Notes under the pieces: generated by a model | Database searches by the model: none | What the model saw: the letters and a program-made list of their open reading frames with translations, nothing else | What the model was told of the DNA's origin: nothing | Assembly: GCA_964414295.1 (NCBI GenBank) | Contig: CAYPVU010000031.1 | Span: 17,885-81,884, forward strand | Source of the DNA: an uncultured Candidatus Saccharibacteria bacterium | Lineage (GTDB): Bacteria; Patescibacteriota; Dojkabacteria; J137 | Direction of reading: 5' to 3' | DNA: 64,000 bases | In this document: piece after piece, positions 1-64,000 of the stretch | Numbering within the stretch: the first letter of the stretch is position 1 | How the letters are laid out: the number at the start of each line of letters is the position of its first letter | Program-made: the position numbers and the translations under genes

Positions 1-131
1 AAGGAAATCGGATATTTCAGACTATCAGAACTTCAAAGCGTAAAAGGTGCTTTAGGTTTACCAATCGAAAGAGATATGTATTTCAAGCCTAAAACTCTTA
101 GAGAACTAATGGACTGAATACAAAAACCTTA

Positions 132-154
132 GAGGGTTGCAAGGTTAAACCCTC
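132..154 (+). repeat. Hairpin (gagggtt..aaccctc) inside a ~45-bp element that is repeated at 1022-1068; terminator-like
   Basis: Inverted repeat gagggtt/aaccctc with 9-nt loop, followed by aatttt. About 80% identical copy at 1034-1056. Confidence 0.5.
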
Positions 155-182
155 GCAATTTTAAATTATTACAAAAAACAAA

Positions 183-563
183 ATGATAACTACTTTACCC
201 CTTAGATGGATTGAAAAAATAAACCCTTACTACTATGAAAATTTAGAGGAAGGTGAAGAAATAATGTGGAATACATTATGGAATTTTAACGATTGCGAAT
301 GGTCAGAGGAAAACGCAAAGAAAGTCAGAAATTGCGGAATGATACCAGTTGATGTTGATGGATTGATTTTCTGTGCATTGTCGGGTTGTGGAATGGATTT
401 AACAGCAACAGTTATTTACACACAATACAAGCTAACAGGAACAATTGAATTTGATTATGCAAAATATATCAAAAATGAGCCTCAAGATTATGTTGAATAT
501 GTAATCGGGAAAAAGAAAAGAACCGAGTTACTTACTTATATAAATAATTATTTCTACCTATAA
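183..563 (+). CDS. hypothetical small protein (126 aa)
   Basis: ORF in a tight cassette with the next ORF (1-nt gap). No recognisable motifs. Confidence 0.35.
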   Translation: MITTLPLRWIEKINPYYYENLEEGEEIMWNTLWNFNDCEWSEENAKKVRNCGMIPVDVDGLIFCALSGCGMDLTATVIYTQYKLTGTIEFDYAKYIKNEPQDYVEYVIGKKKRTELLTYINNYFYL

Positions 564-564
564 A

Positions 565-747
565 ATGAAAAACTACTTAATTCTAAATCGCTTGTATAAA
601 TTCATCAGGGAAATAAACGAAAAAACATTTATCGGACTGATTGAAGGTGTAAGAGATGAAAAAGAAGCACTCAACAGAGCAAAAGCAAAATTCAAACTTG
701 GAAAGGCTGAACAGCTTATCGCAGAGGAGTGCTATATACAAGTATAA
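565..747 (+). CDS. hypothetical small protein (60 aa)
   Basis: Short ORF immediately following 183..563, followed by a GC-rich hairpin. Confidence 0.25.
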   Translation: MKNYLILNRLYKFIREINEKTFIGLIEGVRDEKEALNRAKAKFKLGKAEQLIAEECYIQV

Positions 748-753
748 CAGGTT

Positions 754-782
754 AAGGGCGGAGGTCAAAAGCTTCCGCCCTT
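754..782 (+). terminator. GC-rich hairpin, putative intrinsic terminator
   Basis: aagggcgga...tccgccctt stem directly downstream of the stop at 747. Confidence 0.5.
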
Positions 783-818
783 ATAAAACTATTAATTATA
801 AATTTATTAAATAACAAA

Positions 819-1019
819 ATGGACTATATAAAATACCCAATAGCAAAAACATTGATTGAATGTATTGAACACTTAGAAAAAGGCGGTGAACTATGGCAGG
901 AGTTAAGTACAACTCCCGAAGATGGCGAACTTGCTCAAATTGAAAATTATGATGAATTAATGGATTTAGTTGATTATGAGGAAGATGTTGAAGACTGGCA
1001 AATTCATCTAATAGATTAA
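819..1019 (+). CDS. hypothetical small acidic protein (66 aa)
   Basis: ORF with a highly acidic C-terminus, followed by the second copy of the hairpin repeat. Confidence 0.3.
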   Translation: MDYIKYPIAKTLIECIEHLEKGGELWQELSTTPEDGELAQIENYDELMDLVDYEEDVEDWQIHLID

Positions 1020-1033
1020 TTTTGCAAACCTTT

Positions 1034-1056
1034 GAGGGTTAGAAGGTAAAACCCTC
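1034..1056 (+). repeat. Second copy of the hairpin element (gagggtt..aaccctc)
   Basis: Same stem sequence as 132-154, with similar flanks (aaacctt..., ...aaatttg). Confidence 0.5.
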
Positions 1057-1191
1057 AAAATTTGAGCAGTTGAAACTTACTTTCTTTATCTCTAGCCGAA
1101 ATAAGAAAGTAAGCAAAGAAAGTTGGCTTTTGCTTTTACATCGATAGAAGAATAGTATATTATTTGATAATAATATTTTGCATATAATAGA

Positions 1192-1404
1192 TTGATGGTC
1201 ACTCTTGCAGAGAAAATCAGAACTAGACGTATTGAATTATCCCTGACACAGGAACAATTGGCTATAAAAGCTACAATTCCATACACTACATTATCGAAGA
1301 TTGAAAATGGATTTGTATTGAACCCAACAGTCAAAACACTTAAAAAAATTGCAAAAGCGTTAGAAGTTAATATAGAGGATTTGGTAAAACATGTACAAAT
1401 ATAA
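1192..1404 (+). CDS. HTH XRE-family (Cro/C1-type) transcriptional regulator, controller (C)-protein-like
   Basis: The 70 aa sequence has an XRE-type HTH (LSLTQEQLAIKATIPYTTLSKIENG). Its stop overlaps the downstream methyltransferase start. TATAAT at 1183-1188 is 7 nt upstream of the ATG at 1195 (the track start is TTG at 1192). Confidence 0.75.
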   Translation: MMVTLAEKIRTRRIELSLTQEQLAIKATIPYTTLSKIENGFVLNPTVKTLKKIAKALEVNIEDLVKHVQI

Positions 1405-3229
1405 ACCAGTTATAGCAGAACCACATACACCACCATACAAAATACATAAGTATTTTGCACGAAGACCATGGAATGTTTTCGAACAGTTGGTATGCGAGTT
1501 TGCTAAGGAAAATGAGATAGTATTAGATCCATTTTGCGGTGGTGGAGTAACTATATACGAAGGTATTAAAAATAATAGAAAAGTAATAGGCTTTGATTTA
1601 AATCCTTTATCAATATTCATAGTGGAAAACATGATAAAGGGGTATGATGATATTGCCAAAATCAAAGATATTTATAACTCATTAAATAAATATTTAATGA
1701 GTTTATACGAAAACCTAAAAGAATTTCAAATAGGAGAAAAAGATTTATTTGGAGAAAGAAATTCTCTTGAGTTATGGAATGAATTAACCTTTATCGTATC
1801 TTGCCCCGTTTGTGGTAAATCAACTCAGTTACTTAATAGTCAAAAAGTTAAAAATGGCTTTTACAAGTGTCAAAATGATAATTGCCCTTCTCATAATTCA
1901 AATGTAAATTATTTTCAAGCTAACAAAGCTAAAAGAATTGGAAGGAAATATCTACTAACTGTATACAAAGAATCAAGTAAAAAGAAGGTTGTTCCGTTTG
2001 ATATACATCGAGAAAAAGCATTCCAAAAACATGTTCAATGGTTAAAAAAACAAGTAAGCGATGCAGGTATAACAATACCACAGGAAATTATTCCGATGAA
2101 TTGGGATCGTCAATTCGAAGACACGTTAAGTAAAAAAGGAATACTATATTTCAAAGATTTCTTCACTGAGCGGAATTTATATATAAATCTTTTATTAAAA
2201 GAGAGAATTGATTCGGAACTAAGTGAAACAGAAAGAGATATTTTTAGGTTAATATTTAGTAGTTCGTTAAAAGATACAAATATTATGTCTTTCACAGTTG
2301 ACTCTTGGCAAGGAGGTAACCCAACTTCATGGTCAAAGCATGCTTATTGGATTCCGAATCAATTTTGTGAGACATCAATTATAGAAGCATTTAAGAATGC
2401 TTTTCAAAGGATGGTTGCATCAATAGAGTTTAACAATAGTCATAAAGTAAATGGAAGAAAGGTAAATACATTTGATGAGTTAAAAGGCGAATCAAATGTA
2501 CTCCTTTACAACACTTCAATTTCAAATGAAATCCCCGATTGTGTAATTGATGCAATTATTACTGATCCTCCCTACGGAAGCAATGTACAGTATTTAGAAC
2601 TTTCACATTTTTGGCATATTTGGAACTACGATTTATACAAAAACTCTAACCCTGAGTTTTCTAAAGAAGCCATATTCAATAGAAAGAAAAATTTTGATGG
2701 CTATAAGGACATTAAACAGTACGAAACAAACTTAGAATCAGTATTTAAAGAATGTTATAGAGTCCTGAAAAATGAACGATTCATGACGCTAACATTTAAC
2801 AATAAGGATATTGGAGCATGGCTTGCAATATTAATTGCTATTTTTAAATCTGGTTTTGAATTAGCAGAGAATGGTATCTACTTCCAAGATGGAGTTAAAA
2901 ACTATCGGCAAACATCACATACAAAGTCTAAAGGTTCTCCGTTTGGAGACTTCATATATGTCTTTGTTAAAAATACAAAACAACTCAAAACTAAGGAAAT
3001 TACGCAAAGTGAATTTGTTGATAGATTCCACAAACTTTTTGAGGAGTATGAAAATATAGAGATTGAAGGTACTGAGGAATTAAATCAAAATCTTATAAGG
3101 TTATTTAATAATCTCGTTCCATTAGTTTCTCAACTTGTTAAAACATTTGATAAACACAAAGAAGATCACAGTTTATATGAAATATTAAATAAAAAATATA
3201 TAGACAAACTCTATGATAAAAAGAATTAG
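1391..3229 (+). CDS. DNA amino-methyltransferase (N6-A/N4-C) with Zn-ribbon, COG1743/DUF1156-like N-terminus
   Basis: Motif I is LDPFCGGGVT. A Zn-ribbon is present (CPVCGK...YKCQNDNCPSH). Motif IV is ITDPPYGSNVQY. N-terminal IHKYFARRPW resembles the DUF1156 signature. Confidence 0.8.
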   Translation: MYKYKPVIAEPHTPPYKIHKYFARRPWNVFEQLVCEFAKENEIVLDPFCGGGVTIYEGIKNNRKVIGFDLNPLSIFIVENMIKGYDDIAKIKDIYNSLNKYLMSLYENLKEFQIGEKDLFGERNSLELWNELTFIVSCPVCGKSTQLLNSQKVKNGFYKCQNDNCPSHNSNVNYFQANKAKRIGRKYLLTVYKESSKKKVVPFDIHREKAFQKHVQWLKKQVSDAGITIPQEIIPMNWDRQFEDTLSKKGILYFKDFFTERNLYINLLLKERIDSELSETERDIFRLIFSSSLKDTNIMSFTVDSWQGGNPTSWSKHAYWIPNQFCETSIIEAFKNAFQRMVASIEFNNSHKVNGRKVNTFDELKGESNVLLYNTSISNEIPDCVIDAIITDPPYGSNVQYLELSHFWHIWNYDLYKNSNPEFSKEAIFNRKKNFDGYKDIKQYETNLESVFKECYRVLKNERFMTLTFNNKDIGAWLAILIAIFKSGFELAENGIYFQDGVKNYRQTSHTKSKGSPFGDFIYVFVKNTKQLKTKEITQSEFVDRFHKLFEEYENIEIEGTEELNQNLIRLFNNLVPLVSQLVKTFDKHKEDHSLYEILNKKYIDKLYDKKN

Positions 3230-4541
3230 CAACACAATTAACATACTGGATATTGAAAAATATAATTCTCTAGTAAATGACTATTACAATGTAATCGATT
3301 CTTTATCAAAAAGATTCATAGTTACTGAAAACTATGAACTTGGGAAATTGGTGAATTTTAAAAGTAACTTAAAAGTTCCAAAGCACAATTGGTTCAATTA
3401 TAAACAAGGATATGCAAGCAGACTCGTTAAACAGATAATTGAATGGGAGAAAAAAAATCTAGTTGAAAATTCTGTCATTCTGGATCCGTTTTGTGGAGTT
3501 GGAACTACAAATTTAGAATCGCAAATTTTAGGTTACAGTTCTGTTGGTTATGATATCAATCCAATTGCCTTGTTAATTGCAAAAACGAAGACAACTTTCT
3601 ATACAAAACAAGAATTAGGAGATATCTTAGAAAAGATCAATAAATTTAAAATTGAAATAAATGATATTAAAAGACCTGAGATCCCTGAAGCCAAGGTCTT
3701 AATCAGCTCTTTTAGTCATGAGATTCTAGAAAACCTATTTAGAATCTTAAAATGGACTGAGCAAATTGAAGAAATAAAGACAAGAGACTTTTTTAAATTG
3801 GTTTTAATTTCAACAGTAGATCCATCGTCTTGTAGAGTGAAAGATGGAAATGGAATAAAGCTCTCTAAAACAAAAAAAGTAGTTGAAAATACTTTTGAGT
3901 TTTATTTCAATACTGCTATGCAATTCTATAAGGATATTGAAGAAATAAACTTAGATGTTCCTGTTTCAATAAACGAAGGATCATACTATAAGCATGAAGA
4001 TAATAATGATTTATATGATTTAATTATATATTCCCCTCCATACGCTAACTGCTTCGACTACTTTGAAGTGTATAAACTAGAAATGTGGGTTGCAGGATTT
4101 ATAAGTAAGTATAGTGACTTTGAGGCATACAGAAATTTAGCTATGAGGTCTCATGTCAATGCTAAATTTTCTCATGATTTTACTAATAATTATGCTGAGA
4201 TTAAGCTTATTTCTGATCTCATTCGAACTACTAATGTTTGGAATAAAAATATTCCTGATATGATAATGGGATATTTTGATGATATGTCTACAACACTAGA
4301 ACTTAATTATAAACAATTGAAAAAGGGTAAAAGATGTTACATTGTAGTTGCGAATTCTGGCTATCGTGGAATACTAGTGCCTACAGATTTATTACTTGCT
4401 AAGATTGCATCAAATTATGGATTTAAAATTGTTAATATTTTCCATACTAGAGATATTCGTTCTTCCTCGCAACAAATGAATATCTTAAAGAACGGGTACA
4501 ATAAATTGATGCGGGAGAGTATAATTGTTTTAGAAAAATAA
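3213..4541 (+). CDS. Second DNA amino-methyltransferase (N6-A or N4-C)
   Basis: Motif I is ILDPFCGVGTT and motif IV is IIYSPPYANCFDY, with about 180 aa between them (TRD). It overlaps the upstream methyltransferase by 17 nt. Confidence 0.75.
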   Translation: MIKRISNTINILDIEKYNSLVNDYYNVIDSLSKRFIVTENYELGKLVNFKSNLKVPKHNWFNYKQGYASRLVKQIIEWEKKNLVENSVILDPFCGVGTTNLESQILGYSSVGYDINPIALLIAKTKTTFYTKQELGDILEKINKFKIEINDIKRPEIPEAKVLISSFSHEILENLFRILKWTEQIEEIKTRDFFKLVLISTVDPSSCRVKDGNGIKLSKTKKVVENTFEFYFNTAMQFYKDIEEINLDVPVSINEGSYYKHEDNNDLYDLIIYSPPYANCFDYFEVYKLEMWVAGFISKYSDFEAYRNLAMRSHVNAKFSHDFTNNYAEIKLISDLIRTTNVWNKNIPDMIMGYFDDMSTTLELNYKQLKKGKRCYIVVANSGYRGILVPTDLLLAKIASNYGFKIVNIFHTRDIRSSSQQMNILKNGYNKLMRESIIVLEK

Positions 4542-7378
4542 TGAAATATCTAGAAATTTTAAAAAGAAGATTTAATTCGTGGAAAGAAGTTGAATCTATA
4601 ATCGAAGCATTACCTACAACATATGAAAAGGGGGAAGCCTTCGAGCAATTCGTATTTGCGTATTTATCATTAAATAAATCGCAATATCAAATAAAAGAGT
4701 TATATAGGTCTAAAGATATTCCTCTTACATTTTTAGAAAAATACCGTATAGAAAAAAAAGATAGTGGTGTTGACGGGTTTATCGTTTTTGAAGATGGCAA
4801 GGTTGCTGGATATCAAGTAAAATTCAGAGTAGATAGAAAAGTCCCATCATATGACGAATTAGCTAAGTTCTGGGTTGAATCTCAATATACAGACTATAAT
4901 TATATCGTTGCTAATTGTTATTATCTTACTGAACTAGCCCTCAAGAATCCAAAGCATTTAGCTATTTTAGTGGATACTTTCGATTCACTAACTGATGACT
5001 TTTTTGCTGAATTTCATTCACTAGCGAATTCTCAGGTTGTAAAAGAAAGAAACATTCTAAGACCTTACCCTTTCCAAATTAGGATGATAAATGACATTTT
5101 AGAAGGCTTCAAAAAGAATGATAGAGGTAAATTAATCGCAGCCTGTGGAACTGGTAAAACATTGACATCACTTTGGGTTGCAGAAAAGATTAAGGCAAGT
5201 AGCGTTCTTTTCATTGCTCCCAGCTTGGCTTTAATAAAACAGACACTTGAGAAATGGATGCAGAATTCCATAGTTCCTATTGATTATATCTGTGTTTGTA
5301 GCGATAAAACAGTAGTAAACGAGGATGAAGGAGATATTTTGGCAAGTGAAATTGGTGTGCCAGTAACAACAGATAAGAATGAATTAATAAAGTTCTTAAG
5401 TTCACCTAAGGCCCCCGAAAAATTAAAAGTTGTATTTTCCACATATCAGTCACTTGATGTTGTAAGTAATGCAAGTCTAGAACTAAAGAGTTATTCTTAT
5501 GATCTAGCGATATTTGACGAGGCACATAGAACAGCAGGTTCAAAAGATTCAAGTTTATTCTCTTTGGGATTAAACAATGATTTCATAAATATTCATAAAA
5601 GATTATTTATGACTGCTACCGAAAGACTTATCAAACCTTGGATTAAGAAAAAAGCTGAAGAAAACGAACGTATATTATTTTCTATGGATGATGAGAACCT
5701 CTATGGTCCAGTATTTCATAGATTTTCTTTTGGCGAAGCGATTAAAGAAAGTGTAATTTCAGACTATCGAGTAGTTGTCGCCTCTACAGATGAAAAGTCC
5801 CTTTTGGAAATGCTAAATAAAAACAATATTCTCGAAGTTATTAATAAAAATAACAGTTTAACAAACGCTCAAAATCTTTTTAAACAATTACTGTTGTTAA
5901 AATCTTTTCAGGAATTACCAATTAAAAAGACAATAACTTTCCATTCAAATGTTTTAAAGGCAAAAGAGTTTATCAATGGTGTAAATTCAAATGAACTTAC
6001 TTTTGCTGATTTAGTGAAAAGTCTCGGTAATTTCAACAATAGTTTTTTCTTGGATCATGTAAATGGAAGCATGTCTTCAGGGAAACGAAAAGAAATAATG
6101 CATAATTTTGAAATTTCTGAGTATGGTATTGTTTCTAATGCACGTTGTTTAACTGAAGGTGTTGATGTACCACTCATCGATAGTATATATTTTGTTAATC
6201 CAAAGACCTCAATTATTGACATAGTGCAAGCATGCGGAAGAGCATTAAGAAAAAACAATAACGATTCGAATAAAACTGCTTATTTCATCATACCTGTCAT
6301 TGTTAGTGAAAATAATAATGCAGGAGTTAATAGTGAAGAATTTGAGATGGTTTTTAATGTAATTCAGGCGTTAAGGGACCAAGATAGTAGAATGGCAGAA
6401 TGGATAGATACCTTAAACGATCATCTTGTAAAAGGAAAGGTGTCAAAATTTTCAAGTGGTAAAACTTCACCAATTTCAATAATTCTTCCAAAATCTATCA
6501 ATATAGATGACTTTTCTCGAAATTTGTTAATCCGAATCGCAGATGTAAACAAAAACCCAATTACTTTTTTAAAGACAAAGAGTTACGGTAAAAATGAAAG
6601 AAAAAGTCAATTTAAAAGAGTATTTAAAACAATAGGTGATATTTCTTACGATTCCTTTCAAAAGAATCTTGTTGATCCAACATTAGCAAGATTTAAAAAT
6701 GTTGATGAAATTGTTGAAACAGCTAAATTAGTAATAAACAATAATAATTTATCCCATACCGAACGACTTGGCTTATTGATTAGAGAAAATAAATATGCCT
6801 CACTGACTCCGTTGGGTAAGGCTTATTTTAGAGGGCAAATAAAGTTTATAGATCTGTTTAAGAGACAAATGCTTTATTATTTTAGTAAAGAAGAATTGGA
6901 TGGAAAGGAGATGATAATTTTTCCATACAGAACGACACTAAAAGTCCTCTTAGAAAAAGACTTTATAAGTTTTACCGACTTCGTATTTGGGATTTACTCG
7001 CTTAACAATAGTGAAAGTGATTTTGTCTATCAGTCAATAAATAGAATTAATACACTTAGAAGTAGATTCCCTAATATTGAACAATCTAATATTTCAAATC
7101 GAGAGAAACTTATTGTAGAGCTAAATAATCTATTTGAAACGAATTTTTCTATAACAGATTTATGGGAAAAGAAGACTACTATCAATAATCAGTTTATTTA
7201 CTTTAGAAATCACCTTAGTTTATTTGGAGATATGTTAGAAATTGATAATTCTAACAGAGTAATACGATTGCAAAAGGAAGGATATAATAATCTAAGGAAA
7301 ATAATAAACGATAGTAACATGATAGAAAGTTATACTAATATAAGTATTCTCCGTGAACAATACACAACCATAAATTGA
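4541..7378 (+). CDS. Restriction-type Mrr-like (PD-(D/E)xK) nuclease fused to SF2 DEAH helicase, with a 330-aa uncharacterised C-terminal domain
   Basis: N-terminus has GEAFEQFV and DSGVDGFIVFEDGKVAGYQVKF (Mrr_cat-like). Helicase motifs are AACGTGKT (I), IFDEAHR (II) and QACGRALR (VI). Its start overlaps the stop of the second methyltransferase. Confidence 0.8.
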   Translation: MKYLEILKRRFNSWKEVESIIEALPTTYEKGEAFEQFVFAYLSLNKSQYQIKELYRSKDIPLTFLEKYRIEKKDSGVDGFIVFEDGKVAGYQVKFRVDRKVPSYDELAKFWVESQYTDYNYIVANCYYLTELALKNPKHLAILVDTFDSLTDDFFAEFHSLANSQVVKERNILRPYPFQIRMINDILEGFKKNDRGKLIAACGTGKTLTSLWVAEKIKASSVLFIAPSLALIKQTLEKWMQNSIVPIDYICVCSDKTVVNEDEGDILASEIGVPVTTDKNELIKFLSSPKAPEKLKVVFSTYQSLDVVSNASLELKSYSYDLAIFDEAHRTAGSKDSSLFSLGLNNDFINIHKRLFMTATERLIKPWIKKKAEENERILFSMDDENLYGPVFHRFSFGEAIKESVISDYRVVVASTDEKSLLEMLNKNNILEVINKNNSLTNAQNLFKQLLLLKSFQELPIKKTITFHSNVLKAKEFINGVNSNELTFADLVKSLGNFNNSFFLDHVNGSMSSGKRKEIMHNFEISEYGIVSNARCLTEGVDVPLIDSIYFVNPKTSIIDIVQACGRALRKNNNDSNKTAYFIIPVIVSENNNAGVNSEEFEMVFNVIQALRDQDSRMAEWIDTLNDHLVKGKVSKFSSGKTSPISIILPKSINIDDFSRNLLIRIADVNKNPITFLKTKSYGKNERKSQFKRVFKTIGDISYDSFQKNLVDPTLARFKNVDEIVETAKLVINNNNLSHTERLGLLIRENKYASLTPLGKAYFRGQIKFIDLFKRQMLYYFSKEELDGKEMIIFPYRTTLKVLLEKDFISFTDFVFGIYSLNNSESDFVYQSINRINTLRSRFPNIEQSNISNREKLIVELNNLFETNFSITDLWEKKTTINNQFIYFRNHLSLFGDMLEIDNSNRVIRLQKEGYNNLRKIINDSNMIESYTNISILREQYTTIN

Positions 7379-7411
7379 TTTTTTTAGCGGAATTAATAAC
7401 AATTTGCTTTC

Positions 7412-7440
7412 TTGACGGTTTACGCTATATGCGGTAAAAT
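7412..7440 (+). promoter_or_regulatory. Sigma70-like promoter of lexA (TTGACG-17-TAAAAT) with an embedded imperfect palindrome
   Basis: TTGACG 7412-7417 and TAAAAT 7435-7440. The lexA ATG at 7447 makes a leaderless transcript. TTTACGC-TATAT-GCGGTAAA overlaps the spacer and -10. Confidence 0.5.
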
Positions 7441-7446
7441 TAACGC

Positions 7447-8091
7447 ATGTATAAAAGCGACTTAACACCAAAACAAAGAAATGTTCTCCTTGCAATTGAG
7501 CATTTGTTCAGGATTAATTCTGTTTCACCAACTCTTGAGGAAATTCGCCAGTATCTTAATTATAGTAATACCAGTTCAGTACAAAGGCACATTGAGCCAT
7601 TAATTAAAAAAGGGTATTTAAGAAATCAAGAAAATAAGTCTAGAAGCTTTGAAGTTATCAGCAGTAATATTGATTTAATTAACATTCCACTTGTTGGTAA
7701 TATTGCCTGTGGAATTCCTATCCATGCTGAAGAAAATATTGAAGCTTATATTCCATACCCTAAACAGGATACAAAGTATTCAGTTTCGGAACTATTTTTT
7801 CTCAGAGCTATTGGTGACAGTATGAACGATTATTGTATTAAAAACAAACCAATTCACGATGGGGATTTCGTTTTAATACATCAACAAAGTAATGCAGACT
7901 TAGGACAACCAGTTGTAGCTCTAGTTGGTGACGAAGCTACAATTAAGATTTTCAGTAAAGATACAAATCTTGGAGCTTATGTTTTAAAGCCAAAGTCTAA
8001 TAATCCTAAACATAAACCAATTTTAATATTTGATAATCTTTCAATACAAGGTGTTGCAGTAGATGTAATTAAACCTAAATTATTAAATTAA
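7447..8091 (+). CDS. lexA: LexA repressor (S24 peptidase)
   Basis: N-terminal winged helix (PTLEEIRQYLNYSNTSSVQRHIEPLIKKGYL), an Ala-Gly cleavage site (NIACGIP), the catalytic Ser in GDSM and a downstream Lys. Confidence 0.9.
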   Translation: MYKSDLTPKQRNVLLAIEHLFRINSVSPTLEEIRQYLNYSNTSSVQRHIEPLIKKGYLRNQENKSRSFEVISSNIDLINIPLVGNIACGIPIHAEENIEAYIPYPKQDTKYSVSELFFLRAIGDSMNDYCIKNKPIHDGDFVLIHQQSNADLGQPVVALVGDEATIKIFSKDTNLGAYVLKPKSNNPKHKPILIFDNLSIQGVAVDVIKPKLLN

Positions 8092-8095
8092 TAAT

Positions 8096-8341
8096 ATGAA
8101 GAAAACTAATTATCATGTAATGAAGCATCCCGAAGGTGGGTGGCAAGGCAAAAAGGAAGGGAGCCAAAAGGCAACATTCAAGACCGAGACTAAAAAACAG
8201 GCTGAATTGAAGGCTAAAGCGATAGTTTCCAATCAGGGTGGTGGCGAAGTTAAATTACATGGAGTAAAAGGAAATATTTTGGATTCCGATACAGTTAAAC
8301 CCGCAAAAGATCCAAATCCTCCAAAGGATAAAGTTCATTAA
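8096..8341 (+). CDS. DUF2188-family small protein
   Basis: NYHVMKHPEGGWQGKKEGSQKA...HGVKGNI matches the DUF2188 pattern. It lies 4 nt after lexA. Confidence 0.6.
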   Translation: MKKTNYHVMKHPEGGWQGKKEGSQKATFKTETKKQAELKAKAIVSNQGGGEVKLHGVKGNILDSDTVKPAKDPNPPKDKVH

Positions 8342-8358
8342 TTTTTATTAGACTAAAT

Positions 8359-8712
8359 ATGATAGATTTTTTAGAAAACATTTCATTGATTCATTGGCTT
8401 ATTGGAATAATTATTGTATTAATCCCGATAGCTATTTACTTTATGAAATACATAATTCTACAAATTAAATTTGCTAGAAACTTGAGAAGGAAAATCTATT
8501 TTATAAAATTGAATGATAGTAAACCACTCACAACAGAAAGGACACTTATATCAAATACTCACCTATTCAATGTCGAAAAAGAGATATATTCGATTTCTAA
8601 TGATCCCAAAATATTACAATTAATGAATAAGCACAGTTTATTTGTTGTCGGATATGATAATGGTTATGAAAGAGATGAAGATTTACATAAACTTCTAACT
8701 AAGATTTATTAA
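8359..8712 (+). CDS. Small membrane protein (one N-terminal TM helix), candidate SOS-regulated
   Basis: Hydrophobic segment WLIGIIIVLIPIAIYF and a 17-nt gap after the DUF2188 gene. Confidence 0.4.
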   Translation: MIDFLENISLIHWLIGIIIVLIPIAIYFMKYIILQIKFARNLRRKIYFIKLNDSKPLTTERTLISNTHLFNVEKEIYSISNDPKILQLMNKHSLFVVGYDNGYERDEDLHKLLTKIY

Positions 8713-8758
8713 ATTTTACTGAACTGCTAGAATAGGTTAACTACTTGAAAGTAAAAAT

Positions 8759-9181
8759 ATGGCAGTAAACATTGCAGGAGTTATTAAAAATATTAGACAG
8801 ATAGGCATTTATACGCCTATTATTGAGGCTATTGTAAACTCGATTGAGTCAATAATTCAAAGTAAGCGTGATGATGGAAGAATAACTATAAAAATAGTTA
8901 GAGATACCCAATCTAGATTTGGTGGAGAAGATGACAGTATTCCTTATATTAGATCATTTGAAATCACAGATAATGGCGTAGGCTTTACAGATGAAAATTT
9001 GAAATCATTTGATACATTGTATACTGAGTATAAGCTAACAACAGGTGGTAAAGGATTTGGAAGGTTTACTTTTTTAAAATTCTTTTCTGATGTCAAAATT
9101 GAAAGTATTTATAAAGTAGATAATGCTTACTTAAAAAGATGTTTTAAGTTTGGGACTAAAGAAAATATAGTTGAGAACTAA
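8759..9181 (+). CDS. GHKL (MORC/HATPase_c_3-like) ATPase domain, N-terminal fragment ending at an in-frame TAA
   Basis: N-box EAIVNSIES, D-x-G-x-G box TDNGVGF and a G-rich box TGGKGFGRF. It is in the same reading frame as 9197..10753. Confidence 0.6.
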   Translation: MAVNIAGVIKNIRQIGIYTPIIEAIVNSIESIIQSKRDDGRITIKIVRDTQSRFGGEDDSIPYIRSFEITDNGVGFTDENLKSFDTLYTEYKLTTGGKGFGRFTFLKFFSDVKIESIYKVDNAYLKRCFKFGTKENIVEN

Positions 9182-9196
9182 ACAGTTGTTGAAACT

Positions 9197-10753
9197 TTGG
9201 CAGATGATACAAAAACAACTCTTTATTTAAGTAATTTATTTGATGAACATCTTGAAAAATTTGATAAAAAAATTGAGACTGTTGCAAAAAGATTAGTAGA
9301 TAGTTTATTGATTTATTTTATTTCCCCTGATTTTAAATGCCCAGAAATCATACTTATCGAAGATAATAGTAATGATTCAATTATTCTTAATGATTTTGTT
9401 AAAAGTGAAGAGTCGATTAAAAGAGTCAAAGATGGCAGTTTTGAAATTGATAGGTCAGGAAAAACATATTCATTTGATGTAAAAGTTTTCAAAATTTATT
9501 CTGCACATAATCAAAGTAGTAACATAATACTTTGCGGTCACAATCGAGAAGTTACTTCTTCTCCTTTACATAACTATGTTCCAGAATTTAAAGATGAGTT
9601 CTTCGAAAATGTAAAAGGAGATTCTGAAGATGATATAAAAAAGAATTTTATTATAAGAACTTATGTTATTGGAAAATATCTAGATGAGAATGTCTCGCTT
9701 GAAAGGTCTCGATTTGAAATTCCAAGGAAGAAAAATGACGATGCCTTATTGAACTCAATCTCTCAAGAAGAAATTGAACTACTTGCGGTGGAGATAACTA
9801 AATCCCAATTTAGTGAGGATGTTCTTTCTCGCCAGTTGAAGAAAAAAGAAAGAGTTGAAAAGTATGTTAATACAGAAGCTCCATGGAATAAAGTCTATTT
9901 GGATAAAATTGATTTTAACTCAATACCTTACGATGCTTCTGATGTAGAAATCGAAACTATTCTTCATAAGGAGAGAATCGCTCACGAAGTAAAGGTAAAA
10001 CAGGATATTTCAAACATCTTAAAAAACAATGATGATTTTGTTAAGAGTGTAGATGAAGTTGTTAGTCAACTTAATGATGTAAGCAAAACGGATCTTGCTC
10101 ATTATGTTGTACTTAGAAAAAATGTTTTAGATTTGTTTAAAAAATCCTTAGAGATACAGCCGAATGATACATATGACTTAGAAAAAGCAGTACACCAAAT
10201 AATATTCCCATTAAAATCTAATAGTACCAATACGGAGTATAAAGACCATAACCTATGGTTAATTGATGAGAGATTGAGTTTCCATGAATATGTCTCTTCA
10301 GATGAACCATTGAAAGAAACTAACGACAGACCTGATATCTTGATTTTTGACAAGAAAGTATTGGTAAGGAATGATAATGAACTTTCAAACCCCCTTTATA
10401 TTTTTGAGTTTAAAAGACCACAGCGAGAAGAGTATTCAGAGGGTGATGATCCTATAAAACAAATTAATCGATATGTTGAACAGATAAGAGCGGGTAATTT
10501 TAAAACTAAAAGTGGACGAACTGTAATTGCAAATGCTAATACTCCTGCATATGGTTTTATAATATGCGATTTAACGCCCAAAGTGAGAGCATTTTGCAGA
10601 GATGCTCAATTAACCCAAAGTTCTGATGAACAAGCGTATTATGGCTATCACTCTTCTTACAAAATATACTTTGAAGTCATAAGCTTTGATAAACTGGTCA
10701 AGGATTCAGAATTAAGGAATAGAATTTTCTTTAAAAAGTTGGGATTAGAGTAA
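9197..10753 (+). CDS. PD-(D/E)xK nuclease-containing protein; probable continuation of the GHKL ATPase gene
   Basis: RPDILIFD...YIFEFKRP is a PD-(D/E)xK motif. The track start is TTG with no ATG or SD. It is in frame with 8759..9181, separated only by TAA at 9179-9181. Confidence 0.6.
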   Translation: MADDTKTTLYLSNLFDEHLEKFDKKIETVAKRLVDSLLIYFISPDFKCPEIILIEDNSNDSIILNDFVKSEESIKRVKDGSFEIDRSGKTYSFDVKVFKIYSAHNQSSNIILCGHNREVTSSPLHNYVPEFKDEFFENVKGDSEDDIKKNFIIRTYVIGKYLDENVSLERSRFEIPRKKNDDALLNSISQEEIELLAVEITKSQFSEDVLSRQLKKKERVEKYVNTEAPWNKVYLDKIDFNSIPYDASDVEIETILHKERIAHEVKVKQDISNILKNNDDFVKSVDEVVSQLNDVSKTDLAHYVVLRKNVLDLFKKSLEIQPNDTYDLEKAVHQIIFPLKSNSTNTEYKDHNLWLIDERLSFHEYVSSDEPLKETNDRPDILIFDKKVLVRNDNELSNPLYIFEFKRPQREEYSEGDDPIKQINRYVEQIRAGNFKTKSGRTVIANANTPAYGFIICDLTPKVRAFCRDAQLTQSSDEQAYYGYHSSYKIYFEVISFDKLVKDSELRNRIFFKKLGLE

Positions 10754-11086
10754 CTATCTTTTAATAATTTTGTTCAATACTATCCGTAAAAAATAAAATG
10801 GTAGCCAAAATAAGATTCCAATACACCCAAAACTTCCAAACCCACTATTCTTGTAGATTCTCTTTCCTTTTCCTCTTTTATACATCATAATAATTACAAG
10901 TTTAAATTAACTTCGGAGTAATAAGCAAGGAATTTCCAACGATTTTGTAGCTCGGAAACAAACTGCAATACTTTGGAAAAAAGTTCGTAACGCGTCCTGT
11001 CGCTCCGATATAATTACCAATTCCCGGAAACACTAATTATTCTTGGTGCTATAATCTTCACGTGCAGACTAATACCAGGAGGGTAT

Positions 11087-11332
11087 ATGAAGTTAATAAT
11101 GCTGCAAGATCCTTTAACCCTAGCGTTGGTTGTAATCAGTGTACTGTGCTTAGTTTGGGCAGTCTTCGTGCTCCTTGTAAGGGCAAGCCTTACAAAAAGC
11201 TATGTACGGGAAATGAGGAAAACGCGGCCTAGGTTTAGAAGGCTGACTCTAGCAGCTCTGCTAGTGGCTCTCGGGCCGTTTACAGTAGCAGTTTTGCTCC
11301 TGCTCCTGCGTCTTAAGACAATGGGGTTTTAG
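11087..11332 (+). CDS. GC-rich small hydrophobic protein (81 aa, two TM segments), likely horizontally acquired
   Basis: TATAAT at about 11050 and an AGGAGG SD 4 nt before the ATG. Codon usage is ctg/ctc/gcc, atypical for this genome. Confidence 0.4.
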   Translation: MKLIMLQDPLTLALVVISVLCLVWAVFVLLVRASLTKSYVREMRKTRPRFRRLTLAALLVALGPFTVAVLLLLLRLKTMGF

Positions 11333-11352
11333 GCTCTAGGGTCTGCACAAAT

Positions 11353-11378
11353 AAGCAGGGTGAAATACCCCTGCTTAA
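11353..11378 (-). terminator. Hairpin terminator downstream of the HIT gene (minus strand)
   Basis: gcaggg-tgaaatac-ccctgc stem. On the minus strand it is followed by a T-rich tract right after the HIT stop at 11387. Confidence 0.5.
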
Positions 11379-11386
11379 AGAGTTTG

Positions 11387-11785
11387 TTAGGAATTTAATT
11401 TACTCATTATTTCTTTTGCTACTTCTTTGTCTAGCTGTCCTTTTGTTCGTGGGTTAAAACTCTCAGCTTCTTCCATACTTCTAAAAGGATATAGTTTTGC
11501 ATGTAAGTGATTAACTTCAAATCCCTCAAAGATTAAAACAGTTCTTAAGGTATTAAGTTTTGAATCTAAAAGTAGAGCAGTTTCCTTTACAAAATCCCAA
11601 TATTTATTCATAAATTCTGAATCCTGCTTAAAAACATAAGAATCTCTTTGCTTTTTAGGAATTACTAAAGTTTGAGCATACGATGAAGGAAATGCATCTA
11701 AAAATGCCATAAACTCTTCATCTTCCCTAATAATATATGCCGGTATTTCTTTATCTGCGATTTTTTCAAAGATTGTTTTTTCCAT
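11387..11785 (-). CDS. HIT (histidine triad) family nucleotide hydrolase
   Basis: Histidine triad-like HLHAKLYP and Hint-like length (132 aa). Confidence 0.75.
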   Translation of the reverse strand: MEKTIFEKIADKEIPAYIIREDEEFMAFLDAFPSSYAQTLVIPKKQRDSYVFKQDSEFMNKYWDFVKETALLLDSKLNTLRTVLIFEGFEVNHLHAKLYPFRSMEEAESFNPRTKGQLDKEVAKEIMSKLNS

Positions 11786-11870
11786 AAAAAGATTGATTAA
11801 AATTGGTATACGATATTTAAAATTAAATTTATAACTGAATAATATTATATTACATTTATCCTATTTTCTT

Positions 11871-12242
11871 ATGAGCAAATCAATTCAGGAAATTACTAAA
11901 ATTATTGTAGACTTTGCAGAAGCAAGAGGATGGAAGAACGAGAATCCATCCCACCTATTAAATGCTATTTATGTAGAGTTAGGTGAACTAACAGAGCACT
12001 ATCAGTGGAAAAATGACTTTAGTAAATTTAAAGATATAGATGAAAGTAAAAAAACAGAAATAGGCTTTGAATTTGTAGATGTAATCTTTTATATGTTTAG
12101 ACTTGCCTACAATAGCGGAATTGATATTGAAGAATACTTCGATAAAAAACTTCCCAAATTAGAAGAGAAGTTTAAAATCGGTGGTGACCATGGAAAGGCG
12201 CATAGAGAGTATAGAAAGACTGGTAAAAACAAGCTTTACTAA
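11871..12242 (+). CDS. MazG-like nucleoside triphosphate pyrophosphohydrolase
   Basis: ELGELTEHYQW and EIGFEFVDVIFYMFRLA (EExxE/D-like MazG motifs), 123 aa. Confidence 0.65.
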   Translation: MSKSIQEITKIIVDFAEARGWKNENPSHLLNAIYVELGELTEHYQWKNDFSKFKDIDESKKTEIGFEFVDVIFYMFRLAYNSGIDIEEYFDKKLPKLEEKFKIGGDHGKAHREYRKTGKNKLY

Positions 12243-12988
12243 GCCTCTGGATCTAGTTTTGATTTAGCGGAGAGTGGTATTAATTCTCCATTTCTAACTA
12301 AATATCTTTGTAGGCCAACATTTAAAATATCTCCGTTTTTTAAATCTTTAAAATCACCTTTACCTATCCTTTTAATAACTTTTTCTCTAGTAACTCTACC
12401 ATTGGCCAAATATCGTTCTTCAGTAGTTTCAACCGTCATAACTAATGATTTATCTGGCTCCATTGCTTGAATATATTCTTCTATTGCAAAGGCGTTTTCC
12501 ATTAACATCCTATGAAGTTTTGCTGGAAACTTCCGCAAAGAAGAGTACTTTCTAAATACTGATATATATTCTTTTAACAATTCAACTGGTTTGTCTGCTA
12601 TACGATCGGGTATAGATAAAAATTCAATTTCTCTAAGTGCTATTAACTCCTCGTCTGTTGCTCCTAACTGATTTTGAACAAAGTTAAGCATTTCTTCAAA
12701 TCCAGCATCTGTCGATAACACCAATGCATATAAGTCCGGAGATTCTCCAAGCATGCTTAGTATTTGATTCACCTGTTCTTCTTCTACTTCAATTTCTAAT
12801 CTAAGGTATAAAATAAATCCTACAATATTTTCTTCATTTAAAAGTCTTTTTAGTTCAGCAACTTGATGTCTGCCTAAACTTTTTATGGATTTTAATTTAT
12901 TAATGACATCTTTTATTTTGTTCTCAGATTTAACTAAGTATAGATCTACATCTTGATTAAGATTTGAGTCATCCCATTCAAAAGCCAT
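12239..12988 (-). CDS. hypothetical protein (249 aa)
   Basis: ORF convergent with and overlapping the MazG-like gene by 4 nt. No confident motif. Confidence 0.4.
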   Translation of the reverse strand: MAFEWDDSNLNQDVDLYLVKSENKIKDVINKLKSIKSLGRHQVAELKRLLNEENIVGFILYLRLEIEVEEEQVNQILSMLGESPDLYALVLSTDAGFEEMLNFVQNQLGATDEELIALREIEFLSIPDRIADKPVELLKEYISVFRKYSSLRKFPAKLHRMLMENAFAIEEYIQAMEPDKSLVMTVETTEERYLANGRVTREKVIKRIGKGDFKDLKNGDILNVGLQRYLVRNGELIPLSAKSKLDPEA

Positions 12989-13087
12989 ATAAGTGTTTTA
13001 ACCAAAGGAGTTTACTACGAAATGTTGAGTTTAGGAAAGTGTAGAGGGTGAAGAGCTGTTGGCCATTTACTTCACCCCCTGATTCGT

Positions 13088-13555
13088 TTAGCGGACTTCG
13101 ACAACCATATGGTCGTCGATTTCAAGAACTTGAATAACTTCACCCAGTTCAGGGTACTCCTGTACCGGGTCTTTCGTCTTCACGGAATAGGGCAGTAGGG
13201 TTAGAATCACCTTGTGTTGCCCTATTGTGATGCTTGGAAACACTGGCGACACAGAATTCAAACTGACTTCCGGTCTATCAGGCTTCCTTGCACCAACTAC
13301 ATGCATTAAGCGCCCCGTCACGATCTCGGGGAGCGGAAGTTCAGGTGCGGCACGCAGTTTATACTTTGTACCCACTTCGCGACTTCCCTCAGTCACGCTT
13401 TCCGGCTCTTGCAGCAAGAACGCAAAAACTCTTGCTTCATCCTGCTTAGCAGCCGCCTTCCATTCCTCAGCCAGAAGAATGGTTGTATTGTCCGGTGTGT
13501 TCAAAATCACCAGACGCGAGAAGCGAACTTCCATGCACACCTCCGTTGCCAACAA
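13088..13555 (-). CDS. GC-rich hypothetical protein (155 aa), likely foreign origin
   Basis: About 52% GC within an about 30% GC genome. The translation is coherent and non-repetitive. The true start is possibly the second Met (MEVRFSRL). Confidence 0.45.
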   Translation of the reverse strand: MLATEVCMEVRFSRLVILNTPDNTTILLAEEWKAAAKQDEARVFAFLLQEPESVTEGSREVGTKYKLRAAPELPLPEIVTGRLMHVVGARKPDRPEVSLNSVSPVFPSITIGQHKVILTLLPYSVKTKDPVQEYPELGEVIQVLEIDDHMVVEVR

Positions 13556-13653
13556 CTGATAACATTATATAACAGTTCTATATTATTGTAAATATACCCT
13601 TCCACTTATTAATCAGATAGGTATAATAGATTAAATAGATATTAAATATAAAT

Positions 13654-14190
13654 ATGGCAATTCAAACAGCAACTTTTGCAGCAGGATGTTTTTGGTGTGT
13701 AGAAGCTATTTTTGAAAGAGTAAAAGGCGTTAGTAAAGTAGTTTCTGGCTACACTGGAGGATTTATGGACAATCCTACATACGAACAAGTTAGTACAGGT
13801 AAGACGGGCCATGCAGAAGCAACTCAAATTGAATTTGACGACAGCATTGTAAGTTTTAGAGATTTGGTAAATATTTTCTTTTTAACTCACGATCCTACAA
13901 CTTTAAATAAACAAGGCGCTGATATAGGGTCACAATATAGATCTGCAGTTTTTTTTAATAGTGAAGAGCAAAAAAGCATAGCAGAGGAAGTAAAGAAAGA
14001 AATAGAAGAAAAGAAAGTGTATTCAGACCCTATAGTTACTGAAATATCGGAATTAAAAAAGTTTTATTCTGCAGAAAAGTATCATCAAAACTTTTATGAT
14101 AATAATAGAGACTATCCATACTGTAAGATAGTTATAGATCCAAAAGTTTCTAAATTTAGAAAAGAGTTTATAGATAAGATTAATGAATAA
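13654..14190 (+). CDS. msrA: Peptide methionine sulfoxide reductase MsrA
   Basis: Active-site GCFWC motif and length consistent with MsrA. Confidence 0.9.
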   Translation: MAIQTATFAAGCFWCVEAIFERVKGVSKVVSGYTGGFMDNPTYEQVSTGKTGHAEATQIEFDDSIVSFRDLVNIFFLTHDPTTLNKQGADIGSQYRSAVFFNSEEQKSIAEEVKKEIEEKKVYSDPIVTEISELKKFYSAEKYHQNFYDNNRDYPYCKIVIDPKVSKFRKEFIDKINE

Positions 14191-15835
14191 TAAATTAATT
14201 AAAGGGTTCGTTTTTGTATTAATACTAGTATCTACTAGCACCTTTTTTCAATTAAACCTAAGCGCAGAAACTCACTACAAAAGAGTATTAACAATAGGAG
14301 TAAACCCAGTTGAAAACGGAGAAAGTTTGGTAGAAAAGTTTTTTGGTAATTCTTCTAATATAGAAAACTCAACCTTCAATGGAGCAATAAGCAGACTTAA
14401 TCAAATTGGAATAAACTATACAATAGCAAGGCATATTAATATTTCTGAGTTTCCGCTTTTACCTAATGGTAATCGAGTATTTAATATGAATTCTTATTCA
14501 AAGTGTGTTGGTGGAGGAACAGCACAGGACATTCAAAACTGCGACAATAGCAAATGGCAATTCAGTTATTCTAAATTCTTTGATGATTTCAATATATGCT
14601 CAATAGCAAATCAAGAAAACGTAGATGAAATTTGGATTTTAACACCTCCCTATATTGGCAAGTGGGAGAGTTTATTAGTTGGTCCTTATGAGGGGTTTTG
14701 GATTAATGGAGTAGCAGAGGTTAATAGTAACTGCAATAAACTTTATCCAGTTATGGGCCCTACTTATGACCGTCCCGAAAATTTACTTCATAACTTTGGA
14801 CACAGAATAGAATCTACGATTGAATATATATTTACAAATATTAAAGATGAAGATAAAAATACCCACTGGAGAAGGTTTTCCGGATTTGGAGGTCAACCGC
14901 TAGGATGTGGTAATACACATTTCCCAAGAAATTATAGATATGACTACGATTATTCCAATCCAAGCCCAGCATCTTTTAATTGCCCTGACTGGAAAAACTT
15001 TCCTAATTATAATGGAGCAACAATAAATGTGGGCTGCAATAGCTGGGGATGTGATGACCCTGGATGGGAGAGGTTTTGGTTTTCTTACATACCTTCATCT
15101 AGTGGAAATGCTGTTATATACAATACAAACAATCAGGCAGTAAGTATAAAAAAAGACTGGTGGTACTATATATTAAATCCTCAAGAATCAATTGCTTTTG
15201 TTAATTACTCTTCTAATCCAGGACCACTTGAATGTTCCATATTCTCTTATTCAGAATGGAGTAAATGCATAGATGGTACACAAACAAGAACTTTAACAGG
15301 TAGTAATCCTCCTGGATGTACTGGAGGAAGTCCTGTTTTGTCTCAATCCTGTACTGTTTGCTACAAATATACTTACTCTAACTGGGGTGCTTGTATAAAT
15401 GGAATACAAAAAAGATTTATTACACAATTAACAGAAACTAATTGTCCTGGAGAGGAGAAAAAAAGTTTAGAGCAGAGCTGTTCAAGTATCAATAACCCAA
15501 CGGGAAATACTCTTCCTCAAAGTCCCGAAGGTAATTCACAAGAACCAACACCTACAGTTACAATTCCTACAAACTTACCTATATTAAATACAGTTCCAAT
15601 CTCTTACTCACCAGCTCCAACATTGGCAGATATATTATCTGCAATAATTCCTGGATTAAAAACTCAGAATACACAAGAAGGTGTAAGCTACACAATAAAC
15701 CCTTCTTTTGATGAAATAAATAATCGTTTAGTGAACCTAATGGCTGTATTAGCAATTTCTGGTGCAGGTTTAGTAATAATGATTTATGTATTTTTATACA
15801 GTAAGGTTATCGTTAAAAGATTTAAAAAAGCATAA
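14183..15835 (+). CDS. Secreted cell-surface protein with tandem Cys-containing ~45-aa repeats and a C-terminal TM anchor
   Basis: Signal peptide present. Repeats are YSEWSKCIDGTQTRT...C...QSC and YSNWGACINGIQKRF...C...QSC. C-terminal hydrophobic anchor followed by KRFKKA. Confidence 0.5.
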   Translation: MNNKLIKGFVFVLILVSTSTFFQLNLSAETHYKRVLTIGVNPVENGESLVEKFFGNSSNIENSTFNGAISRLNQIGINYTIARHINISEFPLLPNGNRVFNMNSYSKCVGGGTAQDIQNCDNSKWQFSYSKFFDDFNICSIANQENVDEIWILTPPYIGKWESLLVGPYEGFWINGVAEVNSNCNKLYPVMGPTYDRPENLLHNFGHRIESTIEYIFTNIKDEDKNTHWRRFSGFGGQPLGCGNTHFPRNYRYDYDYSNPSPASFNCPDWKNFPNYNGATINVGCNSWGCDDPGWERFWFSYIPSSSGNAVIYNTNNQAVSIKKDWWYYILNPQESIAFVNYSSNPGPLECSIFSYSEWSKCIDGTQTRTLTGSNPPGCTGGSPVLSQSCTVCYKYTYSNWGACINGIQKRFITQLTETNCPGEEKKSLEQSCSSINNPTGNTLPQSPEGNSQEPTPTVTIPTNLPILNTVPISYSPAPTLADILSAIIPGLKTQNTQEGVSYTINPSFDEINNRLVNLMAVLAISGAGLVIMIYVFLYSKVIVKRFKKA

Positions 15836-15838
15836 GAA

Positions 15839-15857
15839 AGCGGGCCTAAGGCCCGCT
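15839..15857. terminator. Bidirectional GC hairpin between convergent genes
   Basis: agcgggcc-taa-ggcccgct, flanked by A-runs on the plus strand and T-runs on the minus strand. Confidence 0.6.
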
Positions 15858-15877
15858 TAAAAAAGTTTCTTTATAGA

Positions 15878-17863
15878 TTAGATAGCTGGTTTTGGTTCCG
15901 AAGAACTACTTCCTGAACCATAAGTACCTTTAACAGAATTATTTACTAATCTTTGCAACTCAACATAATCTTCTGAATTTTGAGCAGATAAAGATAAGAA
16001 CATTGCGTCATCTGCTGTAAATTCTGAATCTGCAAAACCTACGGAATAATTATACTCTTGTAAAGTAAATTTATTATTTCCATATTCAAAAACTAATATA
16101 TAGTTTTTAGTTCTGCATTCATTATTTTCACAATTAGCAGAGTCAACAGGAAGTAGAGCAGACCTTTCCATTGCTAATGGCATAATGCTTGAGTTCTCTG
16201 AAACAAAGCTGTAAAGAGTTGCATTTACAGATTCGCCATTAATATTAATTGCTACTGTTTCTTCTTTTTTATCAGAGATTTTATTCCAAAGCAGACTGTT
16301 TAATATATCTAAATTACTGTACTCATTAGAATAAAAGGATAGATTGTAAGATACACTATTTCTTGAGTAAGAAGTCATACCTAAAGACATAGGTGTATTA
16401 CCTGCTAAATATGTACCAACTCCAGCGTAGGAATTATACATTTTATCTCCATTTGCTCCTGCAGGGTAAAAATTCCTATCTGTATAGTAAGAAGTAGTAT
16501 TATCTACTGTAGGTTCATCATTTATGTAGGAGTTAAAATAGATATATTGATTTTCTACAACAGAAGATGGAACTACTACTGTAATATTCTCATTTCTAGC
16601 AAAATCTAATGCCTTCTGAATTTCTGCATCTGGGTTATATTCTGGTATATCTGTAGGAGTAGTATTTAAATCAATATCTTTTACTTCTACATTATATTCA
16701 AAATCAAAATTACCTGAAACTGAGGCAAAGTCTAAATCTGCGTTCTCTACAATTGTTTCTGATCTTTCAACTAAATTATTAGCACTCACACTGTCTAAAT
16801 AAGTCTCAGTTCTTAAGATTTGATATGTTTCTGTATCTGCATAAGATAAGTAGAACATTTTTCTTAAATCTTCTACATCTTCACTTTGCCATCTATTTAG
16901 ATTTACAAATCCAGCACAATTAACATCGTAAGAATATTGAATTACATAATATTCTTTCCCATTAATATTCTCTGTTCTTAACACCTGAGCTTCAGGGCCA
17001 AAATATGTTGTGTAATCCACTTCTGGAGCAGCTCCCACACCTTCAGCAGGTGCTTCAACAGGTCTTTCTGGTAAAGAAGGTTCTACTAAATCTACTGGCA
17101 TTGGATCAACTTGTACTGGTGCAGGGTCTACCTGAGTTTCACTTACAGTTCTTACAGCATAACTTCCTCCATAGTAAGTAATGTTCTCGTATCTATATGT
17201 TGTAGATGTAGAAGTTGATTTAGATAAATTATATGTATTGACAGTACCATCTTCATTGTAGCCTACATACTTAGAATAGTAGTTTGAATCTCCATTATAA
17301 TTAAAGCTTTCGTAAACAGGTACAAATACTACATTTGTTTGATCTACCCCATAAGTACAGCTGTTAAATGCAGGACCTCTTTCAGTAGTAGATTTTGAAT
17401 AGTAATAGCTAGAAGCCGGCTGATACATATATCCTGGAGCAGGAGCAATCATCTTAGAGGAAGCCATATCCCTTGTTGCAAGTGCTGCAGCATTTTCTGC
17501 AGAAGAACCTGCACTATATTGTCCAAGATTTGGATTATTCATTGCGATCTTCTGTAGGATACTCTTTTGATCGAAAGAGTTATTAGAAGATTGAGTACTT
17601 AGTCTTGTAAGTACAAACGCCGTAGTGAGTACAACAGCTAAAACAGCTACTGCAAGTGCACTCAATACAGCTACTTTTCTTTTTAACATAAAGAACTGTA
17701 TAAAAATTAAATTACTATTAATATTACTTTTTGCTGAAAAATCGGTAACAGAATTTCTTGAAAAGTTTTTCAAGTTTTCTAAAGTAGACTGCTGCCACTC
17801 ATTTGTAGGTTCTGCATTACTTTGTTTTATTAAATTTTGTAATTGATCGTCACTTATTTTCAT
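15878..17863 (-). CDS. Putative anti-sigma factor / large extracytoplasmic protein (one TM helix)
   Basis: Overlaps the upstream ECF sigma gene by 14 nt. Has a cytoplasmic N-terminus of about 60 aa, a TM helix (VAVLSALAVAVLAVVLTTAFVL) and a large Ser/Tyr/Asn-rich ectodomain. Confidence 0.5.
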   Translation of the reverse strand: MKISDDQLQNLIKQSNAEPTNEWQQSTLENLKNFSRNSVTDFSAKSNINSNLIFIQFFMLKRKVAVLSALAVAVLAVVLTTAFVLTRLSTQSSNNSFDQKSILQKIAMNNPNLGQYSAGSSAENAAALATRDMASSKMIAPAPGYMYQPASSYYYSKSTTERGPAFNSCTYGVDQTNVVFVPVYESFNYNGDSNYYSKYVGYNEDGTVNTYNLSKSTSTSTTYRYENITYYGGSYAVRTVSETQVDPAPVQVDPMPVDLVEPSLPERPVEAPAEGVGAAPEVDYTTYFGPEAQVLRTENINGKEYYVIQYSYDVNCAGFVNLNRWQSEDVEDLRKMFYLSYADTETYQILRTETYLDSVSANNLVERSETIVENADLDFASVSGNFDFEYNVEVKDIDLNTTPTDIPEYNPDAEIQKALDFARNENITVVVPSSVVENQYIYFNSYINDEPTVDNTTSYYTDRNFYPAGANGDKMYNSYAGVGTYLAGNTPMSLGMTSYSRNSVSYNLSFYSNEYSNLDILNSLLWNKISDKKEETVAININGESVNATLYSFVSENSSIMPLAMERSALLPVDSANCENNECRTKNYILVFEYGNNKFTLQEYNYSVGFADSEFTADDAMFLSLSAQNSEDYVELQRLVNNSVKGTYGSGSSSSEPKPAI

Positions 17864-18371
17864 TATTTATTATTTCTTTTAATTTAGTAAAAGCTCTATT
17901 AATTGCAACTTTTGTTGCATCGTAGCTTTTATTAATCAATTGCGAAACTTCTTCTATTGTTAATTCATTATAAAATCTTAAAATAATTAAATCCCTATCA
18001 TTTTCTGATAAAAGACTTAGCCTACTATATATATACTCAATCAGAACCTGATTGGTAACAGACTTTTCAACATTCTCATCATTATTAATTAAATTATCAA
18101 AATCTTGAGTGAGTGGAGTAGATATTGATCTTTTTTTTGAGTAATCAAAACATAATGATCGCGCAATAGAAACAAGCCAAGTCTTAAGAGAGGCTTTTTG
18201 GGGATTAAAGGTGTGTTTATATTTCCAAGCCCGTATAAAGGTATCTTGAGTTAAATCTTCTGCAATTTCTTTAGAGTTAAAGAAGACATATACATATTTA
18301 TATACAAGTCTATTGTATTGTATAAATGCTATTTCTAAATCAGTTTGTGTTTCTAAGCGTTGTACTGCCAA
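17850..18371 (-). CDS. ECF-type RNA polymerase sigma factor (sigma-70 regions 2 and 4)
   Basis: Region 2-like EDLTQDTFIRAWKY and region 4-like LTIEEVSQLINKSYDATKVAINRAFTKL. Confidence 0.8.
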   Translation of the reverse strand: MAVQRLETQTDLEIAFIQYNRLVYKYVYVFFNSKEIAEDLTQDTFIRAWKYKHTFNPQKASLKTWLVSIARSLCFDYSKKRSISTPLTQDFDNLINNDENVEKSVTNQVLIEYIYSRLSLLSENDRDLIILRFYNELTIEEVSQLINKSYDATKVAINRAFTKLKEIINNENK

Positions 18372-18411
18372 ACAAATGTAATTAACTTCTCCTATTCTAC
18401 AAGAAAATCAA

Positions 18412-19761
18412 TTACCTTGTAACTTGAAAGCTTTTTACTTGTTCTAAAATAGATTTTGCATTAGCATCATTTTCAAAATGATCTCTTACAGGTTGTAATA
18501 ACTCATTTAAGTATTTAATTACAGCCAACTTTAAGTCTAGCGGGAATAGTTCCTTATTTTTAAATGCTGTTTCTAATTCTTCAAAGTTTGAATATTCAAC
18601 ATCTCCACCAAATCTATCTTCTCTTTCTACTAAAAACTTTCCATTTACTAGTAAAGGAGTTTTCCTTTTTAAGTAATTTGCTTGGAATATGATTTGTTTA
18701 CAATAATCTAAGATAGGATTATCTTCTATTATTCCTTCAGGACAATAAGCTTTCATAATCTTAGATTTAACTTCATCTGCAGAATCAGTCATAAAGATAG
18801 CTGTATCTGGTTTTGATTTACTCATTTTCATAGAAATTAATCTTTCAGGAGTACTTTCTAATACTTCTAGAACTCCATCAACCAAAAAAGATACATCCAT
18901 ATCAAAGAATTTAGCCTTTTCTCCTTTATGCAATACTACATTTCTTTTATCATCACCGTTTTTAGCAACAAATTCTATTTCTACATGATCATCTGCTAAA
19001 TTTTTCAAAACTATATTAGCTTTTGATGCAGAGTAGAGAACAGATTCACTACCATTCTGTAATTGAATCACAACTCTTTTTTTGTCTAGGGGTTTTTGTA
19101 ATCCTTGCAACATTCCATGACTTACAATTACTGGCTTCCAGAATCCAATATCTTCGCCTATTTCTCTTGCGACGATATTTACTTTCCTTTGGTCTAAACC
19201 TAGTTGAGTCACTTGACATTTCATTACTCCAAAAATATCTGCAATTTGCATACAAGGGTAGAGTATTTGTGCAGCAGATAATTCATCGTTTTCACTTCTT
19301 CCCATTATTTCTGTTGTCCTTAAAGCTCTTTTTAGAGTTACAGACTTAGCAACTTTCATAACTAACTCCCAGTACCATCGCTGACTTACAAAATCTGAAG
19401 TCCACAAAAACTCTGTTTTATCTAAATTCATTCCGCTGGCTTTCCATATTTCAATAAAGTACTGACCTACCACCTTAATCTTTTCTAAATCACCACCCAT
19501 TTTATTGTTTAAGTATCCAAACCAATCAGCAACCCACATTTTAAAAGTAAACCCAGCATCAATCATTTTATTTGTATTGATGGCTCTAATTATTCCTTGC
19601 GCAATATGCATTTGGCCTGATGGTTCAAATCCATCGTAAGTAAATAAAGGTTCGTTGGACTCTAATATTTTTTTAAGCTCGTCTGCACCAATTATTTCAC
19701 CTCCATTTTCTGCTATAGATTTAATCAATGCTATTCGTTCTTCAATTGTTAAGTTGTTCAT
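18412..19761 (-). CDS. tyrS: Tyrosyl-tRNA synthetase, archaeal/eukaryotic type
   Basis: GFEPSGQMHIAQG (HIGH variant) and KMSKS. The C-terminus closely parallels archaeal TyrRS (KAYCPEGIIEDNPIL..., FGGDVEYSNFEELE..FKNKELFPLDLK). Confidence 0.85.
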   Translation of the reverse strand: MNNLTIEERIALIKSIAENGGEIIGADELKKILESNEPLFTYDGFEPSGQMHIAQGIIRAINTNKMIDAGFTFKMWVADWFGYLNNKMGGDLEKIKVVGQYFIEIWKASGMNLDKTEFLWTSDFVSQRWYWELVMKVAKSVTLKRALRTTEIMGRSENDELSAAQILYPCMQIADIFGVMKCQVTQLGLDQRKVNIVAREIGEDIGFWKPVIVSHGMLQGLQKPLDKKRVVIQLQNGSESVLYSASKANIVLKNLADDHVEIEFVAKNGDDKRNVVLHKGEKAKFFDMDVSFLVDGVLEVLESTPERLISMKMSKSKPDTAIFMTDSADEVKSKIMKAYCPEGIIEDNPILDYCKQIIFQANYLKRKTPLLVNGKFLVEREDRFGGDVEYSNFEELETAFKNKELFPLDLKLAVIKYLNELLQPVRDHFENDANAKSILEQVKSFQVTR

Positions 19762-19775
19762 ATTATTAATTTAAA

Positions 19776-20507
19776 TTAATTTAATTTTAAGCTTTCTTCT
19801 ATTTCAGTTAAAGCTTTTAAAAACTTATTCCGCATTTCTAAAGAATAAGGATTATATATCTGCATATCTCTAAAAAGCGTACTAGTATCGTTTTCAACGC
19901 TAAGTTGATTATACAATATTCCATTAAAACCTTTTGTAGTTATTTGATTAGCTCTAACATTAAGTTTTATGCCTATTTTACCTATCAAAAAAGCAAATGC
20001 TTGAGTATAAGCAGCCTGTTTATCGTGTTCTTCAGGAGTCATTTCAACTAAGTTTAGTCCTAAGGATTTTAGAAAGGTTGATATCTGTTCCAATCGTTGT
20101 TCGTTTGTAATTCGAACCTTAGAATAAATAAAATTTAAATCTCTAAAGTTATTTCCACTATCAGTACTATCAGGTCCAAACATAGGATGAGTTGCCAAAA
20201 TTTCAATGTTAGTATTTAAGTTTTCTAACATGATGTTTACTGGGTAAGTTTTAACAGAACAAATTTCAATTAAAAGAGTGGTAGGTTTTAGAATAGAGCT
20301 AATTTGTTTAATAACTTCTTCAAACCTAGAAATTGGTACACAAGGTATAACAATATCTGAATTACATACTTCCTCTAATCTAAAGAACTTTTGATTATCT
20401 ATTTTATGTTCTGGTTCAAATACTTTAATTAAACACTTTGTATGTAAAGAAAGCGTATTAAAAACTAAATTGCCAAATCTTCCATTTCCAATAATTCCAA
20501 TATTCAT
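19776..20507 (-). CDS. tyrA: Prephenate/arogenate dehydrogenase
   Basis: IGIIGNGRFG Rossmann motif and HPMFGP motif. Confidence 0.75.
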   Translation of the reverse strand: MNIGIIGNGRFGNLVFNTLSLHTKCLIKVFEPEHKIDNQKFFRLEEVCNSDIVIPCVPISRFEEVIKQISSILKPTTLLIEICSVKTYPVNIMLENLNTNIEILATHPMFGPDSTDSGNNFRDLNFIYSKVRITNEQRLEQISTFLKSLGLNLVEMTPEEHDKQAAYTQAFAFLIGKIGIKLNVRANQITTKGFNGILYNQLSVENDTSTLFRDMQIYNPYSLEMRNKFLKALTEIEESLKLN

Positions 20508-20543
20508 GTATTTAATATAAAAAGTAAAAAGGGTATAAAAAAA

Positions 20544-20561
20544 AACCCGCTTTCGCGGGTT
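20544..20561 (-). terminator. Hairpin followed by T-run on the minus strand, about 35 nt upstream of the tyrA start (possible attenuator or orphan terminator)
   Basis: aacccgc-tttc-gcgggtt, followed by ttttttttt on the minus strand. Confidence 0.55.
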
Positions 20562-20732
20562 AAGTTGTTATATGAAGATATACGACTATTACCCGCAATA
20601 AGAAAGGTAATAATAGTAATAATTGTTAGTTCTATTTAATTTATTCATTTAGAAATGATTATATAATGAGCTCTTTTCTATTTCAAATTTATGTAATAAT
20701 AGAAATCAGACATAAAATGTTAAAAAATAGAA

Positions 20733-21692
20733 ATGAACTTAACAGATATAGTACTTTATATATCTGCCTTCCTTCTAATTTGGGTAGGGTCAGGATTAAC
20801 AGTTAAATCTATAGAAAATATTGCTAAAAGATTAAAGCTAAATACTTTTATAGTTTCATTTGTTATTTTAGGAGTCTTTACTTCACTTCCAGAAATATTT
20901 TTAGCAATAAATTCTACTATAGACGGAGAACCGGAAGTTTCAGCAGGCAACCTCTTGGGAGGAATAATTGTGCTGTTTTTATTATTAATACCTTTAATTG
21001 CCATTGCTGGCAAAGGCGCAAAGATAATAAAAGATATTGGAAAAACCAAATTACTAATGTCCTTAATTGTAATTGCCTTACCATCAATACTTTTAGTAGA
21101 TAGATTTGTAGGATTTTTAGAAGGTTTAATATTTTTAGCTGCTTATTCAAGCCTTATATTTTTTGTAGAGAAAAAAGAGGAATCTCCAAAACTAGAAACA
21201 AAAAAGACAAAGCCTCGAAAGACAAGAGGATTTTCTTGGAAAGTTTCTTTTGGAAAACTAGTTTTAGGAAGTGTATTAATATTTATATCTAGCAATATAA
21301 TCTTAGATAATACATTAAAACTAGCTGAAGCTCTTCATGTATCACCTTTTCTAATAAGCTTATTCTTAATATCAATAGGGACTAATTTACCTGAATTCAC
21401 AGTAGGAATTAGATCAATTCTAATGCACGACAAGAACTTAGCATTAGGCAATTACGTTGGTTCTGCAGCTGCCAATACTTTATTATTTGGGTTTTTAACT
21501 TTAATAAATTCTAATGGGATTCTTATTCAAGACACAAAAATAACGCTTACTTTAGTATTGATAATAATATCTTTAATAGTGTTCTATTTATTTACAGTTT
21601 CTAAGAAGATATTATCTAGAAGAGAAGGGGCAATATTACTACTATTTTATATAGTGTTTTGCATATTTGAGCTTACAGGCTTAAAGTTTTAA
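20733..21692 (+). CDS. Ca2+/Na+ antiporter (CaCA family, YrbG-like)
   Basis: Two alpha-repeat regions with GNLLGGII and GNYVGSAAANTL, and a polytopic membrane profile. Confidence 0.7.
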   Translation: MNLTDIVLYISAFLLIWVGSGLTVKSIENIAKRLKLNTFIVSFVILGVFTSLPEIFLAINSTIDGEPEVSAGNLLGGIIVLFLLLIPLIAIAGKGAKIIKDIGKTKLLMSLIVIALPSILLVDRFVGFLEGLIFLAAYSSLIFFVEKKEESPKLETKKTKPRKTRGFSWKVSFGKLVLGSVLIFISSNIILDNTLKLAEALHVSPFLISLFLISIGTNLPEFTVGIRSILMHDKNLALGNYVGSAAANTLLFGFLTLINSNGILIQDTKITLTLVLIIISLIVFYLFTVSKKILSRREGAILLLFYIVFCIFELTGLKF

Positions 21693-22129
21693 AAGTGTAC
21701 TGTTGAAGTTCTATTTTCGAGCATTCCGTTTAAATTCTCTTCACCTATAACCTCTAGAATAGATTTGCCTACTAATAGGTCTTTATCTTCTGCTTGTATA
21801 ATATAAATACCGGTATGGTCATCACCTATTCCAATTTCATCCTCAGCTAAAAGCATAGAATCCGATTCTAGGTTTCTTAGCATCCTTTTACCTAAAACAA
21901 CTTTTTCTCCTTGTTTTAGTAAATACCCCGGAACAGTATTTCCTTCACCAAGATATGGAATTAAATCTCCTTCTTTCATATTGCTTGCACCTGTAATAAC
22001 AACCTTAGCTTTCCCACCCATATCAATTACTACTAAGTTTAATTTATCTGCATAAGGGTGTTTTAAAACTGCAATTACCTTAACAATAGTAATAGGTGAT
22101 AAAAGGGATTTTAATTCGTCTAAATTCAT
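21689..22129 (-). CDS. tRNA-binding domain protein (CsaA/Myf-like)
   Basis: KHPYADKLNLVVIDMGG..VVITGASNMKEGDLIPY resembles the EMAP/PheT-type OB tRNA-binding domain. Confidence 0.55.
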   Translation of the reverse strand: MNLDELKSLLSPITIVKVIAVLKHPYADKLNLVVIDMGGKAKVVITGASNMKEGDLIPYLGEGNTVPGYLLKQGEKVVLGKRMLRNLESDSMLLAEDEIGIGDDHTGIYIIQAEDKDLLVGKSILEVIGEENLNGMLENRTSTVHF

Positions 22130-22160
22130 AGGATTTATTTAATATTTACTAATTTTAGCA

Positions 22161-22712
22161 TTAATGCCATTGATATTTAGAAGGATGCTTTCTTACAAGA
22201 CTAATTTCTCTATAAACATCAATAAATAAGACTAAAGATAAGAATAGAGTAGCGGCTGTAGTAACAATGCCAATCCAGCTATAACTTTTTTCAGCAATTA
22301 TATTTATCCATATTAAAAAGTTGCTTAATACCATAAAGATCCACCATCCTCCCGCCATTCCATAAACTGTATAAGAATCTTTAATTAAGTTTAAAAGATT
22401 AAACTTTGCCAAACTTAAAATTACCATTTCTGATGGATGAGTATTATGAAGATAAATAGTTCTAAATACTGCAATAGAAAAAAAGAAAGCTACTACAATA
22501 TACATAAATAGATCTGAATAGGCTGTTACAGTAATAACATCTTCAGCTCTTAAAACGGTTGAAACTGCAAAAACAGAAGTAGAGTAATCTCTTAAAGACC
22601 AAGCAATATTGAAAATTCTAATTGTTATAAGAATTCCCAAAAACTTAGATAATATTAATACTGCTGCTGGCAACAGGGAATAATCCAGTAAATTTACTAA
22701 TGTTTTAGACAT
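22161..22712 (-). CDS. hypothetical polytopic membrane protein
   Basis: Multiple hydrophobic helices and no diagnostic motif. Confidence 0.4.
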   Translation of the reverse strand: MSKTLVNLLDYSLLPAAVLILSKFLGILITIRIFNIAWSLRDYSTSVFAVSTVLRAEDVITVTAYSDLFMYIVVAFFFSIAVFRTIYLHNTHPSEMVILSLAKFNLLNLIKDSYTVYGMAGGWWIFMVLSNFLIWINIIAEKSYSWIGIVTTAATLFLSLVLFIDVYREISLVRKHPSKYQWH

Positions 22713-22749
22713 GTAGATATTTTATAGCAAAAACCAAATCAAACCAATA

Positions 22750-23010
22750 TTAAAGAGATTTGATCATTCTTGCAAGCTGAGCTTTGTATCTTGCAGCTGT
22801 GTTTTTATGAATTACATTTCCTTTTACAGCTTTATCTATTGATTGATATGCTGCTGGAAGTAATTTTTCTGCAGAAGTTTTATCTTTGTTTGTGATAGCC
22901 TTAAATACAGCTTTTCTGTCTTCCTTGTATTGTCTATTTTTTCTAAGGTTAATGATTCTTTTTCTTTCTGATACTCTAATTGCCTTTTTTGCTGAACTTG
23001 TATTTGCCAT
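22750..23010 (-). CDS. rpsT: 30S ribosomal protein S20
   Basis: MANTSSAKKAIRVSERKR..., a lysine/arginine-rich 86-aa S20 pattern. Confidence 0.85.
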   Translation of the reverse strand: MANTSSAKKAIRVSERKRIINLRKNRQYKEDRKAVFKAITNKDKTSAEKLLPAAYQSIDKAVKGNVIHKNTAARYKAQLARMIKSL

Positions 23011-23127
23011 ATATAAAATTTATCTAATTAATCGTTAAGCAGGAGAATTTTAGCAGAGAATTTAATAAATTAAAAGCATTAAAATCAAATTAGATGAGCT
23101 TCTGAGCAAGATTTAGGGTAAAATTTA

Positions 23128-23994
23128 TTGATATTTTTATTAAATCCTATGCATATTAGTGAATTAATGCCTAAAAATGGCCTTTTTGACTCCCATACTC
23201 ACCTAATATTTAGAGAGTACCCTCTAAATATGGACGAAATTATAGAAAAAAGCAGAGGTTTGGGGTTAACTACTATATTAAATGTCTGTACTGATCTAGA
23301 AACATCAATGCAGGCACCTGAATTATCAAAAACCTATAACGGATATGTGAAAAGCTTTATTGGAATAGATCCTCAAGAAGTAATACCAAATCCTGAGCAT
23401 TTTATGGGTTTGGATGTAACAGATGAGCAAATTCAGGAATTAAAAAGTAAAATAGAAGCTCTTTATTCAGCGAATAAAGAGAGTGTAATAGGTATTGGTG
23501 AAACTGGCATGGACTTTTTTTGGATAAAAGAATTAGACCAAACTACTCAAGAAAAGTCTAAAAGACTTCAGCAAAAACTATATGTAATTCACTTAGAAAT
23601 GGCAGAAAAATATAATCTTCCTCTAACTATTCATTCTAGAGGTGCAGAAACTGAATGTTTAGAGGTACTAAAACAAAATACTACTAATACAAAAGGGATT
23701 TTCCATTCATTTACAGGAACTTACGAACAAGCTAAGGCTATTCTTGATTCCGGAAATGGCTTAGGAGTGAATGGAATAGTAACTTTTAGAAATGCAAATA
23801 GTTTAAGAGAAACTTATAAAAGAATATTAGGGATAGTTAAAGATACAGAAGATCCAAGCTACTTTTATAAAAAGGGAATCTTTTTTGAGACTGACGCACC
23901 TTTTTTAAGTCCAGAAGGAAAGAGAGGAGAAATAAATTATCCCTATAACGTAACTGACATTTATAAGATATTTACCGAGTTTCTTAGCCATTAA
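23128..23994 (+). CDS. tatD: TatD-family metal-dependent hydrolase
   Basis: Motifs DSHTHL, GETGMD, IHSRGA, FHSFTG and ETDAPFL. Confidence 0.85.
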   Translation: MIFLLNPMHISELMPKNGLFDSHTHLIFREYPLNMDEIIEKSRGLGLTTILNVCTDLETSMQAPELSKTYNGYVKSFIGIDPQEVIPNPEHFMGLDVTDEQIQELKSKIEALYSANKESVIGIGETGMDFFWIKELDQTTQEKSKRLQQKLYVIHLEMAEKYNLPLTIHSRGAETECLEVLKQNTTNTKGIFHSFTGTYEQAKAILDSGNGLGVNGIVTFRNANSLRETYKRILGIVKDTEDPSYFYKKGIFFETDAPFLSPEGKRGEINYPYNVTDIYKIFTEFLSH

Positions 23995-24054
23995 CCATGG
24001 GTCTTTGATTATCTGTAAATAAATTGCTAAACTTTCGGTATTAAAAGCCTTTTT

Positions 24055-25239
24055 ATGAAAAAACTAAAAATTGCATATGTAATTCAAAGATTCCATCCTT
24101 TTAAAGGAGGTGCTGAACAAAATACCTATGCCTTGGCCTATAGAATGGGAAAAGAAGAGCAGGATGTAACAGTAGTAACTACAAATGTAAAATTTAGAAA
24201 TGAAAAACTTCCAACCCAAGAGACTTACAATGGTTTAAAGATTATTAGAAATTGGGCTTTAAATGAACAATTATACGCAGGTTTTTACCCTGGATTACTA
24301 CCATATCTTCTAAAAAATAGGTTTGATGTAATACATGCCTCTGGAATTGGATTTTTATGGAGAGAATTTTGTTTAATTATAAAAAGACTATTTTCTAGAA
24401 AAACTAAATTTATAGTAACTCCTCATGGACCTTTTATGGCTGTAAATAACTCAAAAGGGTTTAGAGGTTTTGCTAAGAAGGCTTATACATTTGTTTTAAG
24501 ATTATTTATTCCATGGCTATATGATGTTGTGATTGCAGTAAATCCTAAACAGATTGAATGGATGACAAAGGAATATAAAATAAATCCTAAAAAGATCTTT
24601 ATTTTGCCAAACGGTATAGATGCTGAATATATAGAAGAAGAACTTTATGAACACGAAGAGGCAGATAAAGTAGTTATTACATATATGAATAGACATGAAT
24701 GGTACAAAGGAATCCATAATGTAATTGAAGCAATAAAAAGAATAAGAGATGGAAATTTAACCGATAAGAAGTTTGAATTCTGGATTATGGGTAGAGCAGG
24801 CAACTATACTCCTAAACTAACACAGTTAGTAGAAGAGAATAATTTGGGTGAATATGTAAAGTTCATATTTTCACCTAGTGATGAGGAAAGAGATAGAATT
24901 TTCTACGAAGAATCTCAAATAAATATATTACCTAGTAATTGGGAAGCAACAGGCATAACTTTAATTGAAGCAATGGCTAAGGGAAATGTATTAGTTACTA
25001 CACATCAAAACGAAGCAGCGGAAATTATAATAAAGGAAGAAGAAAATGGTTATATATATAATTATACAGATATAGACAGGTTAACTGAAATTCTAACTAC
25101 CTTAATTAATAACTATAAGTTAAGACAACAGATAAGAAAAAATAATCTTGAAGCAGCAAAAGATTTTACCTGGGAAGCAATATTCCCTGAGTACTTAGCA
25201 TTAATTGAAAGTCTAACAGGTACGGTAAAAAAAGATTAA
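24055..25239 (+). CDS. Glycosyltransferase family 4
   Basis: EATGITLIEAMAKG motif and the N-terminal GT4 region. Confidence 0.75.
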   Translation: MKKLKIAYVIQRFHPFKGGAEQNTYALAYRMGKEEQDVTVVTTNVKFRNEKLPTQETYNGLKIIRNWALNEQLYAGFYPGLLPYLLKNRFDVIHASGIGFLWREFCLIIKRLFSRKTKFIVTPHGPFMAVNNSKGFRGFAKKAYTFVLRLFIPWLYDVVIAVNPKQIEWMTKEYKINPKKIFILPNGIDAEYIEEELYEHEEADKVVITYMNRHEWYKGIHNVIEAIKRIRDGNLTDKKFEFWIMGRAGNYTPKLTQLVEENNLGEYVKFIFSPSDEERDRIFYEESQINILPSNWEATGITLIEAMAKGNVLVTTHQNEAAEIIIKEEENGYIYNYTDIDRLTEILTTLINNYKLRQQIRKNNLEAAKDFTWEAIFPEYLALIESLTGTVKKD

Positions 25240-25943
25240 TTTGTTTTCTTTACTACCTTTATAACTCCAGTATAATCAGCATTTATAGCATTTAAGACTT
25301 CCTGTGCTACCACTTGGGGGCTTATAGAATCTTTAATATATTCTGGAAAAAACTTTCTATAAGCTGCTGTAGATGTGTCAGAAGGAGAAATACAGTTTAC
25401 CTTTATACTTTTTGATTTAACTTCTTCAGATAATCCTATAGTTAGATCTTCAATTGCTTTTTTAGAAACATAGTAAGGGAGCCATCCTTTAGCTCCATTT
25501 TCAAAGGTTCCGGAAATGTTAATAATACTTGAATCTTTTGGCATTATATCTATTAAACCATGAGTTAGAATTACCGGCGCCATAATTCCTACATTCATAG
25601 TATCGATTACAGTTTTTTGTTCAAAAGTAGAGTAGTCTTTATTGGCAAAAGCTTCGCTATCTGAATGCCAAATAGCAGCACAATTTACTAATACATTTAA
25701 ACTTTCATTATTTTTTCTAAATAAAACAATAAAGTCTTTAACCTGCTGAATAATAGAAAGATCAATCTGATATACTTCAGCCTCTCCGCCAGATTCTTCT
25801 ATACTTTTTTTAACTTTCTCTAGTTTTTCTAAATTCCTGCTTAATAAATAAACTTTATATCCTTCTTTAGCTAATTCAGTAGATATATGCTTACCAATAC
25901 CAGTACTCGCGCCAGTAACGATTGCTATTTTTTTATTATCCAT
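25236..25943 (-). CDS. Short-chain dehydrogenase/reductase (SDR)
   Basis: IAIVTGASTGIGKHI cofactor motif and YVSKKA (YxxxK). Confidence 0.8.
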   Translation of the reverse strand: MDNKKIAIVTGASTGIGKHISTELAKEGYKVYLLSRNLEKLEKVKKSIEESGGEAEVYQIDLSIIQQVKDFIVLFRKNNESLNVLVNCAAIWHSDSEAFANKDYSTFEQKTVIDTMNVGIMAPVILTHGLIDIMPKDSSIINISGTFENGAKGWLPYYVSKKAIEDLTIGLSEEVKSKSIKVNCISPSDTSTAAYRKFFPEYIKDSISPQVVAQEVLNAINADYTGVIKVVKKTN

Positions 25944-25995
25944 AAGGTTGTTTATTAAATCCTGTTATAATTTAAACAAATTTTAACACTTATGA

Positions 25996-26706
25996 ATGGC
26001 TAAATTAATATTAGTGGGTCTTCCATTAGGAAATATAGAAGATATTAGTTTTAGAGTACTGAATAGCTTGTTTTCTGCCGACTGCATTGCTGCAGAAGAT
26101 ACTAGGAATTACCTAAAGATAAAATCTATAGTAAAACAGAGATATTCAGAGACTTTTAAAGAAATTGATTTTGATAAAAGACCTGAATTAATTTCGTATA
26201 GAGCGCAAAATCATACAAACTCTTCTAAAAGAATAATAGAAAGAATTTTAAGTGGAGTAGATGTATATTTAATGAGTGATGCAGGAATGCCTGCAATATC
26301 TGATCCTGGATTTAGATTAGTAGAGGAATGCATACAAAATAATATAGAAGTAGATGTATTGCCTTCGGCTACTGCAGTAGATACAGCTTTAGTTTTATCT
26401 GGATTACCTACGGATAAGTTTTGTTTTATAGGCTTTTTATCTAGACAGGAATCTAAAATAGTAAGGTCCATAGAAAGTGCAAGAGAATTTACAGTTGTAT
26501 TTTACGAATCTCCTTATAGGATTAAAAAATCATTAGAGATAATAGCAAAGAATTATCCAGAAGCTAGAGTAGCTTTATGTAATGATTTAACAAAAAAGTT
26601 TCAAAAGATAATAAGAGGAAGTATTAGTGAGGTATTAAAAGAACTTGAAACAACTAAAGTTCAGGGTGAGTGGGTAGGAGTTTTAAGAGTTGAATCTGTA
26701 AGTTAA
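25996..26706 (+). CDS. rsmI: 16S rRNA (cytidine1402-2'-O)-methyltransferase RsmI
   Basis: LPLGNIEDISFRVLN...ADCIAAEDTR, a tetrapyrrole-methylase fold signature. Confidence 0.8.
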   Translation: MAKLILVGLPLGNIEDISFRVLNSLFSADCIAAEDTRNYLKIKSIVKQRYSETFKEIDFDKRPELISYRAQNHTNSSKRIIERILSGVDVYLMSDAGMPAISDPGFRLVEECIQNNIEVDVLPSATAVDTALVLSGLPTDKFCFIGFLSRQESKIVRSIESAREFTVVFYESPYRIKKSLEIIAKNYPEARVALCNDLTKKFQKIIRGSISEVLKELETTKVQGEWVGVLRVESVS

Positions 26707-28182
26707 CGCCTCTAAGATTGCTTGTTCTTCTACTTTTTCCTTTTGTTTTAGATCTGCAATAGTTCTAGCTGTTTTTAAAATCTTAAAATAGCTTCTTGCA
26801 GAAAAGTTGAAACGATTATTTGCTTTTTCTAATAGCTGTTTTGTTTTAAGATCTAATACAACATACTTATTTATATCTTCAATATCCATTTGAGCATTTA
26901 GTTTATTTTGTCCGTATCTTTCTAATTGAATATATCTTGCTAAGCTAACTCTTTTTAATATATCTGTAGAGCCTTCAGCTTTAGTACTTTGAGTTAAATC
27001 TTTTAGGTCTACTTTTTCTACCCATACTTGAAGATCAAATCTGTCTAAAATAGGACCAGAAATTCTTTTTTTATATTCTTGAACTTGCCTTGAAGTACAA
27101 ATACATTCTTTGATCTTATCTCCTGAATAACCACACTTGCATGGGTTCATAGCAGCTAATAAAATAAAATCTGCTGGATATTCTACTGTACCTGTAGACC
27201 TAGATATTGTTACAACTTTTTCTTCTAGAGGTTGTCTTAAAGTTTCTATTGAGCGAACCTCAAACTCCGGCAATTCATCTAAAAACAAAACTCCTTTATT
27301 TGCTAAAGTTATTTCTCCTGGTTTTAAGTTTGAGCCTCCTCCAACAAGGGCTACATGGGATATTGTATGGTGAGGATTTCTATATGGCCGAGTAGCTAAA
27401 TATGGCTTATCTAAATCTAGGAGTCCTGCAATACTGTAAACCTTAGTAATTTCTAACGCCTCTTCTACAGAGGGCGGTGGAAGAATTCCTTTAAAAGCTT
27501 TAGAAAGCAGAGTTTTTCCAGATCCCGGAACTCCATTTAGCAAACAGTTATGTCCTCCTGCAGCAGAGATTTCTAAAGCTTTTTTAGCCAAAGTCTGTCC
27601 TCTTATACTTTTAAAATCTACACTAAACTTAATAGAAGGAATCAAAACATCCTTACTTATATATTCTGGCAAACTAGAATTAGTAAAGTGATCTACAATT
27701 TCCTTAAGATTTTTTGCAGGATAAATTGATATACCTTTTACTAATGAAGCTTCTTTTGCATTGTCCCAAGGCAGAAATATGGAATTATATCCTTTATTTT
27801 TTGCCTCCATTACAATCGGCAATACTCCTTTTATAGGTTTAAGATCTCCATTTAAAGAGAGTTCACCTAGGAATAATTTGTCTGTTGTATCAAAGTTAAT
27901 TTGTTCTGATGCCAATAAGTAACCAATAGCCAAGGGTAGATCATAGCCTGATCCACTTTTTATAAATTGAGCTGGTGCTAAGTTTATAATTATCTGCATT
28001 GGTACAAAAGAAAAACCTGAGTTTTTTATAGCAGAGGGGATTCTTTCTTTTGCCTCTTGAATAGATTTATCTGCTAAACCAATAATTGCAAAGAAGTTTG
28101 TACCTTTTCTATAATCTACTTCAACTTCTATTATTTGAACATCAAGACCTTTTAGACTTGCAGTGTAGAGCTTTGATAGCAT
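26683..28182 (-). CDS. comM: Mg-chelatase-like AAA+ protein YifB/ComM
   Basis: N-terminal Lon-like domain, a Walker A (NGVPGSGKTLL) and a C-terminal ComM domain. Confidence 0.85.
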   Translation of the reverse strand: MLSKLYTASLKGLDVQIIEVEVDYRKGTNFFAIIGLADKSIQEAKERIPSAIKNSGFSFVPMQIIINLAPAQFIKSGSGYDLPLAIGYLLASEQINFDTTDKLFLGELSLNGDLKPIKGVLPIVMEAKNKGYNSIFLPWDNAKEASLVKGISIYPAKNLKEIVDHFTNSSLPEYISKDVLIPSIKFSVDFKSIRGQTLAKKALEISAAGGHNCLLNGVPGSGKTLLSKAFKGILPPPSVEEALEITKVYSIAGLLDLDKPYLATRPYRNPHHTISHVALVGGGSNLKPGEITLANKGVLFLDELPEFEVRSIETLRQPLEEKVVTISRSTGTVEYPADFILLAAMNPCKCGYSGDKIKECICTSRQVQEYKKRISGPILDRFDLQVWVEKVDLKDLTQSTKAEGSTDILKRVSLARYIQLERYGQNKLNAQMDIEDINKYVVLDLKTKQLLEKANNRFNFSARSYFKILKTARTIADLKQKEKVEEQAILEALTYRFNS

Positions 28183-28233
28183 AGTATATTAATTTACTAT
28201 GCTACAGTTTAAGAAGTTTGTTATACAAAGTTA

Positions 28234-29421
28234 TTACAAAGATAAAGAAGGACTTCTATCTAAGGTATTAAATTCTTTAAAATAAATTCTATCTTTAGGA
28301 TTATGTTTTAAATTCTCTAACCCAATACTAGCAACTTTGTAATTAGCAGCTACTCCTATCATTGCAGCGTTATCACCAGTAAGTTTTTTAGTGTAAGGGA
28401 AGAGTGTTTTTACATTAAATTCTTTTGCAACATTTCTTAATTCACTTCTTAATCTTGCAGAAGCTATCACACCTCCTCCTAACCACAGCTGTTTAACTGG
28501 ATATTCCTTTAGAGCTTTTTTGAGTTTAAACTTTAATTGCTCAATTGCTGCAGCTTCAAATATTACACATAAATGTATTATTTCTTCCTTTGTAAGGTTA
28601 TTATTACCATCAACTTCCTTTTGATGATTAAGCTTTTCGCCGCTAATAGTTTCTACTAATTGCTTAAAGGCCGTTTTTAAACCTGAATAGCTCATATTTA
28701 AGTCTCCTGAGTTGACCATTGCAATAGGTAATTCATATGCTTTACCATCTTTACCGATACATTGAACTTTTACAGATAAATTATCTTTAATAATTTTAAA
28801 TCTAAAGTCTTTTCTGTTTTCTTTTGCTAACTTACTTATTACTGGGCCCGCTGGATAACCAAAACCAAGAATTCTTCCGCATTTGTCGTAAGCTTCACCG
28901 CACGAATCATCTACAGTTTCTCCAATCTTTTTATATTCCCCAATTTTAGATACATACACTAATTCTGTATGTCCACCAGAAATCAAAAAGCTCAATGCTG
29001 GGACTTCTGGTTTTATTAATACTGCATTAGCAGAATTAGGCTGAGCAAAGCTAGAAAGCAAATGTCCTTCCATATGGTTTATTGCAATTATCGGTTTACT
29101 ATACTTTTCTGCTAATTCTTTTGCTTTTTTAATTCCAATTTCTAATGCAATAGCTAAACCGGGACCGTAAGTTACAGAAACAGTATTAATATCTTCCATA
29201 CCAATATTCGCCTTTTTTAACGCTTGGTTAACAACGTTATCAATTCTTTCGGCATGGGCTAACTTTGCTAAAGATGGGACTACACCTCCAAACTTTTGGT
29301 GGTATTCCATTTGAGAAGGCATAATACTAGAAAGAATTGTTCTTCCTTTTACTACTGCAACTGAAGTTTCATCACAAGAGGTATCAATTGCTAATGTTAT
29401 TATTGATTCAAGATTTTGCAT
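28234..29421 (-). CDS. tsaD: tRNA N6-adenosine threonylcarbamoyltransferase TsaD (with about 50-aa insertion)
   Basis: LAIDTSCDETSVAV, HMEGHL and GGGVIAS motifs. At 395 aa it is longer than the usual about 340 aa. Confidence 0.85.
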   Translation of the reverse strand: MQNLESIITLAIDTSCDETSVAVVKGRTILSSIMPSQMEYHQKFGGVVPSLAKLAHAERIDNVVNQALKKANIGMEDINTVSVTYGPGLAIALEIGIKKAKELAEKYSKPIIAINHMEGHLLSSFAQPNSANAVLIKPEVPALSFLISGGHTELVYVSKIGEYKKIGETVDDSCGEAYDKCGRILGFGYPAGPVISKLAKENRKDFRFKIIKDNLSVKVQCIGKDGKAYELPIAMVNSGDLNMSYSGLKTAFKQLVETISGEKLNHQKEVDGNNNLTKEEIIHLCVIFEAAAIEQLKFKLKKALKEYPVKQLWLGGGVIASARLRSELRNVAKEFNVKTLFPYTKKLTGDNAAMIGVAANYKVASIGLENLKHNPKDRIYFKEFNTLDRSPSLSL

Positions 29422-29443
29422 GCTCGAATTATACCCTGTAGTA

Positions 29444-29938
29444 TTACTTTAAATCCAGTAAAGACAAGATGTCATTTATATACGGGTAGGAGTGATCTTC
29501 TGATTCCTTCACAATTATTCTGCAATCATAACCTTCTAGTAATGTAGTTACCTGAACAACATTTCCGTGAGAATCATTATTGTTTGCTATAACACCAAAT
29601 CCTTTTATATCTTTTAAATTTTTATAAACTTCTAATTCTTGTTCAGAAAGGTCATTTATTGGGATACCCATTAAAACTAATTTTTCTAATTTTAATTCCG
29701 GAAGAATAGAGCAGGCAATAAATGTACCAATTGATTTGGCAATTATAGTAATCGGTTCTTCAACTTTAATATTCTGCTTAATAACTTTTACCTCTTCTGC
29801 TGGATCCCACTGAATTTCATGGCTCCAGTGTCTCCAATTATGAATATATATATCTTTACCTAAATCTCTTAAAGCGGAGGCTATAGCCTCCGCTTCTTCT
29901 TTATTTTTTATTGAAAATCCAGGTAATAGTAAGTACAT
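29444..29938 (-). CDS. Putative alpha/beta hydrolase (YdeN/RBBP9-like)
   Basis: 164 aa with AKSIG, a nucleophile-elbow-like motif. Weak assignment. Confidence 0.35.
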   Translation of the reverse strand: MYLLLPGFSIKNKEEAEAIASALRDLGKDIYIHNWRHWSHEIQWDPAEEVKVIKQNIKVEEPITIIAKSIGTFIACSILPELKLEKLVLMGIPINDLSEQELEVYKNLKDIKGFGVIANNNDSHGNVVQVTTLLEGYDCRIIVKESEDHSYPYINDILSLLDLK

Positions 29939-29939
29939 T

Positions 29940-30551
29940 TTATTTAACCCCTCTAATAAAATGTTCGTTTACTTTATCCCAATTAATAACATTCCAGAAA
30001 GCTTCTACATAATCTGGTCTTTTATTTTGATATTTTAAGTAATAAGCATGTTCCCAAACATCTAAACCTAATATAGGTCTTTTGTTCTGCATTAAAGGTG
30101 AATCTTGATTAGCAGTACTCCATACTTCTAGCTTTCCATTTTCATCAATTGTAAGCCATGCCCAACCGCTACCAAATCTTTTTGTAGCAGCTTCTGCAAA
30201 CTGAACTTTAAAAGCATCAAAGCCACCAAACACATCATTAATTGCATCTTTTAATTCGTTGGATGGTTCTTTAGAACCTTCTAAACCTAATATTTCCCAA
30301 AAAAAGGAATGGTTTAAATGTCCTCCGCCATTATTAATAACTGCTTGTCTTATATCTTCTGGAACAGAAGTAACATCTCTAATTAATTCTTCTAAAGCTT
30401 TGTTTTTTAATTCTGGATGCTTTTCTAAAGCAGCATTTAAATTATTTACGTAAGCCTGATGATGTTTGTCGTGATGAATTTCCATTGTTTGAGCATCTAT
30501 AAAAGGCTCAAGTGCATCAAATGAATAAGGTAATTTTGGAAGTTCGTGCAT
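29940..30551 (-). CDS. sodA: Fe/Mn superoxide dismutase
   Basis: [29 protein letters not shown] and DVWEHAYY motifs. Confidence 0.9.
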
Positions 30552-30641
30552 AGTAGCTTTTTAAAAGATAATGCTTTTAAAAGTATATCATAGTATATTA
30601 AGATAACTTGATAGAGTAGTCGTATACATTATTTATTCAAA

Positions 30642-31520
30642 ATGAACACAATAGTTAGACAAAAAAACTTTATGAACACAACTATTACATTTAAAGTTGT
30701 GCAGGATAAAGAATCAACGGTAGAAATAATGGATGCTATAGAAGCTGGATTTGGAGAGTTTGATCGAATAGTAAAAACCTACACAAGATTCGATGAAAAA
30801 AGTGAACTATCAAACTTAAATAGACAGCCAGATAGATGGATTAATATCTCTAAAGAGTTCTGCTACTTAGTAGAGTACATGTTAAATTTAGCAAAAGTTA
30901 CAGATGGTGTATTTGACCCTACAGTAATAGACTTTCTTGAAGTTTATGGATACGATAAAAATTACGATTTTTCTAAATTAGAAAAACCGGAGTTAGATGA
31001 ATTAGTAAAAAAAATTGCAAAGGAAAGACCTTCTTGGAAAGAAATAGAATTAGATAAAGAAAACTTAAGAGTTAAGTTAGTAAAGAATCAAAGAATAGAT
31101 TTAGGAGGTATAGGTAAAGGTTATGCTATTGATTGTGCTTTTAATAAATTAAATAAGTTTAAAAACTTTTTTATAGATGCTGGCGGAGATATTAGAGTAA
31201 AGGGAAATAACGAGAAAGGAGAACTGTGGACTGTAGATTTATTAGCAATGAATCAAAAAGGACATAAAGAAATTGTAGGACAGCTACAATTAGATAATGA
31301 ATCAATTGCTGGTTCGGGATCTTGGGCAAGAAAATTTAAACAATTTCATCATTTAATAAATCCTAAAACAGGAAAACCACAAAATACTTTTTCTACAGTT
31401 TTTGTACAGGCACCAACTTCTATAGAATCGGATTCTTGGGCAACAGCTCTATTTATAGGTGGTGAAGAAATAGTTAAGATAATGCCTGATAACTTTAAAT
31501 ATTTTACTGTAAAAAACTAG
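30642..31520 (+). CDS. apbE: FAD:protein FMN transferase (ApbE family)
   Basis: IDLGGIGKGYAID and a GSGSW region. Confidence 0.75.
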   Translation: MNTIVRQKNFMNTTITFKVVQDKESTVEIMDAIEAGFGEFDRIVKTYTRFDEKSELSNLNRQPDRWINISKEFCYLVEYMLNLAKVTDGVFDPTVIDFLEVYGYDKNYDFSKLEKPELDELVKKIAKERPSWKEIELDKENLRVKLVKNQRIDLGGIGKGYAIDCAFNKLNKFKNFFIDAGGDIRVKGNNEKGELWTVDLLAMNQKGHKEIVGQLQLDNESIAGSGSWARKFKQFHHLINPKTGKPQNTFSTVFVQAPTSIESDSWATALFIGGEEIVKIMPDNFKYFTVKN

Positions 31521-32197
31521 TGATCGTAGTATTCAATACTTAATCTAAAACCAGACTTAACTACTGTTTCTATAACGCTATTACTGTTATAAGTTCCTAC
31601 TTTAGATCTTAATCTGCTTACTAAAGTGTCTACTGCTCCGTGAGAAGCAGATGAATCTAATACTTTAGATAGAATTTCATCTCTACTAAAGATTCTACCT
31701 GGATTGCTTGCAAATAGATAAAGTAGGTTAAATTCGTTATAAGTTAAATATATCTCTTTTTTATCTTTAATACAGAGTCTTAATTTAGGATTTATATATA
31801 AATCTCCGATTTCTAAATGTATTTGTTTTTCTTTTGGTTTTATTAAAGCATTTACTTGAGCCTCTAATATGTTGTAGTTTATAGGTTTTTTATGGAGAAG
31901 ATTTGCACCAGATTTATAGGTTTCAATTTCGTTAACTTCAGAGAAAGAATCCGTAATCATAATTACGGGACAGTTTTGTGATTTATCTCTTATTCTTCTT
32001 AATACTGTTATTCCATTAAATTTGGGTAGAAATAAATCAATTATTGCTAAATCAAACTCTTGTGACTTTGAGAGCTTTATCGCTTGTTCACCATCTATAC
32101 AGGATTGAATTTCAAAGTTTTTATTTTCTAAAAAACTCTTTACTAAAAAGTTTAGACTCCTGTCATCTTCAGCAATTAAAATTTTTGTTTTCTCCAT
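31517..32197 (-). CDS. OmpR-family response regulator (receiver plus winged-helix)
   Basis: ILIAEDD...IDLFLPKFNG receiver and a C-terminal trans_reg_C-like segment. No adjacent histidine kinase. Confidence 0.8.
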   Translation of the reverse strand: MEKTKILIAEDDRSLNFLVKSFLENKNFEIQSCIDGEQAIKLSKSQEFDLAIIDLFLPKFNGITVLRRIRDKSQNCPVIMITDSFSEVNEIETYKSGANLLHKKPINYNILEAQVNALIKPKEKQIHLEIGDLYINPKLRLCIKDKKEIYLTYNEFNLLYLFASNPGRIFSRDEILSKVLDSSASHGAVDTLVSRLRSKVGTYNSNSVIETVVKSGFRLSIEYYDH

Positions 32198-32275
32198 TTA
32201 TAGAAAATAAAAATTAAAAAGTATGATGGAGTTTAATAAAGAGAAGAGAGCTGCAACAATGTATTAGAGTACAAA

Positions 32276-32824
32276 TTACTTTTGATCTTTTTTTACTTCG
32301 TTAACAACCTTTTTGTTAAATTCAATAACTTTTCCAATGCTAACTTTTATATGCTGTTTAATGTATAAAAAGAAGAAAACTTCTATTGCAAGTATAAATA
32401 AATCAATTAAAAGAATTGTCTGCAGATCTAAACCATAAAGCTTAAGATATATAGTTAAAAAAGCAGCAAGCACAAATAATAAACCTCTTCTTACAGCATC
32501 AAATAAAGAGGCCTTTTCATAAAAATTCTTAAAAAAGAATTTATCTATTACTAAATGTAAACCAATAAAGATAAAAAGTATTCCTGATAGAAATATTCCG
32601 GCAGCTATATAAGCATTAGTAGATAAATAGCTTAAGATTTGTCCTTTTTCAATTAATACTAAGATTGAATTATCTAAAGACTCCCAGTCTCCAGGTTTTA
32701 TATTATTAGCCTCAATTAAATGCTGCAATTGAGCAATATTAAATGGTGAAAAGTTCTCAAAAAAGTATCTTGCAATAAAAATCAAGAATACCCCTAGAGC
32801 CAACAATACAACAACACGCTTCAT
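32276..32824 (-). CDS. hypothetical membrane protein
   Basis: 4-5 predicted TM helices. Confidence 0.4.
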   Translation of the reverse strand: MKRVVVLLALGVFLIFIARYFFENFSPFNIAQLQHLIEANNIKPGDWESLDNSILVLIEKGQILSYLSTNAYIAAGIFLSGILFIFIGLHLVIDKFFFKNFYEKASLFDAVRRGLLFVLAAFLTIYLKLYGLDLQTILLIDLFILAIEVFFFLYIKQHIKVSIGKVIEFNKKVVNEVKKDQK

Positions 32825-32869
32825 ATCTTTAAATTCTGATATACTAAGTTTAATTACATTAGTTTCTAT

Positions 32870-33691
32870 ATGGATAATAATACACTAAAAAAACGACCTT
32901 CGATTATAGATGTTTTAAGCAGAGAACCAGAAAAGAAGGAAGGAACAGCAGTAGTATCTCCTTCTGATAGAGTTAATGAGCCTCAAAAAGAAATTATTAA
33001 AGAAAGAGTAATTGTAAAATATCAAGATAGACCTAGAGGATGCGCACCTGATATTGGCTGTGGTTGCGGATGTAGGACTATTACTTGCGGTGGATGTTTA
33101 TTATTTATATTAGTAATTATCGGCTTTGCTTACATTATTATTAATAAGCCAGCTTTTATTTGGAGTGAAGTAGTAGAGTATTTAAATGACGGCCAAAAAG
33201 CCCCTAAGTATGAACCTCAGGACTTAACTACCTTGCAAGAATCTATAAATAGTCAAATAAGCAATATTGGCGAAGTTTCTATTAATTTAACTCAAGACCA
33301 ACTAACAACATTAATACGGAATAATACTGTTCAATTAAAAGATTTGACTGTAGATATAGATTCAAATCTTCTTACTTTATATTGGTATTTAGATAATAGT
33401 CTACCAGCCAAACCTCTTTACGGTATTGTAGAAATAAAAAGTACAGAAAGTGGAAATTTAGAAATTACTAAAGTAGGTACTGGTAAAGTCGGCTTACCTG
33501 ATGCAGTAAATAAATTCGCTACAAATACTGTCTATTCCTTATTAAATTTAGAAAATACAGAAGGAACATCTCCATTAAGTATTTTAACTAGTATTTTTAA
33601 TTCTGAGAATATAACTGTAAAATCAGTAAAATTAGAGGATGGTCTTGTTAAAATAACTGCAGATATTAAAGTAAACCTTTTTGATCAATGA
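32870..33691 (+). CDS. hypothetical membrane-anchored protein with Cys-rich juxtamembrane segment
   Basis: GCAPDIGCGCGCRTITCGGC followed by a TM helix. Confidence 0.4.
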   Translation: MDNNTLKKRPSIIDVLSREPEKKEGTAVVSPSDRVNEPQKEIIKERVIVKYQDRPRGCAPDIGCGCGCRTITCGGCLLFILVIIGFAYIIINKPAFIWSEVVEYLNDGQKAPKYEPQDLTTLQESINSQISNIGEVSINLTQDQLTTLIRNNTVQLKDLTVDIDSNLLTLYWYLDNSLPAKPLYGIVEIKSTESGNLEITKVGTGKVGLPDAVNKFATNTVYSLLNLENTEGTSPLSILTSIFNSENITVKSVKLEDGLVKITADIKVNLFDQ

Positions 33692-34611
33692 TTTATTTAT
33701 TTGGAGGAGAGGACTACTACGAAAGCTTTAACAGAAGCTTAGTAACAGCAAACAACTTAGCAACTAAAACATCTTCAGAAGTTAATAGTATAAATGCAGA
33801 TGAAATTACAGATGTTAACTACATACTTCAGCTACTTGAAGGAGTAGACATGTTTTCTGCTACAGGAATTTTATTATTAAAAAGATTATTAAATAATAAA
33901 AAACTGCTTGAATACTTTGCAGAAAACTTTGATACATTAAATAAATACGATATTGTAATTTGGCATGACTCTAAACCGGATTCAAAATTAAAACTTGTAA
34001 AAAAAATCGCTGAAAATAAATTAGTGTTTAATTTTGAATCTCCAAAAGAGGGCGAGCTAAAAAATTGGATTTCTATAAAAGCTAAAGAAAAAGATATTCC
34101 TTTAAGTACTAATCAAATAAATTTCATTTTTGAAAGATTGCAGTTTAATAAGTTTAGTATTAATACAGAACTTGAAAAAATAAGTCTTTATATAAAAACA
34201 AAAAAGATAAAAACAATTACTGATGATTTACTAGAAGATTTAATGGGTTTAAGTGTAAAAGGAGACATGTGGAAGTTTTTGGACTATTTTGGAAATAAAA
34301 ATAAAATAAAAGCATTAATAGAATTTGATAAGATTACAAAATACGAGGACAATACACAGCTATTAATAAGTATGATTAATAGGGAGTTGCGTCTTATGCT
34401 GCAGTATAAATTTGTAAAAGAAAATGGACACGATATATCCGAACTAAAGCAAGCTCCATTTGTAATAAAAAAAACTGCTGAAAAATCACGTAACTTTACA
34501 AAAGAAGAGCTAGAAGTTTTATTAAAAAGGTTATTTGAATTAGATACATCTGTAAAGTCAGGTATACTAGAAGAGAAGTCTGCATTAACTTTATATTTAG
34601 CAACAATGTAG
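33688..34611 (+). CDS. holA: DNA polymerase III delta subunit (HolA-like)
   Basis: Architecture and ELEKISLY motif typical of HolA. Overlaps the upstream gene by 4 nt. Confidence 0.6.
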   Translation: MIYLFGGEDYYESFNRSLVTANNLATKTSSEVNSINADEITDVNYILQLLEGVDMFSATGILLLKRLLNNKKLLEYFAENFDTLNKYDIVIWHDSKPDSKLKLVKKIAENKLVFNFESPKEGELKNWISIKAKEKDIPLSTNQINFIFERLQFNKFSINTELEKISLYIKTKKIKTITDDLLEDLMGLSVKGDMWKFLDYFGNKNKIKALIEFDKITKYEDNTQLLISMINRELRLMLQYKFVKENGHDISELKQAPFVIKKTAEKSRNFTKEELEVLLKRLFELDTSVKSGILEEKSALTLYLATM

Positions 34612-34762
34612 TATGACAAGGAGGAATTTATTAATATTCTGCCTATTATTACTCACAATATTTATAATCCTCATTGCAACTGCTTTAGTTTTAGTTTCAA
34701 CAATTACAACTTAAACGTATTTTGCGCTATAAGAAGATTATTGAATAATGTAAAATATAATT

Positions 34763-35956
34763 ATGCGTAATCTTTTAGTATTTACAACAATAATTTTATT
34801 ATTATCTTCTTTCCCAGTTAGTGCATTAACTGTAAAGAGCGTAGATACTTTAGGGTTTGATAAATCTATTATTAAAACCACATACGAAATTGGTTTACCT
34901 TCTAAATTGATAATAACTCCTGTATTTATGCCTAATACAGTAAGACTTACTGAAGAAAATTGGATAAAAGGAATTTATTACTATACTGTTCAAAGATTAG
35001 GATATCCTACTTTGCCTTACCATTATTTAATAGATAGCAAAGGTAATGTGTATAACAGCGAAAGCACAGACGACCGAATATTAAATATTAGAAATGTAAA
35101 TGATAACTCAATTGTAATCGGATATTTAGCACAAGCAAATGCCACAACATTTGCGGACGAAACAAAAGAAAACTTATCGGAGTTAATCTTAGATATAGCA
35201 AATAGAAATGGAATTAACTTAGATGATGTAGAAGTAAGCGGCTTAAGCTTTTCTAGAGAGATTTCTACAAACCAAGTATTTCTAGATAAATCTGAAGTTT
35301 TTGGATTATGGAAAGATGGTTTAAATCAAATAAAAGATACTATTAGACCAAGATATTCTCCAAAGGTTAGAGAATATAATATAGAAATTAAAGAAGTTTC
35401 AATTGTTTCTTCTAATTTATCAATTGGATCAGAAACTGACGGAAAGATAAAAATTACAAATAAGGGTCCTACAAATCTTTACATTGGAGATAGTCTATAT
35501 TTACTTGCAGAAAAAAATGATGGAGGAAACAGTAGATTCTACTTAAATAATGTGTGGGTTTCTCAATCACAATTTCCTGCAGTAACTGAAAGCCAGACAT
35601 TTAAAGTTGACCAAACTATAGAGGTACCATTTAAAATAAAAGCTCCTTTAAATCCTGGAGAAAATGTAGAAAGCTTTAAAATAAAATTAGTTGGAACAGG
35701 AAATCTAAATTCTAATAGTTTTGAACTTAAAGTAAATGTAGATAAAGGTGGTAAAAAAATAGTTCAGATACAAGAAACTGAAACAAACTTTTTAAGAGTT
35801 AGAAGTGAACCTTCTACAGTATCAGAAGAAATTGGTAGAGTAGCATCTGGCGAAAGATATATTGTATTAGAAGAAAATGAGAATGGCTTTTATAAAATTG
35901 ACTTAGAAGGAGGAAGAAGCGGTTGGGTTGCTGGATGGTTAACTACAGAGATTTAA
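34763..35956 (+). CDS. Secreted cell-wall amidase-like protein with C-terminal SH3b domain
   Basis: Signal peptide, a PGRP/amidase_2-like YPTLPYHYLIDSKGNVY and a C-terminal GFYKIDLEGGRSGWVAGWL SH3b motif. Confidence 0.5.
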   Translation: MRNLLVFTTIILLLSSFPVSALTVKSVDTLGFDKSIIKTTYEIGLPSKLIITPVFMPNTVRLTEENWIKGIYYYTVQRLGYPTLPYHYLIDSKGNVYNSESTDDRILNIRNVNDNSIVIGYLAQANATTFADETKENLSELILDIANRNGINLDDVEVSGLSFSREISTNQVFLDKSEVFGLWKDGLNQIKDTIRPRYSPKVREYNIEIKEVSIVSSNLSIGSETDGKIKITNKGPTNLYIGDSLYLLAEKNDGGNSRFYLNNVWVSQSQFPAVTESQTFKVDQTIEVPFKIKAPLNPGENVESFKIKLVGTGNLNSNSFELKVNVDKGGKKIVQIQETETNFLRVRSEPSTVSEEIGRVASGERYIVLEENENGFYKIDLEGGRSGWVAGWLTTEI

Positions 35957-36885
35957 AATCTAATTTTATTTCTTATTTTATAAAGTAGTTTTATAAATCT
36001 ATATAAATTAGATTCAATTATAATATCTACAGTAGCTGCGTACTCTACAGTATTACCGCCAAAACCTGTTTTAAAGCGGGAATAACCATCACTTAAATCA
36101 TCCTTAATCCCAAATAAATCTAGTTGAGTGTATCCATTTTCTTTTCCATATTTTATTAGTTCCCAAACTACCAAGTAAGGAGCCATTAAGTTCTTATATT
36201 CTTCAGAAGATCCACCATAAACATAAGTAAGCATGTTATCGTAAGCAATTACAAACCAGCTAACTAAAGGTTTATCTTCAAAATAAGCAGTAGTAATAAA
36301 TACATTATCTTTAAATTGATTCCAAACCTCCTTTAAATAATTAGAGCTTCTTCCGGAGTAATTTTGTCTTTTAACAGTATCTTTGTATAAATTGATAAAA
36401 GTCTCAAGTTCCGAATCTTCTTTAGAAATAACAACGTTTAAGCCCTTTTTTTGAGCTAATTTAAGATTGTACCTAGTCTTCTGCTTCATGTTAGATAAAA
36501 GTGTATTTTCATCTAAACTTAAATCTATAATGGAAGTTTTAGGTAGATGAATAGGCAAGCCATAATCAACATTCAAACCTTTTTGCTTTATAAATTCTAA
36601 TGAATTTAGTTCAGTAGCTAAGTTATCAGGATCAATTGTTACAAATACACAGTTTGCCTTTTTAGCTTGATTAATTAATTCAGTAAAATCAACTTTGTTT
36701 AAATCAACTCTTGGCATGTAACCAATGTATTTATTTAAAGATGGAAGTTTAGTTGTTTGAAAAAAGTATTCTCCAACGCTATAGCATTTATTTCCTAATG
36801 CTTCTTTAGTTTTTCTCCAGTTATTACTCTGTAAAAAATTCATATATTTAATACCTATCGTTTTTATAAATAAACCTTTCTGCAA
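35953..36885 (-). CDS. FemAB-family peptidoglycan aminoacyltransferase
   Basis: GNAT-like halves with YVYGGSS..YLVVWELIKYGKENGY. Paralog of the next gene. Confidence 0.65.
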   Translation of the reverse strand: MQKGLFIKTIGIKYMNFLQSNNWRKTKEALGNKCYSVGEYFFQTTKLPSLNKYIGYMPRVDLNKVDFTELINQAKKANCVFVTIDPDNLATELNSLEFIKQKGLNVDYGLPIHLPKTSIIDLSLDENTLLSNMKQKTRYNLKLAQKKGLNVVISKEDSELETFINLYKDTVKRQNYSGRSSNYLKEVWNQFKDNVFITTAYFEDKPLVSWFVIAYDNMLTYVYGGSSEEYKNLMAPYLVVWELIKYGKENGYTQLDLFGIKDDLSDGYSRFKTGFGGNTVEYAATVDIIIESNLYRFIKLLYKIRNKIRF

Positions 36886-37921
36886 TTCTTTGTACTAAGT
36901 ATAATGGATTAGCTTGAACATCCAATCCACCTACATAATCTAATTCATAACCACCAAACTTTCTTTTAAATTCAGAAACTCCTTTCATTCCATTTTCTAC
37001 ATTAATATTTTCTGGAACTACACCCCACATATTATATTTATTAAATCCTCTTTGTTTTAAATCTTTAATAATTTCCCAATGAAGCAAGTAAGATGCTCCA
37101 TATTTTTGTAACTGTCTATCTGCTAAAGATCCTCCATGAGAGTAATATCCTATATGATTATATGTATTTATTAAGGCTCCAGAAATAAATTTATTACCAT
37201 ATTTAGCTAGATATAAATTAAATTCTGAATCTTTTAATTCCTGAAACTGTTTAACAAAATATGTAAGACTAAAACTAGCAAAACTATGTCTTTTTGTTGT
37301 ATCAGCAAGTATATTAAAAAATTCTATAACTTCTTCTTCAGAATTAGCTTTAATAATCTCAATACCTGTTTTAGCTGAGTTTTTTATATTGTATCTTGTT
37401 ACTTTTTTCATCTCGGCTAAAAGTTCATCTTCAGATTTTGTTATATCAATTTCCCATACATATTTTGCTTGTGTAGGAGCCATTGATTTTTTATATCCAA
37501 GTGATGTAAAGATTTCTAGATATTGAGCATTAATTAATGGATCTATTCTAAAACAGTTAAGACCCTGTTCTTTTGCAAATTGAATTTGCCATGTTTTTAT
37601 TTGTTTATAAACTTCTTCTAATTCGTGTTCTTGTATGTTTAATACAGGACCATAAGGAGAGTAAGCATACTTGGCAATTCTTCTTCTAAAAACTTCTATA
37701 TAAAAATTACCAATAAAATTATCTTCTTTTTTAATTAAATATTGATGAATTTCTTTTCCTAAAGATTTTTGAAAGTTAATCCAATCAATTGAAGATAAAA
37801 AAGTAGAAGTTGTATCTTTATTTATAGATTCCCAAATTTCTTTGTAAGAATCATCGTATTTTAAAAAGGAAATATTTGCAGACATATTCTTTAGTTTAGT
37901 TAATTTTAAGGCGGGAATCAA
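36848..37921 (-). CDS. FemAB-family peptidoglycan aminoacyltransferase (paralog)
   Basis: YYSHGGS..YLLHWEIIKDLKQRGF. Overlaps the previous gene. Confidence 0.65.
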   Translation of the reverse strand: MIPALKLTKLKNMSANISFLKYDDSYKEIWESINKDTTSTFLSSIDWINFQKSLGKEIHQYLIKKEDNFIGNFYIEVFRRRIAKYAYSPYGPVLNIQEHELEEVYKQIKTWQIQFAKEQGLNCFRIDPLINAQYLEIFTSLGYKKSMAPTQAKYVWEIDITKSEDELLAEMKKVTRYNIKNSAKTGIEIIKANSEEEVIEFFNILADTTKRHSFASFSLTYFVKQFQELKDSEFNLYLAKYGNKFISGALINTYNHIGYYSHGGSLADRQLQKYGASYLLHWEIIKDLKQRGFNKYNMWGVVPENINVENGMKGVSEFKRKFGGYELDYVGGLDVQANPLYLVQRIAERFIYKNDRY

Positions 37922-37933
37922 ACCCGCCCTAAA

Positions 37934-39085
37934 TTAAACATCTCTTCTTAGAGGCATTAGAATATGAATATATTTAGAATCAGCTTTGTCTTTAAAGATA
38001 GAAGCAGATAAAGGTCCTTTAGTTTCAAATCTTATTGTTTCTCCTTTTATATGATTCACTAGATCCTGCAAATACTTTAAGTTATAAGCAGAATTTAAAT
38101 CTCCTGATCCATCTGTTGAACCTACTTCAATTACAGTTTCATTTTCTCCAATTTCTGCAACTGAGGATCTTAATTTAATAACATTATTTTCAATATCAAA
38201 ATCAAATAATGTTTTACTAGATAAGTTACTTCTAGCAAATGTATTAATTACTTTAATTCCTTCTTCTAAATCACTTCTTTTTACTTCAAAAGTATATGCA
38301 AATGAATCTGGCATAATTCTTTTATAGTCTGGGTAAGGTCCTTCAATAAGTCTTAAACTAATTTCTACATCATCAAATTTAAAAATAATCTGTGACTTAT
38401 TTTCTGTAATAAATACCTGTACTGTATCTACATCAGAGTAATCTTGTAAGATTTTTACAACTTCTGCCATATATCTGGCAGGAACAATTACTTGACTACT
38501 AATTAAATCTCTTTTTAAATTAGAAATTTTTGCACTTCTTTTAGATAATCTAAACCCATCTAAACCAACAAAAGAAATTTCTTCATCGTTTCCTTCTTCC
38601 ATTTCGAATAAAACACCTGTTTGCTGAATCTTTCCCGCACTAAAATCTGTTGAGCAAGAAAACAATACTTTATCCATTGAAATAATTAATTCAGAAGCAG
38701 AAATAGAAAATACTGGTTCTGCAGGTGTTTCTGGTAATGGAGGGAATTCATTACTTGGGATAGTAGAAAAGTTAGCTTTAGACTTTGAAGTCTTTACTAA
38801 TAATGTACTATCTTTTGATTCTATATCCACCTTATCTGAATAAGAGGCTGCTACAAAATCAGCAATATACTTTGCAGATACTGTAGTACTTCCTTCTTCA
38901 TCAACTTTTCCAGGTATCCACATGTTAATACCCATATCCAGATTAGTTGCTGACAATTTAACATCTGTATTAGATACATCTAGTAAGACATTTGATAATA
39001 CGGGGATATTTGGTTTTGCACTAACAGCCCTTGATGCATATTGTAAGGACTTTGCAAGCTTTGCATGATTTAAAGTTATTTTCAT
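37934..39085 (-). CDS. dnaN: DNA polymerase III beta sliding clamp
   Basis: Three-domain clamp with an N-terminal MKITLNHAKLAKSLQYASRAVS...IPVLSNVLL region. Confidence 0.9.
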   Translation of the reverse strand: MKITLNHAKLAKSLQYASRAVSAKPNIPVLSNVLLDVSNTDVKLSATNLDMGINMWIPGKVDEEGSTTVSAKYIADFVAASYSDKVDIESKDSTLLVKTSKSKANFSTIPSNEFPPLPETPAEPVFSISASELIISMDKVLFSCSTDFSAGKIQQTGVLFEMEEGNDEEISFVGLDGFRLSKRSAKISNLKRDLISSQVIVPARYMAEVVKILQDYSDVDTVQVFITENKSQIIFKFDDVEISLRLIEGPYPDYKRIMPDSFAYTFEVKRSDLEEGIKVINTFARSNLSSKTLFDFDIENNVIKLRSSVAEIGENETVIEVGSTDGSGDLNSAYNLKYLQDLVNHIKGETIRFETKGPLSASIFKDKADSKYIHILMPLRRDV

Positions 39086-39525
39086 AATCTATATTTATTT
39101 TTAATAAGTAGAAAATATTAGTATATAGGCAGTGTTTATATGTGAATAACTTATCTAATTATTTGATTATATCAGGGAAATTTTGATTTTGTATATGTGG
39201 ATATAATTAGTGGATGTAATCTTCAATATTTATGGTTGTATCTAATAACAGCAATAACTTTATTAACTTATTGGTGTGATTGTATTTAAGTAGAGCTTCA
39301 TCAATTCTTTTGCAAAATCCTTATCTGCTAACAGTAAACTTTATGTGTAAATACTGTTAGTGTTTTCACAGACCGTATACCTATTAAACTTGTAATTGTT
39401 AAAAAGCCAAAGTTTACCATTGTAAGTTTTAAAGTGTTGTAGTAATTTATTAAATACAAGCACAATACTTTTGGTAAATAAGTTCAATACAAACAAAGTG
39501 TCAAAGTACCAAACACGTATAAACC
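39086..39525. other. AT-rich divergent intergenic region upstream of dnaN with degenerate DnaA-box-like 9-mers; candidate origin element
   Basis: tgtgaataa (about 39163), tgtggatat (about 39205) and agtggatgt (about 39221), each within 1-2 mismatches of TGTGGATAA. The region is 440 bp of very AT-rich sequence. Confidence 0.35.
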
Positions 39526-40356
39526 ATGACAAAAATAAGTTTAACAATAAAAAGTGAAGATAATAAGTTTTTCTTTGAACAAGAAATATCCTTAGTAGAT
39601 AGCTCTTTTATAATTAACTACTTTGCAAATAAAGAAAGTAATTCTAATGTTAGTTTAAGTATTCAACCTAGTAAGCCACAAATACTAATAAATGATACGA
39701 AACTTTTACTGGATCTCTTAGAAAAGTATCAACCAAAAAGTAATGTTGAGAAGTTTGTTGTTTTTGCCGAATATCTTACTGTAGTAAAAAGTGAACAGCC
39801 TTTTTCTGAAGTTGAGTTAAAAGAATTATTTACTACTGCTAACTTTAAAGTTCCAGAAAACTTTAAAAGAGATTTAGGCATTGCTGTAGGTAGGGGAGTT
39901 TTGTTTAAGTTAAAAGATCAGGATCTTTTTATTGCAACACCTAAAACTAAAAAGGAATTAGGTTTAATGATAGAAAAGCAAAGTATTGATGAATCTACAT
40001 TATTTAAAAAGAAAAAGAGAATTAGAGGATTAACTCAAAGAGCAGAATTTAATAATGATATAAAATCTATTCCACTAACAGGGAATTTAAAGGGTCTAAA
40101 TATTAAATATAAAGACCTTAGAAGCGGGTCAGATAGAATTCTGTGGGTTATTACATACTTAAAAAATAATGCTATGGAATCAGTCTCAATAAAAGACATA
40201 GAATTTATCTCAGATAAGTTAGGTAATATAGTAAAGTCAAAGTACTTTGCAATGTATAACAAACCTAATATTGAAAATGGCTATGTAGCAAAAGTAGATA
40301 ATAAGTTTATTATTACTGAAGAAGGGGAGAGGTACATTCACAATATTGCTGTTTGA
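39526..40356 (+). CDS. hypothetical protein (276 aa)
   Basis: ORF inserted between dnaN and dnaA. No motif found. Confidence 0.4.
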   Translation: MTKISLTIKSEDNKFFFEQEISLVDSSFIINYFANKESNSNVSLSIQPSKPQILINDTKLLLDLLEKYQPKSNVEKFVVFAEYLTVVKSEQPFSEVELKELFTTANFKVPENFKRDLGIAVGRGVLFKLKDQDLFIATPKTKKELGLMIEKQSIDESTLFKKKKRIRGLTQRAEFNNDIKSIPLTGNLKGLNIKYKDLRSGSDRILWVITYLKNNAMESVSIKDIEFISDKLGNIVKSKYFAMYNKPNIENGYVAKVDNKFIITEEGERYIHNIAV

Positions 40357-40408
40357 CACATTAGGGTATTCATTAGGTAGTATTAAATATATTTTTTACT
40401 AATCCTTT

Positions 40409-40879
40409 ATGCCTTCTAGTAAAGAACTTCAAACAGTATTAAGAGAGTTTAACTTATTAGGTTATGCAGATGAATCTGCTAAATATGTAGATAATGGTAA
40501 GAATGGAAAGATTATTACAAAACAAATAGGGGAATATAAGTATGAAGATGAGTTTTATGGAGGTGAACCATACTCAGGTAATGAAACAATTTGGTTTAAA
40601 AATAAAGATGTTTTTAGATGTGTTTATTGGGGGAAGGTAGCTAAAGGAATTAAATTTGGAGAAGTTTATGACTTTTTAAGAAAGACATTGATGCAGGGTC
40701 CTAATAATAATCTTGTTCATAGAGGTCCATCTGAATTTACTGAAGATAAATTTAAATATACAAATATCTGCGAGGGTACAATTGATGAATTCAGGCAAGT
40801 AGAAAGAATTTTTATTAATAACAAAGAAGTCTATATTGCATACTTTTTTGGCGGCAGAGTTAATACTCAAGAAGAGTAG
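40409..40879 (+). CDS. hypothetical protein (156 aa)
   Basis: ORF with no motif. Confidence 0.4.
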   Translation: MPSSKELQTVLREFNLLGYADESAKYVDNGKNGKIITKQIGEYKYEDEFYGGEPYSGNETIWFKNKDVFRCVYWGKVAKGIKFGEVYDFLRKTLMQGPNNNLVHRGPSEFTEDKFKYTNICEGTIDEFRQVERIFINNKEVYIAYFFGGRVNTQEE

Positions 40880-40884
40880 AATCT

Positions 40885-41151
40885 TTACGGATAAGAAATC
40901 GGTAAAGCAAAAGATGCCGGTGTAGGGTAAGAGACTACTTCGTTTTCTACTTCGACAGGATAACTAATAGTAGTTGGATTGTTATTTACAATAACTGGAA
41001 ATGATACAGGTAAATTAACAGTGGGAATTTTACCGTCAAAAGCAATATAAATTCCCATCATTATTAATACAATTAAAAATATTGATGTACCACCACCTGC
41101 AACCATTGTTTGTCTAGGATGTTTTTTACTAAATGATTCCAATTCGTCCAT
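40885..41151 (-). CDS. small membrane protein downstream of dnaA
   Basis: One TM helix (IFLIVLIMMGIYIAF), 88 aa. Confidence 0.35.
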   Translation of the reverse strand: MDELESFSKKHPRQTMVAGGGTSIFLIVLIMMGIYIAFDGKIPTVNLPVSFPVIVNNNPTTISYPVEVENEVVSYPTPASFALPISYP

Positions 41152-41169
41152 ATCTATAGTTTAAATTAT

Positions 41170-42576
41170 TTATTCCAACTCATCATCTGGGCTAGCGCTT
41201 TCGTTTATACTTGTAATTATTTGAGCTACTTGTCTATTAAATCCATCCTGAAGCATCATTTTGCTTTTAACTTTATCTATAGCATGTAATACAGTTGTAT
41301 GATCTTCTCGATTTAAAAACTTTGCAACTTCTTCTAATTTGTAATTAAACTCTTCTCTTAAAATATACATAGCAACTTGTCTTGCTAATGCTAATTCTTT
41401 TGTTCTTCTTGGTCCTTTTAATTCTTTAACTGTAACGCCAAAAGATTTTGCAACTTCTTTTAATACTTTTGGAACTTTTACTTTTTCTCTTTTAGTTTGT
41501 GGATCTTTACCTATTGTATGAGCAACTTCTTCTAGAGTTAAATCACCATTTGGTTTCATTTGGTTATATAGTGCAACTTTTTGTAAAGCTCCTTCAAGTT
41601 CTCTAATATTATCTGTAACAGCTCTTGCTATAAATTCAATTACTTGAGGTTTTAATGTATATCCCATTGCATCTGCTTTTCTTTGTAGAATTGCTAATCT
41701 AGTTTCGTAGTCAGGATTAGAGATATCAACAACCATGCCTCCTAACATTCTTGATTTAAGTCTGCTCTCTAAACTTTGAATATCTTCAGGTCTTCTATCT
41801 GCAATAAAGATTACTTGTTTCCCTGCATTGTGGATTTCGTTAAATGTATTAAAGAATTCATCTTGAGTTGCTACCCATTTAGAAATTAACTGAACATCAT
41901 CAATAATTAATAGATCTACCTGTCTATACTTTTGTCTAAATGCTTCCATTCCGCCGCCTTTAATGCCTTTTACCATTTCATTTAAAAATCCTTCAGAAGA
42001 TATATATTTAATTTTGTATTTAGGATTTCTTTCTATCATTGATCTTCCAATTGATTGGGCTAAATGAGTTTTACCTACACCTGTTCTCCCATGCATAAAT
42101 AATGGGTTATACATCACTCCTGGGTTTTCTATAACTGCTAATGCGGCTGCATGGGCTAGTCTATTGGAATTTCCTACAACGTAATTAGAAATAGAGTATT
42201 TAGGATTTAAACCAGATTTGTTTATTGTTTCTGTAACAATACTCATCATTCCATTTTCTAAACTTAGTAAAGGCTGACTTTCTGGATCTTTAGGTTTTGA
42301 TTCTTCGTCAGTAGGTTCTTTATGATAAACCTCAAAGATTGGATTTAATTGATCTCCATAAACGTAGCTTACTGTTTCTTTAATTAATCTTTCATGTTTG
42401 CTTTTTAACCATTCAAGAGAGTAAGGATTTTGTACTCCAATAAAAGCATTATTACCATCAATCTTTAAAAGTTTTGTTCCTTGAAAGAATGTATTAAATG
42501 TAGCTGGAGAATCTAATTTAATTTCTATTTGGGCTAATGTTGTTTTCCACACCTGATCTGGGTCTTTTATTTTCAT
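41170..42576 (-). CDS. dnaA: Chromosomal replication initiator DnaA
   Basis: AAA+ Walker A (GRTGVGKTHL), sensor motifs and a C-terminal DNA-binding domain (HTTVLHAIDKV). Confidence 0.9.
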   Translation of the reverse strand: MKIKDPDQVWKTTLAQIEIKLDSPATFNTFFQGTKLLKIDGNNAFIGVQNPYSLEWLKSKHERLIKETVSYVYGDQLNPIFEVYHKEPTDEESKPKDPESQPLLSLENGMMSIVTETINKSGLNPKYSISNYVVGNSNRLAHAAALAVIENPGVMYNPLFMHGRTGVGKTHLAQSIGRSMIERNPKYKIKYISSEGFLNEMVKGIKGGGMEAFRQKYRQVDLLIIDDVQLISKWVATQDEFFNTFNEIHNAGKQVIFIADRRPEDIQSLESRLKSRMLGGMVVDISNPDYETRLAILQRKADAMGYTLKPQVIEFIARAVTDNIRELEGALQKVALYNQMKPNGDLTLEEVAHTIGKDPQTKREKVKVPKVLKEVAKSFGVTVKELKGPRRTKELALARQVAMYILREEFNYKLEEVAKFLNREDHTTVLHAIDKVKSKMMLQDGFNRQVAQIITSINESASPDDELE

Positions 42577-42649
42577 AGTATAATTGAGTAAAACAATAGG
42601 ATTGTTTAATTAATATTTTCAGAGTCAATATACATTATTGCATGAAAAT

Positions 42650-42665
42650 TTATCCACGTGGATAA
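42650..42665. promoter_or_regulatory. Perfect palindromic DnaA-box pair TTATCCACGTGGATAA upstream of dnaA
   Basis: Two overlapping consensus DnaA boxes (TTATCCACG / CGTGGATAA), 74 nt upstream of the dnaA start codon. Confidence 0.7.
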
Positions 42666-42715
42666 CCTATAATAGCAATTTGTAAAAAACTTTACCAGAA
42701 AACGTTTTGCAATAA

Positions 42716-43297
42716 ATGAAAACTAAAAAAATAATTTTAGAAGGAACAGTAGAAAGTTTATTTTGTATTAAGGATGACCAAGTTATTAATGCAGATAAGC
42801 TAACAGTAATGTGGGATGGCATTATTAACGATAAACATACTAGTAGAACTTCAATAGCTAGAACTCAAGATAGTAGTGAAAATAATGTTCCAAAAGGAAC
42901 AGAAATTTTAAACTTAAGACAAATCTCAATTATTTCTAAAGAAGAGCAGGAAGAAGTTGCTCAAAAATTAGGAATTGCAAAAATTAACTATGAAGATTTA
43001 CGCCCAAATATTGTAATAAGCGGAATTCCCAATTTAACAAACTTACCAGCAGGTACTAGAATTCAATTTCCAGAGTTTACATTATTATATGTTACTGGAG
43101 AAAACTATCCTTGTATTGTATCTGGAACTAGAGTAGAGCAAAGCAATAAAGAGATTGCTAATTTAAAATTCAAGTATCCTAAAGAAGCAATGCATTTAAG
43201 AGGTATATTAGCTATTGTTTTAAGACCTGGATTTATTAGAAAAGGGGATAAATTTAAAGTTACTATTCCACCACAATATATTTATGAATCTAATTAA
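42716..43297 (+). CDS. MOSC domain-containing protein
   Basis: LRPNIVISG...ENYPCIVSG resembles the MOSC beta-barrel with its conserved Cys. Confidence 0.55.
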   Translation: MKTKKIILEGTVESLFCIKDDQVINADKLTVMWDGIINDKHTSRTSIARTQDSSENNVPKGTEILNLRQISIISKEEQEEVAQKLGIAKINYEDLRPNIVISGIPNLTNLPAGTRIQFPEFTLLYVTGENYPCIVSGTRVEQSNKEIANLKFKYPKEAMHLRGILAIVLRPGFIRKGDKFKVTIPPQYIYESN

Positions 43298-43577
43298 ATT
43301 TATTTTAAACATTCCTAAGAAGATTGGTTTAATTCTTATTAGAATTTATCAAAAATTATTTTCTTTTGACCATTCCTTTTGGGCTAAACATACTAATTAC
43401 AGAGTGTGTATTTATCATCCCTCTTGTTCTGAATATACATATCAGGCAATAGATAGATTCGGTTTAATTAGAGGCAGTATTATGGGATTTTTTAGAATAA
43501 TGAGATGCAATCCTATGAGTGAACCAGGTGAAGATCCTGTTCCAAATTACTTTAGCATTAAAAGAAATAGGGGTTAA
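43284..43577 (+). CDS. yidD: Membrane protein insertion efficiency factor YidD
   Basis: CIYHPSCSEYTYQAIDRFG...RIMRCNPMSEPGEDPVP matches the YidD signature. Confidence 0.8.
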   Translation: MNLIKFILNIPKKIGLILIRIYQKLFSFDHSFWAKHTNYRVCIYHPSCSEYTYQAIDRFGLIRGSIMGFFRIMRCNPMSEPGEDPVPNYFSIKRNRG

Positions 43578-44362
43578 ATTTCAATTATTTCTTGTTCTTG
43601 AGTAAAGATCGTCATAGATACATTATTTTCTTGAGCAAATAACTTATATTGGTGAAGCCAATTTAGATTTTCTATTTCTAAAGATAGGATTTTTAAATCT
43701 ATTAAGTTAGCACCTTTAACTACAATATAGTTTGCTTTAACTTCTTTATCTACATTTGCAAATTTAGAATAAAACTTTTCTTCCTTTGTAGAATCAGGAA
43801 TAAACATGTAAGCATAAGAATTATAGAGTTTAAATTCAATTTCTTTATTAAAATCTGAAGCATTAAATTTTGCATTCCATCTAACATTCCCAAAGCTGCC
43901 TGCAACATCTACATAACTAAAGTAATAGTTTCTTACACCATTAAAATCAAGAAAAGCATTTATCTTTTTTAATATGTAAAACTTAAGCAGAGTAGAATCA
44001 AATCTAAAATTTTTCAATTTTATAATTGCATCTTCTTCTTTATTTATTTCTATATACTCATTAATTTTATATTTATCTATCTTTTCACTAAACGGAGAAA
44101 AAGAACTTTGTGTAGCAGAGTAGTATTTTAAATTTAATTCAAAATATTCTATAAATTCTGGACTTACAATAACTGGAAGTTTTGTTGTAGCGTTGCTTAA
44201 TTTATGTGCAGAACTATTAATTTGCTTTGTACTTAAATCATTTTTTAATACATGAATTAAATTACTTACTCCTTCTGCTATCTCGGGAGCTATATTATCA
44301 ACAAATTCAAATTTTATTTCACTGCTTAAAAAAGGGAAGTGATATGTATGCAATTTACTCAT
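43574..44362 (-). CDS. hypothetical protein (262 aa)
   Basis: ORF with no motif. Confidence 0.4.
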   Translation of the reverse strand: MSKLHTYHFPFLSSEIKFEFVDNIAPEIAEGVSNLIHVLKNDLSTKQINSSAHKLSNATTKLPVIVSPEFIEYFELNLKYYSATQSSFSPFSEKIDKYKINEYIEINKEEDAIIKLKNFRFDSTLLKFYILKKINAFLDFNGVRNYYFSYVDVAGSFGNVRWNAKFNASDFNKEIEFKLYNSYAYMFIPDSTKEEKFYSKFANVDKEVKANYIVVKGANLIDLKILSLEIENLNWLHQYKLFAQENNVSMTIFTQEQEIIEI

Positions 44363-44433
44363 TAACTCAAGTTTAAATCTACTTTAATATAGTTTAATAT
44401 AGTGTTAGACAAATTAAAAACAGTAATAATTAA

Positions 44434-45003
44434 ATGGAGCAGAAAAGAATTTTTAATTTATTAAAACCTATAAAGCCTCCTGCAACTTTTTGGGATAAAG
44501 CTTACGATTGGGTTTTAGGAAAAGCTAGAATAGTAATTTTGGTTACAGAATTACTAATTGTATTTGCATTTGTAGCAAAGGTAATTGTAGATACAGAAGC
44601 AAGAAGTAAAGATGAAGAGATTGCAACACTAAAAGGAGAATTAGGATTTTATTCTTCTGGAAGAGAACCAATCTTTAGAGATTTGCAAAGAAGAGATTCT
44701 GCATATTTAAGATTATGGGAATATTCAAGCAGCTATACAGATGTTTTAAACGAAATCTACTCTTATGTCAGAACACCTGGAGTTCAGTTAACCGTTAGAG
44801 CAGAAAAAAATAGAATTAGTATATTTGGTTATGATGATTTAAGTGCTGTACAGAACTTAGAAACTCAAATGAAACAGTCACCAACTTTTACATCTGTTTT
44901 TGTTGATACATTAACACTAGAACAAAAGGAAGTTCTTCAGTCTACAGGTCAGTATGTGTTGATTGCAACATTATCTAATTTTCAAAGAGGTCAATTACAG
45001 TAA
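44434..45003 (+). CDS. PilN-like type IV pilus assembly protein (tentative)
   Basis: N-terminal FNLLKP motif followed by a TM helix and coiled-coil, like PilN. Confidence 0.4.
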   Translation: MEQKRIFNLLKPIKPPATFWDKAYDWVLGKARIVILVTELLIVFAFVAKVIVDTEARSKDEEIATLKGELGFYSSGREPIFRDLQRRDSAYLRLWEYSSSYTDVLNEIYSYVRTPGVQLTVRAEKNRISIFGYDDLSAVQNLETQMKQSPTFTSVFVDTLTLEQKEVLQSTGQYVLIATLSNFQRGQLQ

Positions 45004-45643
45004 TATGCCGCCAAGATACAGAAGTGCAAGCAAAAGATTAAATGATTTGTTATCAACTAGCCAAAACAAGAGTTACTTTGTTGGAGCTATAACTGTCCTA
45101 TTTATTGTTTTAATGACAATGGTTGGTATTTTACCTGCATATAGTGCATTTACATTCCAAAGTGAAGAAAACGGTAAAAGAAATCAATTAATAGAAAAAC
45201 TAACTAAAAAGTTAGATACATCTAAAAAGCTTACCCAAGAGTATGATGCAAAAACAAAAATGGTGAATTATTTTAAAGAAGTAATGCCAGAAAGTGCAAT
45301 GCAAGATACTATTATGGATTTAATGAATAAAACAATAGAAAGTAATTCAGCTGCTTTAACTTCTATTACTTTTAATAAGAATCCAACACCTGTATTTACA
45401 CAATCAGGCTTTGATACTACATATAAAGCACAGCAGATAAACTTGACTATTAAAGGGTCACAAAGTTCCTTATTAAATATTGTAAGAGATGTAGAAGATT
45501 CAAGAAGAATATTTAATATTATTGATTTAACATTAGATAGAGTAGTGCAGGAGGATGCTAATTTTACTGAAACAGTAAATGATGGTGAATATATTTTGAA
45601 TCTACATATAGAATATTACTTTTTTACAACACATTCAGAATAG
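44963..45643 (+). CDS. PilO-like membrane protein (tentative)
   Basis: N-terminal TM helix then coiled-coil. Overlaps the PilN-like ORF. Confidence 0.35.
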   Translation: MQHYLIFKEVNYSNMPPRYRSASKRLNDLLSTSQNKSYFVGAITVLFIVLMTMVGILPAYSAFTFQSEENGKRNQLIEKLTKKLDTSKKLTQEYDAKTKMVNYFKEVMPESAMQDTIMDLMNKTIESNSAALTSITFNKNPTPVFTQSGFDTTYKAQQINLTIKGSQSSLLNIVRDVEDSRRIFNIIDLTLDRVVQEDANFTETVNDGEYILNLHIEYYFFTTHSE

Positions 45644-45646
45644 AAT

Positions 45647-45874
45647 ATGAATAAATCTTGGATTTTACTAATAATAATGGGACTTATATTTTTAGCTGCT
45701 GCAATAGGCTGGGAAGCTTATCAAAACTTTTCTGGTGCTAGAAGTAATATTGATATTAGTGTAATTGAATATCAAAGAGAAACACTTTTATCTCCTAGAT
45801 TAGAAAAGCATATTACAACAGATCCTGCATATATTAATAGAACAGATTTAGAGAACTCTTCATCTGATTTATAA
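45647..45874 (+). CDS. small membrane protein
   Basis: One TM helix. Follows the PilO-like ORF by 3 nt. Confidence 0.3.
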   Translation: MNKSWILLIIMGLIFLAAAIGWEAYQNFSGARSNIDISVIEYQRETLLSPRLEKHITTDPAYINRTDLENSSSDL

Positions 45875-45877
45875 GCT

Positions 45878-48115
45878 TTATTCTCCTCTTAAACTTTGTA
45901 TAAATGCATCTGCATCACTAATTAATACTTCTCTTGGTTTTGAACCATTGGCTGGACCTACAACACCTAATTCTTCTAATTCTTCTAATAAACTTGCAGC
46001 TCTGTTAAATCCAATTCTTAATCTTCTTTGTAAGAAAGATGAGGAACCCTTTTGACTTTGTACTACAATTCTAATCGCTTGTTCTAACATATCGCCTTCG
46101 TTTCCAAAATCAGAGTCGCTACCCGTAGAATTTTCTTGCTCTGGATTTTGATTTTCTAAAATTTCATTTACATATTCAACTTCTGGAGCTTGAGACTTTA
46201 AGAAATTAACAATATTTATAACCTCTTGCTGATCTATAAATGAACTTTGAAGTCTGCTTGCTTTTGGTTTATCTGGGGCTTTATATAAAAGGTCTCCATA
46301 TCCTAGTAAACTTTCCGCTCCAATTCTATCTAAAATAACTCTAGAATCAGTTGAACTAGTAACACTCATACCAATTCTCCCTGGAATATTAGCTTTTATA
46401 ATACCTGTAATAACATTTACAGAAGGTCTTTGTGTAGCTAGTATTAAATGAATCCCAACAGCTCTAGCTTTTTGAGCAAGTCTAACAATTGCAGTTTCTG
46501 CATCTACTTTATTTGCGGTCATCATCATGTCTGCCATTTCATCGATTACAATTACAATGTAAGGCATAGCAGCAAAGCCTTTTTTCTGGTTATATCCTTG
46601 AATATTTCTTACCTGTTCCTTTGCAAGATTTGAATATCTAATTTCCATTTCTTGTACTGCCCATTTAAGTGCATTTACAACTTGACTCATATCTGTAATA
46701 ACAGGTGTTAATAAATGTGGAATTCCATTATAGTCAGAAAGTTCTACTTGTTTAGGGTCTACCAAAATGAATTTAACTTCATCTGGTGTTTTTTTCATTA
46801 ATAAAGATGCAATAAATGAATTTGTTAAAACTGATTTACCAGAACCAGTTGCACCGGCAATAAGTAAGTGAGGCATTTTTTGAATATCTCCAATTATTGA
46901 AGATCCATCTATATTTTTTCCAATTGGAACGGGTAGAGCAAACTCATTAGTTTCCATTTCATCGGATTCCATGATTTCTTTAAATCTAACCATATCTCTT
47001 TTCGATCTGGGAACCTCGATTCCTAAATATGTAGTTTCAGGTATTGATTCTATTCTTACAGCTTTTGAATCAACTCCAAGCGCTAATGCAATGTTTTCAC
47101 TTAAAGTCGCAACTTTAGCAACTTTAATACCTAGTGGAATATTTAATGCATATTGAATTACAGAAGGACCAATAAACGAATCTTCTACTTTAGCTTCAAT
47201 TCCAAAACTTGCAAGTATTTGTTCAATAATTCTTGCATTCTGATCAATTGCAGGTTCATGTGCTTTAGTTTTTTTAAATGGAATTAATAAACTTAAAGGA
47301 GGAAGTTTCCAATCTGGATATTTTAAATCTTCTTGTTTTAATCCATCTTCACCAATAGCTCCTTCTTTAATTTCTACACCCGCATGATCCATTTGTTTTC
47401 TTGGTACAGGTAAAGGTCTAATGGGTTCATTATCATCATCTTCATCGTCATGATGTTTTCTGGAAGATTTTGATTCAGGTAGAGCAGCCTGTTTCTTTTT
47501 ACTAATTAAGTCATTAAAATCTCCTAATCTAGCTGCTTTTTCTGGAACTTTTAGTTCTTCAACATCGGGTTCGCCTCTTTTAAATAAGAATTCATAAACC
47601 TTACCTAACCATCTTATAAACATTGCAGTATTTTCAATTATTTGGCTAATACTCATAGAAATAGCAAGCGGAAGTACTATTAATACAGCTAAAAGTAGAA
47701 TTAATCTTGTTCCAAACTCTACAGGAAAAGTACTACCAAATATATCTCTTACAATAAATCTTCCTACAATGCCTCCTAAACCTTGTTCTCCTCGATTTAA
47801 TTCTCTTTCACTAGTTGCAAATGCAGTTAATAGAGCAGGGAATAAAAAGACTAGTATGCCTTGTGAAATTACACTTTTAGTTTCTGTAAATGGTAGTTTA
47901 CTTCCTAAGAAATGCAAACCCATAGAGAAAAGGAATACTACAGTTACAATTGTAGAAAATCCAAAAAATTCTCTTGCTTGTGTAAATAAATTCCCTTGAT
48001 TATCAGATAAAGAGAATAGAGATATTAAAAAGAATATTCCTAATAGTAAACTTACTAAACCTATAACTGTAGAGGTTTCTCTGCTGTCATAGGTAACATG
48101 TTTTTTTCTTGCCAT
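45878..48115 (-). CDS. ftsK: DNA translocase FtsK/SpoIIIE
   Basis: N-terminal TM helices, Walker A (AGATGSGKSV) and a gamma domain at the C-terminus. Confidence 0.9.
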   Translation of the reverse strand: MARKKHVTYDSRETSTVIGLVSLLLGIFFLISLFSLSDNQGNLFTQAREFFGFSTIVTVVFLFSMGLHFLGSKLPFTETKSVISQGILVFLFPALLTAFATSERELNRGEQGLGGIVGRFIVRDIFGSTFPVEFGTRLILLLAVLIVLPLAISMSISQIIENTAMFIRWLGKVYEFLFKRGEPDVEELKVPEKAARLGDFNDLISKKKQAALPESKSSRKHHDDEDDDNEPIRPLPVPRKQMDHAGVEIKEGAIGEDGLKQEDLKYPDWKLPPLSLLIPFKKTKAHEPAIDQNARIIEQILASFGIEAKVEDSFIGPSVIQYALNIPLGIKVAKVATLSENIALALGVDSKAVRIESIPETTYLGIEVPRSKRDMVRFKEIMESDEMETNEFALPVPIGKNIDGSSIIGDIQKMPHLLIAGATGSGKSVLTNSFIASLLMKKTPDEVKFILVDPKQVELSDYNGIPHLLTPVITDMSQVVNALKWAVQEMEIRYSNLAKEQVRNIQGYNQKKGFAAMPYIVIVIDEMADMMMTANKVDAETAIVRLAQKARAVGIHLILATQRPSVNVITGIIKANIPGRIGMSVTSSTDSRVILDRIGAESLLGYGDLLYKAPDKPKASRLQSSFIDQQEVINIVNFLKSQAPEVEYVNEILENQNPEQENSTGSDSDFGNEGDMLEQAIRIVVQSQKGSSSFLQRRLRIGFNRAASLLEELEELGVVGPANGSKPREVLISDADAFIQSLRGE

Positions 48116-48226
48116 GTAAATGAATTAACTGCTTAAAGACCATTCTATCATAGAATAATTTAGCAAAAAAACAAATCCCACTAGCTTTAAAGACAATTTA
48201 AAAGTAAAAGTGTTAATATAAAAAAT

Positions 48227-49024
48227 ATGAAAGTTTTAGATAAAGAAACAAAGTTTGCTCATCTAGGAAAACCTGGAAGTGTTTTTTCTATGGGATTTGC
48301 ACGTAGGCTGGATTTAATAGAAGAAAAAGTAAATTTAAAAAATAAAACAATTTTAGATATGGGTTGCGGTGAAGGTGTGTGGTTAAGAGAGTTTGCAAAA
48401 TTAACTTTACCTGGAAATGTTTATGGAAGTGAATTCGATAATGAGCAAGTAAATTATATTCATAATCTTTTAAACAACGCTACAGAAGATGGGCGTAAAA
48501 AAGATAAGCTTCTTCAAATTCCTTTAAACAACATTAAAAATTGTCCAGGAGAGGCTTTAGATTTTAAAGATAATTTTTTTGATATAGTCTTTCATAATGA
48601 AGTACTAGAGCATGTTCAAGACGATCTACAGACTTTGAAGGAATGTTTTAGAGTTTTAGATACCGGAGGTAAGTTAATTTTTTTTACTCCAAATAGAGGA
48701 TGGCCATTTGAAACACATGGAATGTTTTTAAACGGAAAGTATTACTGGGGTAATATTCCTTTTTTACCATGGATGCCCAAATTTATATTTAGAAAATTTG
48801 CTCCTCACGTAAGAAACTATTCAAACAAAGAGATTAAAAAACTTATAGAGGAAGCCGGAGGTAAAATCATTTATCATTCACATGTATTTTCAGGATTTGA
48901 CGGATTAGTAAGAAGATTTGGGTTAGTGGGAAGAATTATTCAAGGTTTTTTCCATACTATAGAAAAAACTCCACTTCATTTTTTTGGTATTAGCCACTTT
49001 GTAATTGCAGAAAAAAAGTATTAA
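48227..49024 (+). CDS. Class I SAM-dependent methyltransferase
   Basis: ILDMGCGEGVW motif I. Confidence 0.7.
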   Translation: MKVLDKETKFAHLGKPGSVFSMGFARRLDLIEEKVNLKNKTILDMGCGEGVWLREFAKLTLPGNVYGSEFDNEQVNYIHNLLNNATEDGRKKDKLLQIPLNNIKNCPGEALDFKDNFFDIVFHNEVLEHVQDDLQTLKECFRVLDTGGKLIFFTPNRGWPFETHGMFLNGKYYWGNIPFLPWMPKFIFRKFAPHVRNYSNKEIKKLIEEAGGKIIYHSHVFSGFDGLVRRFGLVGRIIQGFFHTIEKTPLHFFGISHFVIAEKKY

Positions 49025-49743
49025 TCCCATTCCCCCCATTTACCATAGAACTTTTCTGATCTTTCACTCAGTACCTTTTTAAAGATAAATCCTAGACTCC
49101 CTACAACTAACATCCCCATAAAACCCCCTATTAACATTTTAGCCAATCCATTATTAATATAACGCCTTTCTGAATGTTTAAACTTTGTATTTAATACTCC
49201 AAACCTAAACTTTAATTTTTTTGCTCTTCTAACAATTTCTTGGTCTTCAGCAATCCTTAAATCTTCTTTAAAACCTCCTAACTTTTCGAAAACTTCTCTT
49301 TTAAAAAAGAGTGTAGCTCCAGTAGCCATAGCAATAGGTGTTTTTTCTCTAATTTTAAAAGATGTATTGGTAGCAAGATTATGTACTTTTTGAGACAAAA
49401 CTTCTGATTCTAAATTAAATTGTGCACATGCTAAATCTAATTTTCTTTTGTTAAATTCAGCTATTGATTTTTCTAAGAAGTTAGATGAAAAAGAAATATC
49501 TGCATCTAAAAAAAGTAGAATATCTCCTTTTGACCTTTTAAATCCATTATTTCTACCTACACTTTGTGTTCCTCCTTCAATAACAATAGCTCCATAGCTA
49601 TTTGCAATCTCTCTTGTTCTATCTTTAGAGTTTGCATCAGCTACTATTATTTCAAATTCTTTATATGTTTGATTTTTAAGACTTTCTAATAATTCGCCTA
49701 TATATAGTTCTTCGTTTAGGCTGGGAATAATTACAGATACCAT
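49021..49743 (-). CDS. Glycosyltransferase family 2
   Basis: VSVIIPSLNEE...ADANSKD and DAD motifs. Confidence 0.75.
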   Translation of the reverse strand: MVSVIIPSLNEELYIGELLESLKNQTYKEFEIIVADANSKDRTREIANSYGAIVIEGGTQSVGRNNGFKRSKGDILLFLDADISFSSNFLEKSIAEFNKRKLDLACAQFNLESEVLSQKVHNLATNTSFKIREKTPIAMATGATLFFKREVFEKLGGFKEDLRIAEDQEIVRRAKKLKFRFGVLNTKFKHSERRYINNGLAKMLIGGFMGMLVVGSLGFIFKKVLSERSEKFYGKWGEWD

Positions 49744-49804
49744 GTTTTATTTACTTTTAATCGTTATAATTAGCTGTTAACCAAGTAATATTACTTTAAT
49801 TTGT

Positions 49805-50911
49805 ATGAAAAAGAAAATCTTAATTGTATTAGCAGATGTGGGTAATGGACATCGTTCAGCAGCAAACGCATTAATAGAAACCTTTAAAACCTTAAATTCA
49901 GAACATGAAATAAAAGCTATTGATTTATTTGAGTTAGCTGATGTTCAGCCCTTTAATAGTTCAAACGATACTTATTCTTTAGTTTCTAAAAACTATGTAT
50001 TTGAAGAGTTTAATAATTTGCTTTTTAAATTATTCAATACCTCTATAGGATCAAAGTTATTTTCTCAATACACTACATCTTTAATGTATTCCGAATGTTT
50101 AAAAATCATTAAAGAAGAAGATCCTGATTTAATTATTTCAGTACATCCAATTATAAGTATTATTATTTCTTCAATAAAAAGTAGATCAGATCTTAAATTT
50201 AAGTATGTAAATGTAGTAACAGATTTAATAACTTTATTTAGAGGATGGGGAAGTAAAGTTGCCGATCTAACATTTGCGCCCACAGTTGGTGCTTATCATA
50301 AACTCGTAGAATTTGGGTTAGAACCAAGTAAAATTGAATATCCATATTTTCCTATAAATCCTGCTTTAAAAAATAAAAGAAGTAAAAAAGAAATTATGGA
50401 TGAGCTAGGATTTAACAATAATCTACCAATAATTACTATTACTGGAGGAGGGGTTGGTACAGTTGCATTAAAAAAGGCAGTTAGAATTATTCAAAAAAGA
50501 AAGGACTTTAATCTAATAGTTATTTGCGGAAAATCAGCAGAGTTAAGAGAGGAATTAATTACTAAATACAAAGGCGATAATAATCTTAAAGTGCTCGGAT
50601 ATGTAAATAATATACAGGATTACTTTGAGGTTTCTGAAATTATTATTAGTAAACCTGGTCCTGCAACTGTTTTAGAGATTCAACTCTTTAATAAAAAAGC
50701 AATCATAACTAAACCTATTGGTGAACAAGAAAAAGGGAATATTGATCTTGCTCTAGAATCCAATAAATTTAAATATATAGGAAACAACTGGGATTTATTG
50801 AATTCCTCACTAGACTATCTTAGAAACCTTGAAGTTGAGGAAGTTTCAATAGGAAGAAGTTTTGATGAATCCGAAATTATCGTAAAAAGAATACTAGAAT
50901 TGTTAGATTAA
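49805..50911 (+). CDS. MGDG-synthase/UgtP-like diacylglycerol glycosyltransferase (GT28)
   Basis: ILIVLADVGNGHRSAANAL N-terminal motif and a C-terminal GT28 region. Confidence 0.7.
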   Translation: MKKKILIVLADVGNGHRSAANALIETFKTLNSEHEIKAIDLFELADVQPFNSSNDTYSLVSKNYVFEEFNNLLFKLFNTSIGSKLFSQYTTSLMYSECLKIIKEEDPDLIISVHPIISIIISSIKSRSDLKFKYVNVVTDLITLFRGWGSKVADLTFAPTVGAYHKLVEFGLEPSKIEYPYFPINPALKNKRSKKEIMDELGFNNNLPIITITGGGVGTVALKKAVRIIQKRKDFNLIVICGKSAELREELITKYKGDNNLKVLGYVNNIQDYFEVSEIIISKPGPATVLEIQLFNKKAIITKPIGEQEKGNIDLALESNKFKYIGNNWDLLNSSLDYLRNLEVEEVSIGRSFDESEIIVKRILELLD

Positions 50912-51006
50912 ATAGTTTAATTTCAGTAGTTATTATCACTTCACTAATCTACCTGCTAACTGATATAATTTTTAGCATTTGATTTGTATTATATAAAAAT
51001 AATCCT

Positions 51007-52104
51007 ATGTCTAAACGTGATTACTATGAAATATTAGGTGTTTCTAAGAGTGCTTCTAAAGAAGAGATTAAAAAATCTTATAGATCTTTAGCTAAACAAT
51101 ACCATCCAGATAGAAATAAAAGCTCCGATGCAGAATCTAAGTTTAAAGAGGTGCAAGAAGCATATGAAGTGTTAAGTGATGATCAGAAAAGAAAAGCCTA
51201 TGATCAATACGGCTTTGCGGGTACTCAAGCATTTGGGGGACAGAGCGGTTTTGGCGGAGGATTTAATGGATTTGAAGGTTTTCAATCTGATTTAGGTGGA
51301 TTTGAAGATCTATTAGGCAACTTCTTCGGATCTTCTTTTGGAGGGTTTGGATTTAACGGAAATTCCCAAAAAGAAACAAGAGATAATAAAGGTGAAGATT
51401 TAGAATTTAATTTACAGGTAGAATTTAGTGAGGCAATTTTTGGAGCTGAAAAAATTGTTAAATATAAAAGAAATGTAAAGTGTGATGTATGTAAAGGTAG
51501 TGGAGCTAAAAATGGTAAACCTAAAAAATGTACAACTTGTGAAGGAAAAGGAAAGGTAGTACAAATTCAAAATACTTTACTAGGCAGAATGCAAATTGTA
51601 AATACTTGTCCAACATGCAATGGAAGTGGAGAAATGATTGAAGATAAATGTCCTAATTGTAAAGGCGATGGTTTAATAAGCAAACAGGAAGAGTTTAAAG
51701 TAAAAGTACCAGCTGGTATTCCGGATTCCGTAACATTAAGATTTAGGGAGCAAGGAAATTATGGAAGAAATGGTGGGAGAGCTGGAGATTTATTTGTAAC
51801 TATTGAAGTGAAAGCGCATAAATCCCTTGAAAGAAGAGGAGATGATATCTACCTAGATAAAGAAATAGATATAGCTACAGCAGTTCTAGGTGGTGAAGTA
51901 GAAGTAGAAACAGTTCATGGAGAAGTTTTAATGAATGTGCCTGCAGGTACTCAAAGTGAACAAGTTTTAAGATTAAAAGGAAAAGGGGGACCTAAATTTA
52001 GGGGAAGTGGTAACGGAGATCAATTTGTGAAAGTAATTTTAAAAGTTCCACAAAAATTGACAAAAGATCAACGAAAATTATGGGAGCAACTTAAAAATAC
52101 TTGA
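51007..52104 (+). CDS. dnaJ: Chaperone DnaJ
   Basis: J-domain with HPD, a Gly/Phe-rich region and four CxxCxGxG zinc-finger repeats. Confidence 0.9.
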
Positions 52105-52145
52105 GTTTTTTGAAGGCTTATACAGTATAGTGTTTCACGATTTTG

Positions 52146-52175
52146 TTGACAAAAAAGAATTTAGCTAAATATAAT
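52146..52175 (+). promoter_or_regulatory. Sigma70-like promoter TTGACA-18-TATAAT
   Basis: Consensus hexamers 60 nt upstream of ORF 52236. Confidence 0.5.
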
Positions 52176-52235
52176 GAAACTATCAGCAAATTTTTGATAA
52201 TTCAAAAGTTTTCAAAATAGTTTTAATAGCTAAAT

Positions 52236-53009
52236 ATGATAGACCTATCTGACCTTTGTGGGTTGCCTATACAGTTTGACAATGATAATTCAACTTTTCT
52301 TCTATCCGAAGATTTGTCTTGTGAAGGAGAAATTAAAGTAAAACTCTCAGAAATAACTCCTATTCTTTTAAATAAATATTTAAGATATCCTGAGTTTGTT
52401 TACACTCATAGAAGGAATATTAGTTCTAAAGACTTTTTTTGTGATGGAGTTTCTTACGATTTAATGCATATTCCTTTTGGACTCTTAGGAATTGAATATA
52501 TAAAAACACATGTATATTATTCGGACAGAGTAGAAGGTAAGTATGATTGTATTGTTGAAGTATTGCAAGGTGAAATGACTGTAGTATTGCAAAAGAATGA
52601 ACCTAAATTAGATGAGTGGCAATATAATACTGGTGTGGAAGATCTTTCTATTATTGTTTTAAGAAAAGGACACAAATTAGCAATTCCTACTGGCTATTTT
52701 TATACATTTGTTAATACAGGTTCAGTTCCATTATTAATATCTAGAATTAGTGCAGTTCATAGACATGCCCCTGTAGATTATGAGATTTTAAAAAGAGAAA
52801 AAGGTCTAGCTTGTTATATTATTTCTAAGAATGCCAAAATAGAAACGGTTGCAAATCCTAAATATAAAGTTCCTGCAAAGCTAAAACCCACAAGCATGAC
52901 TACATTTATAGAAAAAAAATCTCAAGACGAATCTCAAAAACAAATTTTCAAAACAAAGGAACCTCTTGCTAAAATGATTGATAATATAAAATCATTTGTT
53001 TTGCTTTAA
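52236..53009 (+). CDS. hypothetical protein, possibly cupin-fold
   Basis: Beta-strand-rich sequence with His/Glu residues. Weak assignment. Confidence 0.3.
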   Translation: MIDLSDLCGLPIQFDNDNSTFLLSEDLSCEGEIKVKLSEITPILLNKYLRYPEFVYTHRRNISSKDFFCDGVSYDLMHIPFGLLGIEYIKTHVYYSDRVEGKYDCIVEVLQGEMTVVLQKNEPKLDEWQYNTGVEDLSIIVLRKGHKLAIPTGYFYTFVNTGSVPLLISRISAVHRHAPVDYEILKREKGLACYIISKNAKIETVANPKYKVPAKLKPTSMTTFIEKKSQDESQKQIFKTKEPLAKMIDNIKSFVLL

Positions 53010-53015
53010 TCTTAA

Positions 53016-53735
53016 GTGAATATAGAATTCAAATTACAGTATAACTATTTAACTCTGCTACTGGCTCTTAACATAGTCATTTTTATACTCGCCTTAGTAT
53101 TTGATAATATTGTTGGATTTGATGGTAGTTCATTCTATTTATTTGGAGGACAAATTACCTCTCAAATTAGAGCAGGGGATTGGTGGTTATTAGTTACTCC
53201 TAACTTTTTTCATATAGATATTCTACACTTTGTTTTTAACTTAATATCGCTTTATAGAATTGGACAAATTGCAATGTATTATTACAGCGGTAGAAAGGTG
53301 TTTTTAACTTATATTTTTGGTGGAATTGCTGGTGTCTGGCTTTCTTATGTAGTTTCCTCTTTAGCTGGTAGTAATGTCTTTTCTTTGGGTGCATCAGCAA
53401 GTATTTTTGCTTTAATTGGCTTATTACTTGGGGGTACATTTAGAAAGAATCGATTTGGACAAGAATTGCCATTTTCTGTCACAGACATAGCACCATTTAT
53501 AATTATTTCGCTACTGTTTGGTGTAATGCCAGGTCTTAATATAAATAATTGGGCTCATTTAGGCGGATTAATTGGAGGCACAATTCTTGGTTTCTTAATT
53601 CCTAATTCTTTAACTAAGTATTCAAGCAAACCAGAAAAAGCTGTTACTGAATCACTTTACTGGGGAGCATTAATTATTTTTATAATAAGTTACATAGCGT
53701 TATTTATTAATGCTTATAATCTTATAACTCAATAG
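53016..53735 (+). CDS. Rhomboid-family intramembrane serine protease
   Basis: GASASIFALIG (catalytic Ser) and AHLGGLIGG (catalytic His) across 6 TM helices. Confidence 0.75.
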   Translation: MNIEFKLQYNYLTLLLALNIVIFILALVFDNIVGFDGSSFYLFGGQITSQIRAGDWWLLVTPNFFHIDILHFVFNLISLYRIGQIAMYYYSGRKVFLTYIFGGIAGVWLSYVVSSLAGSNVFSLGASASIFALIGLLLGGTFRKNRFGQELPFSVTDIAPFIIISLLFGVMPGLNINNWAHLGGLIGGTILGFLIPNSLTKYSSKPEKAVTESLYWGALIIFIISYIALFINAYNLITQ

Positions 53736-53736
53736 T

Positions 53737-55086
53737 ATGAAAAACCTTATCCAACTTTATCTAATAAGACCAATAAAAAAATATTTTCATATTACGGAAT
53801 CCGTATTTCAATCAATTAAACTTAAAAATCCATCAAGGAATTTAAAATTAATTGCAGTAACAGGAACTTCTGGTAAATCCTCTACATCTACAATGATTTA
53901 TCATGTATTAAAAGAGTTAGGATTTAGTACCGGATTAATTTCTACAGTAGAAGCAGTTGCTGGTAATAAAACAATAGATACCGGATTGCATGTAACAACT
54001 CCAGATGCTAAGGAGCTACAAAGTATTTTAAGCAAAATGAGAGATGAATCCATAGCTTATGTTGTTATGGAATCTTCTTCACACGCAATAGACCAGGGTA
54101 GATTAGGATTATTAAAACTAGATTATGCTGTGTACACAAATATTAAAAGAGATCACTTAGATTGGCATTTAACTTGGGAAAATTATGCTAAAGCAAAAGC
54201 AGGACTTATAAATAAACTAAAAAAAGTAGGTAAGGTAATTGTAAATAAAGATGATAGTAATTCATATGATTTTTTAAGACAGTACTATTATTCATTAACT
54301 AAAAATCCTTTAAATTTTGTTGAATATTCAAAAAGTTCAGAGGTAAGCAATATTAAAGAAACTCTAGAGGGGTTAACTTTTACATATAAAGATACTATAT
54401 TTCAGATTCCTGTAATCGGTAGCTATAATATCGATAATGCTTTGGCAGCAATTAAAATAGCAGAAGATTTAGGTGCAGAACTACCAAAGATAGCTAATTC
54501 CTTAAGGAGTTTTAAAGGAGTAAAAGGAAGAATGGAAGTAATTCAAAATAAACCCTTTATGGTAATTGTAGATTTTGCACATAATGCAGATTCTTTAGAA
54601 AAATCCCTAGATTCTATAAGAAAAATTAGTGGTGTAAATAGAATAATATCTGTTTTTGGATCTGCAGGTTTAAGAGATAGAGAGAAACGATTTACTATGG
54701 GCAATGTTGCAGCTAAATATTCTAATATTGTAATTGCTACTGCAGAAGATTCCAGAACAGAAAGTTTATTTGATATTAATTCTAAAATTATTGATGGAGC
54801 TAAAGAAAATGGCGCAGAGTTAGTAACAAGATTTAGTAATCATGATCAGTATGTTGATTACATTAAAAATACAGAAAATTTAAATATTGAAGGTAAAAAG
54901 GTATTTGCATTTGATGAAGAAACAGTCGATTCCAGATTTGATGCAATTGATTTGGCTGTAAGACTAGCAAAAGAAGGTGATGTTGTAATTACAGAAGGAA
55001 AAGGACACGAAAAATCTTTATGTTTTGGTACTACTGAATATCCTTTCACAGATCAAGAGGCAGTAGAAAAAGCTTTAAACAATTAA
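53737..55086 (+). CDS. Mur ligase family protein (MurE-like)
   Basis: IAVTGTSGKSST P-loop and DHLDWH. Confidence 0.7.
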   Translation: MKNLIQLYLIRPIKKYFHITESVFQSIKLKNPSRNLKLIAVTGTSGKSSTSTMIYHVLKELGFSTGLISTVEAVAGNKTIDTGLHVTTPDAKELQSILSKMRDESIAYVVMESSSHAIDQGRLGLLKLDYAVYTNIKRDHLDWHLTWENYAKAKAGLINKLKKVGKVIVNKDDSNSYDFLRQYYYSLTKNPLNFVEYSKSSEVSNIKETLEGLTFTYKDTIFQIPVIGSYNIDNALAAIKIAEDLGAELPKIANSLRSFKGVKGRMEVIQNKPFMVIVDFAHNADSLEKSLDSIRKISGVNRIISVFGSAGLRDREKRFTMGNVAAKYSNIVIATAEDSRTESLFDINSKIIDGAKENGAELVTRFSNHDQYVDYIKNTENLNIEGKKVFAFDEETVDSRFDAIDLAVRLAKEGDVVITEGKGHEKSLCFGTTEYPFTDQEAVEKALNN

Positions 55087-55144
55087 TTTGACTACTTTTT
55101 ATTACGGTGTACACTTTAAAGGTATCATTTTTAAATTAACTTAA

Positions 55145-56056
55145 ATGAAATCTTTAAAGAATCAAATCTCTAGGTATAAAAAACTTATTATATTCCTTTT
55201 AATTGTTTTGACTGTATTATTATTTGTTGTTTTTAGAAGTGCACGATCAGTTAATAGTACAACCAATTTAGTAATTGAAAAAGTTCAAACACGAAATGTA
55301 GAACAGAAAGTGTCAGCAGATGGCAATATTCAAGGATTAGATAAAAGAGTAGTATATTTTACTCCTAATCAAAAAGTAACTGAGATTAGAGTAAATATTG
55401 GAGGTCAAGTAAATAAAGATGATGTACTTGCAGTATTAACAACCGTTGACGGTAGGAATATTAATACAGAGATAAGATCACCAATTAATGGAATAGTAAC
55501 TGAATCTAACTATAAGCAAAATGATATTGTAAGTGCAGTATCTTCTGAAGGTTTTGTAATTGTTGATACATCTTCTTATAAAATTGAATTACAAGTAAAT
55601 GAAAATGATATTGCTAATTTAAAGGCAGGACAACCTTCTAGAATTACATACCCTGCAATCTCTATAGATGAGGAATATTTAGGTGAAGTTGAAAGTGTTT
55701 CCCCTGACTCTTTAGCTGACAGTGCAGCTGTAACTTACAGAGTAATTGTTAAGCCTACAGAAGTTCCAGAAGGATTAAAATTAGGAATGTCTGCAAATGT
55801 AGTAATAACAACTGCACAAGCAGTGAATGTAATTGCTATTCCAGAAAGCTTTATTGTAGAAAAAGACGATAAAGTATATTTAAAGTTTTTAAATTGGACA
55901 GATTCAGAAAAAACTAATTACACAATAGAAGAAAAAGAAGTCCAAATTGGTTTAAGAACAGATGAATATATAGAATTAAAATCTGGAGCTAAGGACGGAG
56001 ATGAAGTAGTTGAACCTGAATTTGAACCACAAAGATTAAGTATTTTTGGTAATTAA
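55145..56056 (+). CDS. Efflux transporter periplasmic adaptor (HlyD/MacA-like)
   Basis: N-terminal TM helix and a biotinyl/lipoyl-like beta region. Forms an operon with the ABC genes. Confidence 0.6.
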   Translation: MKSLKNQISRYKKLIIFLLIVLTVLLFVVFRSARSVNSTTNLVIEKVQTRNVEQKVSADGNIQGLDKRVVYFTPNQKVTEIRVNIGGQVNKDDVLAVLTTVDGRNINTEIRSPINGIVTESNYKQNDIVSAVSSEGFVIVDTSSYKIELQVNENDIANLKAGQPSRITYPAISIDEEYLGEVESVSPDSLADSAAVTYRVIVKPTEVPEGLKLGMSANVVITTAQAVNVIAIPESFIVEKDDKVYLKFLNWTDSEKTNYTIEEKEVQIGLRTDEYIELKSGAKDGDEVVEPEFEPQRLSIFGN

Positions 56057-56752
56057 ATGACATCAAAAAAATCAGATACTACAACAAATCTAATAGAGTT
56101 AAGAAATGTTTTTAAATCCTATAACCTAAATAAGGACAATGAGTTTAGAGCCTTGCGGGATGTTGATTTAATAATTAAAAAAGGAGAGTTTGTAGCAATC
56201 ATGGGTCCATCTGGATCTGGTAAATCAACATTAATGAATATACTTGGAGCACTGGATACGCCGACTAGTGGACATTATATTATAAATGGTACAGATATAA
56301 GCAAGTTCACAGACGATCAATTAGCGGATTTTAGAAACAAAGACGTAGGATTTGTTTTTCAGCAATTTAATTTGTTGCCGAGAATAAATGTAAAACAAAA
56401 TGTTTTATTACCAACTCTATACGGAAAGATTGAAAGTAAAGAAGAAAGATTAAAAGAGGTTTTATCTAAAGTTGGTTTGCTTGAAAAAATTAATAATAAA
56501 TCTAATCAATTATCTGGAGGGCAGGTGCAAAGAGTTGCAATCGCTAGAGCTTTAATAATGAATCCTTCTATTATTATGGCAGACGAACCGACCGGTAACC
56601 TAGATACTAAGACATCCAAGGAAATAATGCAGATATTTAATGATTTAAATAAGGAAGGGAATACTATTATTTTAGTTACTCACGAAGAAGATATTGCAGC
56701 ATATGCAAAACGGATTATTAGAATTAAAGATGGGGAAATAGTTAAACAATAA
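56057..56752 (+). CDS. ABC transporter ATP-binding protein (MacB/LolD-like)
   Basis: GPSGSGKSTL, LSGGQVQRVAIARAL and ADEPTGNLD motifs. Confidence 0.85.
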   Translation: MTSKKSDTTTNLIELRNVFKSYNLNKDNEFRALRDVDLIIKKGEFVAIMGPSGSGKSTLMNILGALDTPTSGHYIINGTDISKFTDDQLADFRNKDVGFVFQQFNLLPRINVKQNVLLPTLYGKIESKEERLKEVLSKVGLLEKINNKSNQLSGGQVQRVAIARALIMNPSIIMADEPTGNLDTKTSKEIMQIFNDLNKEGNTIILVTHEEDIAAYAKRIIRIKDGEIVKQ

Positions 56753-56754
56753 TT

Positions 56755-57972
56755 ATGTTTATAGATACATTTAAAATTGCATTAGACTCAATGAAAGCTA
56801 ACAAAGTGAGAGCTTTGTTAACTATGCTTGGTATTATTATCGGCATTTCTTCGGTAATAGCAGCATTATCGATAGGACAGGCAGCACAATCAGTGATTTT
56901 AGAACAAGTAGAAGGTTTAGGATCTAATACTATTACTATAACATCTGGAAACTTTGCTACAGCATTTAGAAGTAGAGCAAGAGCATTAAGTGCATTGAAT
57001 ACCAAAATAGATTATAGAATTGTTGATTTATTGAAAAATCCTGTAAAGTTTAAAGATATAAAAGATTTATCTCCAGAAAGTACTTCGAGTCAAGAAATAT
57101 TTTATCAGTCTAAATCAGATACCGTAACGGTTTATGGTATAACAGAATCTCATTTTAATGTAAGACAGTTAAGTATAGATAAGGGTAGATTAATAACCAA
57201 TATAGATAATAATAAAGTTAAAAAGAATTTAGTTTTAGGGTCTTCAATTGCTAAAACATTATTTGGAGAAAGTGATCCTATAAATAAAACAGTAAAGGTA
57301 AAGGGTGCATCCTATACTGTAGTAGGCGTGTTAGTAGAGAAGGGTAATAGTAATTTTGATGAAGCAGTATATATTCCACTTAATACCTTAAATGCTTTGA
57401 TTACAGGTGATAAAAATTTAAATCAAATAGTTGTGCAGGTAAGCGAAGAAAGCAGGATTGATTCTTTAACTGGCAAAATACAAGATTCCTTGATGGAATA
57501 CTATCGAATTAAAGATTTAGAAAAAGCAAGATTTAGTGTTATTAGTTCAAAAGATATTTTAAGTTTAACAGAAAGCATAACTAGTATTTTTACTGTGCTA
57601 CTTGCGAGTATAGCAGGAATATCCTTAGTTGTTGGTGGAATAGGTATTATGAATATAATGTTAGTATCAGTAAGTGAGAGGACAAAAGAAATCGGGCTAA
57701 GAAAGGCAGTTGGAGCAAAACAAAATGCAATTCTTTTACAATTTTTAATAGAAGCTATTGTTTTAACATTGAGTGGGGGATTAATTGGTATGGTATTAGG
57801 AATTCTTTTAGGAATGCTTATTGGAGCTGTTGGAGGAATTGCAGTTGGAGTCTCTATTAATGCTATAGTTTTATCTGTATCGGTATCTGTAACCATTGGG
57901 ATTATATTTGGATTCTATCCTGCCTATAGGGCTTCTAAATTGAATCCAATAGAAGCCTTAAAGTATGAATAA
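56755..57972 (+). CDS. ABC transporter permease, FtsX/MacB-like
   Basis: MacB periplasmic domain plus a C-terminal FtsX-like 3-TM bundle. Confidence 0.8.
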   Translation: MFIDTFKIALDSMKANKVRALLTMLGIIIGISSVIAALSIGQAAQSVILEQVEGLGSNTITITSGNFATAFRSRARALSALNTKIDYRIVDLLKNPVKFKDIKDLSPESTSSQEIFYQSKSDTVTVYGITESHFNVRQLSIDKGRLITNIDNNKVKKNLVLGSSIAKTLFGESDPINKTVKVKGASYTVVGVLVEKGNSNFDEAVYIPLNTLNALITGDKNLNQIVVQVSEESRIDSLTGKIQDSLMEYYRIKDLEKARFSVISSKDILSLTESITSIFTVLLASIAGISLVVGGIGIMNIMLVSVSERTKEIGLRKAVGAKQNAILLQFLIEAIVLTLSGGLIGMVLGILLGMLIGAVGGIAVGVSINAIVLSVSVSVTIGIIFGFYPAYRASKLNPIEALKYE

Positions 57973-58516
57973 TTATTTAATACTTGCTGGTCCAATCGCT
58001 ATATTTCTTACGTTAATCTCTATTGCCTTATCGTTAGCTAATTATAAAGACTTTAATATCCTTAACAATGTAATAAGTGATCTAGGCAATTCTGACTCCC
58101 AGCACCTCTTCAATGCGTCTTTAGTATTATCTGGAATCCTAATTAATATTTTTTCCTTAACTCTTTATAAAAAGTTAAAGCTTACGGTTAATATTCTTTT
58201 TACACTACTGATATCTGGAATTAGTTTAAGTATGTTGGGGATTGTTCGAACTCCTGTAGAAAATATTTGGAATCTAGAAAGACTACTCCATTGGGGATTT
58301 GCGCTAATACTATTTCTAGGATATCCAATAGGTATGTATTTAGTAGGTAAGCAAACAAATCTTAAATTCAGTAAATATTACGGAATTCTTTTATTGGGAG
58401 TATTGCTATTTCTCCTTTTTATTAGTCCAAGCAGATTTATTATTCAGGTTATAGGTATAATTTTAATATATTTATGGATATTAGTTATGTCAGTAATAGC
58501 CATCAAACGTAGATAA
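57965..58516 (+). CDS. hypothetical membrane protein
   Basis: 5-6 TM helices. Confidence 0.4.
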   Translation: MNNYLILAGPIAIFLTLISIALSLANYKDFNILNNVISDLGNSDSQHLFNASLVLSGILINIFSLTLYKKLKLTVNILFTLLISGISLSMLGIVRTPVENIWNLERLLHWGFALILFLGYPIGMYLVGKQTNLKFSKYYGILLLGVLLFLLFISPSRFIIQVIGIILIYLWILVMSVIAIKRR

Positions 58517-58534
58517 TATTGTATAATCAGCCAT

Positions 58535-60298
58535 ATGGATATTAAAGAATTAATAAAAACTACAATTTCAAAATATTTAGAGCAATTAGGTGTATCTGTA
58601 GATGTGGAGCTTGAAACTCCAAAAGATAAAACACATGGAGATTTAACAACTAATATTGCTTTAAAGGTTTCTAAAAGTTTAAATAAAAATCCAAGAGAAT
58701 TTGCTAACCAAATAATAGAGTTATTTAAAGATTTAAATCCTATCAGCAAAGTAGAAGTGGCGGGTCCTGGTTTTTTAAACTTTTACCTTAATCAAAACCT
58801 TACAAAATCTATAATAAATAATATTTTAGAGAATAGTGAATTCGGTAACAGCAATTGGGGGAAAGATCAAACCTGGTTAATTGAGCATACGTCCCCAAAT
58901 CCAAATAAAGCAATGCATTTAGGTCATTTAAGAAATAATGTAACAGGAATGGCAATTTCTAATTTGGCTAAAGCAGTAGGTGTTAATGTAATAATGGATT
59001 GTATAGATAATAATAGAGGAATTGCAATTGCAAAGTTAATGTGGGGATATTTAAAATTTGCAAATAAAGACTCATTAAAAAATGTAGAAGATATAAATTA
59101 CTGGTATAACAACCAAGAAGAATGGCTTACTCCCGAAGATCTTAATGTAAGTCCAGACAAGTTTATGGATATGCTTTATGTAAAAGGATCAGAGGATTTT
59201 AAGGATCCTAATGCTGAAGCTAAAGTTAGAAAATTAGTAGTTGATTGGGAAAGTGAAGATAAAGTTACATGGGAACTTTGGAGGAAAGTTTTAAATTACG
59301 TTTATCAGGGTCAAGCAGCAACTTTAAAAAGATTAGGCAGTCACTGGGATTATGTATGGCATGAACATGAGCACTACAAAGAAGGAAAAGATATTGTAGA
59401 AGAAGGGTTAAAAAGGGGCATTTTCCAAAAGTTGGAAAATGGAGCAATTATGACTAATCTAAAGGATTATAAATTAGCAGATACTATTGTAATTAAAAAA
59501 GATGGTACTTCTTTATACATTACCCAGGATTTAGCCCTGACAAGAAAAAAGATAGAAAAGTTTCATCCAACAAAAATGTTTTGGGTTATAGGTCCAGAGC
59601 AAACGCTTGCTATGAAGCAGGTATTTGCAGTTTCTGATCAATTAGGTTTTGGAAATTACAAAGACTTTAATCATATTGCATATGGATTTATTAGTATAAA
59701 AGGACAAGGAAAAATGAGTTCTAGAGCAGGAAATGTTATTTACATTGACGATTTATTAAATGATGCTAGAGATACAGTTTTAGAAAGAATAAAAAATGAA
59801 AGTTTATCTAATGAAGAAAAGACAGTAGTTGCAGAAAAGGTAGGATTAGCTGCTGTAAAGTATAGTATTTTAAAGGTTGGTAGATTAACAGACACAGCAT
59901 TTGATTTTGAAACTTCATTAGCATTTGATGGAGATTCCGGTCCATATTTAATGTATACATATGCTAGAGCTTCATCTATATTAAAACAAAAAAATGCTGA
60001 TTCTGTAAAAGATCTAGAAAATGCATACAATACAGTAGAGGAGCAGGACATAATAAGATTGCTAAATACTTTTGAGAATACAGTTTTAGAATCTGCTATT
60101 AATTATTCTCCAAATATTGTTGCTAACTTTTTATTTGAATTAGCTCAGGCTTTTAATAAATTCTATAATCAGCACTCGGTATTAAAAGCTGAAACCGAAG
60201 ACCTAATTTCTAGTAGAGTGGCTTTAACAGCTGCAACTGCAAAAGTTTTAAAAAAGGGGTTAGCTCTATTGGGTATTGAAACGGTTGAATCTATGTAA
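58535..60298 (+). CDS. argS: Arginyl-tRNA synthetase
   Basis: HTSPNPNKAMHLGHLRNN (HIGH) and C-terminal DALR anticodon-binding region. Confidence 0.9.
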   Translation: MDIKELIKTTISKYLEQLGVSVDVELETPKDKTHGDLTTNIALKVSKSLNKNPREFANQIIELFKDLNPISKVEVAGPGFLNFYLNQNLTKSIINNILENSEFGNSNWGKDQTWLIEHTSPNPNKAMHLGHLRNNVTGMAISNLAKAVGVNVIMDCIDNNRGIAIAKLMWGYLKFANKDSLKNVEDINYWYNNQEEWLTPEDLNVSPDKFMDMLYVKGSEDFKDPNAEAKVRKLVVDWESEDKVTWELWRKVLNYVYQGQAATLKRLGSHWDYVWHEHEHYKEGKDIVEEGLKRGIFQKLENGAIMTNLKDYKLADTIVIKKDGTSLYITQDLALTRKKIEKFHPTKMFWVIGPEQTLAMKQVFAVSDQLGFGNYKDFNHIAYGFISIKGQGKMSSRAGNVIYIDDLLNDARDTVLERIKNESLSNEEKTVVAEKVGLAAVKYSILKVGRLTDTAFDFETSLAFDGDSGPYLMYTYARASSILKQKNADSVKDLENAYNTVEEQDIIRLLNTFENTVLESAINYSPNIVANFLFELAQAFNKFYNQHSVLKAETEDLISSRVALTAATAKVLKKGLALLGIETVESM

Positions 60299-61555
60299 TT
60301 CCTTTTTTAAGGAAAATAGAATTGCTAGTAAAAAAAGGAAGTCCATTATGTTTACTATACCATTCTCGTGAATTAGACTTCTAAACATCCATGCAGCTAG
60401 TGCTATAAAAGTAAAATCCCACATACGAACCTTCTTTTTATTAAACATATTTATAAAACTATTTAGTATAAATGCAGTAAATATACTTACTACTATAAGT
60501 CCGTTTTGAGTTAGTATATCTAATAAAAAGTTATGAGCTCTATCTACCAGTAAGCCTTTTATTAACCCATACTGTTTAAATACTTCGCCTAAAGTATCAA
60601 ATCCAAATCCAAAAAATATAATTTTTAATTGCTCTAAACTTAGTGGCTGAGTAAATATATTTAGTATTGAATTATAAATTTCAATTCTTAGATTATATTC
60701 AGTGTTTAACCTAAGAAATATAATCGCACAGACTATTAAACCAATAGTTATTAAGGTTAATATTATTGCGAATATTCGTTTCGGCAAAACTTCATATAGT
60801 AATACAATACTTATTGCAAAAGCTGCTGATATAATTCCCCATTCGGAATATGTAAGACCTAAAATTACTAAAAATCCAAAAATTAAAAGTCCAAAGTAAA
60901 TTTTAGTAATAACTCTTAATGTTTTATTAGTATTAAGTCTTAATCCAAAGTAAAAAGCTGATAATATTATTGCCAGTAACAATCTGCCAGCAAACCAATT
61001 CGCTTGACCAAAAGTTCCGTTAACCCAAATGCCTTGTAATATTGCATCCGGATTAACAGTTGATAATTCATTAAACTGATTTAAAGCTACACCGCATTGA
61101 ATAATAGTAGAAAATATAAAACTTAACGAAACTATGTGCCAGTTATTTACATTAATGCTTTTATATACTCCATAAGCTCCCCATAACATTAGTAAGTATG
61201 TAATTGCACCCTGCAACCTAAAGTAATTACCCCAGACAGCAATCTCTAAATATGGGGATAATATAGTAGATACTATAAAAAGAACAGAAATTAAGGCTAT
61301 TATCCAAAATGATCGAGTAATCTTAACTGATTTTTCTTTAAAACTTTTAACGCAGAAGGCACTTGTAGAAAACAATATAATTATTGAGCAGATAATCTGT
61401 AAAAATAATACCTTTGGTAATTCGTAGCCTCTAGGCAAGGTATTGTAATCCACTACAAAAGGAGATACAGCAATTCCTACTGCTGCAGTTAGAATTATTA
61501 ATAATTTAAAAATACTAATAGAATCTCTTTTTAATAAATTTTTTAGAAATTTCAT
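60266..61555 (-). CDS. Polytopic membrane protein (possibly O-antigen ligase/Wzy-like)
   Basis: More than 10 TM helices. Weak family assignment. Confidence 0.4.
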   Translation of the reverse strand: MKFLKNLLKRDSISIFKLLIILTAAVGIAVSPFVVDYNTLPRGYELPKVLFLQIICSIIILFSTSAFCVKSFKEKSVKITRSFWIIALISVLFIVSTILSPYLEIAVWGNYFRLQGAITYLLMLWGAYGVYKSINVNNWHIVSLSFIFSTIIQCGVALNQFNELSTVNPDAILQGIWVNGTFGQANWFAGRLLLAIILSAFYFGLRLNTNKTLRVITKIYFGLLIFGFLVILGLTYSEWGIISAAFAISIVLLYEVLPKRIFAIILTLITIGLIVCAIIFLRLNTEYNLRIEIYNSILNIFTQPLSLEQLKIIFFGFGFDTLGEVFKQYGLIKGLLVDRAHNFLLDILTQNGLIVVSIFTAFILNSFINMFNKKKVRMWDFTFIALAAWMFRSLIHENGIVNIMDFLFLLAILFSLKKELHRFNRFNTQ

Positions 61556-61606
61556 ATGGTTTTGCCTTTAGAGATATTAACAGATAAACTGTTATGAATA
61601 AATGTT

Positions 61607-62620
61607 ATGCATATGAATAGATTCTTAAAGGCAGCTTTTGTATTCATTACTTGCTTATTAGTAATTACCTTTATAGCCCTACTACCAAATATCAATAGAT
61701 TTTCCGAGCCACTAGTTCCTGTTATTTCTTATAGTACCCCAGAGTATACAAATTCAAAAGACACAAATACATTAGTAAAAATGCTTTTTTTAGGAGATAT
61801 TATGATGGCAAGAACAATAGGATCTTCCATTCTTAATGGGGATGATCCATTTAAAAATATCAATCAAAAGTTTAATGAGTATGATGTTATTGTAGGAAAT
61901 CTAGAAACTGTTGCTTCTGACCCGAAGTACGCAGTTCAAGCTACGGGTAAATTATTCACTTTTAACTCTCCAATAGAATCTATTGATGTGCTTAAAAAAA
62001 ATAAAATAGAAATTGTAAGCTTGGCAAATAACCATACTATGGATTACGGCCCAGCAGCATTAGTAAACACAATGGATAATCTTAAGAGCAGAGGTGTTTT
62101 ATACGTAGGTGCAGGCAATAATATAAATGAAGCATTTGCTCCTAAATATCTAAACTACAAAAATACTATAATTGCATTTTTGGCTTTTAACGATATTGAA
62201 AACTGGTTTGCAGATGCAACAGATTATTCAGCAGGTTCTGCATTTTTTAATAAAGAACGGATTCAAAACTCTTTAAAAGAAGCTAATGAGAAAGCAGATA
62301 TTGTTATTGTAATGCCCCACTGGGGAATTGAATATTCCCTTACTAACTCTCCAAGGCAGCAGGAGTTTGGCTATTTTTTTATAGACAATGGTGCAGATGT
62401 TGTAATCGGTGCTCATCCACATGTAGAACAAAATGAAGAAGAATATAATGGTAAAAAAATCTATTACTCTTTAGGTAATTTTGTATTTGATGATATGTGT
62501 CCTATTCCTAATGCTTGTGATGCTTCTATTGTAGAAGTAATTATTGAAAATAAACAATTAATCTCAAGTTCTTCTATTAAAGTAAAACTGCAAGATAATG
62601 GTTATCCCGAATTAAAGTAA
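61607..62620 (+). CDS. CapA/PgsA-family metallophosphatase (PGA_cap)
   Basis: [26 protein letters not shown] and VIGAHPHV motifs. Confidence 0.75.
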
Positions 62621-63055
62621 TCTTCTTTTTTCTTTTAGTAGATCTCTTATTTCTGTAAGAAGCTCTTCTTGTTTATTTACTACCTGTTTAGCTTCTTTCT
62701 TTTCCTGCTTTTTTTGTTCTAATTTTATTGAATTTAATGCTTTAACTACAAGGAATATACAAGCGGCAACAATTAAAAAATCAAATGTATTTTGTAAGAA
62801 ATTGCCGTAATTTATTGTAACAGCTGGTACAGTATTGCCAGCAGCGTCTATATATTCAGGTTTAAGAATAAACTTTAAAGCGGTAAAGTTTACCCCGCCA
62901 ATAATTAAACCAATTGGAGGCATAAATATATCTGCTACTAAAGAAGATACAATCTTTCCAAATGCTGCTCCAATAATTACACCAACGGCAAGATCAATTA
63001 CATTGCCTTTTACAGCAAAGTTTCTAAATTCTGATAAGAGTCCCATAAATTTCAT
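62612..63055 (-). CDS. mscL: Large-conductance mechanosensitive channel
   Basis: [31 protein letters not shown] is a canonical MscL TM1. Confidence 0.85.
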
Positions 63056-63087
63056 GACATAAGGTTATACTAACAATTATACATCAA

Positions 63088-63852
63088 TTAATACCTTAGT
63101 TTTGCTACAAAAGGGACTTCTAAAAGTGGCGAATCTTTATCTAGTACAAAAACCTCACCTCCTGTTTCAAATACTTTTTTTAGAATCCAATCGTTCAAAT
63201 TTTCTGTTTCTACAGATCCATCTGTTTTAGTTGTATATGGTAGATCTCTATTTAATATATATCCTTTAGTTCTAAAGTCTTCCTTTATGTAAACTTTTTG
63301 AATTCTAGCTTCAGCAGCAGCTGATACAATATCTTCAAGCTCTTTTTTAAAAGTTCCGTCAATACTAGTTTTATATTTATTTAGCTTTTCTTCTGTAATC
63401 TTGTTTGTACAATTTGCTAAAGCTTGTTTAAATTCATTCTCAAAGTTTGCCTCATTATCAATTATCTTTATTTCTAAACAAGGTGCTGCACTAGAAAAGA
63501 ACTTTAATTGTTCAGTTAAAAAGTCAGCAAAGGGAGCAAAGTCATTTGAATAAAATACAATAATATTTTTGTACTGATTTTGCTGTTTCGCAAATTCTTT
63601 CAAGTTTTCAATTGCATCATTAAGTATCTTTTTTGAAAACTTAGACTCTTTTTCATCTGCAGCACTTCCTCCATGTATTACTCCGGTTGCTCCAGGTGTT
63701 CTATTTCTAAATCTATCTTCGTATGCTTCCAGAATTACATTTTCAATAGTTTTTATGTGTTTAAATTCACTATTTAATAAAAAGAACTTTGTTTCTTTTC
63801 TAGAAATATAAATACATAAATTATCTTCAAAGTTCTGAGTCATTTTAAACAA
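63088..63852 (-). CDS. hypothetical protein (254 aa)
   Basis: ORF with no confident motif. Confidence 0.4.
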   Translation of the reverse strand: MFKMTQNFEDNLCIYISRKETKFFLLNSEFKHIKTIENVILEAYEDRFRNRTPGATGVIHGGSAADEKESKFSKKILNDAIENLKEFAKQQNQYKNIIVFYSNDFAPFADFLTEQLKFFSSAAPCLEIKIIDNEANFENEFKQALANCTNKITEEKLNKYKTSIDGTFKKELEDIVSAAAEARIQKVYIKEDFRTKGYILNRDLPYTTKTDGSVETENLNDWILKKVFETGGEVFVLDKDSPLLEVPFVAKLRY

Positions 63853-64000
63853 ATTAGTTAAGGAAAATACCTTACTGCAACTTTGATAATCGCTTACTGG
63901 GATGTCAGAAAAAACAACAACTATACTTTCATTTAAAGTAAAGTTTAAATCTTCTGGAGTGCTAAAGTCAGCTGCAATAAATATTCCTACAGATTTTTTA

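What the first reader, a model, noticed from the sequence alone, without database searches (positions are those of the whole stretch)
1160..7378. Four-gene restriction-modification-like operon with an atypical makeup: C-protein, two amino-methyltransferases, Mrr-like nuclease/SF2-helicase fusion
All four ORFs overlap by 1-17 nt, which points to translational coupling. The 70-aa XRE HTH sits where R-M controller proteins sit. Both methyltransferases carry motif I (DPFCGGG / DPFCGVGTT) N-terminal to motif IV (DPPY / SPPY), and no separate specificity subunit is present. The 945-aa partner has an Mrr_cat-like nuclease head, then DEAH helicase motifs, then a 330-aa tail of unknown function. This does not fit Type I (no HsdS). 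It does not fit Type III (Res has the helicase before the nuclease, and one Mod). BREX and DISARM are excluded because PglZ, BrxC, PLD and DUF1998 are absent. Two methyltransferases plus an ATP-dependent nuclease would suit an asymmetric target with each strand methylated separately. That would be a Type IIS-like modification logic coupled to a translocating nuclease.
Basis: partly seen in the sequence, partly recalled or inferred. Interest (0 to 1): 0.7.

Follow-up and report, generated by a model that had tools for sequence, protein, structure and literature searches.

The report
Motor-driven restriction enzyme, two methylases
This is a bacterial anti-virus gene cassette: two DNA-marking enzymes plus one DNA-cutting motor protein whose front half matches known 'Type ISP' restriction enzymes and whose tail resembles the DNA-reading part of 'Type IIS' enzymes. 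The combination is widespread, and I found no description of it.

Summary
The four overlapping ORFs are real. The core is three genes: methyltransferase MA (612 aa, DPPY), methyltransferase MB (442 aa, SPPY) and R (945 aa).

- **Linkage.** In 52 loci from archaea, bacteria and viral contigs, every tail-bearing R with enough flank sits beside MA and MB. They occur in three gene orders, and once MA and MB are fused. The only R without methyltransferases has lost its nuclease domain.
- **Regulator.** The HTH is not conserved; other loci carry unrelated HTH or RHH proteins, or none.

Best reading: an ATP-dependent restriction-modification system in which R finds an asymmetric site itself and each methyltransferase protects one strand.

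I found no paper or library model covering this architecture. REBASE could not be checked. No biochemistry exists. I rate it a new variant of a known kind.

The parts
1135..1189 (+). Possible promoter/operator upstream of the HTH gene. TTTACA-17-TATTAT at 1135-1163. An 8-bp perfect palindrome ATATTATT/AATAATAT at 1157-1164 and 1169-1176 overlaps the -10 element.
   Evidence: This is weak evidence. The region is AT-rich, and the consensus scan found fewer promoter-like sites than shuffled sequence gave. Function is not shown.
1192..1404 (+). Small XRE-family HTH protein (70 aa from TTG 1192, 69 aa from ATG 1195). It is a candidate controller or regulator of the cassette, and its end overlaps the MA start by 14 nt.
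   Evidence: Pfam HTH_3 2e-14. PADLOC Control_protein 1.4e-8 and HTH_VI 2.5e-11. PDB hits to 434 Cro/repressor and to C.Esp1396I at similar E-values. It is not conserved in the family; other loci have different XRE or RHH proteins, or none.
1391..3229 (+). Methyltransferase MA (612 aa). A permuted N6_N4 amino-methyltransferase, predicted N6-adenine. Motif I DPFCGGG is at aa 46-52 (nt 1526-1546). A four-cysteine zinc ribbon is at aa 138-165 (nt 1802-1885). Motif IV DPPY is at aa 392-395 (nt 2564-2575). The variable, TRD-like segments are aa 81-240, 341-380 and 541-612.
   Evidence: Pfam N6_N4_Mtase 9e-24. PADLOC MTase_II 1e-35 and PglXI 4e-35. NCBIfam DUF1156_antiphage, partial, 2e-14. DPPYG is present in 45/45 sequences and C138/C141/C160/C165 in 45/45. 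Conservation profile.
3213..4541 (+). Methyltransferase MB (442 aa). A permuted amino-methyltransferase and distant paralogue of MA, predicted N4-cytosine from its SPPY motif. Motif I DPFCGVG is at aa 91-97 (nt 3483-3503). Motif IV SPPY is at aa 274-277 (nt 4032-4043). The variable segments are aa 1-40, 121-200 and 221-260.
   Evidence: Pfam N6_N4_Mtase 6e-11. PADLOC MTase_II PDLC03224, full length, 1e-70. SPPY is present in 50/50 sequences. hhalign of MA against MB gives probability 97.9%. MA and MB are fused in one 1128-aa ORF in L094, with both motif sets intact.
4541..5035 (+). R, aa 1-165: Mrr-family PD-(D/E)xK nuclease domain. Catalytic motif E35, D74, G76, D78, Q92, K94 (D74-K94 = nt 4760-4822).
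   Evidence: It aligns to LlaBIII residues 30-165. The residues are invariant in 25 homologues. They correspond to LlaGI E38/D74/D78/Q92/K94; D74A, D78A and K94A abolish LlaGI cleavage (PMC2790908). Model pLDDT is about 90.
5036..6439 (+). R, aa 166-633: SF2 helicase-like dsDNA translocase with two RecA lobes. Walker A GTGKT is at aa 203-207 (nt 5147-5161). DEAH is at aa 326-329 (nt 5516-5527). TAT is at aa 358-360 and QxxGRxxR at aa 563-570.
6440..6607 (+). R, aa 634-689: short, low-confidence linker. It takes the place of the roughly 150-aa all-helical coupler of Type ISP enzymes.
   Evidence: pLDDT 48-73. The alignment to LlaBIII ends at query residue 633.
6608..7375 (+). R, aa 690-945: multi-winged-helix domain with the fold of Type IIS DNA-recognition domains. 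It is the predicted sequence reader. Invariant residues lie on the putative recognition helices: NNxSHT at aa 735-740 and TTxxNQxxYxxxH at aa 879-891.

Best explanation
This is an ATP-dependent restriction-modification system assembled from a Type ISP 'engine' and Type IIS 'logic'.

**Shown**
- MA, MB and R form an obligately linked gene unit.
- The R head is homologous to the Mrr-nuclease plus SF2 dsDNA-translocase half of LlaBIII/LlaGI. All catalytic and ATPase motifs are intact.
- R lacks the Type ISP coupler, methyltransferase and TRD.
- The R C-terminus has the multi-winged-helix fold of the BpuJI and Nt.BspD6I sequence-recognition domains.
- Both methyltransferases keep their SAM-binding and D/SPPY catalytic motifs in every family member.

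**Inferred**
1. The C-terminal domain of R itself binds an unmethylated, asymmetric target sequence. R and the methyltransferases therefore read the site independently, as in Type II systems.
2. MA (DPPY, probably m6A) and MB (SPPY, probably m4C) each modify one strand of that site. Both daughter duplexes then stay protected after replication.
3. Binding of R to an unmodified site switches on the SF2 motor, which pulls in or tracks along dsDNA.
4. The Mrr nuclease cuts away from the site, most likely when the motor stalls or collides with a second R, as in Type ISP enzymes.
5. In this locus the small XRE protein probably times or limits expression, like a controller protein.

For: **Catalytic residues.** E35, D74, D78, Q92, K94, GTGKT, DEAH, TAT and QxxGRxxR are invariant in 25 homologues. 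They match the residues mutated in LlaGI.

**Linkage.**
- 44 + 8 loci carry all three genes, in three different orders: MA-MB-R, R-MA-MB, and R convergent with MB-MA.
- MA and MB are fused in L094 with both motif sets intact.
- The only R lacking methyltransferases within 6 kb (L045) has lost its nuclease domain.
- In a gut clade, R is split in three loci while both methyltransferases stay intact.

**Methyltransferases.** DPPY 45/45 and SPPY 50/50.

**General logic.** Two methyltransferases as a solution for asymmetric sites is standard Type IIS practice (PMC12707154). MB-like methyltransferases also occur in pairs beside other nucleases on plasmids.

**Mobility.** The cassettes sit next to integrases, recombinases and conjugation genes, and on IMG/VR viral contigs.
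Against: - There is no biochemical or methylome evidence. The recognition sequence, the modified bases and the cleavage behaviour are all unknown.
- The tail assignment rests on AlphaFold models built from 18-25 sequences. The fold scores are moderate (TM 0.33-0.46, 12-18% identity).
- The putative recognition helices carry invariant residues across archaea and bacteria. No segment of R is hypervariable. That is unlike most TRDs, and it fits a non-specific DNA clamp or a family-wide fixed specificity equally well.
- MA's nearest profile relatives (PglXI, DUF1156) belong to systems in which the methyltransferase supplies recognition for the nuclease. R could therefore still depend on MA and MB.
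- In Type ISP enzymes the motor is coupled to the methyltransferase-TRD through a dedicated coupler domain. Here there is only a ~55-aa low-confidence linker, so the mode of motor activation is a guess.
- Assigning m4C from SPPY is a rule of thumb.
Confidence: 0.6

Rival explanations
1. A Type I/III-like holoenzyme. R has no sequence specificity of its own. Its winged-helix tail docks onto MA and/or MB, or clamps DNA non-specifically. The methyltransferases' TRDs recognise the target for both modification and restriction.
For: MA is profile-related to PglXI and DUF1156 methyltransferases, which supply recognition in BREX-related systems (MANTIS preprint). The most variable segments of the system lie in MA and MB (mean identity 0.28 and 0.32), not in the R tail (0.40). 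Residues on the tail's putative recognition helices are invariant. Tight gene overlaps and a strictly conserved trio are what one expects of a complex.
Against: The tail's best structural matches are two autonomous sequence-reading domains, not protein-docking modules. The gene order R / MA-MB is shuffled, and convergent in about 10 loci, so translational coupling of R with the methyltransferases is not required. Two catalytically intact methyltransferases would be unnecessary if hemimethylation plus site-orientation logic were used, as in Type III and Type ISP.
Confidence: 0.22
2. R is a modification-dependent (Type IV-like) motor nuclease. Its winged helices sense a foreign methylation pattern. 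The two methyltransferases are functionally separate, serving for example epigenetic or anti-restriction roles.
For: The nuclease belongs to the Mrr family, whose founder is modification-dependent. Prokaryotic winged-helix domains can act as m6A sensors, as in DpnI and HhiV4I (abstract of PMC11037411, seen). Head-only relatives with HA repeats have no MA- or MB-like methyltransferase within the stretches fetched.
Against: Every tail-bearing R with enough flank has MA and MB beside it, in 52 loci and three gene orders. The one orphan R lacks its nuclease domain. That is the pattern of a toxic nuclease needing its cognate protection. The closest homologues, LlaGI and LlaBIII, cut unmodified DNA. 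The tail matches multi-domain Type IIS readers, not the single winged helix of DpnI.
Confidence: 0.06
3. This is not a cleaving restriction system. It is a BREX-like or epigenetic module in which R acts as a translocase or remodeller that blocks replication or displaces proteins, without making double-strand breaks. Alternatively it is a DNA-repair helicase that happens to be linked to methyltransferases.
Against: The Mrr catalytic residues are invariant across the family, which argues for selection on nuclease activity. No PglZ, BrxC or DUF499 partner is present. The cassettes lie in mobile and defence-type neighbourhoods.
Confidence: 0.07

Closest known systems
[quoted passage not shown]
   Same: [quoted passage not shown] It is followed by the same SF2 two-lobe dsDNA translocase. 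Sequence E 1e-72, 28% identity over 565 structurally aligned residues.
   Different: Type ISP is one ~1570-aa chain with a helical coupler, one gamma-class N6-adenine methyltransferase and a TRD shared by modification and restriction (PMC4872093). Here the chain ends after a winged-helix domain of a different fold. There are two separate, permuted beta-like methyltransferases. LlaBIII does not appear among the structural matches of the tail.
Type IIS systems with modular readers (BpuJI, Nt.BspD6I/N.BstNBI family, FokI) and paired or fused methyltransferases
   Same: The C-terminal domain of R has the multi-winged-helix fold of their recognition domains. Two methyltransferases accompany R and are fused in one locus, which is the arrangement known from Type IIS systems.
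   Different: There is no detectable sequence similarity.
ATP-dependent Type II enzymes CglI / NgoAVII
   Same: The concept is shared: a nuclease with its own site-reading domain works with an SF2 helicase-like motor, and methylation is supplied separately (abstracts of PMC4267653, PMC5737866 and PMC5861437, seen).
Type III (EcoP15I) and classical Type I systems
   Different: Type III Res has the helicase before the nuclease, relies on one Mod for recognition and hemimethylates. Type I needs HsdS and gamma-class HsdM. Neither architecture is present.
BREX-related / MANTIS (Gao_RL) systems
   Same: MA shows partial profile similarity to PglXI and DUF1156 methyltransferases. Both are methylation-based defences that include a helicase-nuclease effector. 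Some have a small repressor upstream.
   Different: MANTIS needs a DUF499 AAA+ ATPase and a small co-regulator. Its effector is a PLD-SF2 protein like SauUSI, and it hemimethylates. None of these partners is present here.
Mrr-SF2 proteins with C-terminal HA (PF03457) repeats
   Same: The same nuclease-motor head (phmmer 350-450 bits).
   Different: The tail consists of 3-12 HA repeats instead of the winged-helix reader. No MA or MB lies beside them. As far as I know these proteins are uncharacterised.

Membership tests
Type ISP restriction-modification enzyme | N-terminal Mrr-family nuclease with the D74/D78/Q92/K94-type motif | tested here: met
   The alignment to LlaBIII and invariant residues at identical positions, compared with the LlaGI mutagenesis.
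Type ISP restriction-modification enzyme | SF2 helicase-like ATPase directly after the nuclease | tested here: met
Type ISP restriction-modification enzyme | All functions on a single polypeptide: coupler, gamma-class N6-adenine methyltransferase and C-terminal TRD fused to the motor | tested here: not met
   R ends at 945 aa. Homology to LlaBIII stops at residue 633. The PADLOC profiles are matched only over their first ~660 of ~1600 positions. The methyltransferases are separate genes of the permuted N6_N4 type.
Type ISP restriction-modification enzyme | TRD shared by methylation and restriction, with the Type ISP/MmeI-like fold | tested here: not met
Type IIS restriction-modification system | Restriction protein built from a separate sequence-recognition domain and a separate cleavage domain | tested here: met
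   The domain models and fold matches. This holds at the level of fold only.
Type IIS restriction-modification system | Two methyltransferases, or a fused double methyltransferase, for the two strands of an asymmetric site | tested here: met
   MA and MB are both present with intact motifs in all loci. They are fused in L094. Strand assignment is not testable here.
Type IIS restriction-modification system | Cleavage at a fixed short distance from the site, needing Mg2+ only and no NTP | not testable with these tools
   The invariant SF2 ATPase motifs make ATP-independent action unlikely, so I do not file this as a standard Type IIS system.
Type I restriction-modification system | Separate HsdS specificity subunit and gamma-class HsdM | tested here: not met
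   Pfam, PADLOC and NCBIfam hit no such gene in 1192-10753, and the related loci fetched hold no gene beside the trio that recurs.
Type III restriction-modification system | Res with helicase N-terminal and nuclease C-terminal, plus a single Mod that provides recognition | tested here: not met
   The nuclease is N-terminal, and there are two methyltransferases.
BREX / MANTIS / DISARM | Hallmark partners: PglZ, BrxC/DUF499, DUF3870, PLD nuclease, DUF1998 | tested here: not met
   None was detected in the window ORFs from 1192 to 10753. None was seen in the neighbourhoods shown.
Type IV (modification-dependent) restriction enzyme | Acts alone, with no cognate methyltransferase required or co-inherited | tested here: not met
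   All 52 complete loci have MA and MB next to R. The single orphan R lacks its nuclease domain.
Restriction-modification controller (C) protein | Small HTH_3 protein encoded at the head of the operon | tested here: met
Restriction-modification controller (C) protein | Cognate C-box operator upstream, and specific similarity to known C proteins | tested here: inconclusive
   There is only an AT-rich 8-bp palindrome at 1157-1176. Similarity to C.Esp1396I (1.5e-4) is no better than to 434 Cro (1e-4). The gene is not conserved in the family.

The most novel reading that the evidence does not exclude
This would be a distinct class of ATP-dependent restriction-modification system. A Type ISP-derived nuclease-motor carries its own Type IIS-type sequence reader and acts independently of its two strand-specific methyltransferases. 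Recognition would follow Type II rules: R and M read the site separately and both strands are marked. Cleavage would follow Type I/ISP rules: long-range translocation. Such an enzyme would not need the head-to-head site rule that hemimethylating systems (Type III, Type ISP, MANTIS) use to spare newly replicated self DNA. It could therefore attack DNA carrying a single site or sites in any orientation.
Probability: 0.45. Interest if true: 0.7.

Novelty: new variant of a known kind. Interest (0 to 1): 0.6.

Why it matters
- **A natural domain swap.** The Type ISP nuclease-motor appears to be a portable cassette. Evolution has joined it to at least three different C-terminal modules: coupler-methyltransferase-TRD, HA repeats, and a Type IIS-like reader. 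This offers a way to ask what actually switches the motor on.
- **Reach.** The family occurs in archaea, diverse bacteria, human-gut metagenomes and viral contigs. It is annotated only as "DEAD/DEAH box helicase" plus "DNA methyltransferase". The PADLOC models match only the head of R and the two methyltransferases, so the architecture as a whole goes unrecognised.
- **A testable question.** If R reads its site on its own, the family directly tests how site orientation, one-strand versus two-strand methylation and translocation relate to each other. That question is currently debated for Type III, Type ISP, BREX and MANTIS systems.
- **A possible tool.** The compact winged-helix reader fused to a motor-nuclease could also be useful as a programmable or re-targetable module.

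Tried and rejected
- **Sequence searches on the tail.** Pfam at E up to 10, a profile search of PDB sequences, and tblastn against phage and plasmid records all found nothing. Only structure comparison was informative.
- **afdb50.** This fold library was unavailable.
- **MANTIS/Gao_RL.** I considered it because of the DUF1156-like signal in MA. I rejected it because its effector is PLD-SF2 and it needs DUF499 and a small co-regulator.
- **PbeA, dnd_restrict_1, Cas3 and DinG hits on R.** These cover only the generic helicase core.
- **Co-variation test.** All regions co-diverge (Spearman 0.62-0.91) and no domain swaps appear. The test neither supports nor excludes co-evolving specificity.
- **C-box search.** Inconclusive.
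- **Neighbouring genes.** LexA-like, DUF2188, the membrane-protein ORF and the GHKL ATPase are not conserved with the cassette, so I did not count them as parts.
- **Literature.** Five full-text searches found no description of this architecture.
- **Host.** I did not try to identify the host organism.

Full report
**1.

The ORF listing gives four + strand ORFs:
- 1192-1404: 70 aa from TTG, with an ATG at 1195.
- 1391-3229: 612 aa, called MA here.
- 3213-4541: 442 aa, called MB here.
- 4541-7378: 945 aa, called R here.

They overlap by 14, 17 and 1 nt. The MB/R junction reads TAATG. An independent Logan assembly contig (L002) carries the identical cassette with the same gene calls.

Pfam finds the following:
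- HTH_3 in the first ORF.
- N6_N4_Mtase in both methyltransferases, in permuted order: the SAM-binding FxGxG part is N-terminal and the D/SPPY part is C-terminal.
- ResIII and Helicase_C in R.

The R tail has no Pfam hit even at E = 10. The Mrr-like head scores only E = 0.12 against Mrr_cat_2. GC content is about 30% throughout, with no compositional break at the cassette.

**2. The R head is a Type ISP nuclease-motor**

- Against PDB sequences, R residues 27-633 align to LlaBIII residues 30-661 (E 1.2e-72) and to LlaGI (E 4.7e-67).
- PADLOC models built from fused enzymes match only over their first ~660 positions: REase_MTase_IIG (1646 positions, E 1e-105) and REase_MTase_I (1591 positions, E 8e-74).
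- In 25 full-length homologues these residues are invariant: E35, D74, G76, D78, Q92, K94, the Walker A GTGKT (203-207), DEAH (326-329), TAT (358-360) and QxxGRxxR (563-570).
- They correspond one-to-one to LlaGI E38, D74, D78, Q92 and K94. D74A, D78A and K94A abolish LlaGI cleavage (PMC2790908).

**3. The "unknown" tail has the fold of Type IIS recognition domains**

Type ISP enzymes continue after the motor with an all-helical coupler, a gamma-class N6-adenine methyltransferase and a TRD (PMC4872093). R does not.

I modelled residues 596-945 from an 18-sequence alignment. Mean pLDDT is 80, and mostly 80-95 from about residue 690 onward. The model shows repeated winged-helix units.

- **Foldseek.** It independently places BpuJI recognition-domain entries, including the cognate-DNA complex 2vla, and Nt.BspD6I entries as its top 11 hits. 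Probability is 1.00 and TM is 0.33-0.46. Every later hit has probability 0.25 or less.
- **What the BpuJI domain does.** The BpuJI N-terminal domain binds its asymmetric site specifically as a monomer (PMC1874659).
- **LlaBIII.** It is not among the tail's structural matches.
- **The linker.** Between motor and reader there is only a ~55-residue low-confidence linker.
- **Distribution.** A profile of the tail, searched against 1.84 billion representative proteins, finds 155 proteins. Almost all are ~890-1005 aa with the tail at about 600-950, or are fragments of such proteins. At sequence level the tail belongs to this family only.

**4. MA, MB and R form a conserved unit**

R has more than 100 full-length homologues at 45-57% identity. 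They come from Woesearchaeota, Methanofastidiosa, Firestonebacteria, Bacteroidota, Pseudothioglobus and many metagenomes. Sources name them only "DEAD/DEAH box helicase".

I fetched neighbourhoods, 79 metagenome loci and 8 IMG/VR loci. I then ran my own ORF and phmmer census.

- 52 loci carry all three genes.
- Every tail-bearing R with enough flanking sequence has MA and MB beside it.
- Three gene orders occur: MA-MB-R in 34 loci, R-MA-MB in 8, and R convergent with MB-MA in 10.
- In L094, MA and MB are fused into one 1128-aa protein. It keeps DCFCGGG, DPPY, DPFCGSG and SPPY.
- The only R with no methyltransferase within 6 kb (L045) lacks the first ~158 residues, which form the nuclease domain.
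- In a clade of near-identical human-gut cassettes, R is split in L026, L042 and L069 while both methyltransferases remain intact.

These are the patterns expected when a toxic nuclease depends on cognate methylation.

Neighbours are typically integrases, recombinases and conjugation genes. No sequenced plasmid or phage in the annotated collections carries the tail.

**5. The methyltransferases**

- DPPYG is present in 45 of 45 MA sequences. The four cysteines of a zinc ribbon (C138, C141, C160, C165) are also present in 45 of 45. SPPY is present in 50 of 50 MB sequences.
- MA and MB are distant paralogues with the same permuted order (hhalign probability 97.9%).
- MB matches a REBASE-derived Type II methyltransferase model over its full length (1e-70). 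MA matches another such model (1e-35) and partially matches PglXI and DUF1156.
- Their most variable segments lie between and after the catalytic motifs, where TRDs would sit: MA 81-240, 341-380 and 541-612; MB 1-40, 121-200 and 221-260.
- By the usual motif rule (my own knowledge), DPPY suggests N6-adenine and SPPY suggests N4-cytosine. This is an inference, not a result.
- MB-like methyltransferases on plasmids also come in pairs next to other nucleases. One example is a methyltransferase pair followed by an HNH endonuclease in Pseudanabaena.

**6. The HTH**

It is a generic XRE protein. It resembles 434 Cro and repressor about as well as the controller protein C.Esp1396I.

Among MA-MB-R loci, the gene just upstream of MA varies:
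- another XRE protein in L015, L016 and L033;
- a short RHH/CopG-like protein in L003/L010/L013 and in L019/L060;
- nothing recognisable in the others.

A small regulator is therefore a recurrent but interchangeable accessory. The conserved system has three genes. An 8-bp palindrome at 1157-1176 overlaps a promoter-like site. In DNA this AT-rich, that proves little.

**7. Mechanism**

- **Shown:** homology of the nuclease-motor, intact catalytic motifs, absence of a Type ISP methyltransferase-TRD, a Type IIS-like reader fold, obligate linkage with two intact methyltransferases, and a natural MA-MB fusion.
- **Inferred:** R binds an unmethylated asymmetric site through its own C-terminal reader. 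MA and MB each methylate one strand. Site binding activates ATP-driven translocation. The Mrr nuclease cuts at a distance, probably on stalling or collision.

I put this at about 0.6.

The main rival (about 0.22) is a holoenzyme in which the methyltransferases provide recognition and the tail docks or clamps. Four points favour it:
- MA's kinship with BREX-type methyltransferases.
- The methyltransferases being more variable than the tail.
- Invariant residues on the tail's putative recognition helices (NNxSHT at 735-740; TTxxNQxxYxxxH at 879-891).
- All regions co-diverging with no domain swaps.

The linkage data make a Type IV reading unlikely. The invariant nuclease residues make a non-cleaving reading unlikely.

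**8. Comparison and novelty**

- It is not a Type ISP enzyme: the single-chain, coupler, gamma-methyltransferase and shared-TRD features were tested and not met.
- It is not a standard Type IIS system, because it has a motor with invariant ATPase motifs.
- It is not Type I or Type III: there is no HsdS, the domain order is wrong, and there are two methyltransferases.
- It is not BREX, MANTIS or DISARM, because no hallmark partner is present.
- It works most like a cross between Type ISP (the engine) and Type IIS (reader and two-strand methylation).
- The only functional precedent I know for a site-reading nuclease with an SF2 motor and a separate methyltransferase is CglI/NgoAVII. That system is built from unrelated domains.
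- Five full-text literature searches found no description of this architecture. No PADLOC, Pfam or NCBIfam model covers the tail.
- REBASE could not be queried, and that remains the main gap in the novelty claim.

I classify this as a new variant of a known kind, with interest about 0.6.

**9. Limits**

Everything functional is inferred. The structures are predictions from shallow alignments, and the fold scores for the tail are moderate. Many of the 52 loci are near-duplicates: there are 45 distinct MA sequences, 50 distinct MB sequences and 49 distinct R sequences. The host organism was not identified. The window is chromosomal, carrying aminoacyl-tRNA synthetase and FtsK genes.

Noticed in passing
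window 8759-10753: A HATPase_c (GHKL) ORF of 140 aa (8759-9181) and a 518-aa ORF with a weak PD-(D/E)xK hit (9197-10753) lie in the same frame. A single TAA at 9179-9181 separates them. This is either a nonsense-interrupted ~660-aa GHKL-nuclease gene or two genes. A GHKL-like 598-aa ORF also abuts the cassette in L030, though the similarity is weak (5e-7).
   Followed up: partly
window 7447-8341: A LexA-like repressor (LexA_DNA_bind + Peptidase_S24; NCBIfam lexA 2e-39) and a DUF2188 protein (PADLOC candidate PDC-S16, 7e-19) lie directly downstream of R, behind their own promoter-like site (7412-7440). A DUF2188 gene also follows the cassette in L019. Otherwise the pair is not conserved with the system.
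   Followed up: partly
C-termini of R homologues (P0004, P0009, P0017 and others; L003 8001-10871): Most R homologues end in a short, strongly hydrophobic peptide, for example ...IVIFMLFKL or ...NFVIFTL. The window protein lacks it and ends ...REQYTTIN. Its role is unknown; it could be a membrane or protein anchor.
   Followed up: no
L026, L042, L069, L061 (human-gut metagenome contigs): Within a clade of nearly identical cassettes, R is split into two ORFs in three loci while MA and MB stay intact. In L061 both MB and R are broken. This looks like recurrent inactivation of the nuclease, but sequencing errors were not excluded.
   Followed up: partly
L094 9360-12746 (- strand), IMG/VR contig: A single 1128-aa ORF fuses an N-terminal excisionase-like HTH, an MA module (DCFCGGG, CPDC zinc ribbon, DPPY) and an MB module (DPFCGSG, SPPY).
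   Followed up: yes
L045 6007-8397: An orphan R homologue of 796 aa lacks the N-terminal nuclease domain. It has no MA or MB within 6 kb on either side.
   Followed up: yes
L068, L072-L075, L077, L078, L082, L083, L086: Relatives of the R head (Mrr-like nuclease + SF2 motor) carry 3-12 C-terminal HA repeats (PF03457, helicase-associated domain). They are 891-1457 aa long and have no MA- or MB-like methyltransferase within the stretches fetched. Many of the plasmid hits to R outside the listed Type ISP enzymes are in Streptomyces (398 records) and were not examined; they may be of this type.
   Followed up: partly
window 1076-1123 and 1031-1059: Upstream of the cassette there is an 11-bp perfect inverted repeat, CTTACTTTCTT/AAGAAAGTAAG (1076-1086 and 1103-1113), with a third copy of the arm at 1115-1123. 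A GC-richer hairpin, TTTGAGGGTT/AACCCTCAAA (1031-1059), looks like the terminator of the preceding small gene.
   Followed up: no
window 1-64000: The window is chromosomal and about 30% GC, with a class-I W/Y-type aminoacyl-tRNA synthetase, FtsK and ArgRS genes. Many sizeable ORFs have no Pfam hit (for example 14183-15835 and 15878-17863). The 64 kb contain no tRNA or Rfam match. The small ORFs at 183-1019 upstream of the cassette have no Pfam match. The host was not identified.
   Followed up: no

Follow-up and report, generated by a model that had tools for sequence, protein, structure and literature searches.

The region from the lexA promoter to the end of the GHKL gene (7412–10753 of the window, i.e., the whole 64-kb stretch of DNA that was analyzed) is read here, with moderate confidence, as a LexA-autoregulated defense operon or defense slot with decayed cargo, located on the chromosome of a member of Dojkabacteria. 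The lexA promoter would give rise to a probably leaderless transcript comprising lexA, a DUF2188 gene, and a variable cargo slot, which would end at a convergent open reading frame (ORF). On the upstream side of lexA lies another variable slot, occupied by differing restriction-modification (R-M) systems. LexA would repress its own promoter, and DNA damage or phage replication would, through RecA-ssDNA, lead to self-cleavage of LexA at Cys88-Gly89 and to increased transcription of the whole string, such that immune cargo would be low at rest and raised on infection or damage. In this genome, the cargo looks decayed: it comprises a truncated CBASS-type 1TM effector without a cyclase and a GHKL-ATPase/PD-(D/E)xK gene, of a type widespread in defense islands, carrying one nonsense codon. 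A lexA-headed string in which the anti-phage genes vary from relative to relative suggests SOS-controlled immunity. The features of the locus are listed in Table 1.

Table 1. Features of the lexA locus and its flanks (window coordinates).
Feature	Position	Strand	Remarks
Left-flank gene, 126 aa	183..563	+	no family; left edge of variable R-M slot
Small HTH (XRE-type) protein	1192..1404	+	heads R-M cassette
Two N6/N4 DNA methyltransferase genes	1391–3229 and 3213–4541	+	Pfam, PADLOC
ResIII/DEAD helicase-type restriction subunit, 945 aa	4541..7378	+	final gene of R-M cassette
lexA promoter, sigma-70-like, TTGACG-17 nt-TAAAAT	7412..7440	+	promoter scan, 10/12 matches
Candidate LexA operator TTACGCTATATGCGGTAA, imperfect palindrome	7420..7437	+	between −35 and −10
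lexA, 214 aa	7447..8091	+	winged-helix DNA-binding domain and S24 self-cleaving peptidase
DUF2188 small protein, 81 aa	8096..8341	+	PF09954, 4.7e-15
One-TM protein, 117 aa	8359..8712	+	short homologue of CBASS-type 1TM effector family
GHKL ATPase, transducer, helical region, and C-terminal PD-(D/E)xK-like domain	8759..10753	+	664-codon interrupted frame
In-frame TAA inside the ATPase domain of the GHKL gene	9179..9181	+	same-frame translation
Convergent ORF, 44 aa, conserved small hydrophobic protein	10754..10888	-	right edge of cargo slot

Genomic Setting

The housekeeping genes dnaA, ftsK, tyrS, and argS are present in the window, and the relatives of its DnaA carry Dojkabacteria names (Candidatus Dojkabacteria, CPR/Patescibacteria). 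Among 2.9 million viral contigs, a single one was found to carry a full-length relative of the window's LexA; the sequence on it is the CBASS locus also represented by L079, one of the related loci. On these grounds, the locus is chromosomal and not part of a phage.

Both flanks are shared with related loci. The first ORF of L011, a locus whose LexA is 69% identical to that of the window, encodes a homologue of the left-flank gene product (phmmer, 1.7e-19), and window positions 390–1158 align with positions 1–489 of L011 by tblastx. The same method aligns positions 10760–10897 with 16161–16298 of L009 (61% over 46 aa) and 10782–10856 with 5531–5605 of L011; the convergent ORF located here directly adjoins the stop codon of the GHKL gene. 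The window, L011, and L009 have the flanks, lexA, and operator in common, but their R-M and cargo cassettes are different, and the cargo of L009 contains an IS1595 transposase.

The R-M locus indeed adjoins lexA, as the reading made from the sequence only (hereafter the sequence-only reading) had stated, and stops 68 nt ahead of it. Its small HTH protein, in which HTH_3, HTH_19, and HTH_26 are called in an identical Logan contig (L001), matches PHROG transcriptional-repressor families, down to 2.5e-15, and is possibly an R-M controller protein. The two methyltransferases match N6_N4_Mtase (8.9e-24 and 5.6e-11) and PADLOC MTase_II (1.1e-35 and 1.1e-70), and the restriction subunit matches ResIII (1.5e-20), Helicase_C (1.9e-09), and, across the N-terminal 662 profile positions, PADLOC REase_MTase_IIG (1.3e-105); its relatives include Type ISP enzymes found in L004 and L005.

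LexA and Its Promoter

The product of lexA is a genuine LexA, as first proposed: it matches Peptidase_S24 (1.3e-20) and LexA_DNA_bind (5.5e-12) in Pfam and scores above the NCBIfam lexA equivalog cut-off (TIGR00498; 135.2 vs 110.95 bits), and it also matches a PHROG "transcriptional repressor" family. The serine noted earlier in a GDSM motif corresponds to Ser125, which is invariant in the clade alignment, as is Lys167 of the Ser/Lys dyad. The cleavage site had been given as Ala-Gly; it is actually Cys88-Gly89, reads IAC-G-IP, and is nearly invariant across the clade. A Cys-Gly cleavage site is that of UmuD. Neither recA/uvr genes nor further boxes were identified in the window, of whose proteins a part was scanned.

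The −35/−10 layout of the lexA promoter is aligned across 49 related loci, and with 6 nt between the end of the −10 element and the ATG, the lexA mRNA is probably leaderless. The candidate operator TTACGCTATATGCGGTAA is the sole match in the 64-kb window at ≤3 mismatches, and the exact half-site TTACGCTA occurs in the window only within it. Among 65 non-redundant related lexA loci, 56 contain TTACGCTA (≤1 mismatch) in the 70 nt that precede the lexA start, against an expectation of 0.019 per 70 nt, and in 49 of them it is positioned at −23 to −32. Some related loci bear the full palindrome TTACGCTA-NN-TAGCGTAA; the right half in the window differs from the idealized TAGCGTAA at three of eight positions, and this half varies among the loci of the clade, only 14 of 49 having ≤2 mismatches. 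The conserved promoter footprint is a putative LexA operator of the clade, to which LexA would bind.

Gene String Downstream of lexA

The four ORFs and the gaps of 4, 17, and 46 nt between them were recovered as described in the sequence-only reading, and a promoter/terminator scan found no plus-strand terminator or intergenic promoter-like site among the downstream genes of the window; a weak promoter could still be concealed in the 46 nt that precede the GHKL gene. Of 59 related loci, 46 have a gene on the same strand that starts no more than 25 nt past the lexA stop codon, and 53 show a uniformly co-directional gene order. Median gaps are 2 nt for the first gene after lexA and 8 nt for the second, and they hold for unrelated types of cargo. 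The putative SOS operon thus holds with regard to its tight packing and operator-bearing promoter, whereas co-transcription of the string and its induction by DNA damage are predictions from spacing and conservation.

The 81-aa protein belongs to DUF2188, as proposed, and additionally matches the PADLOC candidate PDC-S16 (7.1e-19). DUF2188 is the commonest gene directly after lexA in the clade (16/69 loci), and this position is repeatedly occupied by DUF2188 or DUF3892, followed by variable defense cargo. Both families are also reported from operons headed by CapH/CapP-like HTH and peptidase regulators (bioRxiv 10.1101/2022.04.27.489752). DUF2188 may play some role in the lexA operon. CBASS cyclases are present in 16 of 69 lexA loci, and the other cargo of relatives includes Thoeris TIR, Hachiman, Shedu, GmrSD, and AbiE; in L012 and L013, HamA and a helicase follow lexA-DUF2188. 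Pfam annotation of 118 downstream proteins yielded SMODS (15), AGS_C (6), ThsB_TIR (4), SLATT (4), bacHORMA (2), and Cap15 (2), along with GmrSD, SduA_C, AbiEii, and KAP_NTPase, and in PADLOC up to 18 of them matched CBASS cyclase models and 8–9 matched 1TM effector models. The earlier idea of SOS-linked defense genes fits: known anti-phage systems make up most of the cargo downstream of lexA in relatives.

A single TM helix lies at the N-terminus of the 117-aa protein, in agreement with the sequence-only reading; the protein has no Pfam match, including LysM and SulA domains. Its homologues include L093_8240 (1.2e-09) and L020_1460 (1.9e-04) by phmmer, and by BLAST it clusters with nine proteins of 161–264 aa, eight of them 161–172 aa. 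SMODS genes come next for eight of the nine, and the contig of the L020 member ends soon after it; the 161–172-aa homologues are located between lexA and SMODS cyclases. When scanned singly, the L009 homologue gives a 4.5e-51 match to the PADLOC CBASS "Effector 1TM" model, which hits 8 of 118 cargo proteins scanned, whereas the window protein matches only positions 5–101 of 167 of the C3a59 profile (PADLOC, E = 0.0014). In the alignment, the window protein lacks the last ~50 residues of the homologues, and no cyclase partner (CD-NTase/SMODS gene) is present at the window locus. Judged by its homologues, the protein is a member of the CBASS-type 1TM effector family, shortened at its C-terminus, and the suggested analogy with SulA or YneA is not borne out.

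The GHKL Gene

The ATPase and nuclease regions lie in the same frame, as had been proposed, but not in one intact ORF: the frame is split into pieces of 140 aa (8759–9181) and 518 aa (9197–10753), and the PD-(D/E)xK profile support is sub-threshold (PDDEXK_9, E = 0.005; 17.3 bits vs a cut-off of 25.5). Intact homologues are 660–670 aa in length and cover 100% of the joined sequence, and the TAA falls where relatives have Leu/Glu within their "IVEN-L-VT" stretch. This codon is also present in a separate Logan assembly contig (run SRR8581213), although both assemblies bearing it appear to stem from one run, and it could be a strain-level variant. TAA is the ordinary stop codon of the lexA and DUF2188 genes. 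Because a nonsense codon interrupts the frame, the gene is a probable pseudogene, which speaks against the working GHKL-nuclease envisaged earlier.

In the family, E23/N27, DxGxG, GGKGxGR, and D524/E548-x-K550 are invariant; HATPase_c is found in 37 of 38 members and HSDR_N in 6, and neither SduA_C/DUF4263 nor any PADLOC model matches any of the 38. The model of P0002, a family member, matches Hsp90, GyrB, TopoVI-B, MutL, SMCHD1, and MORC3 with E values of 1e-9 to 1e-11, and a helical insert of ~150 residues is modeled between transducer and nuclease. The label "MORC-like" is too specific, since Hsp90, GyrB, TopoVI-B, and MutL match at least as well as MORC3. The family has no member at the other 68 lexA loci, and its closest intact members are not beside lexA; a specific link between lexA and this gene is accordingly disfavored. 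Relatives adjoin Kiwa, R-M, OLD, or Pif1 genes or lie in integrase-bearing islands, in line with the R-M/defense neighborhoods previously expected for them.

Alternative Explanations

Since variable R-M cassettes are also found on the upstream side of lexA, where they are not part of its transcription unit and not under its control, the adjacency to defense genes could reflect an integration hotspot rather than regulation. Here, lexA would be a core gene bordering a defense-island hotspot on both sides, with cargo expressed from its own promoters and LexA without a role in its expression. Syntenic flanks around cassettes that turn over are the hallmark of a hotspot, an IS1595 transposase is among the L009 cargo, and the GHKL family occurs in defense islands without lexA. 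This explanation is possible but doubtful: against it stand the very tight or overlapping gaps seen with unrelated cargo types, the co-directional orientation, the lack of a promoter-like site in the intergenic gaps of the window, and the recurrence after lexA of DUF2188/DUF3892, families tied to damage-responsive regulators of defense operons.

It is very unlikely that LexA serves a mobile element, such as a prophage or satellite, as its immunity repressor and that the downstream genes are superinfection-exclusion "morons," an arrangement known from lambda cI-rexA-rexB. A block of a ParB_N-methyltransferase and small-/large-terminase-like genes does lie just upstream of lexA and divergent from it in 10–13 of 69 loci, as well as near GHKL homologues in L004 and L005, and the PHROG match of LexA is of the repressor kind; but LexA passes the lexA equivalog model, its flanks are syntenic with those of relatives as for a core gene, its full-length relatives are nearly absent from viral contigs, and no phage structural gene, integrase, or terminase was identified in the first 11 kb against Pfam and PHROGs, the genes sampled beyond being housekeeping. 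A classical SOS repair or cell-cycle operon, with a YneA/SulA-like division inhibitor and an SOS-induced GHKL enzyme that is dedicated to this LexA and acts in repair or as a toxin, is highly improbable. In Bacillus, the SOS division inhibitor gene yneA is next to lexA, an arrangement resembled by the small TM protein here, and a GHKL-transducer module is also the architecture of MutL. Against this, the TM protein falls in a CBASS 1TM effector family paired with SMODS cyclases elsewhere, and the GHKL gene is interrupted, with its relatives in defense settings away from lexA.

Comparison With Known Systems

In the lambda cI-rexA-rexB unit, an S24-type self-cleaving repressor is co-transcribed with an abortive-infection system; this is a prophage immunity region, whereas the present locus is chromosomal, syntenic among relatives, and without phage genes. 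Canonical LexA/SOS operons similarly have a genuine LexA and an operator overlapping its own promoter, and genes downstream of lexA are co-transcribed with it in lexA-dinF of E. coli or in imuA-imuB-dnaE2 cassettes. The lexA loci described here differ in that anti-phage systems and small DUF proteins, not repair, mutagenesis, or division genes, are downstream; the operator, resembling TTACGCTA-NN-TAGCGTAA, is unlike the boxes listed in PMC8565304, and the cleavage site is Cys-Gly and the mRNA probably leaderless. The 117-aa protein resembles 1TM effectors of type I CBASS in its N-terminal TM helix and first ~100 residues, but its profile match is weak and partial, and the C-terminal residues and cyclase gene are missing. 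The GHKL family resembles GHKL-type Shedu homologues (type 1D) and the prokaryotic MORC/paraMORC ATPases found near R-M genes in its N-terminal GHKL domain, Hsp90/MORC/topoisomerase-type middle region, fused C-terminal PD-(D/E)xK-like nuclease, and occurrence in defense islands (bioRxiv 10.1101/2023.08.10.552793); it differs by the lack of SduA_C/DUF4263 and PADLOC matches and by the helical insert, and its fold is no closer to MORC than to Hsp90, GyrB, or MutL.

A parallel in logic would be CapH/CapP (also CapW/BrxR and CapK/CapS), where a damage-responsive repressor heads diverse immune operons, which may contain DUF2188/DUF3892 genes, and expression is reported to rise once the repressor is cleaved or inactivated (bioRxiv 10.1101/2022.04.27.489752; EMBO J 2026, PMC13373217). 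The papers that were searched contain no mention of LexA or S24 in such a role. At the window locus, repressor and peptidase are combined in one LexA polypeptide (winged helix and S24 Ser/Lys), whereas CapH is an HTH protein with a separate metallopeptidase, and lexA is co-directional with the cargo in one predicted transcription unit, whereas capH/capP are described upstream on the opposite strand. The logic proposed here, low at rest and boosted on damage, has already been shown for CapH/CapP-regulated CBASS.

Structure of the lexA locus

The lexA gene lies within an unbroken string of plus-strand genes (window 1-10753), and the intergenic gaps of 4, 17, and 46 nt that the sequence-only reading reported after lexA agree with the ORF coordinates. 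The window is considered chromosomal because it carries dnaA, ftsK, tyrS, argS, and a yifB-type gene; every named relative of its DnaA belongs to Candidatus Dojkabacteria, a CPR/Patescibacteria lineage.

Features of the lexA locus in the window and of an associated gene block in related loci (L numbers denote loci or contigs fetched from metagenomes or homologue look-ups)
Feature	Position	Strand	Remark
126-aa ORF	183-563	+	ORF call, left flank
Small HTH protein	1192-1404	+
N6/N4 DNA methyltransferase no. 1	1391-3229	+
N6/N4 DNA methyltransferase no. 2	3213-4541	+
ResIII/DEAD helicase-type restriction subunit	4541-7378	+	945 aa
lexA promoter	7412-7440	+	TTGACG-17-TAAAAT
Candidate LexA operator	7420-7437		TTACGCTATATGCGGTAA, between -35 and -10
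lexA	7447-8091	+	214 aa, 68-nt gap after restriction subunit
DUF2188 gene	8096-8341	+
One-TM protein	8359-8712	+	117 aa
GHKL/nuclease frame, two ORFs	8759-9181 and 9197-10753	+	140 aa and 518 aa
Convergent right-flank ORF	10754-10888		44 aa, starts one base past the GHKL stop
ParB_N-methyltransferase/terminase-like block	L012:93-3381	-	also L014, L019, L024, L027, L039, L046, L047, L052, L056, L065, L082
ParB_N-methyltransferase/terminase-like block	L004:1-2094, L005:402-3629		adjoining defence islands with GHKL homologues

The regulator had been described as a genuine LexA with a winged helix and a GDSM serine, and the profile searches bear this out: residues 4-66 match LexA_DNA_bind (PF01726, 5.5e-12), Peptidase_S24 (PF00717) is matched at 1.3e-20, and the score against the NCBI lexA equivalog TIGR00498 is 135.2 bits (cut-off 110.95) over profile positions 2-200 of 203. 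The dyad of Ser125 in the GDSM motif and Lys167 is invariant in the 16 clade members aligned (the window LexA and 15 relatives). The linker cleavage site, previously given as Ala-Gly, instead reads IAC-G-IP, i.e., Cys88-Gly89, of which the Cys is nearly invariant and the Gly invariant in the clade alignment. UmuD is functionally cleaved at a Cys-Gly pair, so self-cleavage of the window LexA at Cys88-Gly89 is plausible. A search of the genome contigs with the LexA protein returned one partial, irrelevant match and nothing else.

Promoter and candidate operator of lexA

The -10 element ends 6 nt 5′ of the lexA ATG in the window (7441-7449), and the distance from the -10 hexamer to the start codon is 6-11 nt in most of the aligned promoters of related loci (L009-L093). 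Because the -10 element is so near the start codon and a Shine-Dalgarno sequence is not visible ahead of lexA in these promoters or in the window, the lexA mRNA is probably leaderless across the clade. The candidate operator TTACGCTATATGCGGTAA is the sole match in the 64-kb window at ≤3 mismatches, and its left half-site, TTACGCTA, has a single exact copy in the window, inside the operator. Conservation was assessed in 80 lexA loci from metagenomes together with further loci from exact look-ups, 69 of the combined set being non-redundant. Among the 65 loci whose upstream sequence is long enough, 56 carry TTACGCTA with ≤1 mismatch in the 70 nt preceding the lexA start, against a background expectation of 0.019 per 70 nt, and it is nearly always located at -27 to -32 relative to the start. 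The left half of the operator, (A)TTTACGCTA, is almost invariant across the aligned loci; the right half approaches the idealised half-site TAGCGTAA in 14 of 49 aligned loci and is degenerate in the others, a few loci have perfect palindromes of the form TTACGCTA-NN-TAGCGTAA, and the right half in the window has three mismatches to TAGCGTAA. Such conservation of TTACGCTA amounts to a strong phylogenetic footprint of a candidate operator through which LexA would regulate its own gene.

No further LexA boxes stand out in the window, where one-mismatch matches are at chance level (32 vs. 47.7 expected), and extra exact copies of TTACGCTA in related loci are mostly intragenic. A one-mismatch half-site, TTGCGCTA (window 34722-34729), precedes by 41 nt a gene for a cell-wall hydrolase of the Amidase_2 + SH3_3 type (34763-35956); it lacks the promoter layout seen at lexA and is probably a chance match. 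A further sequence, TAGCGGAA (window 7385-7392), differs by one mismatch from TAGCGTAA and lies 28 nt upstream of the TTACGCTA of the operator, immediately 5′ of the -35 element; chance may account for it, or it may be an auxiliary half-site.

Variable slots on both sides of lexA

The closest LexA loci are L009 (70% identity) and L011 (69%), and comparison with them delimits a variable stretch on each side of lexA. The left-flank ORF is shared (window 390-1158 corresponds to L011 1-489), the operator and lexA are common to all three loci and DUF2188 also to L011 (window 7420-8365), and the right-flank 44-aa ORF aligns with L009 16161-16298 and L011 5531-5605. The content between these anchors differs. 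Upstream of lexA, the window has a restriction-modification (R-M) cassette of two methyltransferases and a Res subunit, L011 a C5-methyltransferase, a restriction endonuclease, and a C-protein, and L009 a Type I R-M system. The downstream cargo comprises the TM protein and the GHKL gene in the window (2.4 kb), SMODS + SLATT_4 in L011 (1.5 kb), and a 1TM effector, SMODS-AGS_C, RelA_SpoT, and IS1595 in L009 (7.5 kb). The 1014-aa RelA_SpoT-domain protein and the IS1595-family transposase of L009 follow the CBASS pair (11036-14823) and show that the slot is actively turning over. A three-gene block is found just upstream of lexA, usually divergent, in 10-13 of the 69 loci, and also beside the defence islands with GHKL homologues. 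Its genes encode a ParB_N + N6_N4 methyltransferase of ~443 aa, an HTH_Tnp_1_2-like protein of ~140 aa, and a Terminase_6C-like protein of ~500 aa, and the block may be the trace of a phage-derived or satellite-like element tied to these islands.

The gene string behind lexA is compact in the 59 loci that extend ≥400 nt past lexA: a same-strand gene follows in 53, the first gene starts ≤25 nt from lexA in 46 (median gap, 2 nt), and it encodes ≤115 aa in 34. This first gene is DUF2188 in 16 of the 69 lexA loci and DUF3892 in three (L017:1189-1482, L024:8626-8919, and one more); the remainder belong to other small families, none assigned. In the window, the DUF2188 identity of the gene after lexA proved correct, the 81-aa protein matching PF09954 at 55.9 bits (cut-off 22) over the full profile (1-62 of 62) and PADLOC PDC-S16 at 7.1e-19. 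Behind the first gene, Pfam searches of 118 further downstream proteins identified SMODS (15), AGS_C (6), ThsB_TIR (4), SLATT domains (4), bacterial HORMA (2), and Cap15 (2), with single cases of GmrSD, SduA_C, AbiEii, KAP NTPase, and DUF2779. PADLOC models of CBASS cyclases matched up to 18 of the cargo proteins and 1TM effector models 8-9, and the order lexA-DUF2188-HamA-helicase in L012 and L013 corresponds to Hachiman. In BLAST clustering, 66 downstream-chain proteins are singletons, many of them without a family, and a 103-148-aa family for which no Pfam family was identified occupies the second position after lexA in L039 (8845-9285), L050, L052, L057, and L073; these second-gene and singleton proteins are candidate new defence components.

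Cargo genes of the window

The 117-aa protein had been compared to SOS division inhibitors such as SulA or YneA, a comparison that is not supported: neither a SulA nor a LysM family nor any other Pfam family is matched at E ≤0.1, and the homologues are CBASS 1TM effectors. The protein falls in a BLAST cluster of 10 and is homologous to a 161-172-aa family (phmmer 1.2e-09 to the L093 member and 1.9e-04 to that of L020), members of which sit directly between lexA and the SMODS cyclase in L009, L063, L071, L072, L077, L079, L082, and L093; for the member in L009, the match to the "Effector 1TM" CBASS model of PADLOC reaches 4.5e-51. The alignment spans the TM helix and the first ~100 residues, and the conserved C-terminal ~50 residues are missing, so that the match to the CBASS 1TM effector profile (PADLOC PDLC00664/C3a59) is not full-length and covers only positions 5-101 of 167 (E 0.0014). 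No CD-NTase/SMODS gene was found in the slot (8342-10753), the next gene being the GHKL gene. On its sequence, the 117-aa protein is read as a remnant of a CBASS-type cassette, the alternative being a naturally short variant.

The second cargo gene occupies one frame (8759-10753) with a TAA at 9179-9181. Homologues of the joined sequence number >1,395, the best 120 being nearly all of 659-705 aa with 100% coverage; some of the sources are labelled, among other names, Chitinophagaceae, Cellulophaga, Draconibacterium, and Pseudomonas aeruginosa. The TAA stands at a Leu/Glu position of relatives ("IVEN-L-VT") inside the ATPase domain and cuts motifs N, G1, and G2 off from the remainder. Stop-codon reassignment is ruled out, as TAA ends the lexA and DUF2188 genes. 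Since the catalytic motifs are otherwise all intact, TAA is an ordinary stop nearby, and the same TAA is present in the Logan assembly of run SRR8581213, the interruption points to a recent nonsense mutation. The window slot apparently holds two decayed genes, and both are probably remnants.

The intact family was characterized from 38 members. Motif N (ExxxN; E23, N27) and motif G1 (DxGxG; D70-G72-G74) are invariant or nearly so, and motif G2 (GGKGxGR) comprises G95-G96-K97-G98-x-G100-R101 with K97 nearly invariant; all three are present in the window, and HATPase_c is matched in 37 of the 38 members. An AlphaFold model of the intact homologue P0002 (pLDDT 82.9) has a GHKL domain and an S5-fold transducer domain, followed by a ~150-residue helical region and an alpha/beta C-terminal domain, and Foldseek with this model retrieved HtpG/Hsp90, GyrB/ParE, TopoVI-B, MutL/MLH1, SMCHD1, and MORC3 (E 3e-11 to 5e-9; 350-550 columns). 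These features support the proposed GHKL ATPase identity. The label "MORC-like" is too specific: HATPase_c_3 scores 20.1 bits against a cut-off of 25 on the window protein (17 of 38 members match, E down to 4e-5), and MORC3 ranks only 46th in the fold search.

The C-terminal domain is probably a PD-(D/E)xK nuclease, as predicted from its motif and model. D524 and E548-x-K550 are invariant across the family; the domain modelled alone (pLDDT 68.6) has an alpha-beta-beta-beta-alpha-beta topology (H-E-E-E-H-E), in which D35 precedes strand 36-41 and E59/K61 are at the end of strand 55-60, i.e., the second and third strands. The D/ExK motif and the strand order accordingly fit the nuclease that had been suggested; profile evidence is limited to PDDEXK_9 below the cut-off (E 0.005) in the window and HSDR_N in 6 of the 38 members (best 1e-5). 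Foldseek with the pLDDT 68.6 model gave no match at E ≤0.001, the best nuclease being McrC at E ~0.1, and PDB sequence searches of the domain were empty. The family has no PADLOC match. Membership in Shedu was considered because of the GHKL-bearing class (type 1D) already described (bioRxiv 10.1101/2023.08.10.552793), and was dropped on the sequence evidence, as there is no SduA_C/DUF4263: the ten families listed across the 38 members (E ≤0.05) do not include SduA_C (PF14082). In an hhalign comparison of the C-terminal profile with 531 window and fetched-locus proteins of ≥150 aa, a set that should include the SduA_C-bearing cargo protein, no match was found outside the family itself.

The neighbourhoods of GHKL homologues are typical defence islands: Type ISP R-M, Pif1, and DUF2779 in L004/L005; Type I R-M and an OLD-family ATPase in L006; Kiwa and a Type III-like R-M in L097; and an integrase-bearing P. 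aeruginosa island in L094-L096. None of these loci contains lexA. The ~665-aa GHKL-ATPase/PD-(D/E)xK family, widespread in Bacteroidota, Pseudomonas, and others, is a candidate single-gene defence system, and the repair-nuclease role once suggested for the gene is not supported. The P. aeruginosa island also holds a DUF1016/YhcG nuclease, RadC, and ParB, and there the gene for the homologue P0074 has a 4-nt overlap with the end of a gene for an AAA_13/AAA_23 ATPase of 872-960 aa (L094-L096:5386-10004); the pair may represent a two-gene form of the system.

Proposed LexA control of defence cassettes

An open question in bacterial immunity is how toxic abortive-infection systems are silenced until the cell needs them, and the known answers are dedicated regulators: CapW/BrxR, CapH/CapP, and CapK/CapS. 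CapH/CapP has been shown experimentally to boost CBASS expression after DNA damage, and DUF2188 and DUF3892 occur in operons headed by CapH/CapP-like HTH + metallopeptidase regulators (Lau et al., bioRxiv 10.1101/2022.04.27.489752); the DUF3892 genes directly behind lexA parallel this published pairing. DUF2188 has also been reported adjoining CBASS and Thoeris loci. No description of LexA itself at the head of defence operons was found in the literature searched. The best-supported reading of the present loci is a LexA-autoregulated transcription unit, in which operator and promoter, lexA, DUF2188, and then cargo would be arranged such that any defence cassette in the slot comes under SOS control through the lexA promoter. 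The proposed logic is that demonstrated for CapH/CapP and CBASS, whereas the CapH/CapP module consists of a separate HTH repressor and Zn-metallopeptidase and the window has one LexA polypeptide that carries its own S24 serine peptidase; the likeness is functional rather than one of membership.

The main rival reading makes lexA a bystander at the edge of an integration hotspot, without any regulatory role. The R-M cassettes upstream of lexA favour such a hotspot, but the near-zero intergenic distances, the uniform orientation of the cargo, and the recurrent adaptor position of DUF2188/DUF3892 count against a bystander role for lexA. That the window LexA is a prophage repressor is suggested by the ParB-methyltransferase/terminase-like blocks near lexA; it is not supported for this window, whose sampled housekeeping genes do not fit it, and it accords poorly with the near-absence of the window LexA clade from viral contigs. 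The lexA-headed SOS operon of the sequence-only reading is, as an observation, confirmed in part, and its interpretation is supported in part: LexA control of the string stands as the best-supported reading, and the division-inhibitor and MORC assignments are not supported.

What is new is the arrangement, a canonical LexA heading interchangeable defence cassettes in CPR-type bacteria, and not the single genes. A tentative extension, to which we give somewhat less than even confidence, is that in Dojkabacteria and allied uncultivated lineages a canonical LexA serves as the built-in switch of the main defence island, with a fixed head of lexA promoter/operator and a small adaptor (DUF2188, DUF3892, or others), and with CBASS, Thoeris, Hachiman, Shedu, and GHKL-nuclease cassettes interchangeable behind it; DUF2188 and DUF3892 would then be partners of damage-sensing repressors, e.g., modulators of cleavage or of cargo activation, and not passengers. 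If true, abortive-infection immunity in these tiny genomes would be wired straight to the SOS signal. Should a canonical LexA indeed head interchangeable defence cassettes in CPR bacteria, immunity would be directly tied to the most ancient stress regulon of bacteria, the position downstream of lexA would offer a simple genomic anchor in the search for new defence genes of uncultivated lineages, and the enigmatic DUF2188/DUF3892 proteins would gain a testable role.

To the right of the cargo slot, the GC content rises from ~0.30 to 0.37-0.42 (window 10900-13600). This region encodes a two-TM protein of 81 aa (11087-11332), and its minus-strand ORFs at 12239-12988 and 13088-13555 match no family; it could be another foreign insert or a mere compositional outlier.

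Follow-up and report, generated by a model that had tools for sequence, protein, structure and literature searches.

A single in-frame stop codon splits a GHKL-ATPase Shedu gene in a tRNA-Pro island of a Dojkabacteria genome: a probable recent pseudogene

Two adjacent open reading frames in the window (the whole stretch of DNA analysed, 64,000 nt) raise the question of whether they are separate genes or the two parts of a single one. As an earlier note on this DNA had pointed out, 8759..9181 and 9197..10753 lie in the same reading frame and are parted only by a TAA at 9179-9181 plus 15 sense nucleotides; the sequence and its translation bear this out. The 5' ORF starts with ATG and extends for 140 codons up to the TAA. 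The 3' ORF counts 518 codons from a TTG taken mechanically as start, and the five codons between the two, ACA GTT GTT GAA ACT (TVVET), are all sense. Across the complete 665-codon frame there is exactly one internal stop. The TTG had also been said to lack a Shine-Dalgarno sequence; it is indeed where the ORF begins, but the missing motif is uninformative, an SD-like 4-mer being found upstream of only 5 of the 52 long ORFs of the window. The features of the locus and its surroundings are collected in Table 1.

Table 1. Features of the split gene and of the adjoining island (window coordinates).
Feature	Position	Strand	Basis
Strain-specific genomic island (left end beyond window)	1..10990	.	Domain content and synteny break
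DNA methyltransferase 1	1391..3229		Domain content
DNA methyltransferase 2	3213..4541		Domain content
ResIII helicase/restriction subunit	4541..7378		Domain content
LexA-like S24 repressor	7447..8091		Domain content
DUF2188 protein	8096..8341		Domain content
117-aa ORF	8359..8712		
5' fragment, Shedu type I-D (GHKL-nuclease) gene	8759..9181	+	Translation, Pfam, family alignment
ATPase motif I	E23 8825-8827, N27 8837-8839	+	Invariant columns, family alignment
ATPase motif II (DxGxG)	8969-8983	+	Invariant columns, family alignment
ATPase motif III (GGKGFG)	9044-9061	+	Invariant columns, family alignment
Premature TAA, codon 141	9179..9181	+	Sequence, family alignment
Rest of frame, 523 codons and natural stop TAA	9182..10753	+	Colinear with homologues of 660-670 aa
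Motif IV strand of ATPase	about 9212-9238	+	Alignment and homologue model
C-terminal nuclease domain	10052..10750	+	Invariant columns, model, Foldseek, Pfam
Nuclease catalytic signature	E475 10181-10183, D526 10334-10336, E550 10406-10408, K552 10412-10414	+	Invariant columns
tRNA-Pro(GGG) 3'-end remnant, ~19 nt, att-like partial copy, island right edge	10991..11009	-	Comparison with related strains

Judged by its sequence, 8759..10753 is one GHKL-ATPase Shedu gene (type I-D, VcSduA-like, formerly 'paraMORC3'). Pfam HATPase_c matches the 5' fragment with 27.9 bits over residues 21-101, and the ATPase residues E23, N27, D71, G73, G75 and G96-G101 fall on invariant columns of the family alignment; the N-box, DxGxG and G-rich box attributed to the first piece are thus present. 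The same piece had been described as a truncated GHKL domain without its lid. It is truncated, but it does contain the ATP lid, a region bounded by the DxGxG and G-rich boxes. To go by the model of a homologue, the ATPase fold of this piece breaks off one and a half beta-strands before its end, so that the motif IV strand and all that follows are missing. GHKL motifs I-IV are all intact in the window copy but are divided by the TAA, motif IV lying in frame after the stop. Beyond the stop comes the motif IV strand, followed by a middle domain of transducer/S5-like type, a long linker of helices and finally the C-terminal PD-(D/E)xK nuclease, whose residues E475, H479, P525-D526 (in PDILIFD) and E550-F-K552 (in EFKRP) occupy family-invariant columns, in agreement with the nuclease motif that the first reading of the sequence had placed at the end of the second piece.

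Comparison with homologues shows that the two ORFs correspond to a single polypeptide. The conceptual fusion has 1395 database homologues, and among the best 120 of these nearly all are 659-705 aa long, span the junction and cover 100% of the fusion. In a set of 80 loci from GTDB species representatives belonging to more than 15 phyla, 77 carry one uninterrupted ORF, and no homologue keeps a split at the window's position or at any other. The family alignment is colinear and has no gap at the junction. Homologues consisting consistently of two genes, an outcome that would have spoken against one broken gene, are therefore not what is found. The codon aligned to the TAA is TTA (Leu) in the closest homologue (L082), CTT (Leu) in L083 and a Glu codon in most others, so that one base change (TTA>TAA or GAA>TAA) suffices to generate the stop. 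No intact allele more than 67% identical exists in the searched databases, the next relative being 67% identical, and the sequence clusters of both fragments are singletons; with no close intact allele on record, we infer the ancestral codon rather than observe it.

Apart from the stop, the window copy is well preserved. Of the 142 columns with a conservation of 90% or more in the family, five deviate in this copy, always by a conservative exchange (E>D, K>R, F>I, G>A, F>Y). In intact homologues the median is 3 deviating columns and no more than 16 deviate, and in the three closest the number is 6-7. The remaining gene being as conserved as its intact homologues, the lesion would be recent. 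Near-perfect conservation elsewhere in the gene fits a recent pseudogene, a still-expressed gene or an error equally well.

The position of the break within the fold was read from the model of a close homologue, P0002 (67% identical; pLDDT 85.3). The stop corresponds to L140 of this protein, inside the GHKL beta-strand 137-145, and the motif IV strand (151-159) lies downstream of it. The N-terminal half of the model adopts a GHKL-plus-transducer fold, matching Topo VI-B, GyrB 43K, the MutL N-terminal domain, Hsp90 and SMCHD1 with E values of 1e-11 to 1e-8, and aligns with GHKL-plus-transducer structures over 330-530 columns; the middle domain (transducer/S5-like, 'N24') was thus recognised on P0002 and not on the window protein itself. 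The nuclease domain was modelled with a pLDDT of 83. Its Foldseek matches are weak, the best being mostly PD-(D/E)xK nucleases (MspJI, FokI, McrC, Can2 and Shedu 8ti8). Applied to the nuclease domain of 25 family members, Pfam returned HSDR_N in 10, PDDEXK_9 in 8 and SduA_C in 2 (best E 3e-5), and SduA_C is below reach for the window's own domain. At the other end of the protein, HATPase_c matches all 18 family members searched. Some databases name the homologues sensor histidine kinases; this name was rejected, since Pfam finds no HisKA in the 18 members, only HATPase_c/HATPase_c_3, and the fold is MutL/GyrB-like with a transducer. PADLOC and NCBIfam gave no match to either piece, PADLOC gave none among 18 intact homologues, with no Shedu model matched, and a PDB sequence search with a 75-sequence profile returned nothing at E of 1 or below. 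Because neither SduA_C nor PADLOC matches, the name 'Shedu' rests here on homology to VcSduA-type proteins and not on the canonical Shedu HMM.

VcSduA is the Shedu type I-D protein of the Vibrio cholerae WASA lineage (A1552VC_00276, 673 aa), whose N-terminal part is a GHKL ATPase (Nat Microbiol 2025, PMC12137116). Its role in phage defence has been shown experimentally: it protects against T1-like phages, directly rather than abortively, and defence is lost on mutation of either the ATPase glutamate (E27A) or the nuclease lysine (K557A); an ATP-driven GHKL dimer or clamp has been hypothesised to control the nuclease (PMC12137116). In BLASTP, VcSduA residues 1-399 align colinearly with residues 1-410 of the fusion, across the stop, with 28% identity (E 6e-38). 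VcSduA E27 aligns with E23 of the window protein and, to go by the numbering, K557 would correspond to K552. The two proteins are of comparable length and have their parts in the same order, with GHKL motifs I-IV first, then a clamp-like middle domain and last a PD-(D/E)xK nuclease, and both are encoded by stand-alone genes within variable islands. They differ in that their sequences are only distantly related (28%), that the window copy has a premature stop and is presumably non-functional, and that the host of VcSduA is a proteobacterium whereas that of the window gene is a CPR bacterium (Dojkabacteria). The subfamily to which the window gene belongs is represented in the table of VcSduA homologues (Supplementary Table 5 of the bioRxiv version), which includes Cellulophaga sp. 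L1A9 GQR94_RS17025, our homologue P0056 (WP_158977344.1; 47% identical to the fusion over full length), as well as a protein on NZ_CP087133.1, the record carrying another of our loci (L063).

GHKL-ATPase Shedu has been equated with paraMORC3 (PMC12137116), a family described as having a GHKL plus S5/transducer module ahead of a conserved C-terminal domain that adopts the restriction-endonuclease fold and bears E-D-ExK motifs; its distribution is wide but patchy, suggesting lateral transfer, and its genes often stand alone or adjoin restriction-modification genes (Iyer, Abhiman and Aravind 2008, PMC2292703). The window gene family shares this architecture, the patchy spread and the stand-alone or restriction-modification settings. 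On the strength of the published equation and the matching architecture we take it to be paraMORC3, and its architecture places it among the paraMORCs. Canonical Shedu SduA of Bacillus cereus (PDB 8ti8; DUF4263/SduA_C) resembles the family in having a C-terminal PD-(D/E)xK effector and in being a single-protein defence system, with weak structural similarity to the window nuclease (Foldseek E 0.45-1.4) and weak HMM similarity to the family (SduA_C in 2 of 25 members, E 3e-5), but its N-terminal region is entirely different. VcSduA was modelled confidently as a dimer, a tetramer model being poorly supported (PMC12137116); the bioRxiv Shedu paper describes the inactive B. cereus protein as a homotetramer. 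With MutL, GyrB/ParE, Topo VI-B and Hsp90 the family has in common the N-terminal ~330 residues, a Bergerat ATP-binding domain plus transducer domain; it differs from them in C-terminal domains and biology, and has no detectable sequence similarity to any PDB chain.

The split gene is the outermost gene of a strain-specific island. In related strains (96-99.4% nucleotide identity), synteny with the window runs from 21859 down to 10991 and stops there, the genes past that point being different. Exactly at the island edge they have a complete tRNA-Pro(GGG) (10777-10852 in L084, 4053-4128 in L086), of which no more than the first ~19 nt recur in the window; ARAGORN finds no tRNA there. The island is integrated at tRNA-Pro. 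By base composition it is not distinguishable. The genes next to homologues of the Shedu gene differ from locus to locus (restriction-modification genes of type I, III, IIG and ISP, AAA_13, recombinases, Pif1, DUF2779), with no conserved partner genes in the 80 loci; a multi-gene system was rejected for want of constant partners.

Altogether, we consider it probable that the locus is one GHKL-ATPase Shedu gene that one nonsense substitution, at codon 141, has turned into a recent, inactive pseudogene. Intact members are stand-alone proteins of ~665 aa in which a GHKL ATPase at the N-terminus is joined through a transducer-like middle domain and a helical linker to a PD-(D/E)xK nuclease at the C-terminus. 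Translation of the window copy would end after 140 residues, within an ATPase beta-strand and before motif IV, so that no nuclease would be made and the ATPase fragment would be incomplete and probably unstable; the downstream TTG ORF would be a by-product of ORF calling. Horizontal transfer presumably brought the gene into a Candidatus Dojkabacteria chromosome, at the outer edge of the tRNA-Pro island.

The stop might be an artefact of sequencing, consensus or assembly, in which case the organism would read TTA or GAA at 9179-9181 and its gene would be intact. The source is a metagenome-assembled genome, no other defect is seen in the gene, and the Logan assembly graph branches close to it (the contig ends at 8450 and 11027), implying that mixed strains were present in the sample. 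Yet that same Logan contig (SRR8581213_133452) matches 8450..11027 at 100% identity, TAA included, and shows the same split into 140 and 518 aa, so that two assemblies made with different software, though maybe from the same sequencing run, agree on the stop. Logan contigs are built from k-mers observed more than once; a substitution error producing exactly one stop would need to recur in several reads. Nor is there a comparable defect in any other gene of the 64-kb window, where we found no other nonsense-split gene: three further pairs of adjacent ORFs in the same frame (DnaN/FemAB, HlyD/ABC ATPase and DUF998/ArgS) are complete, unrelated genes and were rejected as splits. We therefore regard an artefact as unlikely and the stop as probably a real mutation rather than an error common to both assemblies. 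Among the options that the earlier note had offered (pseudogene, error or readthrough), the identical TAA in the Logan assembly favours the pseudogene over the error.

The gene could also still be functional, either through low-level readthrough of the TAA, which would supply some full-length protein and so a reduced amount of a dangerous nuclease, or through reinitiation at the TTG at 9197, giving a 518-aa nuclease fragment with or without the 140-aa fragment. Only 15 nt separate the stop from the TTG, the remainder of the frame is fully conserved, and three other family members carry a single in-frame stop without frameshifts. However, the break falls within a beta-strand of the ATPase core and leaves motifs I-III and motif IV on separate fragments, and VcSduA needs its ATPase activity, E27A being dead. 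The split is conserved in no homologue: the stops of the window copy and of the three other members (L028, L043 and L044, one in-frame stop each, at positions other than the window's) represent four different sites and three different stop codons. TAA is the main terminator here, and the 64-kb window contains no suppressor or other tRNA (ARAGORN) and no structured RNA of an Rfam family. A search for internal promoters and terminators gave 16 promoter-like sites, against 15.0 expected by chance, and no terminators. These data make residual function quite improbable and suggest that function has been lost.

In four of 81 loci, the window and the three just named, a single in-frame stop is thus the sole defect, with neither frameshifts nor further decay. 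It may be taken to mean that single nonsense codons are a recurrent off-switch for the Shedu nuclease, through repeated selection against an autoimmune or costly enzyme soon after its horizontal acquisition or, more speculatively, that they leave a leaky state with a very low dose of full-length enzyme. We hold this to be very doubtful.

Stop-codon reassignment, with TAA read as sense in this CPR bacterium, has a negligible chance of being correct and is effectively refuted by stop-codon usage: some CPR lineages do recode a stop (UGA in Gracilibacteria and Absconditabacteria), but TAA ends 43 of the 57 window ORFs of at least 150 aa, complete housekeeping genes such as dnaA, argS and murE included, TAG (9) and TGA (5) also serve as stops, and the split gene's own natural terminator (10751-10753) is a TAA, so that the doubt already voiced about a variant code was justified.

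In conclusion, the Shedu family is already known as an anti-phage system, with one validated member (VcSduA), and the window gene is most likely an ordinary recent pseudogene of it. Both ORFs should be annotated as one GHKL-ATPase Shedu (type I-D) pseudogene and not as an 'ATP-binding protein' and a 'hypothetical protein'. The finding implies no new mechanism. It locates a defence family validated by experiment, together with a defence island integrated at tRNA-Pro, in a CPR bacterium with a small genome (Dojkabacteria), and provides a further example of the rapid gain and loss of defence genes.

Read in one frame, positions 8759..10753 of the window give 665 codons with a sole internal stop, the TAA at 9179-9181, which is separated from the TTG of the downstream ORF by five sense codons (TVVET). 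The coordinates and motifs that the earlier note had given for the two ORFs proved correct on translation. Three other pairs of adjacent ORFs in the 64-kb window share a frame (DnaN/FemAB, HlyD/ABC ATPase and DUF998/ArgS). For these a nonsense split was rejected, as they are complete, unrelated genes; thus 8759..10753 is the sole nonsense-split gene in the window. The TTG does lack a Shine-Dalgarno sequence, as previously remarked, but this absence carries no weight since an SD-like 4-mer precedes just 5 of 52 long ORFs, the genome being essentially devoid of such motifs. A promoter-site scan returned promoter-like sites at no more than chance level.

Locations of the features discussed in the text (window coordinates, unless a locus or protein is named)
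Feature	Location	Description	Basis
5' ORF of split gene	8759..9181	start ATG	direct translation
3' ORF of split gene	9197..10753	start TTG; same frame as 5' ORF	
Type III-like restriction-modification module	1391-7378	two N6_N4 methyltransferase genes, then 945-aa ResIII/helicase protein	
LexA-like S24 repressor, DUF2188 protein, 117-aa ORF	7447-8712	between restriction-modification genes and split gene	
HIT protein	11387..11785	identical copy on contigs from related strains	
Disrupted homologue, locus L028	7992-9995	Cyanophyceae MAG; stop TAG, column aligned to conserved Glu	
Disrupted homologue, locus L043	7992-9998	Binatia MAG; stop TGA, column aligned to conserved Gly	
Disrupted homologue, locus L044	7887-9998	Bryobacteraceae MAG; stop TAA	
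P0002 part 1	about residues 1-190	Bergerat ATP-binding fold	AlphaFold model
P0002 part 2		mixed alpha/beta middle domain	AlphaFold model
P0002 part 3		long helical linker	AlphaFold model
P0002 part 4		C-terminal alpha/beta domain	AlphaFold model

Used as a query, the conceptual fusion retrieved 1395 homologues. The best 120 measure 659-705 aa, except for the window's own 518-aa piece and a 483-aa protein encoded on a 2.9-kb contig; full-length matches among these 120 span 99-100% of it, with the three nearest at 67%, 64% and 63% identity. When one genome was scanned for each GTDB species, 80 loci came up, in Proteobacteria, Bacteroidota, Cyanobacteria, Acidobacteria, several CPR groups and an Altiarchaeota MAG, among others. 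In line with the earlier reading of a single split gene, homologues are single polypeptides across the junction: their alignment has no gap there, 77 of the 80 loci hold one uninterrupted ORF, and none of the 80 shows a conserved two-gene arrangement. The stop falls in a column occupied by Leu in the two closest relatives (codons TTA and CTT, respectively) and by Glu in most others, so that one substitution suffices to produce it (TTA>TAA or GAA>TAA). In the protein collection each fragment is a singleton, and no intact allele closer than the 67%-identical match was found there.

The family is known under two names. ParaMORC3 proteins, patchily distributed and often stand-alone, were defined by a GHKL domain, an S5 domain and a C-terminal restriction-endonuclease-fold domain with E-D-ExK motifs (Iyer, Abhiman, Aravind; PMC2292703). 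GHKL-fold Shedu homologues with a linked Hsp90/MORC/topoisomerase-like middle domain have been listed (10.1101/2023.08.10.552793), and GHKL-ATPase Shedu proteins carried the earlier annotation paraMORC3 (PMC12137116). In the Vibrio cholerae member, VcSduA, changes E27A and K557A abolish defence against T1-like phages, and protection at every multiplicity of infection tested indicates that the mechanism is not abortive (PMC12137116). Supplementary Table 5 in the bioRxiv version of that paper gives partial sequences of 543 VcSduA homologues. The sequence printed for Cellulophaga sp. L1A9 GQR94_RS17025 is that of our match P0056 (WP_158977344.1), which shares 47% full-length identity with the fusion; also included are a protein on NZ_CP087133.1, the record holding locus L063, and Draconibacterium, Synechocystis and Desulfuromonas proteins sharing the N-terminal signature. 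The 399 printed residues of VcSduA align with fusion residues 1-410 colinearly across the stop (28% identity, E 6e-38), E27 falling on E23. Judged from this table and alignment, the window gene belongs to the VcSduA-type defence family, in a subfamily other than that of the validated prototype.

Pfam assigns HATPase_c to the 5' product and matches the 3' product weakly to PD-(D/E)xK. Modelled with AlphaFold (pLDDT 85.3), P0002, the homologue at 67% identity, has four parts. Its N-terminal half matches Topo VI-B, GyrB/ParE 43K, the N-terminal domains of MutL and PMS2, Hsp90/TRAP1 and SMCHD1 (Foldseek, E 1e-11 to 1e-8), and is thus recognisable as the module that combines GHKL and transducer domains. 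From the window gene itself, the C-terminal domain (10052..10750; model pLDDT 83) yields uniformly weak PDB matches, the best of them mostly PD-(D/E)xK nucleases (MspJI, FokI, McrC, Can2, Shedu 8ti8). Scanned alone in 25 family members, this domain matched HSDR_N in 10, PDDEXK_9 in 8 and SduA_C in 2 (best E 3e-5); the catalytic residues E475, D526 and E550-x-K552 (fusion numbering) are invariant in the family alignment. Neither PADLOC v2 (2023) nor NCBIfam has a model for the family, which explains why databases label its members "ATP-binding protein" or "sensor histidine kinase", for example. The latter label was rejected, family members lacking a HisKA domain.

The stop corresponds to L140 of P0002, within beta-strand 137-145 of the modelled ATPase sheet; downstream of it come strand 151-159 (motif IV-like T-x-[IV]-x-L) and every later domain. 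The 140-aa product would have motifs I-III in an incomplete fold, and any product begun at the TTG would be without these motifs. Because ATP hydrolysis is essential in VcSduA (PMC12137116), loss of function is expected. Outside the stop, the sequence is free of decay: among 142 columns at least 90% conserved in 75 intact homologues, the window copy deviates at five, all conservative changes, whereas intact proteins deviate at a median of 3 columns (at most 16) and the three closest relatives at 6-7. Over 8450..11027, a contig of the Logan assembly of run SRR8581213 shows 100% identity and the same 140-aa plus 518-aa split; an error would have to be common to both assemblies, which we consider unlikely. 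Slightly less probable still is that the gene retains some residual expression. Stop-codon recoding is excluded, since TAA, TAG and TGA terminate 43, 9 and 5 ORFs of at least 150 aa in the window, bearing out the earlier doubt about a variant code. Altogether, single-ORF homologues, the lack of other decay and the stop in a second assembly support the original proposal of one gene cut by a nonsense codon.

The window is chromosomal and carries dnaA, dnaN, ftsK, argS, murE and tyrS; named DnaA relatives (67-73% identity) are all Candidatus Dojkabacteria and assign the genome to that group. TyrRS (18412-19761) matches the archaeal-type model PRK08560. Contigs of related strains follow the window at 96-99.4% identity from 21859 as far as 10991 exactly, and diverge beyond. 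At the divergence point, two of them hold a complete tRNA-Pro(GGG) (L084, 10777-10852; L086, 4053-4128), followed by NUDIX, fasciclin and other genes; of this tRNA, the window has a 3'-end remnant of about 19 nt (10991-11009). By this comparison, 1..10990 belongs to a strain-specific island that integrated at tRNA-Pro, with the split gene outermost and the right edge exactly at the tRNA 3' end. Since only this remnant is kept and no tRNA (nor any Rfam family) was found in the 64 kb, the other end would lie left of the window, presumably together with an integrase and the complete tRNA. In the SRR8581213 sample, the Logan graph branches at the island edge, where L001 and L089 overlap by 30 nt (10998-11027).

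Within the same related strains, msrA (PMSR), intact in the window (178 aa, 13654-14190), is in 57-aa and 108-aa pieces in two assemblies, and, in the ENA assembly alone, a MazG-like gene is broken into 67+66 aa (sites: L084 7594-8129 and 9543-9915, L085 3240-3775), indicating gene fragmentation elsewhere in the lineage or its assemblies. The G+C content of the first 20 kb peaks at 13001-14000 (41.7% vs about 30%; whole window, 30.3%), especially 13078-13136. This region is about 59 bases longer in the window than in related contigs L086 and L087, has no Rfam match, and includes a hypothetical ORF (13088..13555, minus strand) of 148-169 aa among strains.

The split gene is preceded by two DNA methyltransferases (612 and 442 aa, genes overlapping by 17 nt), a ResIII restriction/helicase subunit that PADLOC matches best to restriction-methyltransferase fusions of types IIG and I and in which Pfam finds no dedicated nuclease domain, the S24 repressor (TIGR00498 lexA, 135 bits), the DUF2188 protein (PADLOC candidate PDC-S16) and the 117-aa ORF, which has no family match. 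The last three could form a regulatory or separate defence module; they are not kept beside homologues of the split gene elsewhere. The 80 homologous loci share no conserved partner gene; restriction-modification systems recur beside them, as do other genes of defence or mobile type, a pattern consistent with a defence gene that stands alone. For the two nearest intact homologues (L082, Logan SRR20608312; L083, Logan SRR13020431), the genes upstream are a type ISP restriction enzyme of 1613-1620 aa and a Pif1-family helicase (plus DUF2779 in L082), with ParB-methyltransferase and terminase-like genes nearby. This setting, different from the window's island, resembles a defence cassette that is mobile or derived from a phage.

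Three of the 80 loci (L028, L043, L044) carry exactly one in-frame stop each, with no frameshift, at three different positions. Sporadic single-stop knock-outs recur in the family; that all four disrupted copies, the window's included, are of this kind is mildly unusual and, with n=4, only a lead. In conclusion, the split gene, which resides on a horizontally acquired island, is probably a copy of a known single-gene anti-phage system that a nonsense mutation has recently inactivated.
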